A stretch of DNA of 64,000 nucleotides, taken from Basidiobolus meristosporus CBS 931.73 (Eukaryota; Fungi; Basidiobolomycota). The notes under the pieces are model-generated. The model searched no databases and was not told the origin of the DNA. It saw nothing but the letters and a program-made list of their open reading frames with translations. Position 1 is the first letter of the stretch; each line of letters starts with the position of its first letter. Of this stretch, positions 1 through 64,000 are shown piece by piece. Location of the stretch: assembly GCA_002104905.1 (NCBI GenBank), contig MCFE01000463.1:6971-70970 (forward strand). The letters are read 5' to 3'. The position numbers were made by a program, and so were the translations under genes.

Positions 1-680
1 TATTTTTAGTACGCAAAGACATGATTGGTTGTCTACTACCTTCTGGAAACTTCCGGAAAGTATTTTCTAGCAAGAATTTGAGCAGCAAAAAAGTATATAA
101 GGGAGGCTATCCCTTAAAATAAATGATCCCTCTTCCAATATTCCAACTTATTGATTAGTGAGATCACCGCTACCTATTACCACTATTTTCTGACTCAGAC
201 CTGACAACACTCCCAGGAAACCACGCTGACAGCCAACTGACCTTGGAGGCACTACTTGTGAGGAATACTCAGAGTAGGTATATTTTATTATATTGTTTGT
301 TTTCCCAAGTTTGTTCTTGTACAGGTAAAGATACTTTTCAGTCTTTGTAACTATTGGTCAAAGCTGCATTCTTATCAAGTCCCTGTTGGTGGAGTTTACA
401 GTTGTTTTGACTTTGGAAGCTTTAGTACATTGTCATCTCAAAGGATGTTGAAGCCATTATAAACTTTTGTTAAGACGCCAACTAAGTTGGGGATTGTAGT
501 TCAATAGTTTTCCCTTGACAAGCTTGAGGCTTTATCCCCCATCACATTAGATTAGACAAAAGACCCAGTATTCCTAGCAAGCTTTTGCCAGAGGTTATTG
601 CACCCAGTGAACACCCCACACACATTTACACTTGAGAAGTGTTGGCCATATTTTGCCCTTTGGACTTATACACCACCACA
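1..680 (+). repeat. Family A gypsy LTR, 3' part, cut by the window start
   Basis: Colinear with the LTR at 59426-60496 (TATA-like gtatataag, then aataaa, ...ggacttatacaccaccaca end). It is inserted in ORF1 of the DDE_Tnp_4 transposon and followed by gcat. Confidence 0.9.
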
Positions 681-828
681 GCATTCTTTTACTTGCCAAG
701 GGCTCCAGTGGTTGAGGCACTTCATGTTGGTCATCATCAGTCAGTTCACCAGAAGTAACTCACTGATGGTCAGGCAAAACGGCATGCGCAGGCGCGCCTT
801 GACACGTTGAGATGGCCCTTGGCTGAGT

Positions 829-1595
829 TCAATGTGATGCTGCATGTTGATGCAACTCAGTCCGCTCCAATAGACTTGTGTCTAAATGAGCAGTTTGGCA
901 AGTTCTTGTAGTTTTGCTCTGAAGCACGCGCGTTGACTCAATGCGGGGCATTCTGGCAAAGGGTGTTGGCGTGGTCTGGACTGACGTGCGCTGGCACGCT
1001 TTAGTTGCAAGAGATGGTAGGGAATCTAGCAAGGCGTGCTGGCACAATCTGGACAATGTTGCTTGCGGTCTGTATTCTTCCTCCTGAAGCTCACCATCTG
1101 ATTCCTCAAGGTATTCACTTACCCTCTGTCTGATACTTTGGAGCTGTTGCCTGGATGCATCCTGTGTATATTGCTCTTGGAAGCCACTTAGCTCTACTAA
1201 TATATCACATAGTACATTAGTCATTTGAGGCAAAAACACATTCAAAATCTCTTTGGTTCCAAAAGTTGAAGCACAAACGGGCGTGTCTGGCCCGTACTGT
1301 GCAAATTGCGCGCAAAATTGTTCCCGCACGGCTTCTTTGTCGAATCCCCTCACTCTCAGCTCATTCTTGATTTCAATACTTGTCTTGTTATATATCTTCT
1401 TACATACATTAGCTGGCATCTTGATGTAGAACTCATGCCACAGCTTTCTACTCAAATTCTTCCATCTTTGTCAACTCTCTGAGGTATCTAGTTCTGCTAG
1501 ATTAATCAGTAGTGCCCAAATATCTGTATGAAGGCTCATTATAGACATTTAGGCCACACTAAAATCATTTGGTAAGAACTTGAACGGATCCAACA
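829..1595 (-). pseudogene. PHIS element partner ORF1, unknown function (open 829-1455; N-terminus reached through a frameshift or stop)
   Basis: 208-aa open frame (SRKLWHEFYIKMP...). The same protein is encoded at 45326-45570 (-) and about 19800-20560 (+). No domain recognised. Confidence 0.6.
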
Positions 1596-1904
1596 TTGAC
1601 TTTTCCGGACTGGCAGTATATTGGCATCAACCTGGTCTTATATAAAATATATACAAAAACTAGTGTGATTGTTGAATTTTCCATATATTATGATTGATGC
1701 ATCTTGGATTGCGTTGACACGGATTGGATCACATCAATTGCAGATTTCCTATTTGATTATAGACCTATGATTAAAGCATCAAGAAAAGTACCAAGGCATT
1801 GTTTGCGGATGAATTTTGCAACATAGTGATGGGATACATGGCAATCAATGGCGATTTAACCATAATGTATTAAAAATCAGATAAATAACTCAGATTGTGC
1901 TGAA

Positions 1905-2830
1905 TTGAGTCAAACCGCCTCCATACAATCATCCACCAATTTTATTATGACTTACTCATCTGAATGGTCTTTTCTCATCAATCCCATCACTACCACTGGA
2001 TTTCCTTTTGACACACTAGAGGAGATCTATTCCAAGTACTGTGGACCATCAACCCCAATCTTCTCAGGGACATCCCTTGTTAAGCTTCTCTGCTATTACA
2101 AGAACTATTACCCACAAGGTTTCATCCCACCATCCATGGCAACAAAAGTCCTGGAAGCTTTCATTCCCAGCTGACAGCAATGGAGAACCACCTTGCAGAG
2201 GGTATGAATGACTTAGAGCAAGCTTGGAATACTAGGTTCAGAAGCTCCAATAGACTTCCATATCCCAGAGTGTTCAGCAACAGGTTCCATATCAGGAGTA
2301 TTTTGGATACCTTCCCAGTGAGGATTAACAGACCTTCTAGAGGGCAGAGGCACTTTTATTCTGGCAAGTACAAGGCACACTGTGTGAAGTTTCAAGCACT
2401 GTCTGACATTGAGGGTAACATCATCTGGTTTAGTGGGCCATTTGCTGGAAGTAGGCATGACAAAGCACTCTGGGTAGAGAATCATCCTGAACTCAGTAGA
2501 GGGGAGAAATGTATGGCAGACTTAACTTATATAGGAGAGGATTGTCAGAAATTCGGATGTATTACAGCTTATAGGAAGCCAAGGAATGGTGTGCTTAGCA
2601 GGAAGCAGAAGCTCTACAATGAGATATTTAATCATTTCAGAGTGAGGGTAGAGCACACATTTGGATATCTGAAGAGATTCAGCATATTTGCAGGTAAATA
2701 CAGAGGAAAGTCATATATAGGTGAAAACAGCAGAATAGGTAAAATAGTTAAGATACTTATTAATGCACAGTATGTGCATACAAGAAGACATCCACTGAGA
2801 GAAATGTGTCTGGAGCATTATGAAGAGTAA
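1905..2830 (+). CDS. DDE_Tnp_4 (IS5/ISL2/Harbinger-type) transposase, split into two frames near 2174
   Basis: Motifs ILDTFPVRINRP, FYSGKYKAHCVKFQ, SGPFAGSRHD, MADLTYIG and RVRVEHTFGYLKRF match the DDE_Tnp_4 catalytic core. The 1905-2174 frame is shifted by one base relative to 2180-2830 (frameshift or intron). Confidence 0.85.
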
Positions 2831-3016
2831 GTAAAGCAAGGAAAGAACTATTCTGAGCAACATAAGTAAGATTGAGCAAAATTACCAGTAATTGTATCAT
2901 ACCACTGGCATCATGGTAGAAATTATAGTGCCAGATATTGCCGTAGAGTGCCAGATCAGTCTGGCACCATAAACTGGCTGGCACTATGTGGCACTATCCA
3001 ACGGAACAAGTCTATT

Positions 3017-4049
3017 CCTTCTCCCTGCTGGATTTTAGTCCCCTTATATGTGCACTCTGGCTTTTGTGTATGTGAACTCTTTATTGAATGGTATAGAAGT
3101 TGGCTTATGACCATGAGAAATCTGGCATATATTGGTAGAGTTCTCCTTATAAAAATTAGTTGCTTGTTGCACCCAACCCAACCTTGCATTACATAACTGA
3201 TTGCCCACATATTGGGGCTGCTTAGCTTCTTAATGCCATAGGCATAGGTGTCTCCATGTGCACATTTGTCCTCAGTATTTTCCAACCCTGTCTGGCTGTC
3301 CTCCATGTGCCAACCTATTGCATCCATGACAGACTTGAAGGTAATATTCTTGATGAGATTGGGATATGGTAGTACCTGCAACTTGACTCATCTTGCTATC
3401 TCCCCACACACCTACTACATAGGAAACTCCTAAAAGGTGAAGCAAGGCCCAATATTCTCCACACACTGTGCAAGATGGAGTAGAGAATGGATACAGTAGT
3501 GGCAGAGATCTATGCATTCAGCTTCATGTTTGTAGTATAGCTGCTCAAATCCCATCACAAACTCCTCACACAACAGCTGTAGATGTGTCAAGTTGGCATT
3601 GGTGATCTGCTGCTGAATAAATATTCCTACAATGTCCACATATGACTCCCAATGCTTCCAATGTACTCTTGGTAGGAATGGCTACAGAACACCACTGGAA
3701 TAAATACATATCCAGTTCATCCAGTCTTTGCATTTGTATTGTTGCATATGCGTATGAATATTAATTGGAACCTGTGAGAAGTACTTAGGGTAATGGATAC
3801 TCTGTAACAGACTTGTTCCATTGTGCCATTTATCATAGTGCCAGAAAGTGCTGTATATTTTGTTATTGATTTGATACTTTAAGGTCATATGCATGTTAAA
3901 TTTGATCCCAAATTGGTACTGTATGGCACCATCTAGCACTCTGTGGCATGATCAGGCACCATCTGGCATGCTATGGCACTATTGGGCACTATGATCAGAT
4001 GAAATGATGGAACAAGTCCAATATCTTGCCAATTCTTTCAGATTTCTAC
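3017..4049 (-). pseudogene. CACTA/EnSpm (tnp2-like) transposase fragment
   Basis: Reads ...CHYCIHSLLHLAQCVENIGPCFTF*EFP, the LLHL...GP...FP.ER motif of CACTA transposases. Homologous to 24840-25898 and 46935-47730. Confidence 0.7.
3809..4019. mobile_element. Short MITE (211 bp) with PHIS TIRs
   Basis: agacttgttcc...ggaacaagtcc; flanks aac/aat. An empty paralogous site tctgtaatatcttgcc lies near 47175-47190. Confidence 0.8.
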
Positions 4050-4986
4050 TGTCATGATCACATGACAACCATGAACACCCATGCCAAGTTTCAGCTTCCT
4101 AGCTCTATTTCTAAGAGATACCTTCTGGAACCTTCTACCACCTTCCAGAAAGCTCCTGACCATTCCAAACCATTGTTACACAACAAAACATTCCATGGAA
4201 GCTTCCCATTGTATTTTCATAGTCCAGCACCATATATGGAAATACCAGGTCACATGACTTAGTCACATGATCAGCCATTGGGCCTCACCATTGCCCCTGC
4301 TGTGTTTCAACACCTCATGAGTGAAATATTCTGTGAGCACCTTGACCAGTATGTGGTAATCTACCTTGATGATATTCTCATATACTCCCAAAGCCAAGAT
4401 AAACATGATGAACATGTCAAGAAAGTATTGAGAAAACTAGACTCTGCCGGTCTCTATGCCAAGCTAGAGAAGTGTAAATTTGACTAGAGAGAAGTGGAAT
4501 TTCTTGGTTACCTCATCAGCCCTGAGGGAACAAGAATGGACCCAAAGAAAGTTGACTCAGTCCAATCCTGGAAAACTCCAAGTTCAGTCAAGGAAGTACA
4601 ATCCTTCCTGGGATTTGCCAACTTCTATTGCAGGTTCATAGCCAACTACTCCAAGATAGTCACCCCTCTGACAAAGCTTATCCAGAAGAACACACCTTTT
4701 GCCTGGAATGAGGAGCAATCCACCTCATTCAATCAACTCAAAAAATCTTTCCTGAAGGCCCCTTGTTTGCCCACCCTGACCTTGAGAAGCAACTCATAGT
4801 GGAGACTGATGCTTCTGATTTTGCCCTTGGTGCTATACTCTCCCAGTATTATGAAGACAATGTGTTGCACCCCATTGCATTCTACACTTGGAAGTTTTCC
4901 CCTGCGGAGAACAACTATGATATATATGATAAGGAGTTGCTTGCCATCATTGTAGCCTTTGAGCAATGGAGACACTACCTGGATGG

Positions 4987-5789
4987 TGTGGTGGTGTAGA
5001 GGTACTCCTGGGAGAAGCTACACAACTCAAGGTGTGTGAGGTGTTTGATGGGTGCAATAACCTCTGTGTCTAGACTGCCGGTGTCTTTGTCAATATGTCA
5101 CTATGGTAAAAGCTCCTGCTTCTCTAGCTTCCTAGGTGCTCCAAGTGTCTCCAAAGGCCTCTGTGTGTCTTGTGCACAGCCCTGAAAAGCTCCTTGATGG
5201 CAGGTCTGAGATGTACTGTTGAAGGCAGGTGCAGTGATCTACTGCTAATCAATAAGGTAGAAGTGTTACTGATAGAAGGGATGATTAATTGATGAGGGAT
5301 TGCTTTCCCTCAAATACTTTTCCTGATTGCCAAGTGATTACTAATGACAAGGTTCTAGAAAATTCTAGGCATCAGTGGAATTCTTGATGACATCACTATG
5401 AGCTAAAAATAAGGCAAGAATGTCCTGGAAGGTTCTAAAGGGTACAGCACATCCAACCAATCAGGAATCAGTAGTCTGAAACCTGTGCAACATAGAAATA
5501 CCATACATGGTATTGAAATGGTAGGGATGGTAAAACAAACCTAGGTCATGTGTCATAGGTACTGACACAGGTACTTGCCTTATGTAGGTACATTTAATAA
5601 TCACAAAGCTGAATAACATCTGGATAATTAATGCTAATAACTAATCAAGGTCAACATCATATGGGGATAATACTGATAATATGGGCAAAAGAAGAATGGG
5701 ATAATACTGATAAGATAAAATACGGATAAGTATATCATAATGACTATATGAATAAACTTGTCTGTGGGAGGTATGTTTACCCTACCACA
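4987..5789 (-). repeat. Solo LTR of family B
   Basis: 803 bp, nearly identical to 54862-55665; tgtggtggtg...ctaccaca ends; flanks atgg/gtgg (4-bp TSD with one mismatch). Confidence 0.92.
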
Positions 5790-6615
5790 GTGGTGCAAAA
5801 CACAAAATCAAAGTCTTCTGTGACCATAAGAACCTCAAGTACTTTGCAACTTCCAAAGTACTAAACCAGAGACAAGCCAGATGGTCACTCTTCCTGTCCA
5901 ACTTTGACTTTACTATCACCTGTAGACCTGGTGCAAAGCAAGGAAAGCCTGATGCCCTGTCCAGAAAAAAGGAATATGCCCTGGAAGAGGGAGGTGAAGC
6001 CTGTTGGCAAATGGAACACCCATTGCTGAGCAAGAAATATTTTGAGATTCTTGCCACCTAGTCCTCAAGTCTTGTCATCCCTTCATTCCTAGTAAGGATA
6101 TCAGAATCCCAGGCCTCTGATATGACTTCCAACACCGTCAAGAAATATCTGGAATCCCCAGTTTGGCCCCCTCTCAAGTTCCCAAACACCCAGAACCTGC
6201 ATTTGGTAAACAACCTCATTTACCACAAGCAGCAGCTTCATGTCCTAGACCTTGCCACCCAGCTAGATATCATTAAGTCTTGGCATGATTCAATGGCTGC
6301 AGGCCACTTTGGTACTGCCAAAACCTTGAATGCTATCAAAAGAGATTTCTGGTGGCCTAGAATGACAACTCTTATCAAAGAATACATTCTGACTTGTGAT
6401 ATTTGCAACCGTGCAAAACCAGCCAGACACCAGCCCTATGGACATCTTCAGCCCTTGCATATCCCAGAACACCAATCACGATCTATCTCTATGGACTTCA
6501 TTACTGACCTCCCTGAGTCCTGTGGCTTCAATGCTCTACTTCTAGTAGCTGACTGGCTGACCAAGATGGCTCACTTTATCCCTTGCTGTAAGCACACTGA
6601 TGCAAAAGAAACCGC

Positions 6616-7686
6616 TGTGGTGGTGTATAGGTCCAAGGGAGAGATACATCCAACACTTCTCAAGTGTTTTGTGTGTGGGGTGTTCACTGGGTGCAATAAC
6701 CTCTGGCAAAAGCTTGCTAGGAACACTTGGGTTCTGTCTCTAATCTAATGTGAAGGGGAATAAAGCCACAAGCTTGTAAAGGGAAAACTATTGAGCTATA
6801 ATCCCCAACTTAGTTGGTGTCTTAACAAAAGTATGTGCTGGGTTCAGCATCCTTTGAGATGACAATGTACTAAAGCTTCCAAAGTCAAAACAACTGTAAA
6901 CTCCACCAACAGGGACTTGATAAGAATGCAGCTGTGGTCAATAGTTACAAAGACAGAAAAGTATCTTTGCCTGTACAAGAACAAACTTGGGAAAGAATCA
7001 AATATAATAAAAGATACCTACTCTGAGTATTCCTCCCAAGTAGTGCCTCCAAGGTCAGTTGGCTGTCAGCGCGGTTTCCTGGGAGTGTCCTGTGGACTAG
7101 GGTTGGAGGTTCACATAGCAGCAGGTAGCAGTGATCACACTAATCAACAAGTTGGTATATTGATAAAAGGGATGATGATTTATTGTTGAGGGATAGCCTC
7201 CCTGATATACTTTTCTTACTGGCTAAGTGATTACTAATCATGGTGTTCCAGAAGGTTCCAGATATCAATAGAAATCTCAATGACATCAGAATGACCTAAG
7301 AATGTTCTAAGTAGGTGCCGGAAGGTTCTCAGAGGCACAGCACATCCAACCAATCAGGAATCAGAATTCTGAAACCTGTGTAACATGAGGATACCATATA
7401 TGATATGGAAAGGGTAGAGATGGTGACATGGGTTGATCATGTATCACGGGTACTGGCACGGATACTTGCCTAATATAGAAGTACTTATAGCTAGTAATCT
7501 TACATAAAGTGAGTGGTAACTTATGCAATAAGGTAAGCAGGTGTGATAGTCAACTGGCTTATGGGATAGTACTGATTGGGTAAGACAAATGGGATAAAAC
7601 TAAAATCAGTGTAGTAGAGATATAGGGAAGTAGAAAATAAGGCAATGAGCACATCTGTCAGTGGGTGTCACTGTCACCCCACTACA
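6616..7686 (-). repeat. Solo LTR of family A
   Basis: 1071 bp; tgtggtggtg...ccccactaca; perfect TSD ccgc (6612-6615 and 7687-7690); interrupts the chromovirus integrase. Confidence 0.95.
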
Positions 7687-8647
7687 CCGCTGCATTAGTC
7701 CTCAAAAATATTTTCCACCTTCATGGTATCCCCAGTGATATTGTGTCAGATAGAGGCCCACAGTTTGTGTCCAAGTCTTAGAAACACTTCATGCAATACC
7801 TTGGTGTTCAAGTCAAGCTCTCTGCTGCCTTCCATCCTCAATCTGATGGCCAGACTGAAAGTATTACCAGATTCTAGAGCAATACCTTTGGTGCTATATC
7901 AATTACCAGCAAGACAATTGGGTTGATCTACTCCCTGTTGCCAAGTTTGCCTACAACAACTCAAGCCATGGTGCAACCGGTTTTACACCATTCTATGCAA
8001 ACTATGGATTCCACCTTCACTCTGATATCCAGATTCCAACAAACACAATGAGCTCACATGCAGCTGAACATGCCCAAGCAATCCAGGACATCCGGAATAC
8101 CCTCAAGGAAGAGCTATCCTTAGCTCAGGAAAGCTACAAGAAATTTGCCAATCTAAAACAGCATCCCAGCCCTGATCTTAATGAAGGAGATTCTGTATGG
8201 TTGCTCAGAAGAAACATCAGCACCAACCACCCTTGTGACAAATTGGATTTCAAGAAACTTGTTCCCTTCAAGATCAAGAAGAAGCTTAGCCCTATAGTAT
8301 ATCAGCTATAGTTACCAGCAAGTATGAAAATCCATGATACTTTCCATATGTCCTTCCTGGAGCCATATTGCAGGAACACCTTGCCAAACTGGCAAGAAGC
8401 AAAGCCCCAAGCCATCCAGGTTGACCAACATCAAGAGTTTGGAGTTTAACAGATTCTAGACTCCAAGTATATCTGGTCAAAGCTGTACTACTTAGCAGAC
8501 TGGATTGGTTATGGTCCAAGTGACCAAATATGGGAACCAGCTACCCATCTCACTAATTGTCAAGAACTGGTTACCCAGTTCCACAAGCAATATCCTGCAA
8601 AACCTGCCCAAAAGGGAAACAGAGCTTTGCCTGCAAGAGGAGAATAG

Positions 8648-9157
8648 TGTCATGATCACATGACAACCATGAACACCCATGCCAACTTTCAGCTTCCTAG
8701 CTCAAGTTCTAAGAGATTCCTTCTGGAACCTTTTACCACCTTCCAGAAAGTTCCTGACCATTCCAAACCATTGTTACACAAAGGAGCATTCCATTGAAGC
8801 TTCCCATTGTAGCTTTCTTATCCAGTACCGTATATGGAAGTACCAGGTCACATGACTTAGTCACATGACCAGGTGACCAAATCCACTTCCCCATCCTGTC
8901 TCAGAGCCTTGCCTTCTATATTAATATCCCCAGCACTGCTGCTGTGCCTCACCCCACAACCCCATTAGTATTAGCTAATATCTCTTGGCATCAGTATAGC
9001 CAAAAAGTATATATAGCCCTATCCCCCATTAGGTATTCCTCAGTCTGATAAACACAGGTCTTGAATAAACAGCCTTGCCTTGTTGATCCACACCTAAGTC
9101 CTTTCCTGGTCCTGCCTTGCCTATCCCTACTCTCCTGCCTTGTGTCTATTCATAACA
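8648..9157 (+). repeat. Chromovirus 3' LTR (510 bp)
   Basis: tgtcatg...cataaca, preceded by the purine tract aagaggagaatag; its first ~225 bp match 4050-4274. Confidence 0.88.
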
Positions 9158-9409
9158 GGAGCATTATACAGAACTAGTTATAGGCCGCCATACTGCTGCT
9201 GTAATGCCATCATAATCTTGCTTTGAGGCCATTGAAATACTGTCAAGATTTTTGCTATATAAGGTGATTGGATGTCCTGGCTTGTTGAATCTATTTAAAT
9301 TAGTTGTAGAGCGCAATAAGACAGCAACAATGCCATGCAATCTTTGTCTTTTCAAGCCCCCCTGGCCCCTTTATGGGGCCCCCCAAAAACTGGTGGGGGC
9401 CACCCCTTT

Positions 9410-10785
9410 GCCCCTATACTATAAGCCAGATAGAGCAAATTCAGTTCTACTAGCTCTATATGTGGATGATCTTATTATAGCCACCAATAACCTAGCAACA
9501 TTGGAAGAGACTAAATACAGCCTATCTAAGGAGTTCAAGATGTCCAATATAGGAGAACTCAGTTAATACTTAGGGACTGAGTTCTCCATAGACAGAAGTA
9601 CCCAGACTATCACTCTAAGCCAATCCAAGTATATTCCAGATATACTAAAGAAGTACCTTACGGAAGACTGCTAACTGGCAGCTACCACAATGGAGACAAA
9701 CATGAACTTAGTCAAAACTCCACCAAATCAACAGAGCTTGATTCCATCTGCAAGCCCTGACTCTCCTTATCAGTCCTTGGTGGCCAGTATGATATACACA
9801 ATGCTTGGAACATGTCAAGATATCTCATATTCAGTAGGAGTTGTCAGCTAACATAATCAGAACTATGGATCTGATCATATTGCAGCAGTTAAGCAGATTT
9901 TTAGATACCTAAAAGGAACTGCCAATATCTGCGTAAGATACACTCATAAGGATTCAGAACAGGATCTTGTGGGATACTCTCATGCTGATTGGGGACAAAA
10001 CTTGGAAGACAGAATATCCACCACAGGATACACCTTTCTTTACCATGAAGGAGCAATATCATGGAACTCAAGAAAGCAACCAACTGTAGCACTTTCTACC
10101 ACAGAGGCAGAGTATATGGCAGCCTGTGAATCTACAAAAAAAGCAATATGGTTATGAAAGCTTTTTATAGATTTAGGCCTATATCAAATAATGCCTATAA
10201 CTTTATTTCAAGACAATCAGCAATGCATACAATTATGTAGAAATCCAACTTTTCATGCTAGAACTAAACACATAGATATTAGACATCATTTCATATGTGA
10301 AGCTATAGCAAGTAACTAAGTTAGCTTAGCTTAATGTCCTTCAGCTGAAATGACTGCAGACATATTTACCAAACTATTAGCTAGAGACAAACTTGATATA
10401 TTAGGCCAGAATTAGGACTAGGTAGTATGAACACTTGGCTGAGTGGGAGTGTTGTAAAAACTCAAAATTCCACCTAAATACTCACCTAACTTAGTCACTT
10501 AGATCCTAGAGAATACTGACCAAATTTCTTGTTGGGATTTACCTTGAGAATTTTCATGTTCTGGGTACCAAATATTTTGGTGAAAATATTCTAAGTTCTC
10601 CAAACAGCCCCAAACTCTGCACACATGCTCTTGGGACCCTCCTTAGCATATTTTACATGTTTGCAATGCCAAGACCTTGTAAAAGTATAAATATTGCTTT
10701 CACATTCAATAAATTATTAAGTGAAAGCCACATACTCTACTTGTCCTTCCAAATCACTTCCAATATCTCCAAGACTCTTACAACA
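9410..10785 (+). mobile_element. Decayed copia family E 3' fragment (RT end, RNase H, PPT, LTR 10450-10785)
   Basis: LYVDDLII, ADWGQ...RISTTGY, STTEAEYMAA; PPT gagtgggag followed by tgttgtaaaa...cttacaaca. Confidence 0.85.
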
Positions 10786-10829
10786 TATAAATATAGTGTT
10801 TTTACTTACTCATGGTCCTGGTGTAACAG

Positions 10830-11349
10830 AGATCTGCAATATATCCAAAAAGCTCTTTGATGAATATGTACATGATTTGGGCCTGGTTGGATGACTGTCA
10901 GATTTTCATGTACTTGCACCAGATGTTTTGGTGAAGATATTTGAAGTAAACTCTCACACAGAGCCAGACCAGAGTTCTTTAGAATTTGCAGGCAATGATC
11001 TTGGCAACAAGATTGTTGCCAGAGTTTTGGAGATATTGTAAGTGATTGGAGGAACAAGTGGACTATGTAGTTCTTGCCTAGTGATTTATTAAATGTGCAA
11101 GGAGTATTTGTATTGTTACATGGTGTTGGCTAATGCAAAAATACATAAGATATGACCAGAAAGATTGCAGAACAAGAGGGGCAATGTTTTGTGCTGTCTA
11201 GATAACCTTGAAAAACTTCATTCCTGGATACCTGATGTTTTGGGGGAAATATTTCAATTCCTCTTGAGAGAGAATTAGGTCAGAGTTCTCTAAGATTTCA
11301 AGGTTATGATTTAAAGGACTAAGTTAGGTGATTATTTAGGTGTATTACA
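10830..11349 (-). repeat. Degenerate copia E LTR remnants, about two copies
   Basis: Blocks such as ttggagatattg.aagtgattgg and ttaggtg.ttatttagg match the reverse complement of LTR E. Confidence 0.55.
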
Positions 11350-13260
11350 TGCTGTAAGGATCTTGGAGATATTGGAAGTGATTGGGAGAACATGTAGACT
11401 ACATGGTCTTCACCTAATAGACTAGTTCTGTTGGATAGTGCCACATTGAGCCATGAGTGCCAAATGATGCCATAGTATGCCAGTGAGGCCAAGTGAGTCT
11501 ATACTTGGCCACAGAGTGTGAAACATAGCTCTGCATCTTCATGCAAAGCAGCCCTGCATTTCACCCATTGTACTGGAGAAAATCCATTTTTTGACCTTTT
11601 TTTTGAGATCAATGTTGTGCATGATGTGTAAGAGCACAAAAAGATTGAAGACATGTGCCTGGTACTCAATACCCATGGCACTCAGAATCAAGCCCCTGTG
11701 GCCTGTAACATGTCACAAAAATGCATGGCACTATCTTGGTCCACTGGTACTATCTGGCACTATATTTAAATATTAGCCCTAAAGTAAAACCTATATAAAG
11801 CACTTATAGTACCATATAGTACCAGTGGACCAAGATAGTGCCATGCATTTTTGTTACATGTTACAAGCCACAGGAGCTACATTCAGAGTACCATGGGTAT
11901 TGAGTATCACATGCATGTCTTCAGTCTTTCTGTGCCCTCACACATCCTAACAATGTTGATCCAAAAAAAAAGGTCAAAAAATGGATTTTTGCCAGCACAA
12001 TGGGTAAAACACAAGGGCTGCTTTGCATGAAGATGTAGGGTCATGTTTCACACTCTGTGGCCAGGTTTGGGTTTGCTATGCCTTTCTGGCATGCATTGGC
12101 ACTATTTGGCACCCATGGCTCAATGTGGCACTATCCATTGGAACAAGTCTAATGATTTTTTAAATGTAAAAGTAGTATTTGTATATAATCAAGGTCTTGG
12201 CATAAGAAGCCCATAGAATATATTTGGGAAGATCTTCAGATCAAGTGTTCAATGTTTGGGGCTATTTGGAAAACATTGAGAATTCTCATGTTCAGTGTAC
12301 CTGATGTAGGGTGAGAATATTGTAAGTGTATCTTAATATGGAACTTGGTCAGTACCCACAAAGATTTTAAGGTAATGATTCAAGTGACTAACTTAGGAGG
12401 GTACTTAGGTGGAAATAGGAATTCTTACAGCAATACAAAACATACTACACTCCCACTCAGCTAAATGATCACATTGACTAGTCCTAATTATGACCTAAGA
12501 TATTAAAATATGTCTCTTGTTATTGGTTTGGTAAATATGTCTGCAATAGTTTCACTGGTGACACAGTGGACTAAGTTAATCAAGTTACTTTCTATAGCTT
12601 TATGTATGAACTGATGTCTAGCATCAATGTACTAGGTTCTAGTATCAGCAATTGGATTTCTACCAGATTGTATACATCCTTGATTATCTTGCAATAAAGA
12701 AACAGACATTTTTGACATAAACCAAAGTTGTTTAAAAGCTTTATCAGTCACATTGCTTTGTTTAAAACTTCTCAGGCTGCCATATACTCTACTGCTGTGG
12801 TGGAGAGTGCTATTGTTGATTGCTGTCTTGAATTCCATAATATTGCCCATTTACAATAAAGAAAAGTTTAACTTGTTGTGAATCTTCTATTTTCTAAACT
12901 TTACCTGCAATCAATATCTTAGTATCCTGCAAGATCCAGCTGGGAGTCCTCAAGTATACCTTAAGCAGATATCTGGAGTCCATTTTACATATTTAAAAGT
13001 TGGTTTAACTGCTGCAATATGATCAGATCCATGGTTCCTACTATGATGTCAGACAACTCCCATTAAATATAAGATATCTGTAGGTGCTCCAAGCATGATA
13101 TAAATCAGACTACTGACCATTGATTCATAAGGAAAGTTGGAACTTTACAAGGCACCAAGCCCTTGTAAATTAGTTGAGTTTTGACCTAGTCAAAGCCTGT
13201 CTCCATTGTGGTTGCTGTCAGCTTACAATTTTCCATTTGATACTTCTTTAGTGTATCTTG
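11350..13260 (-). mobile_element. Copia E 3' module (LTR about 11350-12432 with a MITE inside, PPT, RNase H)
   Basis: Reverse complement of LTR E, then ctcccactc (PPT), then a reverse-strand RNase H relic (QDNQGCIQ). Confidence 0.75.
11419..12150. mobile_element. Fold-back MITE (732 bp) with PHIS TIRs
   Basis: agactagttc...ggaacaagtct; TSD aat/aat; inverted arms of about 345 bp around a 40-bp spacer. Confidence 0.92.
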
Positions 13261-13264
13261 AATA

Positions 13265-14200
13265 TGCTGTAAGAGTCTTGGAGATGTTGGAAGTAATTGG
13301 GAGAACAGGTAGATTATGTAGTTTTCACTTAAAGACTTATTGAATGTAAAAGTAGTATTTATACTTTTGCATATTTGTGGCATAGCAAACATGTAGATTA
13401 GGTTTAGGAGAGCTTCAAGACCATGTGTCAAAGGTTTGGGGTTGTTTGGGCAACTTTGATAATTCTCATGATCTGAGTACCAGATATTTTGTTGAAAATA
13501 TTCTAAGTATTCCTAACAAGGATTTTAGTCAGTATTCTTTGGAACTTGAAGGTAATGATCTAAGTAACTAAGTGAGGTGAATATTTAGGTGGAATTACAG
13601 AGCTTTACAACACTCCTGCTCAACTAATTGTTCATACTGACTAGTCCTAACTTTGACCTGAGATATATAACCTGGTTTTTAGCTAATGGTTTAGTGAATA
13701 TGCCTGCAATCATTTCATCTGTGAACAGTAAACTTAGTTAATCAAGTTATTCTCTATAGCTTCACATATGAAATGATGGCCAATACCTATGTGCTTAGTT
13801 CTAGCATGAAAGGCTGGATTTTTACTTAATTATTTACTTCCTTAATTATCTTGAAATAAAGTAATAGGAGTTTTTAACATAAGGCTAAATCTTTAAAGAG
13901 CTTCCTTAGCCACATTGCTTCTTTTGTAGCTTCACAGGCTGCCTTATATTCTGCCTATGCGGTATAAAGTGCTACAGTTGGTTGCTTTCTTAAATTCCAT
14001 GAAATTGCCCCTTTAGAGAAAAGAAAGGTGTATCATGTGATGGATCATCTGTTGTCCAATTGTTGCCCCCAATCAGCATCACAGTATCCCGCAAGATACT
14101 TTTCTGCATCCCTATAAGTGGATCTTAAGCAGATATCAGCAGCTCCTTTAGGCATCTGAAAATCTGCTTCACTGTTCTCCATGAAAAAATCTGGTCCCAT
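13265..14200 (-). mobile_element. Second copia E 3' module (LTR 13265-13612, PPT, RNase H)
   Basis: tgctgtaagagtc...ctttacaaca, then ctcctgctc, then reverse-strand YCDADWGQ. Confidence 0.75.
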
Positions 14201-14213
14201 GGATGGATCCAAT

Positions 14214-17200
14214 TGATGTAAAAATTTATATTTCCACCTAAACATTCACCTAACCTAGTCACTTAGATCATTACCTTCAAATCCTAGAGAATACTGACCA
14301 AATTCCTTGTCAGGATTTACTTAAAATACTTTCACCAAAATACCAGGTACCCAGAACATGAATATTCTCAAAGTTGTCCAAACAGCCCTAAACTTTGCAC
14401 ACATGCTCTTGGGACCTTTTTTAGCCTATTCTATGTCTTAGTAATGCCAAGACCATGTGAAAGTATAAATACTACTTTTACATTCAATAGATCATCAAGT
14501 GAAACCATATAATCTACTTGTTCTCCCAATCACTTCCAATATCTCAAAGACTTTACAACAGGTTATGAGCCTTGAGCTGTCACTCTCTGCAATGTCTACT
14601 ACCACTATTACTGGAATTTTTCCCTCTGCTGAAAAGTTGGATGGATCTAGCCATTAAGTGTGGATGATGAAGATGAAGGTGCTGATACAAGAAAGAGGCC
14701 TTTGGGATATTGTCATGGGTGAAGAATCCCCTCCTAAAGATGTGGGAGAGGAAGCCTTAAAGTACCAGAAGAAAGAACAAAGAGCCTTTAACTGCATTTG
14801 CCTTAATGTGAAGGACAAATTGCTAGTTCAATGCTCAAGAGCAAAAACGGCAAAGAATGCCTGGAAGAAATTAGATGACACCTACCAGTCATGCTCAGCT
14901 GCTAAGATAATGTATTTGAGATGAAAACTCTTTACTACAAAGAGGCTGTCAGGAGAAGAAATGAAAAATCTAATTAGCAGAACTACCCTGCCGGTAGATG
15001 AAATGAAATCTGTGGGTGTACCAACTACTGATGAGGATATGATAGTTGCCATCCTGAATAGCTTGACAGACAGGTTTCAGGGCCTTGTATCAGCCCTAGA
15101 GTCCAGAACTGAAGATTTGACCTTAAATTATGTATATGGAAGGCCCCTGGATGAAAAATCAATAAAATCAAGTGCCAATAAGAAGGAAGAGGAAAATGCT
15201 TTAACAAGCAGTGATCACCAACAAAGAAGGTACCTAAGACCCTACAAAAGCAACAGTAACCTGTTCTGGAACTACTGCAAAAGGAAAGGACACATATCAG
15301 ACCAGTGCTTCAAATAGAAAGATATTCAGCAGAAAAAGCCTGAATATGGAAATGCTGCAATAACTGAAGAAAGGCTATTCATATCTGCACTAAATATGAC
15401 CATAAAAAGGATTCTCAGGCCTGGTATATTGACTCTGGCGCACTTCAACACTTTACCCACCAAAAAGTACTTTTTACCCAATATCAAGAAATTCCCATTA
15501 AGAAGGTTCTCATGGGTGACAATAGAGCACTTGATGCAGTGGGAGAAGGAACTATCCAAGTAAACCTACAAAGCAGTGCAGGAAGCCATACACTGACCTT
15601 TAAAGAAGTAGTCTATGTACCAGAAATAGCCAAGAACCTACTATCTGTAAGCAAGGCCACAGCAGAAGGCCTCAGTTTCAGCTTTGACAATTCCAGATGC
15701 AACATCAATGATCAAAATGGTGCCCACATTGCTTTGGATATCAGAGATCAGAATCTATATAAGTTTACTTGTTTCCATTTTATTTGGAAGCCAATATAAG
15801 TAACTAAACTAAAGAAACACCAATGCATTGGCACAGGAGATTTGGGCACATCAATTTTGATTATTTGCGCAAAATGATCAAAGATCAGTTAATTTCTGAA
15901 GTAAAAATTGCTCCCCCAGCTAATTTGGAGCACTGTGAAGCCTGTATATATGGGAGACTAGCCAGACAACCATTCAAGAGCTCTGGGTTAATTGAAACCA
16001 TAAAAAATTTGGATCTAATTCCCCCAGATTGGTGTGGACCTATGCAAAATTTATTCTTAGGTGGGATGAAGTACTTGATCACTTTTATTGATGATTATAC
16101 AAGATACACATGGGTCTACTTCATGGAGAGAAAGGAAGAAGCTCTGTCTAAGTTCAGGGAGTTTAAAGCCATGGTGGAGAGAGAAACTGGTGAAAAAATT
16201 AAGAAAATATGCTCTGACAATGGTGGAGAATAAATCTCAAAACTCTTCATCCACTTCTGCAAAATTTATGGGATAAAGCAAGAGACTACTGTACCATACT
16301 CCCCATAACAAAATGGAGTAGCAGAAGGTGCTAACAGATCAATAATTGATATGGCAAGATCTATGATCCATGATCAACAACTATCCTATGATTTTTGGGC
16401 AGAATCAGTTGCCACTGCTGTATACCTTAAAAACAGGAGTTATAACAGGATTCATTGTGATTCTACTTCATTTGAAGCATGGTATAGATACAGACCAAGT
16501 GCAGAACATCTAAGGATATTTGAGTGTACAGCATATGCCAAAAAACTGGCTGGAAATCAGTCAAAATTTGAGCCAAAAAGTGTAAAATGCAAATTTTTGG
16601 GCTACTACAATGAGAGTAAGGCATACAGACTCTACAATACCAAAACAAAGAAGCTGATCAAGTCCAGAGATCTGTTGTTTGATGAAAATTCAAAATATTT
16701 ACAAGAAATGACATCATATTATGACAAAAACTTTATCTCAAGTCCACCAATTGTCAGGATTGAATCAGAGCAAAACAATGAAAATTTTTCACTCCAGAGG
16801 ACTCTGAAACCATGTTTCAGCCAGAATCAGTGCCCAACAATATCTCAGAAGTGATCATTCCAGTATCAAATGCCTGGAGATCCAATTGGACAAGAAATAG
16901 CCCAAATTACTATATCAATAAGGGTACAAACTTGGTCTGTGCCTATTCAGTCCATATTGCTGAGCCCCAGACTGTAAAAGAGGCCCTAAATAGCCCTCAG
17001 ACAAAGTTTTGGAGATCTGCAATGACTGAGGAATATCAAGCCCAATGGAAAATCAAACTTGGGACTTAGTCAAATTATCAATCAACCATATATCAATTGG
17101 ATGCAGATGCATCTTCATGACAAAATACAAGGCGGATGGTACAATTGAAAGATACAAAGCAAGACTTGTAGCCAAAGGATACTCTCAAACAAAAGGACTT

Positions 17201-18886
17201 GATTATATTGAGGCCATTGCACTGGTAGCCAAGTTTAACTTCATCAGATTAATATTGGCTATTGCAGCCAAATATAAGTTTTTTGTTCATCAAATGGATG
17301 TAAAACTGCTTTTTTGAATGAATAACTTGATGAGGATGTGTATATGGACCAGCCTGATGGGTTTGCAGACCAAGATAACCCCATTTGGTCCGCAAGCTAC
17401 AAAGTCACTATATGGTCTCAAACAATCACCACAAGCGTGGAATTGCAAGATAGATTCTTATTTGGAATTTTTGAGTTTCAAAAGGAGTAATGCTAGCAAT
17501 AGTATATACTATAAGCCGGATAGAGCAAATCCAGCTCTATTAGCACTATATGTGGATGATCTTATTATAGCTGCTGATAATGAAGAAACATTGGAAGAGA
17601 CAAAGTCCAGCCTATTTAAGGAGTTCAAGATGTCCTATCTAGGAGAACTCAGTTACTACTTAGGGATTAAGTTCTCTATAGACAGAAGAACCCAGACTAT
17701 TACTCTAAGTCAATCCAAGTATATTCAAGATATACTAAAGAAGTCCAAAATGGAAGACTGTCAACTGGCAGCTACCCCAATGGATACAAACCTTGACTTG
17801 GTCAAAACTAAACCAAATCAAGAGAGCTTGGTGCCATCTGAAAGCCTTGACTTTCCTTATCAATCAATGGTCAGCAGTCTGATGTATATCATGCTTGGAA
17901 CACGTCCAGACATCCCATATTCAGTAGGAGTTGTCAGCCAACACAATCAGAACTAGGGATCTGATCATATTGCAGCAGTTAAGCAGATTTTTATACACCT
18001 AAAAGAAACTGCTGATATCTGCTTATGATACACTTATCAGAATTCAGAACAGGATCTTGTGGGATACTCCAATGTTGATTGGGGACAAAATTGGGTAGAC
18101 AGAAGATCCACCACAGGATACACCATTCTTTACTGTAAAGGAGCAATTTCATGGAATTCAAGAAAGCAACCAACCATGGCACTTTCTACCACAGAGGCAG
18201 AGTACATGGCAGCCTGTGAAGCTACAAAAGAAACAATGTGGTTAGGAAAGCTTTTTACTGATTGAGGCCTATTTAAAAAATGCCTATTACTTCATTTCAA
18301 GATAATCAAGGATGTATACAATTAGGTAGAAATCCAACTTTTCATGCTAGAACCAAGCACATAGATATTACACATCATACCATATGTGAAGCTATAGAGA
18401 ATAACCTAGTTAGCTTAGTTTACTGTCCTACAGATTTAAAGGATTGCAGACATATTTACCAAACCACTAGCTAGAGACAAGTTTCAATATCTTAGGTCAA
18501 AATTAGGATTAGTCAGTATGACATTTAGCTGAGTGGAAGTGTTGTAAAAATTTGTATTTCCACCTAAATATTGAACTAACTTAGCCACTTAGAGCATTAC
18601 ATCCATATCCTAGAGAATACTGACCAAATTCCTTGTTGGGATTTATTTAGAATATTGTCACCAAAATATCAGGTACCCAAAACATCAAAATTATCAAAGT
18701 TGTCCAAACAGCCCCAAACTTTGCACACATGTTCTTGGGACCTTCCTTAACCTATTTACATGTTTGTTATGCCAAGACCAGGTAAGAGTATAAATACTAG
18801 TCTTACATTCAATAAATCATTAAGTGATAACCACATAATCACTTGTTCTCCCAAACACTTCCAATATCTCCAAGACTCTTATAATA
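14214..18886 (+). mobile_element. Near full-length decayed Ty1/copia (family E)
   Basis: 5' LTR 14214-14560, PBS ggttatgagcc, Gag/CCHC, GAG-pre-integrase WHRRFGH, integrase FIDD..SDNGGE, RT LYVDDLII, RNase H, 3' LTR 18540-18886. Many stops and frameshifts; no matching TSD seen. Confidence 0.9.
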
Positions 18887-19070
18887 TTGAATTTCCTTTT
18901 TGCAGCAAAGATACTGCTTTCTCTACCTGAGATTTTGACTGCTTCAAAAATATTATCCGCTCATTTTGTTTCTGGACTATTTCCTGATTTCTCTGGGCCA
19001 TTGCTTCAGTCCTATCAGCCACTGAACCTAATTGCCTCACTAATGCCTTGTTATGAGCTGACAACACACA
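18887..19070 (-). pseudogene. Fragment of the coiled-coil ORF also found at about 31720-31900
   Basis: KALVRQLGSVADRTEAMAQRNQEIV...EKAVSLLQ matches ELLRQLGAVVDRIDA...EKAISLLQ near 31740-31880. Confidence 0.55.
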
Positions 19071-21290
19071 AGACTTATTCAGTTGGATAGTGCAACATAA
19101 TGCCAGCCTGTTTTTGGTGCTGGAGTGGTGGTGTATAGGTCCAATGGAGAGATATGTCCAACACTTTTCAAGCATTTTCTGTGTCAGGTGCTCACTGGGT
19201 GCAATAACCTCTGGCAAATGCTTGCTAGGAATACTTGGGTTCTGTCTCTAATCTGATGTGACAAGGAGTAAAGAAACAAGCTTGTCAAGGGAAAACTATT
19301 GAGCTACAATCCTCAACTTGGTTGGTGTTTTGACAAAAGTATGTGCTGGTTTCAGCTTCCTTTGAGATGACAATGCACCAAAGCTTCCCAAGTCAAACAA
19401 CTGCAAACTCCACCAGCAGGGACTTGATAAGAAAGCAGCTGTGGTCAATAGTTACCAAGTGAGAAAAGTATCTTTGCCTGTTTCCTGAGAGTGTCCTGTG
19501 GTCTGGCGCTGGAAGTTCAGGTAGCAGCAGGTAGCAGTGATCACGCTAATAAACAAGTTGGTATATTGATGAAAGGGATGGTGATTTATTGCTGAGGGAT
19601 GGCCTCCCTTACATAATTTTCTCACTGGCTAAGTGATTAATAATCATGGTGTTCCAGAAGGTTCCAGAGATCAATCAAAATCTCAATGACATCAGAATAA
19701 GCTAAGAGTATTCTAAGTAGGTGTTGAATGGTTCTAAGGGGCTGGGCACAACCAACCAATAAGGAATCAGTACTCAAAAAAAAGAGATTTGAATGAGATT
19801 TTTGTCTCAAATTACTAATGTACTATGTGATATATTAGTAGAGCTAAGTAGCTTCCAAGAGCAAAATACACCAGACTCATCCAGGCAGCAGTTCCAAAGT
19901 ATCAGATAGTGGATAAGTGATTACCTTAAGGACTCAGAAGGTTAGCTTCAAGAGGAAGAATACATACCACAAGTAACAGTGTCAAGATTGCAGCAGTATG
20001 CCTTGCTAGATTCCTTACCATACCTTGCAACTTCAGTGCACCAGCACATGTCAGTCTAAACTACACCAACACCCTTCACAAGAATGCCCCGCATCAGGTC
20101 AACATATGTTTGGTCAATGCTTGCACTTCAGAGCAAAACCACCAGAACTTGCCAAACTGCTCATTTAGACACAAGCCCATTGGAGCAGGCCAAGCTGTAT
20201 CAACAAGTGGCATCACATCAAACTCAGCCAAGGGACATACCAGTGCATCAAGTCATGCTTTCACATGCCATTACACCTGACTATTAGCAAGTTACTTTGG
20301 GTGAACTGACTGATGATGACCCACATGAAGTGCCTCCACCATCAGAGCCTCTGGCAAGTAAAAGAACACATCAATGTGTAGCACTGCAGGCTGGTTGAGT
20401 AGCCTCATCCAGTGCAATTTGGCGCAGCCAAGCTGCAGCATGAGCTCATTAACTAGGAGGCAAAACACTGACTATAAATACGCAAGTAGCCTAGAGGTTA
20501 GTCAACAAGCAAGTAGTTTAGGTGTGCAAAGCAAATCCCTACCAGATGCTTCAGTAGTAATCCCCTTGGGAAAAAAACCTTTGAGAAGATGATGCGCTTG
20601 CATTGAATTGCTATTATTTGTCATAAATCAAATGACTCATTGTTGTTGTGATCCAAATTGAACCATTGCAAATTGCTGATCATTAAATTTTTGATATAAG
20701 TAAAATCAAGATTTTCTCACATTTGAGACAGAACCCCCATAAACAAGCACCCTGCATATATGTAATTATCTGTAACAATAGTGCAGCTATTTGAGCTGAT
20801 TTGCGCCTAGAAAATTGGTTGTGTGCTTGCTTAATGGGCAAAATGGGATATATGATGGCAAACCAGGTAGCTTGTGTATGGTCAGAGTACCTATTGAGGG
20901 CTGACAGCCTCAGGATACTTTTGGACTAATTAACCACCAAGATACCATCAAATAGGAGTGATGGTAGCCTTGATGGTAAGTATCAGAGTAGTTTTTAGTG
21001 TCGTATGCATTTATTTCCAGTTACATAAAGAAACATATCCAAATACTAGATATTACCTACCATAATAGTAGTATCCAATTGCGCACATAATGCAATCATT
21101 ACAAGTAGACACAATCATTTGAGCCAACCTCACCATGTCAGATTGTGCCATAGTGTGCAAGATTGTGCCACATGGTGCAAAATTGCTCAAGAGCAATCCT
21201 AACTACTGCTAGCTATAATTTGGAGCCAGATTGTTCTTAGAGACCACTGATTGTGCTGCACACCCTGGCACAGTACAATGGAATCAGTCT
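19071..21290 (-). mobile_element. PHIS transposon copy 3, internally deleted with both ends present
   Basis: Degenerate TIRs agacttattcagttggatagtg (19071) and ggaatcagtct (21290). The interior matches the reverse complement of 681-1200 and 44640-44960; the transposase has been lost. Confidence 0.75.
19124..19775 (-). repeat. Truncated family A LTR
   Basis: agtggtggtgtataggtcc... colinear with 6616 onward, with an internal deletion; ends near aggaatcagta. Confidence 0.85.
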
Positions 21291-21758
21291 ACTTACTAAT
21301 ATGGGTGGTGGTGATGTTATGATTGCTACTTGCTGGTCTTCAACTGAGGGTACTGTGCTTGCTACATTCTCATCTGCCTGAGCATAATAGTCAGCTTGTG
21401 GCTCTGCTGAGGTTCTCAATTCCTCACTTCACTAAGAGCCTGAGGAGTCCACATTATTACCTTCAGTGGGCACACTATTGACATAGTCTTTTTTTGGATG
21501 TGGCCCTGCTTGTTACACTGAATGTCAAAGCAAGCTGTTGTCCAACCCTTCTTCTGCTGCCATCAGTGGTGGGGTTTTCCTGGGAACCAGACAACTTTGC
21601 TTTATTGTTCAGTGGCATATATATGGTGGTGAGTCAAACTAAAGAGGAAAAAGTGTTACATATATGTGAGTATGTAGTGCCACAACTTTATTTAAAATGC
21701 TTAATATGACAGGTTGTCACTGAATCTTACCTTCATGTAGGTGCAATGTCTAAAATAC

Positions 21759-24700
21759 TGTTACAAGTGCTGATATACAAGTTGTAGAGGAATAGGGAGT
21801 TAAGCTAGTATTGTATTCACTAAAACTTGAGCTGATTTTTATTGAGGTTCCAGCAGCTCCTTATTTACATTTTGCCAGATCAATTGCCAACTAATTGTGT
21901 TTCCTAATGTAGGCTATGGCTGATGACTCCATTGATTGCATAATCATCACCCAATTAAATCCTACTTAATATATTTATATCTGTCCAATAAGGATCTGCT
22001 GATTTGTTTGCTTACTAATGCTACTGATTTGACTAAAAATTGATCTTACTTAAACATTCAAGCAGTAGATCATAACATTCTCCCCCATTAATGTTGAGAG
22101 GGTTCTCCTGAATCTCTTACTTGTGGTACCAATATCTTGATGGTTCAGTATTATCAGCAAGTCTTGCAAGTTTGAGTCTGTCCCTATGCATTGAGTCTTC
22201 CCAGATATTGCCTTGTTTATCCACTAGTTAGTAAGTTGCAAATGGACATACTCTGATAATTTTGAATGGTCTTGACCATTGTGGCTCAAACTTCTTCTGA
22301 GTGTTGTTTCTTGGTAATACAAAGTTCCTAACTGTCAATGCTTCCAGTGCTATAGTCATACCAAATCCCTGCTTCATCCTTTCTGCACATTGAAAACTTT
22401 GGTGCGTGTCTCTTGACGTCTTTTTTCCAGCTGCTGGTGTCTACATGGCTGACTGAGTTCAACTTCTAAGGTGTCTGTAAGCTATGGTTGTGTTAGATCC
22501 CCTGGAATCCTTGGTTTACACCCATGCACCAAGTAAAATGACAATTCTTGGGTGGTGTTGTGTACTCTGACTCTACATGCAAAGAGTGCTTAGTCTATAT
22601 ACTCATCCCAACTACTGACAACTACATTTGCATACTCGGTAAGCATTTTTCCGGATAATCCATTAAACCATTCAGTGACTCCATTAGTTCTGGGGTGATA
22701 TGCCAAGATTTTCAAGTGTTTGATCTGCTGCATTTCCAGGTAAGCTTCCAATGTCTTTGCCATAATGCTTGCACCTCTATTGGATAGAATCTCTACAGGG
22801 CATCCAAGCTTCATAAGGATCTCATGGTAGATGAAACTTGCAACATCTTGTTCACTGGCTATGGGTACAGCTTTAGCCACTGGCCATTTGGTGGCATTGT
22901 CAATTATTACTAGGATCCAACGGTTGCATTTCCTGATAGTTGGCAGTCTCCCAACAGAGTCAATTCCCCATCTTTCAAATGGTCTTGCAGGCTCCAAGGG
23001 GAAGAGTTCAGCAATTCTCTATGGTTGGCCTTGGTTGAGTTGGCAATTTGGGCATGTTTCATTCTGGGCCACCATGCTCTGGCTTTCACATGACTAAAGG
23101 TTCCTTCTATTCCAAGATGTACACATCCATTGTGTAGTTTATGTATTAAATTCAGGCAAGCAACATGAGGGCAATATGCAATAGGGCTTCCATCATCAAC
23201 TTTGTAGAGTGTTTCATCCTGTACTACAAACTTGCTGGCTTCATCCCAGATTATCTTCTTGATCTCTTCATCCACCTCATTAGGAATGGCTTGGTTGTCC
23301 AAGCACTTTGGTAATAGGCTAGGCCAATCTGATTCATGCACTAAGCTGAATTGTGCAACTTGTTCTAGTCTTGATAAGGCATCAGCAATTATTCATTTAT
23401 CTCAGGGCAGTAGACAATCTCTAAGTCAAATTGCTGATGTATTCACTCCATCTTGACAATCCTCTGGAGAGTACTTTCTGAGTAATTTTATACTTGAGAG
23501 AGGCATGATCAGTCTTCACAGTGCATTTGACTCCTTCCATATAGCATCTCCATGTCTTCAAACAGTGCATTATAGCAAGCATCTCTTTTGATGCACTGAA
23601 TAGTTTTGTTCTGCTGAGCTCAGTTTCTTGAACTCAAAGGTAATTGGGTAGTCCTTTTCCTTGTATTCTGGGCTCAACACTCCACCAATTGCATAATCTG
23701 AAGCATCTGTTCACAGAGTATACCTCTCACAGACTCCAATCATTATTCATATGCATAAGCAACAAATGCAAAGACTGGATGAGCTGGATACGGATTTATT
23801 CAAGTGGCATTCTAAAGCCATTCCTACCAATAGTACATTGGAAGCATTGGGAGTCATATGTGGACATTGTAGGTATTTTTATCCAGAAGTGGATTGCAAA
23901 TGCCTACTTGACACTGTTGCAATTTAAGAAGTGATTTGGATATAAGGAACCTATCAAGAAATAGTGATAATAGTTGAACTGTTGTTTATTAATAAAGAAG
24001 CTCAGTATTTATACCTTTGTAGAAGTAACACAGCTCTAATACTGAGTAAGGAGGGTTTCTCAATATTCTGGAGCATTCTGTAACAGTTTCAGGGTTAGTA
24101 TATAATAGTTAGTATTAGTGCTTTGATCCTGACTATAGGGGAATAATCATAAGATTGCAGATCTGAAGAAAGGGGCAAAGTTAGAGCTGTAAGTTAGTCC
24201 CGCAGTGACCAAGACTATTCCAGAATTGTCAAGTAAATTTTTAGCTGTAGAATGATACCAAATAGTCCAATATTTCAACAGATTCTTCTGCACAGCATCT
24301 ATTTCTATTGGCACTGCAACTGATTAGCTTCTTTTATAGTGACTGTAGCCTCCCTGATTAGTCATTGTGGGCTCCCCAATTTCACACTAAGGTTGCTCTT
24401 GACATGGTTTTTGCTGGTTCTGCACCATGGTAGTCATTCTTTGTTGCTGCTGACTAAGGATCTGGAGTAACTGTTGCTGATGGACCATGATTTGCGGCAT
24501 AGCATTCTTCCATTCTTGATTTTCAGATATCTTGAGGGGGGGCTTATTTATTCAGGAGGGGGGGTGGTTTCTGGTGATTGCTGCTACCAATGTTACAAGT
24601 CTTGACATAAGAATTGTGGAGGAATAGGAAGTTTAGCCAGTATTGTATTCATCAAAACTTGAACTGATCTTTATTCAGATTCCAGCAGCTCTTTATATAC

Positions 24701-24830
24701 ATTTTGTCAGTTGCTGACTAAATGTGCTTCCTAATGTGGGCTGTGACTTATGACTCAATTGATTGCATCATCATCACCCAATTAGATTATACTCAAAATT
24801 TCTATTTCTGTACATCTGTCCTTAGTATTT
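21759..24830 (-). mobile_element. Heavily deleted Ty3/gypsy (family G)
   Basis: Related LTRs at 21759-22077 and from 24591; PPT complement ttctccccc; PBS-like tggtagcagc; integrase WGIDSVG...YHPRTNG at 22590-22997; RNase H relic at about 23400-23690. Confidence 0.75.
23915..24280 (-). repeat. Solo LTR of the intact copia family
   Basis: 366 bp; a diverged reverse complement of 25899-26267. Flanks gacac/gattc do not match. Confidence 0.9.
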
Positions 24831-25898
24831 TCCAATTATTCCTAACTGTCCTCCATGTGCCAACTCAGCTTATTTGTGACAGACTTGAAGGTAATATTCT
24901 TGATGGGACTGGGATATGTTTGTACCTGCAACTTGACTTGGCTTCCTATCTCCCAAAACTGCCATACCATAGGAAACTCCCAAAAGGTGAAGCAAGGTCC
25001 AATATACCCAGCAAACCAAGTAAGATGGAGTAGCAAATGAATACTGTAGCAGCAGGGATCTACATGTTAAGATTTATTTTTGAGGTACAGCCTCTGAAAT
25101 CCCATTACTAACCACTTGCACAAAAGCTTTAGATGTGCCAAGTTAACATTAGTGATCTGCTTCTGGATAAGTATCCCTACAATGTACACATTTAACTCCC
25201 AATGCTTCTAAAGTACTGTTGGTAGAAATAGCTTCAGAAGGCCACTTGAATAAATACATACCCAGTTCATCTAGTCCTTGCACTTGTAGTGTGACATATG
25301 TGTCTGAATGTTGATTGGAGCTTGTGAGAGCTGCTTTGGGTAGTGGATACTCTGTAATATCTTGCCAATCATTCAAATATTTCCGGTATTCTTAAGGACT
25401 CATTTGGCTTGAAATGCCCCATATGCAACTTGGTTGCCAGTGTATGGATATTGCCAAAAAGCAAATGCATTGCTACCAGAGGAGGGCTTTTGCTCTAACA
25501 AATACCCTGTATCTTAAGTATATCTGGTTTCCAATCAATTCCATATTCTGGCTGATTGCTTATAGCTTGCCAACTCTATTGCAATTGCATGCTAACTTCT
25601 ATACATTCTCTCTGTGGAAAATGATGATTTTAGTGTTGGTGTTGTGGTATATAATACGGGTTAGTTATGGAGTAAGACCCATGGATATCACATGTTTAAC
25701 AGCAATACCATCCATTGTGTGCAGAAAAGCTGGCTATTTGCTCATAGCTGGGGTATCTCCAATGCAGATAATGAAATGCACTTTGCCATGACTGCCATTT
25801 ACTTTTATTCTGCTGGAGGGCATATAAAATCCATCCAGCAATGGATACAGGTAGCAATCCAGTTTAGACGGCAATATAGGCCCAGATACCAGTGAGAC

Positions 25899-26267
25899 TG
25901 TTGAAATATTGGACTATTTGGTATCATTCAGCAGCTAAAAATTTACTTAACAATTCTAGGCTAGTCTTAGTCACTGTAGGACTCATTTACTGCCTTTACT
26001 TCGCCACTTTCTCCAGATATATGATCTTATGATTATTCCCCTATAGTCAGGATCAAATTAGCACTATTACCAAACATTATGTACTAACCCTGAAACTGTT
26101 ACAGAATGCTCCTGAATATTGAGAAACCCTCCCTACTTAGTGTTGCAGCTGTATTACTTCTACAAAGGTATAAATACTGAGCTTCTTTATGAATAAACAA
26201 CAGTTCAACTATTATCACTATTTCTTGATAAGTTCCTTATATCCAAATCACTTCTTAAATTGCAACA
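25899..26267 (+). repeat. Copia 5' LTR
   Basis: tgttgaaata...ttgcaaca; identical by eye to 30216-30584. Confidence 0.97.
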
Positions 26268-26279
26268 GGTTATGAGCCC
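26268..26279 (+). promoter_or_regulatory. Primer-binding site, half-tRNA-iMet type
   Basis: ggttatgagccc directly after the LTR. This is the Ty5/Drosophila copia type PBS complementary to the iMet anticodon region; family E has the same PBS at 14561. Confidence 0.85.
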
Positions 26280-26303
26280 CGATTGCCTTAATCTATTCTA
26301 AAG

Positions 26304-29300
26304 ATGACTTCTACCAGCAAACAAAGCAATACCAACATCTTCCCTGTAAAGGAGAGGTTTGATGGGAAGAACTACAGACTTTGGAGAATCAAGATGCAGA
26401 TCCACCTTGAGGAAAGAAAGCTTTGGAATATAGTAACAGGAAAGGAAGTTGAGCCCAAAGGAACAGCAGAAGATGTGGAGAAGTTTCAAGAGAAGGAGAG
26501 AAAGGCCTTCAATGCAATATGCATCAATGTGCAAGACTCCTTCATTGGACAAATCCATGCCTCAAATACTGCCAAAGCAGCATGGGAATCCTTGGAGAAG
26601 ATCTTTAGAGCAAAGTCAGTATCAAGCAAGCTTTATTTGAAACGAAAGTTCTTCAACATGAGAAAAAAGCCAGATGATGACATGCTACAACTCATTACCA
26701 GAATGGAGACACTTGCAGAAGAACTTTACAGTATTAATGCTGGTGTAGATGATGAAGAAAAGATACTCTGTCTGCTTTGCAGCCTACCAGACGAGTATGA
26801 GCCACTCATACTTTCTTTTGAAAGCAGAGAAGACAACTTGACTTTAGACTATGTCAAAGGAAGACTTCTCCATGAAGAACTCAGACGTAATGACCAAGCA
26901 GAGAAAATTGAAGATAATGCTTTATTCAGTTCAGAAAGGCATACAGAAAAGAAGGGAAAGCAACAAAACCGAAGAAAACCTGGCTGCTGTAACTACTGTA
27001 AGAAGCCAGGACACTGGGCAAGAGAATGCAAGAAGAAACAAGCAGACGAAAAACAGAAACTAGAGCAGGCAAACCATATAACTACTGATGAACAGCTATT
27101 TGTCACTGTACAAGAGAGTGCAAGTAACCGAAGTAATGAATGGTATATTGACTCTGGAGCATCACAGCATATTTGTGGTATAAAGGATTGGTTCAGCAAC
27201 TTAAAGACTATTCCCGTAAGAAAGGTTTATCTGGGAGATAACTCTGCATTGGAAGCTACCGCCAGTGGGTCCATACAACTAAATATGAGTGATAACTCAG
27301 GGGCAACAACAGCAAAACTGACTGACGTACTCTATGTACCTGGAATAGCTAAGAACCTACTCTCAGTCAGTAAAGCAACTACTCAGGGACTGAAATTCGT
27401 TTTTACTAAGCTGAGCTGCTCAATATTGAGTGAAAATGGACAAAAATTAGCTTCGGGAATCAGAGATCACAATATATACAAGTTACAATGCAAGATCATT
27501 GTACCTGAGTATGTCAACATTGCTGAAACCGATGAAACCAACTGGGAGACGTGGCATAGGAGGCTAGGACACATAGGGGAACAGAAAATGAGCCAATTGG
27601 TGAAAAATCAGCTTGTTTTGGGCCTAAAATACTCAATTCCGATCAAATTGAATGTTTGTAAAGGATGTTCATATGGCAAACAAGCTAGGCAACGTTTCAA
27701 GAGCTCAGAAGGCATCAATACCACCGAAATATTGGCTATTGTACACTCAGACATATGTGGCCCCATGAGAACACTGTCCTTTGGAGCCAAGAGATACTTT
27801 ATGACGTTTATTGATGACAAGACAAGATATACATGGGTGTACTTCCTCAAAACAAAGGATGAAGCTTTAGAGACGTTTAAGCACTTCAAGAACATGGCAG
27901 AAACACAAACTGGGTGTAAATTGAAGGTACTACGAAGTGACAATGGAGGAGAATACTGCTCAAAGGAGTTTGCAAAATACTGCTTGTCTACTGGTATACT
28001 TCAACAGACCACAGTTCCTCATACTCCACAGCAAAATGGAGTAGCAGAACGTGCAAACAGAACAATAGTAGAGATGGGAAGATCTATGCTACATGATAAG
28101 GGAATGGACTACAAGTTTTGGGCTGAATCTGTTGCTACCGCTGTATACATCAAGAACAGATGCCCAACAACAGCACTACGTGATTCTACACCCTTTGAAG
28201 CATATACAGGCAAAAAACCAGATCTCCAGCACCTCAGGATCTTTGGCAGTGATGTTTTTTATCACATCCCTGACAAAAAACGCTCAAAGTTGGAACCAAA
28301 GAGTAGAAAAGGGATCTTTCTTGGGTATTGTGAAGGTACTAAAGGGTATAGAGTGTATGATGGCGAAATTCAGAAGCTGATCAAGAGCAGGGATGTTGTA
28401 TTTGAGGAGAATTCAGATCAGAAAGCCACAGAAATCATTGGCCAGCTGCGTGATGATGCAATCAACACAAATGAAGAAGATACGTACCAAATCCAGCCAG
28501 AGATGGAAGATACTTCTACCAGTTCCAGATCAGAACAGATTATCCCAGTTAGGAGATCTACCAGAATAAGAAATGCCCCTGGATCCTGGTGGCAGACATC
28601 CAATGATCATGAAGAAGCTTATCTTGCCTTATGTGCCGAACCTCAGAATCTGGAACAGGCAATGCAAGGTCCAGATGCTACTAAGTGGCAACAAGCCATG
28701 CAGGAGGAGTACCAATCACTGATCAAGGCAAAAACGTGGGAACTGGTAGATTTACCAAATGGGAGAAAGCCAATAGGATGTAGATGGGTCTATAAGATCA
28801 AGATAACCTCAAATGGTGCCGTTGATAAGTACAAGGCTAGATTGGTAGCTAAAGGCTATTCCCAGATCCAGGGACTAGACTTTAAGGAAACATTTGCTCC
28901 GGTTGCCAAGTTTAACTCTATTAGGACAGTTCTAGCCCTGGCAGCTGTACACAGTCTAGATCTACACCAAATGGACGTCAAAACAGCCTTTCTAAATGGG
29001 GATTTGCAAGAAACTATATATATGGAGCAACCAGAAGGTTTTACCAATCCAAAAAGCCCCCATAAGGTGTGCAAACTTAGAAAATCGTTGTATGGGCTTA
29101 AGCAGGCACCCAGAGCATGGTATAACAAGATTGACACATATCTAGAGGAAATTGGGTTCTCTCGTAGCACTGCAGATCACAGTATATATGTGAAACAGCT
29201 CAAAAAGGGTGTGATCATCCTAGTTCTTTATGTGGACGACCTAATTATAGCTACAAGTGATCAAGAGGCACTTAAACAGACGAAATCAGATCTCTTCAGC

Positions 29301-30221
29301 AAGTTTGAGATGAAAGATCTTGGAAAATTGAGCTATTTTCTTGGAATTGAGGTCAAATTTGACATACCTACGCAGAAAATTGTGCTGAATCAGTCTAAGT
29401 ACATCAGGGACATTCTTAGACGCTTCAAAATGGAAAATTGCAAACCTGCAGCAACCCCTATGGACAATAACCTGAAATTAAGCAAATCTCAGCCAGTTAT
29501 GGATGAAAACGGCTCAAATATGGACCAAAACTTTCCCTATCAATCAATGGTCGGTAGCCTAATGTACTTGATGGTGTCTACACGTCCAGATATTGCAGTA
29601 GCAGTTGGAATAGTCAGTCAATTCATGCAGAATTATGGATCAGATCAAATTGCAGCAGTTAAGCGGATTTTCAGATATCTACAAGGTACCATAAATATGG
29701 TACTGGAATACTCTGGAGCAGCTAATAGGCGAAAATTTGATGGTTATAGTGATTCAGATTGGGGTAGAGATCTGATTGACAGACGCTCTACCACAGGCTA
29801 TGTATTTCTTTATGCTGGTGCAGCTATTACTTGGAATTGCAAGAAACAACCAACTGTGGCACTATCTACAACTGAAGCCAAATATATGGCTGCATGTCAA
29901 GCAACTAAGGAGGCTATATGGCTACAAAAATTATTCAAAGACTTAGGTTTTAATTCAGGTGAACCAACATGTATTTACAAGGATAATCAAAGTTGTATTT
30001 CATTAGCTAGAAATCCTACTAATCATGCCAGAACTAAGCACATTGATATACAGCATCACTTTGTGAGGGAAGCTGTAGAAAATAACTTAGTAGAGCTGGT
30101 TTACTGCCCAACTGACAAAATGGTGGCAGACATATTGACAAAACCACTAGCTAGGCCACAGTTTGAGATCCTTAGAGAGAAATTGGGATTAAGAAATTAT
30201 TTAGTTGAGGGGGAGTGTTGA
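26304..30221 (+). CDS. gag-pol: Copia Gag-Pol polyprotein, 1305 aa (Gag, CCHC, PR, IN, RT, RNase H)
   Basis: CNYCKKPGHWAREC; WYIDSGAS; WHRRLGH; HSDICGP/FIDD/SDNGGEY/NGVAER; MDVKTAF/LYGLKQA/YVDD; YSDSDWG/KHID. PPT gagggggag at 30207-30215. Confidence 0.97.
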   Translation: MTSTSKQSNTNIFPVKERFDGKNYRLWRIKMQIHLEERKLWNIVTGKEVEPKGTAEDVEKFQEKERKAFNAICINVQDSFIGQIHASNTAKAAWESLEKIFRAKSVSSKLYLKRKFFNMRKKPDDDMLQLITRMETLAEELYSINAGVDDEEKILCLLCSLPDEYEPLILSFESREDNLTLDYVKGRLLHEELRRNDQAEKIEDNALFSSERHTEKKGKQQNRRKPGCCNYCKKPGHWARECKKKQADEKQKLEQANHITTDEQLFVTVQESASNRSNEWYIDSGASQHICGIKDWFSNLKTIPVRKVYLGDNSALEATASGSIQLNMSDNSGATTAKLTDVLYVPGIAKNLLSVSKATTQGLKFVFTKLSCSILSENGQKLASGIRDHNIYKLQCKIIVPEYVNIAETDETNWETWHRRLGHIGEQKMSQLVKNQLVLGLKYSIPIKLNVCKGCSYGKQARQRFKSSEGINTTEILAIVHSDICGPMRTLSFGAKRYFMTFIDDKTRYTWVYFLKTKDEALETFKHFKNMAETQTGCKLKVLRSDNGGEYCSKEFAKYCLSTGILQQTTVPHTPQQNGVAERANRTIVEMGRSMLHDKGMDYKFWAESVATAVYIKNRCPTTALRDSTPFEAYTGKKPDLQHLRIFGSDVFYHIPDKKRSKLEPKSRKGIFLGYCEGTKGYRVYDGEIQKLIKSRDVVFEENSDQKATEIIGQLRDDAINTNEEDTYQIQPEMEDTSTSSRSEQIIPVRRSTRIRNAPGSWWQTSNDHEEAYLALCAEPQNLEQAMQGPDATKWQQAMQEEYQSLIKAKTWELVDLPNGRKPIGCRWVYKIKITSNGAVDKYKARLVAKGYSQIQGLDFKETFAPVAKFNSIRTVLALAAVHSLDLHQMDVKTAFLNGDLQETIYMEQPEGFTNPKSPHKVCKLRKSLYGLKQAPRAWYNKIDTYLEEIGFSRSTADHSIYVKQLKKGVIILVLYVDDLIIATSDQEALKQTKSDLFSKFEMKDLGKLSYFLGIEVKFDIPTQKIVLNQSKYIRDILRRFKMENCKPAATPMDNNLKLSKSQPVMDENGSNMDQNFPYQSMVGSLMYLMVSTRPDIAVAVGIVSQFMQNYGSDQIAAVKRIFRYLQGTINMVLEYSGAANRRKFDGYSDSDWGRDLIDRRSTTGYVFLYAGAAITWNCKKQPTVALSTTEAKYMAACQATKEAIWLQKLFKDLGFNSGEPTCIYKDNQSCISLARNPTNHARTKHIDIQHHFVREAVENNLVELVYCPTDKMVADILTKPLARPQFEILREKLGLRNYLVEGEC

Positions 30222-30584
30222 AATATTGGACTATTTGGTATCATTCAGCAGCTAAAAATTTACTTAACAATTCTAGGCTAGTCTTAGTCACTGTAGGACT
30301 CATTTACTGCCTTTACTTCGCCACTTTCTCCAGATATATGATCTTATGATTATTCCCCTATAGTCAGGATCAAATTAGCACTATTACCAAACATTATGTA
30401 CTAACCCTGAAACTGTTACAGAATGCTCCTGAATATTGAGAAACCCTCCCTACTTAGTGTTGCAGCTGTATTACTTCTACAAAGGTATAAATACTGAGCT
30501 TCTTTATGAATAAACAACAGTTCAACTATTATCACTATTTCTTGATAAGTTCCTTATATCCAAATCACTTCTTAAATTGCAACA
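30216..30584 (+). repeat. Copia 3' LTR
   Basis: Follows the PPT and is followed by TSD gagac. Confidence 0.97.
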
Positions 30585-31719
30585 GAGACTACCATCAGAT
30601 TTCTGCCCTGATAGTGCAAGATAGGCAGCAGATTCAGATAGATAAGTATCAATGGCCAGCAGGATTTGGTAGTAGAGTACTTGTTAAATGAGAAACCATC
30701 AACTGCCAAGGCAAAAGCATGGTGATACATACCTTGAAAATAGCTCTGGCTTCTAAGCTGTTTGTAATGTTTGCCATCAAACAGACTGAATATATTTCTG
30801 CTTGATTGATACTGAGTGCAGTACTTTATAACTTCACAATATGTGTTGGACTGTGTGAGCTTTTTATATGGGTATTACCAAAATATATCTGGAGTAATAA
30901 CCATGTTATCCCCTAGTGGTGGTGGATACCTGACAAGTTGGATATGTTGCAATGGTGCATTTCCTGATATGAATGTCAAGCAAGTGTTAGCACATGCTGG
31001 TATCAGAACAGGCTCTTGGTCACATGCTACCAGCAGCATGAGGGTTGTCTATTTATACCATGTACATGGTAAGTTGCATCCTGTGATGATCTTGGCAAGA
31101 AGTAATAGTAAATCCTCAAATCCCCCATTGCTGATATTAGCGGAAATGCACCGCTTCTCTAACCGCAACATCGCATCATTCATCAGTAGATGAATTACTG
31201 GGCACACTTGACCCCGTTAAGTCTCTTTGGCAATATTTCCACAGGTGTTGTCTCATTGCATAATGGGATTTTGCCAGGCTCATGAATGGTACTGTTGTCT
31301 GGGAAGATTGGCTCACAATGCATCAGTGAGCCTGCTTCTTCAGAGTTAGCACTCTGCATGCCATATTCAAAATGCTGGGGTGAGCCCAGAGGCATCACAA
31401 ACTTGCCTTACTCAGTTTGCACTAGGTGACAGGTACAGCTAGGTGCTTTTACAGAAGTATGAAGCAGCTGGCAAGATATTGTTGGATCATTAGTGACAGG
31501 TGAGTAGTCAAATATGACTTGCATGGCAAAGCACTGGCAGCAATCCTTGTAATACTTCCTATGCTGTATGCATGCTTCATGGTCAAGAGGCTTGCTACAA
31601 TAGCCACATGATCTTTTTCTCTTAAGTCATTGAATCATAGTGGTCTTGTCCATGGGGTAAACAGCTTGACACCCAACAAGGTAATGCTGTTATATGACTT
31701 TTTTGTCAATACCTATGTG

Positions 31720-33180
31720 AATATAAGGCCAAAGAATTGTTGAGGCAATTAGGTGCAGTGGTTGATAGAATAGATGCAATGGCCTAGAAGACAGGAAATA
31801 GTCCAGAAATAGGATAAGCAGATAATATGTGTAGAGCTAGCCATATCCCAGTGGAGAAAGCAATATCTTTGCTGCAAAGAAGCAACTCAAGTAGCTTAAT
31901 GTCACAACCAACCATTGAGCCATTCCCCAACATATCAGTAGCGGAATACTGTACTGTCTTTGAAGCACAACAACTGCAGCAGCTGATAAAGCCCATAGAA
32001 AAACCTATCACAGCAAAGGAGGGAGAGAATGTAATGTTTATGCCAAGCCCTAAGAGTCAAGAGACATTGAAGATCCATTGAGCAGTTGAGTGCAAAAATG
32101 AAAAGTGGGCTAACATTCAACATGCTGTTAGAAATCTAGCACACCAACACCTTAAGGCCAGCATACCATGGGACCTTCAGGAACTCAAGGTCTAGCAGCA
32201 TACTCATGACATGCTCCATGAGCATTATCCTGGACTCAAACAAGCAAATAGATACTGGGCTAGCATTGATATGCTAAGAAAGCATCTCAAGAATAACAGA
32301 GACTATCAAAGGTAGAAGACCAAAGGTGCAATGTCTGAAGACATGTGGCTTCCTGAAGAGCCCTTCACAAGCAGGGCTGAGAGCTGTATACAAGCATCAG
32401 AGACAGGTTGGGTAGCCAGAAGAGTGCCAATGAGGGAAAAGCCAGCAGACTCAGATGAGCCAGCATAACATAAACCAAGGAGATAGCATGGTTCTACTCA
32501 AGAAGCACTCAGTCAAAGTAGCAGTGAAGGAGCTGGCAGTGATAAAGACAAGCGGCTACCTCAAAAGCCCATCATAGCTTGGGCTAAGTGCCCAAGACAG
32601 GCAGAAACAAAGTGTTGAGTTGCCCACAGCATGCCAGCAAGAGACAAGCAGGCCAATACAGATGCATCAGAGCAGCATCTAGCAGGAAGAAAAAAATAGT
32701 TCAGTACAAGAAGCACTTTGTCAAAGTAGCAGTGTGAGACCTGGCAGTGACAAAGGAGAAGACAAAAGGAAAATTGTCTACCCAAGTAAGTAAAAGGGAA
32801 GTATAAGAAAACAGATGTTTTCACAAGAGTTGCAAGTAGAGCTAGTTGAGGTACACTCTGGTGAGGCAGATGAGCTTGCAGAGAAAGGCAATTTGTCCAC
32901 CACATCCTACATGCATTCTGTTGTTGACAGAGTGGAGATCCCTCCAACACACAAAGTAACAAGGTCAAGAACTCAAAAGGCTGTCACAATCCCTTCAGTG
33001 AAATCTTAGAACATTAATAGGTATACCAAGATGTTGCAGCACTTCTCCAAGAGCAATGCTCAAGAAAATGCACTTGAGTATTGCAAGGATTTATTGCAAA
33101 GACTGGCAGACAAGGTGCTAAACCATGCAGTGCCAGCTGAAGACCAGGATGTGTGGGAGCCAGTGAATGAGCAGTGACAT
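31720..33180 (+). pseudogene. Second ORF next to the CACTA transposase (coiled coil, helical domain, low-complexity repeats)
   Basis: Interrupted frame containing WANIQHAVRNLAHQHL..W..Q..YPGLKQANRYWASIDMLRKHLKNNR; homologous to 48240-48960 (-) and 18887-19070 (-). Confidence 0.5.
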
Positions 33181-33189
33181 TAAGCCAAA

Positions 33190-33864
33190 TTTGAGAGCTT
33201 TGACTTTCCCAATCAATCTATGGTCAGTAGTCCAATGTATATCATTGAAGTGCAGCAGTTAAGTGGATTTCTAGATACCTAAAAGGAACTGCTGACATCT
33301 GCTTGAGATACACTTACATGAATTCAGAACAAGATTTTGTGAGATACCCTGATGCTGATTGGGGATGAAATTTGGATGACAGATCATCCACCACAGAATA
33401 CACCTTTCTATACTGTAAAGGAGCAATTTCATTGAATTCAAGAATGCAACCAACCATAGCACTTTCTATCACAGAGGCAGAGTATATGGCAGCCTGTGAG
33501 GCTACAAGAGAAGCAATGTGGCTGAGGAAACCTCTTAAAGATTTAGGCTTACTTAAAAAAATGCTTGTAACTTTATTTTAAGACAATCAAGGACGTATAC
33601 AATAGGGTAGATATCAAACCTTTCATGCTAGTACTAAATACATGGATATTACAGACCATTTCATACGTAAAGCTATAAAGAGTAACTTTGTGAATTTTGT
33701 TTACTGATTTACAGATGAGATGAGTGCAGACATACTTCTCAAACCATTAGCTAGGGATAAGTTTGCATGACTAAGGTCAAAATTAGGACTAGTCAGTATT
33801 AAAACCTAGTTAAGTAGGAGTGTTGTAAAAGTTTGTAATTCCTCCTAAATATTCACAAAACATA
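33190..33864 (+). mobile_element. Copia E 3' fragment (RNase H, PPT, start of LTR)
   Basis: DRSSTT.YTF, TEAEYMAA, then gtaggagtgttgtaaaag; truncated by the family F LTR. Confidence 0.8.
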
Positions 33865-34286
33865 TGTGGGTTACTACTGACTGTACAGGGTGAGTGGGAG
33901 AGCTTGTAGGTCAAGTCAGTACCACTTGGTTCAGAATAGCTTCCAATAGAAGGTAGCAAGGTAATCAAGACTTGTGGTTATTCTGTCCAAATCCTCTTGT
34001 CCTCTCACTTGGTTCAATTGGGTAGATATATATATCACATGGGGGGGCTTAGATAATAGACAATGTGTTATAAAATAGGGGTGTGAGCACCTTCCTGTTA
34101 TGGTAAGTGCTCTAACTAGATAAGGGTAGGGATTGGAGGGAGGGCATGTGGGGGAATCATAGGGAGGATACTGGGGGACTTTGGGTAGGACTCTGGGGAG
34201 AACTCTTTGGCAAAGAGTGGGTACTGCATTTAGTACTCACATATCCCAGGGGTTAAGAGGGAGCTTTGTCCTCAAAGTTCTTTTGA

Positions 34287-35027
34287 CTAACTTGCTTCTC
34301 CAGGGTTGATTTTGTTCACAGAGCATGGGGAGTCACCATAGTACCATTGCTGGTTGTCACTTGCAAGGGGGTTGTTGGCAAATACCTGATACCCTTTGGC
34401 AGCAGAGTGAGGTGCAGCTTGCATTGCTTGAGGGATGTTTTCCACAGAGCCAAATAGTTGGCAAACCATAGGGTTTGGAGTAAGTTCCTTAGGAGGGTTG
34501 GAGAACAAGAAAAGGAGCAATAGCGTGATAAAGTCTTGCTTCTTTATCTTGCAAACATTGTCAGGGCTTGTCCTTTTTGTGTTCAATATGACAGCAGAGG
34601 ACCTTTTGAAGAGGGCGTACACTTGGTTGGCAGTCACCCGTTGTTGATAACATGTTTTTGCTTCTTCCAAGATGTATTGTAGTTCTTCTGTAGAAATTGT
34701 GGCACAATCAAGGCGCTTTTGTACTTGCCTCACAGTTTCTACAGAGTCTGTGGCAGTTTCTTTGGCTTCTTGGAGTTGGACTTTGTACTGGTTCCTGAGT
34801 TGTCCTATGGTAAGCTGCTGTAATAGTTGTAACACAGCAACTTGGTGGATTGCATGGGTTAACTGACCGGTTTATTTAATCCATTTGAGTATCTTCTCTA
34901 AGATGGTTCCTTCTTGGAAATATGGTTCAAGATGTTTGCAAATTTCTTGGAGGAGTCCTTCAATTGGGAGTTCTACTTCTGGTGCTCTTGCAGCTTGTGC
35001 CAGGTCTGGGTATACTTCAACAACCAT
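34287..35027 (-). pseudogene. Extra ORF between integrase and the 3' LTR (about 246 codons, one in-frame TAA)
   Basis: Reads MVVEVYPDLAQAAR...KWIK*TGQLTHAIHQVAVLQLLQQ... in a single frame into the 182-aa ORF at 34287-34835. Confidence 0.6.
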
Positions 35028-37656
35028 GGTATCTATCAATGGCAAATATGCAACAAAATAGGGGGGCTCTCAAGGTCTTGCAAGGGTGTGACAGTTGATT
35101 CCTTGTGTCTTCTGTCTAACTGTGTCCAGTATGAACTTAAACTTTGTATGTATCCCGTGTCTTCCTCTATCCTTGTCCTGATAATTGTTTAATCACACTT
35201 CAGCTTTGGTGATGATAAGTGGATCATCATGAGACGGTTTCAGATGGGTGGCACTATGTTGCTGATTGTCTTATTGTTCAGGGTAATGGTGTACTCTGGC
35301 CCGTGGTCCAAACTAATGATGGTGCAAGGGCCAATCCATTGGGGTGTAAATTGTGGGCAAAACTTGAAGCCTGCTATGGTTTGATTGTACCACACTGTAG
35401 TGCCTGGTTTCCACTTTTGTCCCATTAGTTTTTCATTTTTGGGTGGAGGGGGAATGTGCTTGTCAACATTTTTGAACACTTTTATGTATAGGTGGGCAAT
35501 ACAGTGTATCAACCTTTCTACAAAGTTGTTATGTGTTGTCAAGGGGACACCTTCCATTGTCAATCCAGCTTCTTCATGCCACTTGGGCCTTTGTCCATAC
35601 AGAACTTTGTACAGGGAGAAACCTGTTGTTTTATTTGGTATTGTATGCATTGCTAGAAGTGTCAGTGGGAGTAGCTTGGCCCATGATTGGGGAAGTTGCC
35701 AGTGGAGCTTCTCTAGTATGCGGCAACATGTCTGGTTCATCCTCTTGGTTAGTCTGTTGGTCTGGGGGTGATACACGGCCATGAAGACCTGTTTCACGCC
35801 CATCATTTTGCACAAATGGGCCACGGTGTTGTTCAGGAAGGAGCCACCATTGTTGGACAGGATTATCTGAGGATATCTGTGCTGGCAGATGAGGTGTTCT
35901 AGAATGAATTGGGCAGTTGTCTTCTGGTCTTTATTTTGAACAGCTTGGGCTTCTACCCACTTTGAGAAATAATTGTTAGCAATTATTATGTATTGTTCTC
36001 CTTTCTTTGTTTTCCTAGAGGGCCCAACAAAGTCAATCCCTACCCAATGGAAGGTTAGGTCAAGTGGTTTTGGTGTGGTTGTCCCTACCTTTTGACTCTA
36101 GTTAAATCTTTTGCAGGTGGAGCATCTTTGTAGTGAATGCACAACATTGGTCATCATTTCTTTCCAATAAAACGTCTTTCTTAACATCTTGTATGTCATT
36201 AGTGGGTTAGTGTGTCCTAATGACATATGTCTTACTTGTATGATTTCTCTGCAGGCAGGTACCTGGGGTACCTCAACTCTGAACTGTTCTTGGAGGAACC
36301 ACAATTGGTTTTCTTGTACTTTGTACTGACACCATTTCTTTCAAAAGTCTCTCTTGTGCTTGTTTGTAATGACATGTCTGGGGTACTTCCCTCTTCTTTT
36401 AAAGCAGATTACGTCTTTGTAGTCATTGTTGATGAGTACCTGGCAAATGGGATAGCAACTGCGGAAGTCTGTGTCTTGGTGTTTCTTGCCTGCACAATGA
36501 ATTATTTTGAAGTTGTATTCTTGTAGTTGGAGGGCCCAACATGCTAGTCAACCCATAGAGTCTTTAGTTTTCATCAGCCAGACCAGTGCGCTGTGGTCTG
36601 TTACTATTGTGAATTGGCAACCATGTATGTATGTGTGGAATTGTTTAACTGAATAAACAACAGCCAGACATTCTATCTTGGTAACAGGGTAGTGACATTT
36701 GTGTTTGTTTAGCAAATGGCTAATGTAACCAATTGGGTGGAATTTGTTGGCTTGGTGATATTGTCCCAGTATGGCGCCTATACAGGTGAGACTTCCATCA
36801 CAGTTAATAAAAAATCTTGTATCCCAATTGAGAAAACGTAACACTGACGGTGATGTTAGGGAATGTTTCAGCTGATCAAATGCTCTCTTTTGAGGCTCCA
36901 ACCATACAAAACATTGGCCTTTTTGTGTCAATTTTTACAGGGGGGCTGCTATTGTTGCAAAGTTTTTGACAAAGTGGCAATAGTAGCCGGCTAATCCTAG
37001 GAATCCCAACACTGCATTAATATCCTTTGGTGCAGGTGTATCTTGAACAGCTTTCAGGAGTGAAGTAGATGGGTATGTTCCATCTGCCAAGATCTTGTGG
37101 CCCAGGAACAGCAATTTTGTATACAGGAAATGGCACTTCTTGGGATGTGGTTTGAGTTGGTTCTCAAGGAGAGCTGTCAGGATACGTTGCACATTGTGTA
37201 TATGTTCTTCTACATTGGGGGAATATATTGTGATGTTGTCTATATACACAAGAGCGCATTCCCATTGTAGATTTTCTAGCACCTTGTTGATCATCCTTTG
37301 GAACATAGTGGGGGCATTGCACAAGCCAAAGGGTAGTCAGTTCCATTTGTACAATCCAAATGATGTTATAAAGTGGTTCTGGGTCAATCTTCCAGGGCTA
37401 CTTCTACTTGCCAATACCCAGAGATTAAGTCAAGAGAGCTAAAATATTTGGCTCCAATTAATCTGTCCAACAGGTTGTCTATTTGCGGTAGTGGATACAC
37501 GTCCTTCCAGGTGAAGGCGTTCAATTTTCAGTAGTCAATGCAAAAGTGTTGCTTTCTGTCTTTCTTTGGGACTATCATTACAGGGGAGGCCCACAGAGAC
37601 TGGCTCTCTGTAATGATGTCATCTTTCAATAAAGTTTCAATTGTCTCTTTGATATA

Positions 37657-38389
37657 AGACTTGTTCCGTTGGATAGTGCCACATTGAGCCATGAGTGCCA
37701 AATGATGCCATAGTGTGCCAGAGAGGCCCAGTGAGCCTCTACCTGGCCACAGAGTGTGAAACATAGCTCTGCATCTTCATGGACAGCAGCCCCTGTGTTT
37801 CACCCATTGTGTCTGAGAAAATCCATTTTTTGACCTTTTTTTTGGATCAATGTTGTGCAGGATGTGTTTGAGCACAAGCAGAATGACAATATGCATCTGG
37901 TACTCAATACCCATGGCACTCTGAATCTAGCTCCTGTAGCTTGTATCATGTCACAAAAATGAATGGCACTATCTTGGTCCACTGGCACTATCTGGCACTA
38001 TATTTAAATATTAGCCCTAAAGTAAGAGCTATACAAAGCACTTATAGTGCCAGATAGTGCCAGTGGACCAAGATAGTGCCATTCATTTTTGTGACATGAT
38101 ACAAGCTACAGGAGCTAGATTCAGAGTGCCATGGGTATTGAGTACCAGATGCATATCTTCAGTTCTCCTGTGCTCTTACACATCCTGAGCTACATTGATC
38201 CACAAAAAAAGGTCAAAAAATGGATTTTCTCCTGCGCAATGGGTGAAACACAGGGGCTGCTATCCATGAAGATGCAGAGCTATGTTTCACACTCTGTGGC
38301 CAGGTAGAGGCTCACTTGGCCTCTCTGGCACACTATGGCATCATTTGGCACTCATGGCTCAATGTGGCACTATCCAACGGAACAAGTCT
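37657..38389. mobile_element. Fold-back MITE (733 bp) inserted in the family F RT
   Basis: TSD ata/ata; removing it restores NLKIDTDY|IKETIETLL. Arms 37657-38002 and 38043-38389. Confidence 0.95.
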
Positions 38390-40566
38390 ATAGTCCGTGT
38401 CAATTTTCAAGTTCCTATAGGCCTTTTGCTTGATGGGGTATTTGTCAGTGAGGTGGATTTGGTAATATACCCCAGATATATGACCAATTACTTGGTTCTT
38501 AGAGAATACTTGGGCAAGCAGGCATATTCCTTCTGGGAACTTGTCTTGTAATGCAGGCGGTAGACCAGGGTCCACATCTAGTTTGGGGAGTTCTTCATCT
38601 GGTTCCTTGTTTGTAGGTGGTCCTTGGTTGTTTCCGTCAACTTCCTTTAGGTTTAATAAAGGCACTCCTCTAGGCAATGTCACCGTGTGTTGCCCATTGT
38701 TGACCACTAAGCACTTCAAACTTTGTGTTTCAAATTTTGGTAGTATCCATACTTTAGGGATCAAGATTCCATCCAGTTGCTTGGATGCCTTTGCTGCGGT
38801 TATTATTCTTCCGCTTGTCAAATAAGCTATTGGTGTCTCTAATGAGATCACCATCTCACTGGCAGGTGGTATTTCTATCACCTTTTGTGTGATGATTGAA
38901 GACTGCAACGGTTTCACTTCTTCAATTGTCACACTGTTGCTACATTCCTCATTCTCATCAGTGATATGAATCAGTGGGATACTCTTGGTATCCCATTTGC
39001 GTTCAGATGCACTGTAAAGTATATCCATCTTATGTTGGATAAACCATTTCTCACCAACGAGTAAGCTGTTGGCTGCAACAGGTAGAACCACAACATCTTG
39101 GTGTATAATCAAGTTGCCTAGCTGGATGGGGCAATTAGGCACCACTCCTACTGTTGTTTCCAGTTGGTCATTTGCTAGCCATACCAAAATGGTGTTGTTG
39201 CGGACTATATCTAACTTTAGATGTTTTGCTAATGATTCTGACATGATCAACATAGAGGATCCTGTGTCAATAAGGGCAAGAATCTCCTTATTCTCTATAC
39301 ACACCTTTACGTATGTACCTCTATTTGGTTCTTGCAGGACTGTCTGGTTGACATGAAGGGTTGTTATCTCCTTCAATCCCTCTTTAGTTCCTTGACTAGA
39401 GCTGGGGGCAGTCCCAGTAAATTGGTTACTGGGAGGGTTGCCTTGGTTTGCTCTAGTACCTTCATTATGGGGAATAGGCCATGGGAAGATGTGTTAGCGT
39501 TCTTTGTTTGCTTCAACACTTCTTCTCAAGGCTCATTCTGTACCGCTTTACCTAATTCCGTGTTCTTTCCTGTTGACAGAACCTCTACTACAGGTTCCTT
39601 TGCCTCCTGTCTAGAAGCATCATGTCAATGCTTCTTCTTCTGTACTTTGACTGTTCTAACTGGAGGGCTTAGATTGACTGAGTCCTGTTGGCCTCCTGGC
39701 AAGGGACTCTGTCTTTTGATGCCTTCTTCTCTTTTGTGTCTGGTACAGGTTCTTGTCCGTACAGTTTTTCACATTTGTGGGCTCTATGGACTACTTCTCC
39801 ACATACATAGCATGGGTATTGTTGTTGCGGTTGTTCCATTGGTTTGGTCAGGGCTTGTACCTGGGCCTTTAAATCTACAACTGCTTCCCAGAGTTTATCA
39901 CCTTCTTTGGGGACTTCTTGGACATTGTTGATTGAGAGCTCTTGGACCTTTTGCCGTAATTCCTCTAACTCAGGGTCTTTTAGGAAGGCAATTTTTCCTT
40001 TCTTACGGGGGATCCCTGTCCTTCAATTATTTGTATCATTATAAGGTAGCCCCCATAGCAAGATGACCCTTTGTACTTGTTCAACCATCTCTTGCAGCGT
40101 TTTACATCATTGTTGTTCTTTGGATGCCCTATGTCTTATTTTGTTGTCTAAGCCCATGATGTAATACCTCATGAGCTGTCATTCAGCAATTTTGTCCTTT
40201 GGGAGACATCAAACTTGTTGGAGAAACAGTTCAGTGTAGGCTTCATAGCTCTCACTGCTTTTCTTCTGTGAGGACAGTAGAAGGGTTTTGTAGTGGTATC
40301 CTTTAGCATATAGAAAGCGTGTCTAGTAGGCTTCTTCTAATGCATCCCAGTTGTCTTTAACCGTGTCTTCCAACCCATAATGCCATTGCCATGCTGACCC
40401 TTCCATATGCCTTGCAAACTCCCTTACTTTCTTATTGCTGTCCCATCCTGCCTCAACCTCAACTCTCTCAAACTTATCAAACCACTCAAGGGCTTTCCCT
40501 CTCTTTCCCTTGTACGTTTTTAGTTTGATTGTAGTAGTCATTACCTCACTTGTGCTTATTTCCACA

Positions 40567-40578
40567 GAGATGGCACCA
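40567..40578 (-). promoter_or_regulatory. PBS complementary to the tRNA-His 3' end
   Basis: The minus strand reads tggtgccatctc four nt from the LTR, matching the yeast tRNA-His 3' end ...GAGAUGGCACCA (recalled from memory). Confidence 0.7.
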
Positions 40579-41235
40579 AATATGTGGGTTATTACTGACT
40601 GTACTGTGTGAGTGGGAGAGCTTGTAGGTCAAGTCAGCAAGGTAATAAAGACTTGTGTTTATTCTGTCCAGATCCTCTTGTCCTCTCACTTGGTCCAATT
40701 GGGTAGATATATATATCACTTAGGGGGGCTTAGATAATAGACAATGTGTTATAAGATAGGGGTGTGAGCACCTTCCTGTTATGGTAAGTGTTCTAACTAG
40801 ATAAGGGTAGGGATAGGAGGGAGGGCATGTGGGGCAATCAAAGGGAGGATACTGGGGGACTTTGGGTAGGACTCTGGGGAGAACTCTTGGGCAAAGAGTG
40901 GGTACTGCATTTAGTACTCACAGCTTATATTAATAACCAAGCTGTACATGGAGCATCTCAAGCTGAATGAGCTCTGTGAGATACCAGAAAACTCCAAAAG
41001 AATTGGCAAGATATTACATTATAACTTATACCCACAGAGCTTCTTGTTAGTTCATGACCCCCCAAGTCTTATAGAATACAGATCAAATCCCTTGTTGTAG
41101 TTTACACAAAATGCAATCACCAAAATTCCTGACACCCTGAACATGAAAATTCTCCCAGTTGTCCAAAAAGCCACATACTTCACAATCATGTCCTTAAGAC
41201 CTTCCTAGCCTATTCTACATAGTTTTTTAGCCAAT

Positions 41236-41408
41236 AGACTTGTTCCATCATTCCAGCTGATCATAGTGCTCAATAGTGCCATAGCATGCCAGATGGTGCC
41301 ATACAGTGCCAGTTTGGGATCAAAATTGACATGCATATGACCCTAAAATATCATATTAATAACAAAATATACAGCACTTTCTGGCACTATGATCAATGGT
41401 ACAAGCCT
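41236..41408. mobile_element. Short MITE (173 bp) with PHIS TIRs
   Basis: agacttgttcc...ggtacaagcct; TSD aat/aat; reverse-complement relative of 3809-4019. Confidence 0.8.
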
Positions 41409-42890
41409 AATACCATGTAAGAGTATGAATGCTGCTTTTATATTCAGTTAATCACAATGCAAAGACCATGCAATCTGCTTGTTCTCCCAATCACTTTCAT
41501 ATCCCCAAGATTCTTACAACAGACTATGAGCCCCAGGCTGTCTCTCTCTGCAATGTTTACAGCTGCTATCACTGGGATTTTCCCTCTGCTGAAAAATTGG
41601 ATGGATCCAACAACCAGTTGAGGAAGGTGAAGATGAAGATGCTGCTGCAAGAAAGAGACCATTGGGATATTGTCATGAGAGAAGAATGACCTCCTAAAAT
41701 GTGGGAGTGGAAGCCTTAAGGTACCAGAAGAAAGAGCAAAGTGCCTTTAACTGCATTTGCCTTAATGTTAAAGGCAAATTGCTAATTCAATGCTCAAGAG
41801 CAAAGATGGCAAAGAATACCTGGAAGGCATTAGAAGACACCTACCAGTCATACTCAGCTGATAAGAAAAGTTATCTTAGACAGAAGTTCCTTACTGCAAG
41901 TTGCTGCTAGCAGAGGAAATGAAAAATCTGATTCTTAGATTTCCCTGCTGGTGGATGAGAGCAAATATGTGGGCATACCACCACTAATGAGGATGTGATG
42001 TTACCATCCTGAATAGCCTGACCAAGGGGTCTTAGGGATTTGTATCAGCCCTATAGTCCATAACTGAAGATTTGACCTTTAACTATGTATGTATAAGGCT
42101 CATGGATGAAGAATCAAGAAAATCAAGCACCAACTAGAAAGAAGCCAAAAGTGCTTTAATAAGCAAAAATAGCAAACAAAGAAGGTATCCAAGACTCTGT
42201 GAAGGCAGAAGCAAACTGCTTTGCAACCACTGTAAAAGGAAAGGACACACAGCAGACCAGTGCACTAAAAAGAAAGATGTTCAGCAGAAAAAGCCTGAAT
42301 ATAGAAATGCCGCAACAGCTGAAGACACACTGTTCATATCTGCACTAAATTTCACCACAAACAAGAATTCTCAGACATGGCATATTGACTCTGAAGCATC
42401 TCAACACTTTGCACACCAAAAAGACCTCTTGGCCAGTATTAAAAAATTCCAATTAAGAACGTTCTCATGGGTGGCAATAGAACACTTCATACAGTGGGAG
42501 TAAGAACTAACCAAGTAAGTGTTATAAGCAGCAAAGGAAGTCACACACTTACATTCAAAAAAGCACCCTATGTACCAGAAATAGCACAGAACCTACTATC
42601 TGCAAGCAATGCCATAGCAGAAGGACTCAGTTTCAGCTTTGACAAATCTGGGTGCAGCATAACCAATCAAACTGGTGCACATGTTGCATTAGGTATCAAA
42701 GATCAGAATCTATCCAAGTTGACATATATTTTATCATACCTGGCAGCCAATATACAAAACTTGAATGAAGAAACACCAATGCTTTGGCACAGGAGATTTG
42801 GACACATCAATTTTGGTTATTTGTGCAAATGATCAGAGATTGGCTTATTTCCAGAGTAATGGCTAATCCCCAATTTAATCTGGAGAGCGG

Positions 42891-43960
42891 TGTGGTGGTG
42901 TATAAGTCCAAGGGAGAGATACGTCCAACACTTCTCAAGTGTTTTGTGTGTGGGGTGTTCACTGGGTGCAATAACCTCTGGCAAAAGCTTGCTAGGAATA
43001 CTTGGGTTCTGTCTCTAATCTAATGTGAAGGGGAATAAAGCCACAAGCTTGTCAAGGGAAAACTATTGAGCTACAATCCCCAACTTGGTTGGCGTCTTAA
43101 CAAAAGTATGTGCTGGGTTCAGCGTCCTTTGAGATGACAATGTACTAAAGCTTCCAAAGTCAAAACAACTGTAAACTCCACCAGCAGGGACTTGATAAGA
43201 ATGCAGCTGTGGTCAATAGTTACAAAGACAGAAAAGTATCTTTGCCTGTACAAGAACAAACTTGGGAAAGAAACAAATATGATAAAAGATACTTACTCTG
43301 AGTATTCCTCACAAGTAGTGCCTCCAAGGTCAGTTGGCTGTCAGCGCGGTTTCCTGGGAGTGTCCTGTGGTCTAGGGTTGGAAGTTCAGGTAGCAGCAGG
43401 TAGCAGTGATCACACTAATCAACAAGTTGGTATATTGATAAAAGGGATGATGATTTATTGTTGAGGGATAGCCTCCCTTATATACTTTTCTTACTGGCTA
43501 AGTGATTACTAATCATGGTGTTCCAGAAGGTTCCAGATATCAATATAAATCTCAATGACATCAGAATGATTTAAGAATGTTCTAAGTAGGTGCCAGAAGG
43601 TTCTCAGAGGCACAGCACATCCAACCAATCAGGAATCAGTATTCTGAAACCTGTGTAACATGGGGATACCATATATGGTATGGAAATGGTAGGGATGGTG
43701 ACACGGGTTGATCATGTGTCACGGGTACTGGCGCGGGTACTTGCCTAATATAGAAGTACTTATAGCTAGTAATCTTACATAAAGTGAGGGGTAACTTATG
43801 CAATAAGGTAAGCAGGTGTGATAGTCATCTGGCTTATGGGATAGTACTGATTGGGTAAGACAAATGGGATAAAACTATATAAGTGTAGTAGAGATATAGG
43901 GAAGTAGAAAATAAGGGAATGAGCACATCTGTCAGTGGGTGTCACTGTCACCCCACTACA
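42891..43960 (-). repeat. Solo LTR of family A
   Basis: 1070 bp; perfect TSD gcgg (42887-42890 and 43961-43964). Confidence 0.95.
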
Positions 43961-44638
43961 GCGGTGAAGCCTGCATATATGGGAAACACACCATAGATCT
44001 GTGTAGACCTATGTAAAATCCATTCTTAGGTGGTAAGAAGTATTTGATCCCTTTTGTTGATGCTTATACAAGATAATCATGGGACTATTTTGTAGAAAGG
44101 GAGGAAGAAGCTCTGTCTAAGCTCAGGGAGTTTAATACTATGGGGGAGAGAGAAACTGGTGAAAAAATAAAAAAAATATGCTCTGACAATGGTGGATAAT
44201 ATACCTTAAAACTACCTCAAAACTCTTAATCCTTTTATACAAGATTCATGCAATAAAGCAAGAGACTACTCTACTATACTCCCCACAGCAAAATGAAGTA
44301 TCAGAGCATGCAAATAGATGATTAACCTATATAGCAATATCTGTGAGCCATGATCAAAATCATCCTCTGCGGGTTGGGTGGGATATTCCCCATATTGTTC
44401 AAATCAAAATAAACTTTGGCCTCCTGCTTACTAAGCTTTACAAACACGTACACCTGCCTCAATTGACATACTTCTATCACCACAACTTTATGGCTTTTTG
44501 TTGTGGTACTTACAAAGTTGCCATATACCTTGTACTGCTGGTAACATATACATCTTGCAAACATATGCTTGGTTTCTGCCACTTCTGTCATGAGTACCTG
44601 CTGAATATCTACAAAGAACTTTTTGGTGTTTTGCCAAT

Positions 44639-46930
44639 TGACTTGTTCCATTGAACTGTGCCAGGGTGCATGGTGCAATCTGCGGTCTCTAAGAAGAATT
44701 TGGCATAATATTGTAGCTACCTGTAGGCAGGATTGCTCTTGAACAATTTTGCACCATGTGGGACAAACTTGCACACTATTGCACAATCTGACACAATGAG
44801 GCTGACACAAATGATTGCACCAACTTGTAATGCTTGCATCATATGTGCAATTGGATACCATTATTATAGTAGGTAAAATCTAGTATCTGGATATAATTCT
44901 TTAATATATATGAAAATAAATGTATATGACACTATATACTACACTGATACTTACCATTTTTATTATTGTCACTCCAATTGGATGGTATCTCAGTGGTTAA
45001 TTGGTCCAAAAGTATCCTTAAGCTGTCAGCAATGGCATGGCCCTTGGCTAAGTTCAATGTGATGCTGCTTATTGATGCACCTTGGCCCACTCCAATGGAC
45101 TTGTGTAGGATGAGTCCTATGTATATAGCTCTTGGAAGCCACTTAGCTCTACTAATATATCACATAATACATTAGTAATTTGAGGTAAAAACTCATTCAA
45201 ATATCTTTGGTTCCCAAAGTCATTGCACAAATGAATGCATCCAGCCTGCACTGAGCAAACTGCGTGCAAAATTGTTCCTGCACAGCTTCCTCATCATATC
45301 CCCTGACTCTCAGCTCATTCTTTATTTAAATACTTGTCTTGCTATATATCTTCTTACATACATCCACTGGCATCTTGATGTAGAACTCATGCCACAGCTT
45401 TCTACTCAGGTTCTTCCATCTCTGTCCACTCTCCAAGGTATTTAGTTCTGCTAGATTAGTCAGTAGTGCCAGAATATCTGTATGAAGGCTCAACATAGAC
45501 ACTTGGGCCATACTGAGATCATTTGGCAAGAACTCAAACAAATCCAACATTGACATTTCTGGTCCGGACCGTGCTTGTGAGCAGGGGGATGGGTTTTGTC
45601 TGGGTTGTACCAAAGATAAGTTGAGACTTGGTATAGAGACCATAGTGACAGATTGGAATACTTATATAGTAGTGTTTTGGCATCAACCTGGTCTTATATG
45701 AAATATATATGAAAACTAATGAGATTTTTGAATTTTCCATATATTAGACTTGTTCCATTGTATAGTGCCACATTGAGCCATGGGTGCCAAATGATACCAT
45801 AATGTGCCAAGGAGGCCAAGTGAGCCTAAGCCTGGCCACAGAGTGTGAAACACAGCTCTTCATCTTCATGCAAAGCAACCCCTGTGTCTTACCCACTGTG
45901 TTGGAGAAAATCCATTTTTTGCCCTTTTTTTTTGGATCAATGTTGTGCATGATGCATAAGTGCACAGAAGAATTGAAGACATGCACCTGGTATTCAATAC
46001 CCATGGCACTCTAAATCTAGCTCCTGTAGCTTGTATGATGTCACAAAAATGCATGGCACTCTCTTGGTCCACTGGTACTATCTGGCACTGCAAGTGCTTT
46101 GTATAGGTCTTACTTTAGGGCTAATATTTAAATATTGTGCCAGATGGTACCAGTGGACCTAGATAGTCCCATGCATTTTTGTGACATGATACAAGCTACA
46201 GGAGCTAGATTCAGAGTGCCATGGGTATTGAATACCAGGTGCATGTCTTCAGTCCTTCTGTCCTCTTACACATCCTGCACAACACTGATCCAAAAAAAAG
46301 GTCAACAAATGGATTTTCTCCAACACAGTGGGTGAAACACAGGGGCTACTTTGCATGAAGATGCAGAGCTATGTTTCACACCCTGGGGCCAAGTTTAAGT
46401 CTGCTTTGCCTCTCTGGCACGCAATGGCACTATATGGCATTCATGGCTCAATGTGGCACTACCCAACGGAACAAGTCTATTATGCATGATGCATCTTAGA
46501 TTGCTTTGACACGGATTGGATCACATCAATTTCAGATTTCCTATTTTATTATAGACTTGTGAGTAAAACATCAATAAGAATATCAAGTCATTGTTTGAGG
46601 ATGATTTTTGCAACATAATGATGGGATACATGGCAATTGATGGAAATTTAATCATAATGCATCAAGAATCAGATAAATAAATCTGATCACGCTAAATCAA
46701 TTCAAATCACCTCAGCCCAATCATCTACCAATTGTAATATGACTTACTCATCTGAATGGTCTTTTCTCATCAATCTCATCACTACCACAGGATTTCCTTT
46801 TGACACACAAGAGGAGATACCAGGTACTGTGGACCATCTACCTTAATCTACTCAAGGAAATCCCTTGTTAAGCTTCTCTGCTATTATAAGAACTATTGCC
46901 CTACAAGGTTTCCTCCCACCATGCATGGCA
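44639..46930 (+). mobile_element. PHIS transposon copy 2 (left TIR, deleted ORF1, transposase N-terminus), right-truncated
   Basis: aat|tgacttgttcc at 44639; 45030-45745 matches 810-1690 and 46480-46930 matches 1690-2150. Confidence 0.8.
45746..46478. mobile_element. Fold-back MITE (733 bp) inserted in its own parent family
   Basis: TSD att/att; the empty site ccatatattatg is at 1681-1692 in copy 1. Confidence 0.93.
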
Positions 46931-46934
46931 ACAA

Positions 46935-48965
46935 AAGTCCTACAAAAGCTGTAGATGTGTCAAGTTGGGATTAGAGATCTGCCTTGGGATAAAGGTTCCT
47001 ATAATGTCCACAAATGACTCCCAGTGCTTCCAATGCACTCTTAGCAGGAATGGCCTCAGAATGCCACTTGAGCAAATGCATATTCAGCTCAGCCAGTCTT
47101 TGCATTTGTATTGTTGCATATGAGTATGAATATCAGTTGGAGCATGTGAGAAGTACTTAGGGTAGTGGATGCTCTGTAATATCTTGCCAGTCTTTCAGAT
47201 TTCTCTGGTACTTCAAAGGGCCCATTCAGCTTGAAATGCCCATGTACAACTTAGTCATCAGTATAGTAATATTGTTGAAAGTCAAATGCATTGCTCCCAG
47301 TGGAAAGCTTTTGCTCCAACAGATACTCTCTATCTAAAGTATCACTAGTTTCCAATTGATTCCATATTCTGGCCAATGATTTATAGCTTGCCAACTTTGC
47401 TGCAATTGCATGCTGACTTCTGTCCATTCTGCCGGTGGGAAGATGATGTTCTTAGTGTTGGTGTTTGGGTAATAATAATGTATGTAAGTTATGGAGAAAA
47501 TCCCCTGGATCTCACATGTTTGACCTCAATACCATCCATTGTGCCTAGAAAAGCCAGCTATCTTGCTGATGGCTGGGGTTAGCCTAATGCAGAAACCAAT
47601 AAGCACTTTGACATGAGGGTCATTTACTGTTTTCCTGCTGGAAAGTAGACAAAATTTTTCCCGCAATGGATACAGGGAGCTATCCTGGTTGGATTGTGAT
47701 TTATGCCCAGATACCATTGAGACTACCATCAGATTCCATATAAATAAATATTAAGATGATCCCATCAAGAAGTCATCACAAAGTTAAAGTCCCATGACTA
47801 AAAGGTATTGATCCTGTCAGGACATCATCCAGAGAATGTTGAGAAATAGTTGCCCCCCAGATTTCACAAAAAACTTGTTCAAAATTTTTCATCACAATAA
47901 TGTATAGGTGGCTTTTGATTGGTTCCCTGCCAATTTGTTCACTTTCTGATCCCAGACACTCTATTGCCTCCTACATTTGTGTGCATTGATTGGCTATTAC
48001 CTCTTTTTCACACTCCTCACTTCATAACTCAACTGTTTCTCTTACTTTCCATGCTTACAAATTGATTTACTTTTGTTGAAGCTTCAGTTGCACCTCAATT
48101 ACCAATTGTATTGACCTATACAAGTCCTTATACCCTACACCTACCTTAAGCCCCACCCCACACTTATAAAGTAACTTCATTAAAATCCACCACTCAATAA
48201 GTATTTCTGCTATATTGCTCTGGTTCCACCACTTTGTCAGGAACCCATCTGCTTTATGCCACTGTTCACTCACTGCTTCTCACACATCCTGGTTCTCAGC
48301 CAGCACTGCAAGGTCCAGCCCCTTATCTGCCAGTCTTTGCAATAAATCCTTGCAATATTCCAGTGTGTTCTCTTGAGCACTGCTCTTGAAGAAGTGCTGC
48401 AACCTTTTTGTGTGCTTATTAATGTTCCAAAACTCCACTGAAGGCATTGTGATAGTCATTCAAGTTCTTGACATTGTAGCCTTGTCTGTCAGTGGGATCT
48501 CCACTCTGTCAACAATGGAGGATATGGAGGGTGTAGTAGACAAACTGCCTTTTTCAGCAAACTCATCTACCTTGATAGCATGTAGCTGAGCTGCCTGTGC
48601 TTCCAACTATTGTGAAAACAGCTGCTTGCTTGTTGGTAATTCTTCTTGGCTATGATGGGATTCAGTCTGTTCTGGGCTTGCAGTGTTAATTGGCAAGAAC
48701 TGCAGTTTTTTTTGCATGCCTTCCTGTCTCAGACTTGGGTAGATGTTTTTCCCTTTACCTTTTCCTTTATCACCACCAGGTCTTTCACTGCTACTTTGTC
48801 TGAGTGCTTCTTGTATAGAACTATGCTTTCTCCTGGATAAATTCTGCTCTGACGCATATGATTTGGCCTGCTTGCCCATTGCTGGCACTCTTCTGGCAAC
48901 CAGACATTTCTTTTCCGCTTGTTTTGAGCTCTCAACCATAGTTTCATGGGCTTCTCTAAAAGCGG
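46935..48965 (-). pseudogene. CACTA transposase fragment plus fragment of the second ORF
   Basis: 46935-47730 is colinear with 3560-3808, 25130-25898 and 30590; 48240-48960 is the reverse complement of 32350-33170. Confidence 0.7.
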
Positions 48966-49956
48966 TGTAGTGGGGTGACAGTGACACCCACTGACAGATG
49001 TGCTCATTCCCTTATTTTCTACTTCCCTATATATCTACTACACTTATATAGTTTTATCCCATTTGTCTTACCCAATCAGTACTATCCCATAAGCCAGTTG
49101 ACTATCACACCTGCTTACCTTATTGCATAAGTTACCCCTCACTTTATGTAAGATTACTAGCTATAAGTACTTCTATATTAGGCAAGTACCTGTGCCAGCA
49201 CCCGTGACACATGATCAACCCGTGTCACCATCCCTACCATTTCCATACCATATATGGTATCCCCATGTTACACAGGTTTCAGAATACTGATTCCTGATTG
49301 GTTGGATGTGCTGTGCCTCTTAGAACCTTCCGGCACCTACTTAGAACATTCTTAAGTCATTCTGATGTCATTAAGATTTCTATTGATATCCGGAACCTTC
49401 TGGAGCACCATGATTAGTAATCACTTAGCCAGTGAGAAAAGTATATAAGGGAGGCTATCCCTCTACAATAAATTGTCATCCCTTTTATCAATATACCAAC
49501 TTGTTGATTAGTGTGATCACTGCTACCTGCTGCTACCTGAACTTCCAACCCCAGACCACAGGACACTCCCAGGAAACTGCGCTAACAGCCAACTGACTTT
49601 GGAGGCACTACTTGTGAGGAATACTCAGAGTAGGTATCTTTTATCATATTTGTTTCTTTCCCAAGTTTGTTCTTGTAAAGGCAAAGATACTTTTCTGTCT
49701 TTGTAACTATTGACCACAGCTGCATTCTTATCAAGTCCCTGCTGGTGGAGTTTACAGTTGTTTTGACTTTGGAAGCTTTAGTACATTGTCATCTCAAAGG
49801 ATGCTGAACCCAGCACATACTTTTTTTAAGACGCCAACCATGTTGGGGATTGTAGCTCAATAGTTTTCCCTTGACAAGCTTGTGGCTTTATTCCCCTTCA
49901 CATTAGATTAGAGACAGAACCCAAGTATTCCTAGCAAGCTATTGCCAGAGGTTATT

Positions 49957-50690
49957 AGACTTGTTCCGTTGGATAGTGCCACATTGAGCCATGAGTGCCA
50001 TATAGTGCCACAGTGTGCCTGAGAGTTATAGCAGACCTAAACTTGGCCACAGAGTGTGGCATAGAGCTCTTCATATTCATGCAAAGCAGCTCCTGTGTTT
50101 CACCTACTGTGCAGGAGAAAATCAATTTTTTAACCTTTTTTTTGGGATCAAAATTGTGCATGACATAAAAGAGCACAGACAGACTGAAGATATGCATCTG
50201 GTACACAATACCCATGGCACTCTAAATCTAGCCCCACAGGCTTGTAGCATGTCACAAAAATGCATGGCACTATCTTGGTCCACTGGTACTGTCTGGCACT
50301 ATAAGTGCTTTGTATAGGTTCTACTTTAGGGCTAATATTTAAATATAGTGCCAGATAGTACCAGTGGACCAAGATAGTGCCACGCATTTTTGTGACATGC
50401 TACAAGCCTGTGGGGCTAGATTTAGAGTGCCATGGGTATTGTGTACCAGATGCATATCTTCAGTCTGTCTGTGCTCTTTTATGTCATGCACAATTTTGAT
50501 CCCAAGAAAAAGGTTAAAAAATTGATTTTCTCCTGCACAGTAGGTGAAACACAGGAGCTGCTTTGCATAAATATGCAGAACTATATGTCACACTCTGTGG
50601 CCAAGTTTAGGTCTGCTATGACTCTCAGGCACACTATGGCACTATTTGGCACTCATGGCTCAATGTGGCACTATCCAACGGAACAAGTCT
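49957..50690. mobile_element. Fold-back MITE (734 bp) in the A1 5' LTR
   Basis: Perfect terminal agacttgttccgttggatagtgcc on both ends; flanks att/atg; absent from the other A LTRs. Confidence 0.93.
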
Positions 50691-53600
50691 ATGGCACCCA
50701 GTGAACACCCCACACACAAAACACTTGAGAAGTGTTGGACGTATCTCTCCCTTGGACTTATACACCACCACAAAATTGGCACCCAACATGGGGGGTTCAT
50801 ACAAGCTCCCTAGGACCCAACAAGATTTACCTGAAGATTTGAGCTGTTATCCACCTATTTAAAAGAGACTACCAATATTACCAAGATTACAACACCAACC
50901 TACCTGCCCAAAATGAACTCTATGCCATTACCACTCTCACATGGAGCCACACAGTTTGATGGAAAGAATGTGGAAAGCTTCATATTCAAATGGGAGAAGC
51001 TCTGCAAGATGTGTAGCCTATCTGAACAAGAAATGGCTGAAGACTTCCCCTACTACTGCACCAATGATATTACCACTAAGCTTCTCAGACAAGGAGACAT
51101 TCTCACTGACTGGGCCTTAATGAAGACCTACCTACAGACCAAGTATGGTAGACCCCAGATATACTATGGAATTGAAGACCTCAGGCACTTTGGAAGAACT
51201 GGACTTTCCAAGCTACCACTTGAAGAGCTCATTCAACAGTATGAAGATATGGCCAAGCCACTCCTAGAGTCCCAGGCTATAACTGAGTTTACCATGACAC
51301 TTTACCTTGCACAAGGGCTTCCCCAGGACTTGGCAAGGAAAGTTGACTTACATGCAGCCAAGGATGACAAGTCTGGCATTCCTTGCTTTGCAGAGATGAA
51401 ATGTGTTCTCCTAGAGGCAAAGCAAACTTCTACCTTTATGAGACTCCTGACATCTAATCTGCCAGACCAGTCAACCAAGGAGCCAAGGAGTGCTGCTGCT
51501 GACAATCAGACCTACGCTACCGACAGAATTGACCAACTTGCTGAACAGCTACAAAAGCTAGCCCTTAAGATTAATGGCTCAGCTCAGGTTGCTACTGAGG
51601 GACAAACACCTTTGCCCAGGCACTGCATCTGGTGTGACTCTACTCAGCATGCCAGACAAGAATGCTCAGAGCTTAGTCAGCTACTCAGAGAAGGAGCAGC
51701 ACAGTTTGATGCTGATGGAATGCTTGCTGACAAGGAAGGAAGAAGGATTCCCACTAATTTCCAAAGAGGAGGGATGAGAGCCCTTTTCCAGAAATCTGAC
51801 TCAGCACCCAGAAAGCTTACTGCTGATGCCCCTATTGGGACTCATAAATTGAATCCAAGCAGCCCTGACAACAGACAATATGAAGTTGATGCCTTTGCTA
51901 CCAAAAGACACCTCCCTGAAGAACCTGCCAAACCCATCCTTAGAAAACCACAATTCGAAGAACCTGAAGTTGTTATTGACAAGAGGCCTAGTATGCTGCC
52001 CACCCAAGATCCATTGCCTCACTTTCAGATGACCTCAAAGATAGCAAGCTACTCAAGCCCTCAACTGATTACTGAGAAGCTGCTGAAGCAGAACCTCACT
52101 TTGTTGGTTGGAGAAATCATGAGTGTATCCCCATCTGTTAGGAAGACCTTTGATGAGCAGCTTAGAACAAGACAACAAGCTGTTGAACATATGGACACTC
52201 ATATAATTCAGACAAACCGTGAAGACCACCAAAAGGATGACAACACTACTGAATATAAGACCTTTTACTCAGTTGCAACTGCTGTGGTGAAAGGGTATAT
52301 ATATGATGACCCTGTTGACTGCCATATTGACAGTGGCTCAGAGATTTGTGTTATGCCACTAGACTTCTGGAAGACACTTAAAAGCAAGGAGCTACTGCCT
52401 GTTGATAGAGATATTGGATGGAACATGACCGATGCAAACTCAGGATCTAGTCCACTCTATGGTGTAGTACACAAGTTTCCTATTGAGGTACAAGGAATCA
52501 AGGTCTGGCTTCCCCTCTTCATCTGCCAGAAGGCAAACTTTGACCTTCTGCTAGGTAGACCATGGGAAACCAGTACTAAGGCTACAACCACCAACTATTC
52601 CAATGGGTCAGTATGGTACACCATACAAGGATCCAATCCAGGACTACAGTCAACCTTCTGCGGTGTAACACCCAACAATAAGAGGACACATACTGCTTGC
52701 CAGAAGGCACATCTTGTTATGAAAGAAGATGAAGAGCCTGACAATATACACCCCAACATTTGGAGCTGCTCATTAGGTATACAGGAGCAAACAGCTATGG
52801 TTTGAACAAAATACAAGACAGTAGAACAGAAGATTAGACCATCACTTACCCCACTGACTGATGGATCTTGACCCGCTGATTACATTAGACCACCAGAAGA
52901 AACACCAGATGATATACGACTTACACCTGAGAGACTTGAGCAACTTATCATTGGTGATGGAAACCTAACACCAGAGGAGATACTATTATTCAAGGAGACC
53001 TTGAAAAGGCATGATAAGGTCTTCTGATATAATGACAAGGAGATGGGACTCTTAAAGACATTGGTTGAAAAACCCATCAAGATTCATACAGTGCCCCACA
53101 CACCCTGGTCATTTAAGCCTTACCCACTGCCCAGAGGACTCCAAGCTGATGTGCATGACCTACTTAAGAAGAAGATAGAAGCCGGTATCCTAGAACCTTG
53201 CCATGGACCCTATGCTAACAGATGGTTTGTGACCAAAAAGAAGAATGGAAAGCTCCGATTCATTCAAGACATGCAACCTGCAAATGCTGTCACTATCAGA
53301 GATGCTGCTATACCTCCATCCATTGATGACTTTGCAGAAAGCTTTAGTGGCCACTCCATCTACTCAACATATGATCTCTACTCAGGATATGACCAGATCC
53401 CCCTTGATGAAACATCAAGAGATATGTTTGCGCTACAGACACCATTTGGACTGTTAAGGATGACAAGACTCAGCCAAGGGGCTACAAACTCTGTGGCCCA
53501 GTTCCAGAGATGCATGGTAAACGTGCTGTATCAGTTTATACCTGAGAGACTTGCTGTCTTTGTGGATGACATAGGCATCAAAGGACCAAAATTCCAAGAC

Positions 53601-54861
53601 ACCACTGAAGTTATGCCTGGAATAAGAAAGTTTGTCTATGACCATATTACAGACAATGATGCTATATTGGGAGCCATTGAAGAAGCTGGACTCACCATCA
53701 GTGGTGAGAAAAGCAGCTTTGGTGTATCAGAGATATCCATTGTTGGACAAAAATGCAACACCTTTGGTTGTTCACCTGGAGACTCCAAGACACAAAAGAT
53801 ATGCAACTGGCCTACCCCCACAAATCTCACACAAGCTTGTGGCTTTGTGGCTGCTTGTGGGTTCTTTAGGATCTGGATCCCAAGATTTTCTGAGATAGCA
53901 GAACCAATTTACCAACTACAGAGAAAGAACACCCCATTTATCTGGGGAGAAGAGCAAGAAGAAGCCATGCAATTACTGAAAGAGGCCTCAGTATCTCCAC
54001 CAGTTTTAAGACCTCTTGACTATCAAAACACTGAATGCCCACCTATTTTGACAGTGGATGCAAGCCCCATAGGAGCTGGAGCACTACTTGGACAAGATGA
54101 TGAAGATGGCAACCACTATGCCTGCAGATATGAGAGCTGCCTATTCTCTCCTAGAGAACAAAGATACTCACAGATTAAGAGAGAACTACTAGGAGTTGTG
54201 AAGATGCTGAGGAAACTGAAGTCACAACTCTACATGACACATTTTATCCTGGAGACAGATGCCAAGCCACTTATAGGAGTGATCAACAAGCCTGACCTAC
54301 CTGATGATGCCACAAACCGATGGATGGCATGGCTGAAAATGTTTGACTTTGAGGTCAAACATATCCCTGGCAAGACAAATGTTGTGGCTGATGCACTCTC
54401 CAGGAAGGGACCACAATTATTTGAAGACTTGGACCCTCACTTTGATGATATTGTTGATGCAGAGATCCGACAGATTGCCATCAAAGACCAAGAGAGAACT
54501 ACCTGGAGTCTGATCAAGTAATATCTAAGGACACTTAAGAAATCTAGTTGGATGGATATTCAGGAGTTTAGAAAACTCAGGAAGAAGGCACACCACTACT
54601 ATCTTAAAGATGATCTTCTCTTTAAGCAAGTGAAGCCTGGACTTATGCCAAGAAGAATAGTCACTACCCCTCAAGAGCAACTGAACATCATGACAAGTAT
54701 CCACCAAGGAGAACCAGGAGGACATAGAGGACAAGAAGCCACATACAACACTACAGCTCAGAGGTACTACTGGGAAAACATGTATTATGATATCCAATAC
54801 TTTGTTGAGTCATGTGTAGCCTGCCAGAAGAGATCCTCCAAGTGTTATGAAGAACCACCGC

Positions 54862-57800
54862 TGTGGTGGTGTAGAGGTACTCCTGGGAGAAGCTACACAA
54901 CTCAAGGTGTGTGAGGTGTCTGATGGGTGCAATAACCTCTGTGTCTAAACTGCTGGTGTCTTTGTCAATATGTCACTATGGTAAAAGCTCCTGCTTCTTT
55001 AGCTCCCTAGGTGCTCCAAGTGTCTCCAAAGGCCTCTGTGTGTCTTGTGCACTACCCTGAAAAGCTCCTTGATGGCAGGTCTTAGATGTACTGTTGAAGG
55101 CAGGTGCAGTGATCAACTGCTAATCAATAAGGTAGAAGTGTTACTGATAGAAGGGATGATTTATTGATGAGGAATTGCTTTCCCTTAAATACTTTTCCTG
55201 ATTGCCAAGTGATTACTAATGACAAGGTTCTAGAAGATTCTAGGTATCAGTGGAATTCTTGATGACATCACTATGAGCTAAAAATATGCCAAGAATGTCC
55301 TGGAAGGTTCTAAAGGGCACAGCACTCTCAACCAATCAGGAATCAGTAGTCTGAAACCTGTGCAACATAGAAATACCATATATGGTATTGAAATGGTAGA
55401 GATGGTAACACAGACCTAGGTCATGTGTCACGGGTACTGACGCGGGTACTTGCCTTATATAGATACATCTACTGATCACAAAGCTGAATAACATCTGGGA
55501 TAACTAATGCTAATAACTAATCAGGGTAAACATCATATGGGGATAATACTGATAATATGGGCAAAAGAAGAATGGGATAATACTGATAAGATAAAATATG
55601 GATAAGTATATCATAATGACTATATGAATAAACTTGTCTGTGGGAGGTATGTTTACCCTACCACATCCACCCCCCACTTGAGCTAAAAAGTTTCAGGGAA
55701 CTTTTTAGCTAACCACTGTAAGTTTGGAGAACAAAGTGCTCTCTCAGTCTTCCTCAATGAAGCCACCTGTCCTTTCTTGAGATAGAAATCTACATGATGT
55801 CATTGATCGGATATTGTTTGAGTCCACACCACAGAAGGTTGCTGTTAGTCCTGGGCTCTCTGAGTATATAGTATACCATGCTGAACCATCTGGGTAGTTC
55901 ACTGCAGTTGCTCTTGCTTTTACCTCCCATGGTCTTCCAAGAAGTAATTCAAAGTTAGCCTTTGCACATATGAATACTGGGATCTCATGGGGTATTCCTT
56001 CAATGATGAGAGGGAAGCTGTGAATAATTCCTAAAAGCTTTGATTGCCCTGAGTTGGCATCCTTCATGCTCCAATTGATATTGGTGTCTATGGGCAATAA
56101 GTCTTTGCATGGTAGTTGTTTCCAAGCCTCCAAAGGCATCACACATATCTCAGATCCACTGTCAATATGACATAGGATTTCTTGATTATGCACAGTTCCT
56201 GTAGTTGTTGCAGTTGCCACTGAGTAGTAGTGTTTCTGGCTTTGATGCAGCTTACTGATATTTTGGCTTCCTTGAACTGTCCTGACCTGGTTGCCTTGAG
56301 TTGATTCAATTGGATGCTTTCTTATTCTGATATGCTCATCCAGAGTCTTTCTTACAGATGGTGATACACTGAGTAGCTCTCCAACCTTGATTGATATGTT
56401 GCTTCCTAGTATATGACTTGTCAGAGCCTCTGGGGTACCATTTTGCTTGACTCTAGGCTGCATGTGGTAGTTGTTGGCCTTGGCAGACTCTTGTAAAATT
56501 AATGGGGGTGATGCTTTCTTCTCAATCACAACTTCTGGCTCACATCTTGGTACTTTTGTTGCTGGGCCTGGATTAGCCATTTTTTCAGGATGGTGTCTCT
56601 TTGAAGCATAAATTGAAGCTATATGATCTTGGGCCTCTCTGGGGTCCTCATAGTCAAAGTTCAGAACTTCAGCTGGATCAAAGTAGCCAGGATCTTCTTC
56701 GCCATGAAGGTGAACCTTTCTTGTATGAGAGGTGACTTGCTTGTAGTGAACTCTCATTCCTCCTTGTCCAAATGCTGTGGATAATTTGTCACCATGCTTA
56801 CTGACTATGTATCCCTGAGGACTATATAGGACATCACCTGTGGATAGTAATGACTGAAGCTCTTGGCAATTTCTCTTGGAATGGTTGGCAGAGTCACACC
56901 ACATGCATGTATATTTGACTTCTTTCTCTACTGGCTTCTGACCATATGCTTTGCTGGCAAGTAGCAAAGAGAGTTTCTCTAGTTGCTGTGTCAGCTCCTG
57001 AATTTGAGTGCTTTGATTGCTGGGATTAAGTATGTCTTGGCTATCTTGGTTTTGTCCTGGGCTTGAGAGAAGCTTTCTGATTGGTGAGGTTTCTTCAGGG
57101 ACAAGTAGAATCTGCTTAGCTAACTGAAATGCAGGCAGTGAACTCATAGCTTTCACAGTAGGATTGTTTTCAATCCTTCTCACCAGGCCTTCTGGTAGTG
57201 CTCTGAGCAGATAGGCAGATAAAGTCAGATCAGTGATAATGCCTTGGGCTTTCAGTGACTCTCCAATTTGCTCAAGGCCACTCAAGTATTCTTTCAATGG
57301 TAGCAGCTTAAACTTGCTATAAGCAAAGTTCTCCAAGTCTTTAAGTGTGTAGTCAACTTGTCTCTCTCCATATTCATCAATCAAGTAGCTCTTCAAGAGG
57401 GTCCAATTTGTCAGCAGATCATTTCTTTCATATAAAGAGAGCATGATCTCATCAGTGCTGTAGGGGGGCATCTCTTCAGCCATAATGGCCTCAGGTATTT
57501 TGTGGGCTCTGCAGAAAAGCTCCCACCTCTTGATGAAAGCTTTAACTTTGGTTCCATCAAAGAAAGGAGTTCCTTGCATTCCTGGTAAAGGTAGATCCAT
57601 GGTCTTGATAATTTGTTCTTTCTTAAGTCTTCTAGGGGCAGTTCAGTCAAACCCCCCACGTTGGGTGCCAAATATGTGGTGGTGTAGAGGTACTCCTGGG
57701 AGAAGCTACACAACTCAAGGTGTGTGAGGTGTCTGATGGGTGCAATAACCTCTGTGTCTAAACTGCTGGTGTCTTTGTCAATATGTCACTATGGTAAAAG

Positions 57801-58478
57801 CTCCTGCTTCTTTAGCTCCCTAGGTGCTCCAAGTGTCTCCAAAGGCCTCTGTGTGTCTTGTGCACTACCCTGAAAAGCTCCTTGATGGCAGGTCTTAGAT
57901 GTACTGTTGAAGGCAGGTGCAGTGATCAACTGCTAATCAATAAGGTAGAAGTGTTACTGATAGAAGGGATGATTTATTGATGAGGGATTGCTTTCCCTTA
58001 AATACTTTTCCTGATTGCCAAGTGATTACTAATGACAAGGTTCTAGAAGATTCTAGGTATCAGTGGAATTCTTGATGACATCACTATGAGCTAAAAATAT
58101 GCCAAGAATGTCCTGGAAGGTTCTAAAGGGCACAGCACTCTCAACCAATCAGGAATCAGTAGTCTGAAACCTGTGCAACATAGAAATACCATATATGGTA
58201 TTGAAATGGTAGAGATGGTAACACAGACCTAGGTCATGTGTCACGGGTACTGACGCGGGTACTTGCCTTATATAGATACATCTACTGATCACAAAGCTGA
58301 ATAACATCTGGGATAACTAATGCTAATAACTAATCAGGGTAAACATCATATGGGGATAATACTGATAATATGGGCAAAAGAAGAATGGGATAATACTGAT
58401 AAGATAAAATATGGATAAGTATATCATAATGACTATATGAATAAACTTGTCTGTGGGAGGTATGTTTACCCTACCACA
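54862..58478 (-). mobile_element. Element B: non-autonomous LTR retroelement encoding only Gag-protease (3617 bp)
   Basis: 804-bp LTRs (54862-55665 and 57675-58478) with one mismatch seen; TSD ccgc; PBS 57653-57670; PPT 55666-55678; single ORF. Confidence 0.95.
55744..57600 (-). CDS. gag: Element B Gag-protease, 618 aa
   Basis: Intact ORF with capsid-like N-terminus, CMWCDSANHSKRNC zinc knuckle, CHIDSGSEIC aspartic protease and LLLGRPW; the stop is about 65 bp before the PPT. Confidence 0.93.
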   Translation of the reverse strand: MDLPLPGMQGTPFFDGTKVKAFIKRWELFCRAHKIPEAIMAEEMPPYSTDEIMLSLYERNDLLTNWTLLKSYLIDEYGERQVDYTLKDLENFAYSKFKLLPLKEYLSGLEQIGESLKAQGIITDLTLSAYLLRALPEGLVRRIENNPTVKAMSSLPAFQLAKQILLVPEETSPIRKLLSSPGQNQDSQDILNPSNQSTQIQELTQQLEKLSLLLASKAYGQKPVEKEVKYTCMWCDSANHSKRNCQELQSLLSTGDVLYSPQGYIVSKHGDKLSTAFGQGGMRVHYKQVTSHTRKVHLHGEEDPGYFDPAEVLNFDYEDPREAQDHIASIYASKRHHPEKMANPGPATKVPRCEPEVVIEKKASPPLILQESAKANNYHMQPRVKQNGTPEALTSHILGSNISIKVGELLSVSPSVRKTLDEHIRIRKHPIESTQGNQVRTVQGSQNISKLHQSQKHYYSVATATTTGTVHNQEILCHIDSGSEICVMPLEAWKQLPCKDLLPIDTNINWSMKDANSGQSKLLGIIHSFPLIIEGIPHEIPVFICAKANFELLLGRPWEVKARATAVNYPDGSAWYTIYSESPGLTATFCGVDSNNIRSMTSCRFLSQERTGGFIEED

Positions 58479-59425
58479 CCGCATCCTACTTACACAATCT
58501 GTCTATGGCAAAAGGTTAGTATTGACCTTGTCCACATGCCAACAGCTGGATCAAAAAAGTACCTGATTGTTGCTAGAGATGACCTTAGTGGATGGGCAGA
58601 GGCTCAAGCCTTGCCCAACAACAAGAGCCATACCATATGGAGATTTATACTTGAAGACATCATCTGCAGATTTGGCTGCATCCAACAGTTTGTTGCTGAC
58701 AGAGGAGAGATGACATCCCAAATGATCCAGGAGTTGTGCTCAAAGTACAAGATACACATAGCTTTCACAACAGCTTACCACCCTGAAGCCAATGGAATGA
58801 TAGAGAGAGGACATGGACCATTGGTGAACTCTCTTGTCAAGATTTGTGAGAATAACACAACACTGTGGCCACAGCAATTACATCTAGCACTCTGGGCAGA
58901 TAGATTTACTACCAAGAGAACAATTGGATTATTGCCATTCAAGCTACTCTATGGACATGACTGCATACTACCAGTTGAGTTAAACACAGTCACTTGGAAC
59001 TCATTGAATTGGAGATCCAATATGCAGACTGAAGACCTCCTTGCAACTTGCATACAGCAACTTGATCACCATGACTTGAATATTAGCAGAGCTGCTGAAC
59101 AACTTAAGGATACACAACTAAAGAACAAGGTGCCCTTTGACAAATCACACCCAACAAGACCAAAACCACTATCACTAGGAGACCCAGTATTACTCTATGA
59201 TTCTACCTTGGACAAGCAATGGAGTTGGAAGTTTGACAACAAATGGACTGGCCCCTACCTCATTTCCAAAGTGATTGGAAATGGAAGTTATTACATATCT
59301 GAGCTTGACAACACCCAGTTGAGAGCACCAGTTGCTGGAAATTGACTTAGTTATTCAAGCATAGGAATTTCGCACATCAAGATTAGTTTGCTTTGACCCA
59401 AGTTCAAAGCTGAGAGGGGGGTGGA

Positions 59426-60496
59426 TGTAGTGGGGTGACAGTGACACCCACTGACAGATGGGCTCATTCCCTTATTTTCTATTTCCCTATATCTCTACTA
59501 CACTTATATAGTTTTATCCCATTTGTCTTACCCAATCAGTACTATCCCATAAGCCAGTTGACTATCACACCTGCTTACCTTATTGCATAAGTTACCCCTC
59601 ACTTTATGTAAGATTACTAGTTACAAGTGCTTCTATATTAGGCAAGTACCCGCGCCAGTACCCGTGACACATGATCAACCCGTGTCACCATCCCTACCAT
59701 TTCCATACCATATATGGTATCCCCATGTTACACAGGTTTCAGAATACTGATTCCTGATTGGTTGGATGTGCTGTGCCTCTTAGAACCTTCCGGCACCTAC
59801 TTAGAACATTCTTAGGTCATTCTGATGTCATTAAGATTTCTATTGAACTCCGGAACCTTCTGGAACACCATGATTAGTAATCACTTAGCCAGTGAAGAAA
59901 AGTATATAAGGGAGGCTATCCCTCAACAATAAATCATCATCCCTTTTATCAATATACCGACTTGTTGATTAGTGTGATCACTGCTACCTGCTGCTACCTG
60001 AACTTCCAACCCTAGACCACAGGACACTCCCAGGAAACCGCGCTGACAGCCAACTGACCTTGGAGGCACTACTTGTGAGGAATACTCAGAGTAGGTATCT
60101 TTTATTATATTTGATTCTTTCCCAAGTTTGTTCTTGTACAGGCAAAGATATTTTTCTGTCTTTGTAACTATTGACCAAAGCTGCATTCTTATCAAGTCCC
60201 TGCTGGTGGAGTTTACAGTTGTTTTGACTTTGGAAGCTTTAGTACATTGTCATCTCAAAGGACGCTGAACCCAGCACATACTTTTGTTAAGACGCCAACT
60301 AAGTTGGGGATTGTAGCTCAATAGTTTTCCCTTGACAAGCTTGTGGCTTAATTCCCCTTCACATTAGATTAGAGACAGAACCCAAGTATTCCTAGCAAGC
60401 TTTTGACAGAGGTTATTACACCCAGTGAACACCCCACACACAAAACACTTGAGAAGTGTTGGACGTATCTCTCCCTTGGACCTATACACCACCACA
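59426..60496 (+). repeat. Family A LTR shared by tandem units A1 and A2
   Basis: Preceded by the PPT and followed by the PBS, with no TSD. Confidence 0.95.
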
Positions 60497-60500
60497 TATT

Positions 60501-60518
60501 TGGCACCCAACGTGGGGG
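60501..60518 (+). promoter_or_regulatory. PBS, tRNA-Lys(CUU) type
   Basis: tggcacccaacgtggggg matches 16 of 18 positions of the canonical Lys1,2 PBS TGGCGCCCAACGTGGGGC; identical in element B. Confidence 0.75.
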
Positions 60519-60636
60519 GTTCATACAAGCTCCCTAGGACCCAACAAGATTTACCTGAAGATTTGAGCTGTTATCCACCTATTGAAAAGAGACTACCGAT
60601 ATTACAAAGATTACAACACCAACCTACCTGCCCAAC

Positions 60637-63600
60637 ATGAACTCTATGCCACTACCACTCTCACATGGAGCCCCACAGTTTGATGGAAAGAATGTGGAAA
60701 GCTTCATATTCAAATGGGAGAAGCTCTGCAAGATGTGCAGTCTATCTGAACAAGAAATGGCTGAAGACTTCCCCTACTACTGCACCGATGATATTACCAC
60801 TAAGCTTCTCAGACAAGGAGACATTCTCACTGACTGGGCCTTAATGAAGACCTACCTACAGACCGAGTATGGTAGACCCCAGATATACTATGGAATTGAA
60901 GATCTCAGGCACTTTGGAAGAACTGGACTTTCCAAGCTACCACTTGAAGAGTTCATTCAACAGTATGAAGATATGGCCAAGCCACTCCTAGAGTCCCAGG
61001 CTATAACTGAGTTTACCATGACACTTTACCTTGCACAAGGGCTTCCCCAGGACTTGGCAAGGAAAGTTGACTTACATGCAGCCAAGGATGACAAGTCTGG
61101 CATTCCTTGCTTTGCAGAGATGAAACGTGTTCTCCTAGAGGCAAAGCAAACTTCTACCTTTATGAGACTCCTGACATCTAATCTGCCAGACCAGTCAACC
61201 AAGGAGCCAAGGAGTGCTGCTGCTGACAATCAGACCTACACTACCGACAGAATTGACCAACTTGCTGAACAGTTACAAAAGCTAGCCCTCAAGATTAATG
61301 GCTCAGCTGAGGTTCCTACTGAGGGACAAACACCTTTGCCCAGGCACTGCATCTGGTGTGACTCTACTCAGCATGCCAGACAAGAATGCTCAGAGCTTAG
61401 TCAGCTACTCAGAGAAGGAGCAGTACAGTTTGATGCTGATGGAATGCTTGCTGACAAGGAAGGAAGAAGGATTCCCACTAATTTCCGAAGAGGAGAGATG
61501 AGAGCCCTTTTCCATAAATCTGACTCAGCAACCAGAAAGATTACTGTTGATGCCCCTATTGGAACTCATAAAGTGAATCCAAGCAGCCCTGACCACAGAC
61601 AATATGAAGTTGATGCCTTTGCTACCAAAAGACACCTCCCTGAAGAACCTGCCAAGCCCATCCTTAGAAGACCACGCTTTGAAGAACCTGAAGTTGTTAT
61701 TGACAAGAGGCCTAGTATGCTGCCCACCCAAGATCCATTGCCTCACTTTCAGATGACCTCAAAGATAGCAAGCTACTCAAGCCCTCAACTGATTACTGAG
61801 AAGCTGCTGAAGCAGAACCTCACTTTGTCGGTTGGAGAAATCATGAGTGTATCCCCATCTGTTAGGAAGACCTTTGATGAGCAGCTTAGAACAAGACGAC
61901 AAGCTGTTGAACATATGGACACCCATATTATTCACACAAGCCATGAAGACCACCAAAAAGATGACAACACTACTGAGTATAAGACCTTTTACTCAGTTGC
62001 AACTGCTGTGGTGAAAGGATATATATATGATGACCCTGTTGACTGCCATATTGACAGTGGCTCAGAGATTTGTGTTATGCCGCTAGACTTCTGGAAGACA
62101 CTTAGAAGTAAGGAGCTACTGCCTGTTGATAGAGATATTGGATGGAACATGACTGATGCAAACTCAGGATCTAGTTCACTCTACGGTGTAGTGCACAAGT
62201 TCCCTATTGAGGTACAAGGAATCAAGGTCTGGCTTCCCCTCTTCATCTGCCAGAAGGCAAACTTTGACCTTCTGCTAGGTAGACCATGGGAAACCAGTAC
62301 TAAGGCTACAACTACCAACTATTCCGATGGGTCAGTATGGTACACCATACAAGGATCCAATCCAGGACTACAGTCAACCTTCTGTGGTGTAACACCCAAC
62401 AATAAGAGGACACATACTGCTTGCCAGAAGACACATCTTGTTATGGAAGAAGATGAAGAGCCTGACAATATACACCCCAACATTTGGAGCTGCTCATTAG
62501 GTATACAGGAGCAAACAGCTATGGTTCGAACAAAATACAAGACAGTAGAACAGAAGATTAGACCATCACTTACACCTTTGACTGATGGATCCCGACCTGC
62601 TGATTACATTAGACCACCAGAAGAAACACCAGATGATACACAACTTACACCTGAGAGACTTAAGCAACTTATCATTGGTGATGGAAACCTTACACCAGAG
62701 GAGATACTATTATTTAAGGAGACCTTGAAAAGGCATGATAAGGTCTTCTCATATAATGACAAGGAGATGGGACTCTTAAAGACATTGGTTGAAAAACCCA
62801 TCAAGATTCATACAGTGCCCCACACACCCTGGTCATTTAAGCCTTACCCACTGCCCAGAGGACTCCAAGCTGATGTGCATGACCTACTTAAGAAGAAGAT
62901 AGAAGCTGGTATCCTAGAACCTTGCCATGGGCCCTATGCTAACAGATGGTTTGTAACCAAAAAGAAGAATGGAAAGCTCCAATTCATTCAAGACATGCAA
63001 CCTGCAAATGCTGTCACTATCAGAGATGCTGCTATACCTCCATCTATTGATGACTTTGCAGAAAGCTTTAGTGGCCACTCCATCTACTCAACATACGATC
63101 TCTACTCAGGATATGACCAGATTCCCCTTGATGAGACATCAAGAGATATGTTTGCACTACAGACACCATTTGGACTATTAAGGATGACAAGACTCAGCCA
63201 AGGGGCTACAAACTCCGTGGCTCAGTTCCAGAGATGCATGGTGAATGTGCTATACCAGTTTATACCTGAGAAACTTGCTGTCTTTGTGGATGACATAGGC
63301 ATCAAAGGATCAAAATTCCGGGACACCACTGAAGTTATGCCTGGAGTAAGAAAGTTTGTCTATGACCATATTGCAGACAATGATGCCATATTAGGAGCCA
63401 TTGAAGAAGCTGGACTCACCATCAGTGGTGAGAAAAGCAGCTTTGGTGTATCAGAGATATCCATTGTTGGACAAAAATGCAACACCTTTGGTCGCTCACC
63501 TGGAGACTCCAAGACACAAAAGATATGCAACTGGCCTACCCCCACAAATCTAACACAAGCTCGTGGCTTTGTGGCAGCTTGTGGGTTCTTTAGGATCTGG

Positions 63601-64000
63601 ATCCCAAGATTTTCTGAGATAGCAGAACCAATCTACCGACTACAGAGAAAGAATACCCCATTTATCTGGGGAGAAGAGCAAGAAGAAGCCATGCAATTAC
63701 TGAAAGAGGCCTTAGTATCTCCACCAGTTCTAAGACCTCTTGACTATCAAAACACTGAATGCCCACCTATTTTGACAGTGGATGCAAGCCCCATAGGAGC
63801 TGGAGCACTACTTGGACAAGATGATGAAGATGGCAACCGCTATGCCTGCAGATATGAGAGCTGCCTATTCTCTCCTAGAGAACAAAGATACTCACAGATT
63901 AAGAGAGAACTACTAGGAGTTGTGAAGATGCTGAGGAAACTGAAGTCACAACTCTACATGACACATTTTATCCTGGAGACAGATGCCAAGCCACTTATAG
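60637..64000 (+). CDS. gag-pol: A2 gag-pol, apparently one open frame running off the window end
   Basis: Colinear with A1. The A1 stops are sense codons here (CGA at 62527, CGA, TCA). The ORF track lists no stop-terminated ORF in this frame, consistent with an open run of about 1121 codons. Confidence 0.85.
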   Translation, partial: MNSMPLPLSHGAPQFDGKNVESFIFKWEKLCKMCSLSEQEMAEDFPYYCTDDITTKLLRQGDILTDWALMKTYLQTEYGRPQIYYGIEDLRHFGRTGLSKLPLEEFIQQYEDMAKPLLESQAITEFTMTLYLAQGLPQDLARKVDLHAAKDDKSGIPCFAEMKRVLLEAKQTSTFMRLLTSNLPDQSTKEPRSAAADNQTYTTDRIDQLAEQLQKLALKINGSAEVPTEGQTPLPRHCIWCDSTQHARQECSELSQLLREGAVQFDADGMLADKEGRRIPTNFRRGEMRALFHKSDSATRKITVDAPIGTHKVNPSSPDHRQYEVDAFATKRHLPEEPAKPILRRPRFEEPEVVIDKRPSMLPTQDPLPHFQMTSKIASYSSPQLITEKLLKQNLTLSVGEIMSVSPSVRKTFDEQLRTRRQAVEHMDTHIIHTSHEDHQKDDNTTEYKTFYSVATAVVKGYIYDDPVDCHIDSGSEICVMPLDFWKTLRSKELLPVDRDIGWNMTDANSGSSSLYGVVHKFPIEVQGIKVWLPLFICQKANFDLLLGRPWETSTKATTTNYSDGSVWYTIQGSNPGLQSTFCGVTPNNKRTHTACQKTHLVMEEDEEPDNIHPNIWSCSLGIQEQTAMVRTKYKTVEQKIRPSLTPLTDGSRPADYIRPPEETPDDTQLTPERLKQLIIGDGNLTPEEILLFKETLKRHDKVFSYNDKEMGLLKTLVEKPIKIHTVPHTPWSFKPYPLPRGLQADVHDLLKKKIEAGILEPCHGPYANRWFVTKKKNGKLQFIQDMQPANAVTIRDAAIPPSIDDFAESFSGHSIYSTYDLYSGYDQIPLDETSRDMFALQTPFGLLRMTRLSQGATNSVAQFQRCMVNVLYQFIPEKLAVFVDDIGIKGSKFRDTTEVMPGVRKFVYDHIADNDAILGAIEEAGLTISGEKSSFGVSEISIVGQKCNTFGRSPGDSKTQKICNWPTPTNLTQARGFVAACGFFRIWIPRFSEIAEPIYRLQRKNTPFIWGEEQEEAMQLLKEALVSPPVLRPLDYQNTECPPILTVDASPIGAGALLGQDDEDGNRYACRYESCLFSPREQRYSQIKRELLGVVKMLRKLKSQLYMTHFILETDAKPLI

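Follow-up and report, generated by a model that had tools for sequence, protein, structure and literature searches.

How can a retrotransposon move when it encodes neither reverse transcriptase (RT) nor integrase (IN)? The question is raised by element B, a short LTR retrotransposon that lies inside the integrase of another element, A1, in the window (the whole 64,000-nt stretch of DNA analyzed here).

Architecture and recent insertion of element B

Element B is a complete LTR retrotransposon of 3617 bp, located on the minus strand at 54862-58478 and containing a single ORF. Read on its own strand, it starts with an 804-bp 5′ LTR (57675-58478) with TG..CA termini, followed 4 nt past the LTR end by a 17-nt primer-binding site (PBS, 57654-57670), whose primer we take to be a Lys-CTT-like tRNA; tRNA and Rfam scans of the window returned no match. 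The intact ORF (55744-57600) encodes a Gag-protease (Gag-PR) polyprotein of 618 residues, and the 78 nt between its stop codon and the 804-bp 3′ LTR (54862-55665) end in the polypurine tract (PPT) core GGGGGGTGGA (55666-55675), which abuts the LTR. Within the LTR, TATA-like boxes are found at LTR positions 204-213 and 474-483, and AATAAA at position ∼502. The whole element is flanked by a 4-bp target-site duplication (TSD), GCGG when read on the B strand, with the upstream copy at 58479-58482 and the downstream copy at 54858-54861. Direct LTRs, TG..CA termini, a short TSD, a PBS and a PPT, the structural features by which LTR retrotransposons are recognized, are all present. B thus retains all the cis elements (LTRs, PBS, PPT and TG..CA termini) that reverse transcription and integration require.

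RT, RNase H (RH) and integrase are absent from B, as judged by Pfam and by tblastn with the RT and IN of family A: Pfam gives only a weak DUF4100 match on the B ORF, while the A ORFs give RT, RNase H and integrase domains. Every structural statement made in the preliminary description, which gave the layout as LTR, PBS, 618-residue ORF, PPT and LTR with no RT, RNase H or integrase, agreed with this analysis, apart from three corrections that concern the strand of B, the extent of LTR homology with A and the end of the A1 Gag-PR ORF. Because B encodes neither RT nor integrase, it is unable to copy itself and must borrow both. Nevertheless, B moved very recently, as had been proposed: its two LTRs match at 803 of 804 sites (the one mismatch is at LTR position 493), its ORF is intact, and its GCGG duplication is clean.

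The only other copy of B in the window is a solo LTR on the minus strand (4987-5789), which is 95.5% identical to the young copy, lies inside the pol region of a third gypsy element, and has the flanks CCAC/CCAT of a decayed target duplication. The solo LTR reported earlier at 4987 is thus real.

The Gag-protease protein

The B ORF is collinear with family A Gag-PR, with 38% amino acid identity over 612 residues, and the individual peptide comparisons quoted earlier were right. Its N-terminal domain (residues 14-170; 57091-57561, minus strand) is predicted to be all-helical and capsid-like (pLDDT>85), and the best PDB matches of the model in Foldseek are the dArc1, Arc, PNMA2 and Copia capsids, all of them weak (E 0.03-2, TM 0.37-0.48); the Ty1 Gag CA-CTD restriction factor is also among the weak fold matches. 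A CCHC zinc knuckle (C-X2-C-X4-H-X4-C) follows at residues 232-245 (56866-56907). The C-terminal domain (residues ∼460-600; 55801-56223) contains DSG at 480-482 and LLGRPW at 552-558, and its model matches the retroviral-protease domain of DDI1 and HIV-1 protease (TM 0.76-0.79, E 1e-7). On the predicted structure, therefore, the B ORF carries a retropepsin, with the DSG active site placed in a retropepsin fold; Pfam protease models remained below threshold on the ORF itself, and a PDB sequence search with it gave no match.

The CCHC, DSG and LLGRPW motifs are all intact in B, and CCHC is kept in nearly all relatives. B Gag-PR retains 83 of the 125 family-conserved residues, compared with 81 of 125 in the autonomous copy A2. 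From its sequence and model, the Gag-PR gene of B is apparently functional.

Family A and the interrupted integrase

The target of the B insertion is A1, a Ty3/gypsy element on the plus strand (48961-60496) with the order Gag-PR-RT-RH-IN, in which pol consists of RT, RNase H and an H2C2-rve integrase. B lies antisense to A1. The placement of B within the A1 integrase was confirmed: the H2C2 zinc finger (54552-54861) lies on one side of B and the catalytic core (58483-59345) on the other, and the reading frame agrees on both sides. A preference for integrase genes as targets was considered and dropped, since n = 2 and the window consists almost wholly of transposons. A second copy, A2 (59426-64000, plus strand), has the LTR at 59426-60496 in common with A1, and reads through Gag-PR-RT-RH for 1121 codons without a stop, up to the window end; A2 represents the candidate helper type.

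Four in-frame stops (at 52803, 52869, 53025 and 54519) interrupt A1 and are absent from A2. The 630-residue Gag-PR ORF attributed to A1 ends at a stop specific to that copy, whereas A2 reads openly from Gag into RT; we rejected the idea that family A naturally has a stop between PR and RT, since this one is a lesion of A1 only. Furthermore, the 5′ LTR of A1 is split by a 740-bp insert (49957-50694), and its LTR pair differs by 3.4%, as against 0.12% for B. Because of these stops, the LTR insert and the difference in LTR divergence, A1 looks much older than B and was probably already dead before B inserted, so the earlier statement that B knocked out a helper copy is doubtful.

The depletion in base composition is specific to CpG, and TpA is not raised, which led us to reject RIP as the source of the base bias. 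This CpG-only depletion appears unlike that of plants.

Cis signals, target site and LTRs link B to family A

The signals that B would present to RT and integrase are those of family A. The PBS with its flanks, spanning the LTR/PBS junction, is identical to that of A2 in 25 of 25 nt; the PPT and LTR start are identical between B and A in 13 of 13 nt, the PPT core recurring exactly in A1 (59416-59425); and 11 nt are identical at the 3′ LTR end. Within the 64-kb window the PBS and PPT of B occur only in A1, A2 and B itself, so that the match of PBS, PPT core and LTR ends to family A, as first described, holds and is shared with no other element in the window.

The target duplications tell a similar story. 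The B duplication is GCGG, and those of three A insertions are GCGG, CCGC and GCGG, while GCGG and CCGC together fill only 57 of 63997 window positions; a young Copia element in the window has a 5-bp duplication, GAGAC, instead. This sharing of a rare target points to an A-type integrase as the enzyme that inserted B, although the GCGG target could equally belong to a whole clade of related integrases. Sequence-specific integration into CG-rich 4-bp targets occurs in the insect errantiviruses ZAM and Tirant. Errantiviruses and B have in common a fixed, CG-containing 4-bp duplication, but the motif (here GCGG, at five sites) and the clade differ.

The LTRs of B were described earlier as a lineage of their own that has only short blocks in common with the A LTR. 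The second part of this statement does not hold: B-LTR positions 185-535 are 72-90% identical to the A LTR, and the final 60-85 nt of U5 also align. The first part is overstated, because the B and A LTRs are homologous and a core of ∼350 bp is ∼77% identical. Identity between the B and A LTRs is only 50-77%. The 3′ untranslated region of B cannot be aligned with A except for ∼19 nt at the PPT, and a deletion junction is thus untraceable from the alignment.

A proposed trans-mobilized Gag-protease element

We favor, with moderate confidence, the explanation that B is a non-autonomous (or "semi-autonomous") Ty3/gypsy-type element that keeps only the Gag-PR module and is helped in trans, the best candidate for the helper being A-like. 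The LTR of B would drive transcription of an RNA that serves as the message for Gag-PR, and an autonomous relative would provide, in trans, the enzymes that reverse-transcribe and integrate this RNA; family A, or an element closely related to it, is the best helper candidate in view. An A-type helper is favored because the PBS junction, PPT core, LTR termini and GCGG target are the same as those of B.

Two observations qualify the role of family A itself. First, with just 38% identity between the Gag proteins of B and A, co-assembly with the A Gag-Pol precursor is uncertain. Second, in two-component LTR systems such as BARE-2/BARE-1, Dasheng/RIRE2 and Zeon/Cinful, a non-autonomous element carries cis signals that match those of its partner and is mobilized in trans, and the LTRs of such classic pairs are far more alike than those of B and A. 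The lower LTR identity between B and A would fit a closer autonomous partner that is not in view.

B and A as probable old sister lineages

B belongs to a Ty3/gypsy-type lineage, as judged from its homology to Gag-PR-RT-RH-IN elements and from the Gag/PR tree of A and B that had been proposed earlier: in this quick tree, A and B form a clade (SH-aLRT 100), with branch lengths of 0.98 for B and 0.64 for A. Between B and A Gag-PR, pS is 0.75 (saturated), dN is 0.60, and third codon positions are 37.5% identical. This saturation means that B did not arise from A by a fresh deletion, in agreement with the preliminary description, and we infer that A and B are old sister lineages rather than a parent and its recent derivative. 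This divergence alone, however, does not make B an "old parasite".

Database searches placed the nearest homologues of the B ORF far away. The best of them are 27-29% identical and come from Kickxellomycotina fungi and uncultured contigs, in a search unrestricted in length that also reaches longer fusions; a length-limited search gave no match. No B-like protein with more than ∼30% identity was found among 1.8 billion cluster representatives or in metagenome scans, but this says little about close relatives of B because the host genome is outside the searched data. Metagenome scans with the LTR/PBS junction pattern and with the B protein found nothing, and neither the B ORF nor the Copia ORF in the window had an exact-sequence match. 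The RT of A shows 49-51% identity to sequences from Smittium, Riccia and uncultured contigs, and no relative of the Copia polyprotein exceeds 47% identity. The relative L002 has the order Gag-PR-RT-RH-IN, and in a database relative Gag-PR and RT-RH-IN are carried on two separate ORFs, making Gag-PR a natural module of this clade.

An old split between A and B is also what would be seen if B had recently arisen by internal deletion from an autonomous "B-type" family located outside the window. That family, rather than A, would be the parent of B and would also supply its RT and integrase, and the distance between B and A would then simply be that of two autonomous sister families. We regard this as a serious possibility, though one somewhat short of even probability. 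Saturated synonymous sites and 38% identity are evidence for old lineages, which is not the same as an early loss of pol, and conservation of Gag-PR on a par with autonomous A2 is exactly what a recent deletion would give. The B LTR is just moderately similar to the A LTR, and autonomous elements often give rise to non-autonomous derivatives time and again (PMC13570524). On the other hand, there is no B-type pol in the window, where the other RT and IN remnants are 24-31% identical to A, and the databases and metagenomes hold no protein above ∼30% identity, although those data exclude the host genome. At 4.6% divergence, the solo LTR gives the LTR lineage some age, but it does not indicate what that copy once contained.

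A stronger form of trans-mobilization is that B is a long-lived satellite lineage, which would have been without pol for most of its history, with its own capsid and protease under purifying selection, and would co-evolve with A only in its cis signals. We consider this less likely than not, and likewise its corollary that the signals concerned (promoter/R core, LTR ends, PBS and PPT) are tied to the A RT and the GCGG-directed integrase. If true, B would be the retrotransposon counterpart of a satellite virus that encodes its own coat protein.

It is also conceivable, but rather unlikely, that B is a mosaic in which template switching on co-packaged RNAs combined a deeply diverged gag-PR with an LTR core, a U5 end and a PBS related to those of A; such an origin could be combined with trans-mobilization or with a B-type parent. 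LTRs normally diverge faster than coding sequence. Here, K2P is 0.29 over 347 nt of the LTR core and the PBS junction is fully identical, while gag-PR is saturated at synonymous sites and the remaining non-coding sequence is unalignable. However, the conserved stretches are functional modules (TATA-like boxes, AATAAA, LTR ends, PBS and PPT), for which long-term selection suffices as an explanation, with no need for recombination.

Truncated Ty1 Gag (p22) restricts Ty1, and by analogy B Gag-PR, which is related to A Gag yet diverged from it, might mainly interfere with A instead of building B particles. The support is this analogy, together with the Ty1 restriction factor among the weak fold matches, and we consider such a role very improbable, since B transposed recently and kept all of its cis signals, as a mobile parasite would. 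Finally, the chance that the arrangement is a segmental duplication or an assembly artefact is negligible: nothing was found in its support, and it is opposed by the exact TG..CA LTR boundaries, the 4-bp duplication, the properly placed PBS and PPT, the agreement of the A1 integrase frame on both sides of B, and the independent solo LTR 50 kb away.

Relation to known systems and significance

Non-autonomous LTR families that encode only Gag and protease are already known in plants, so that a trans-mobilized B is a clean example and not a new kind of element. They include the wheat Fatima subfamilies RLC_famc1.4 and 1.5 (PMC6097303) and 28 sugar-beet families (PMC13570524). B resembles them in having LTRs, a PBS and a PPT and in encoding Gag and protease only; the plant families presumably obtain RT and integrase from an autonomous relative, and individual subfamilies proliferate on their own (PMC6097303, PMC13570524). 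In contrast to B, which is of Ty3/gypsy type, Fatima is a Ty1/copia family whose GAG/PROT-only subfamilies are close to the autonomous subfamily (PMC6097303), whereas B Gag-PR is saturated at synonymous sites relative to the sole candidate helper in view.

B is also like the TR-GAG elements (Chaparro et al. 2015, PMC4350172), which are shorter than 4 kb, have the layout LTR-PBS-single ORF-PPT-LTR, and encode Gag without RT, RNase H or integrase. However, TR-GAGs were selected for having no protease similarity (PMC4350172), and because B has a clear predicted retropepsin domain, it is not a strict TR-GAG. The two-component BARE-2/BARE-1 system (PMC4350172) is the opposite case: BARE-2 lacks a functional Gag and borrows it, while B supplies Gag and lacks pol. 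A literature search on fungal elements with only Gag-PR yielded no specific example, and searches on DUF4100 and on helper systems found nothing.

B is thus an unusually clean, young and intact Gag-protease-only element adjoining a candidate helper. The GCGG target preference of A and B is notable in itself, and the combination of saturated coding divergence, conserved cis modules and a common rare target makes B a test case for partner compatibility. Should pol be missing from all B copies, across a range of ages, B would represent a parasite that supplies its own capsid and has persisted stably over the long term; should it not, B would be an ordinary deletion derivative.

Results

The window does not resemble human sequence. 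It is crowded with Ty3/gypsy, Copia and DNA-transposon copies that have been active recently. Self-comparison of the window delimits B, the 3.6-kb Gag-protease-only element at 54862-58478, by two direct LTRs of 804 bp each (54862-55665 and 57675-58478), which start with TG, end with CA and differ at one site only, LTR position 493 (0.12%). B reads on the minus strand, not as the preliminary description had it, and is flanked by a perfect 4-bp target duplication, GCGG on the element's strand (58479-58482 and 54858-54861). A 17-nt PBS (57654-57670, minus) lies 4 nt past the 5' LTR and the purine tract (PPT) GGGGGGTGGA (55666-55675, minus) directly precedes the 3' LTR; between them is a single intact ORF of 618 codons (57600-55744, minus), whose stop codon is 78 nt from the 3' LTR. 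Pfam assigns RT, RNase H and integrase domains to the neighboring ORFs of family A, the Ty3/gypsy-type candidate helper, while the B ORF gives only a weak DUF4100 match and none of these three domains; a tblastn search with the RT and integrase of A likewise finds no match within B. The single LTR mismatch, intact ORF, clean duplication and missing enzymes are thus as first described. B combines a full set of cis signals and an intact, conserved Gag-PR with the lack of polymerase and integrase, and it inserted recently at an A-type target.

A third B-type LTR, also reported previously, is real (4987-5789, 95.5% identical) and is solo, since collinear pol sequence of another element lies on each side. 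That element is a third, distant gypsy (4281-8872; RT/RNase H at 4281-4981, integrase zinc finger at 6257-6421), whose pol also holds a solo A LTR (6613-7686) and whose region is bracketed by a 229-bp direct repeat (4047-4274 and 8645-8872, 91% identical). An ORF at 2180-2830 carries a DDE_Tnp_4 (Harbinger/PIF-type) transposase domain.

The B ORF aligns collinearly with the family A polyprotein over the latter's first 600 residues (38% identity over 612 aa, E 3e-151) and contains a canonical CCHC knuckle (aa 232-245) and the motifs DSG (aa 480-482) and LLGRPW (aa 552-558). In an AlphaFold model based on 42 relatives, pLDDT averages 77 and exceeds 90 in the N-terminal helical and C-terminal beta domains. 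The modeled C-terminal domain resembles the retroviral-protease domain of DDI1 and HIV-1 protease (TM 0.76-0.79, E down to 8e-8). For the N-terminal domain, modeled separately, the top PDB matches are the dArc1, Arc, PNMA2 and Copia capsids; because these matches are weak (E 0.03-2), a capsid fold is likely rather than established. The Gag-protease label is justified. Of 125 alignment columns that are conserved in outside relatives, B retains the conserved residue at 83, A2 at 81 and A1 at 76 (A1 and A2 being the two family A copies in the window), and this comparison gives no sign of decay in B.

Family A has the order Gag-PR-RT-RNase H-integrase. The A2 frame stays open for all 1121 codons to the window end, so the family encodes a single continuous polyprotein, and the 630-aa "ORF1" of A1 merely reflects the decay of that copy. 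A1 (48961-60496) has four in-frame stops (52803, 52869, 53025 and 54519), a 5' LTR split by a 740-bp inverted-repeat element (49957-50694), and an integrase interrupted by B 22 nt past the H2C2 zinc-finger match, with the A1 frame agreeing on either side. This element, roughly 740 bp long, is of foldback or long-TIR type, matching its own reverse complement over its full length, and is present in four copies of 80-88% identity (11415-12153, 37652-38391, 45741-46482 and, in the A1 LTR, 49953-50692). The LTR at 59426-60496 doubles as the A1 3' LTR and the A2 5' LTR, making 48961-64000 a tandem LTR-internal-LTR-internal array. The internal regions of A1 and A2 are 97.0% identical without gaps, with a dN/dS of 0.22; the two copies therefore diverged largely under selection before they were joined, probably by recombination between two elements. 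The A1 LTRs differ by 3.4%, compared with 0.12% for B, and the A1 tip in the Gag-PR tree is about 10 times longer than that of A2; A1 was therefore most likely dead before B inserted, and the proposal that B had knocked out a helper is unsupported.

A Gag-PR tree, envisaged in the preliminary description and built here by a quick ML search, joins A and B as sisters with full support, with Harpellales fungi as the closest outside clade; branch lengths from the common node are 0.98 for B and 0.64 for A. Between A and B gag-PR, pS is 0.75 (saturated), dN is 0.60 and third codon positions are 37.5% identical. The coding divergence is thus old, which bears out the earlier argument that B did not arise as a fresh deletion of A. 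The LTRs, previously thought to share only short blocks, are instead homologous. B-LTR positions 185-535 are 72-90% identical to A and contain both TATA-like boxes, an inverted CCAAT motif and the AATAAA signal; U5 also aligns over its last 60-85 nt; and the extra 270 bp of the A LTR is an insertion or deletion within U5. Two LTR fragments elsewhere (83-690 and 19122-19775), 87-90% identical to the A LTR, represent an A-like subfamily that is either older or a sister.

Functional cis modules are far better conserved between A and B than synonymous sites. The LTR core (B-LTR positions 185-535, with the LTR 57675-58478 compared to 59426-60496) shows a K2P distance of 0.29 across 347 nt, while gag-PR synonymous sites are saturated; the LTR/PBS junction is identical to that of A2 at 25/25 nt, the PPT and LTR start match A at 13/13, and the final 11 nt of the LTR are identical. 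Other non-coding sequence of B does not align with A, and the window has no other occurrence of the PBS and PPT motifs. Two processes could produce this conservation: selection acting over the long term for the same trans-acting machinery, and recombination between the A and B lineages (LTR capture); a single B copy cannot separate the two.

CpG is extremely depleted in the window (observed/expected 0.11), with TpG at 1.39 and CpA at 1.32, and the young B element has 6 CpGs in 2.8 kb. The pattern is the signature of CpG-only cytosine methylation. Plant-type CHG methylation is rejected by undepleted CAG and CTG, and ascomycete RIP by a CpG-specific depletion with TpA at 0.80.

Every datable A or B insertion is at the same 4-bp target, GCGG or its complement CCGC: B itself, the solo A LTR at 6613-7686 (GCGG, 6609-6612/7687-7690), the left flank of A1 (GCGG, 48957-48960) and the solo A LTR at 42888-43960 (CCGC, 42887-42890/43961-43964). 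A downstream T is common to the four sites where readable. The older solo B LTR has the duplication CCAC/CCAT, as expected if CCGC had decayed at its CpG. Since GCGG and CCGC together occupy only 57/63997 window positions in this CpG-poor DNA, chance agreement is negligible. The young Ty1/copia element (25896-30585) has, unlike A and B, a 5-bp duplication, GAGAC; its 373-bp LTRs differ by one mismatch, its 1305-aa ORF (Gag-PR-IN-RT, 26304-30221) is intact, and an older LTR of its family lies at 23914-24281.

A search of the B ORF against 1.8 billion representative proteins (the host genome lying outside the searched data) returned 670 matches, the best 27-29% identical, with relatives in Smittium, Furculomyces, Dispira and uncultured contigs. 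Exact look-ups of the B and Copia ORFs gave no match, and two metagenome scans, with the LTR/PBS junction pattern and with the B protein, were empty. The RT of A is 49-51% identical to those of Smittium and the liverwort Riccia. One database relative, L002, encodes Gag-PR and RT-RH-IN as two ORFs, a layout that shows Gag-PR to be a natural module of the clade.

Discussion

The common rare target suggests a sequence-specific integrase, and B was therefore inserted by an integrase with A's specificity. This supports A as the helper, but a related integrase from an autonomous sibling family not seen here would also fit. The observation made at the outset is confirmed, and its interpretation is supported in part only. 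In the cycle we envisage, B would be transcribed from its own LTR, and its Gag-PR would be translated and then process itself; borrowed enzymes would reverse-transcribe its RNA from a tRNA primer and integrate it. For packaging, B Gag, at 38% identity, may co-assemble with Gag-Pol from a foreign element, or B RNA may simply ride in the helper's particles. A further reading, which we consider less likely than not, makes B a satellite lineage of long standing that brings its own capsid and protease and is linked to A through the co-evolution of cis signals.

In wheat, Fatima includes Gag-and-protease-only subfamilies that proliferate, and an autonomous subfamily is presumed to supply their RT and IN (PMC6097303). 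TR-GAG elements are defined by a lack of protease similarity (PMC4350172); B, which has a protease, falls outside that strict definition but fits the wider Gag/PROT class, and it therefore belongs to an already known kind of element. Within that kind, B is notable for being intact, for having diverged deeply from the sole candidate partner, and for the sequence-specific target that the two have in common.
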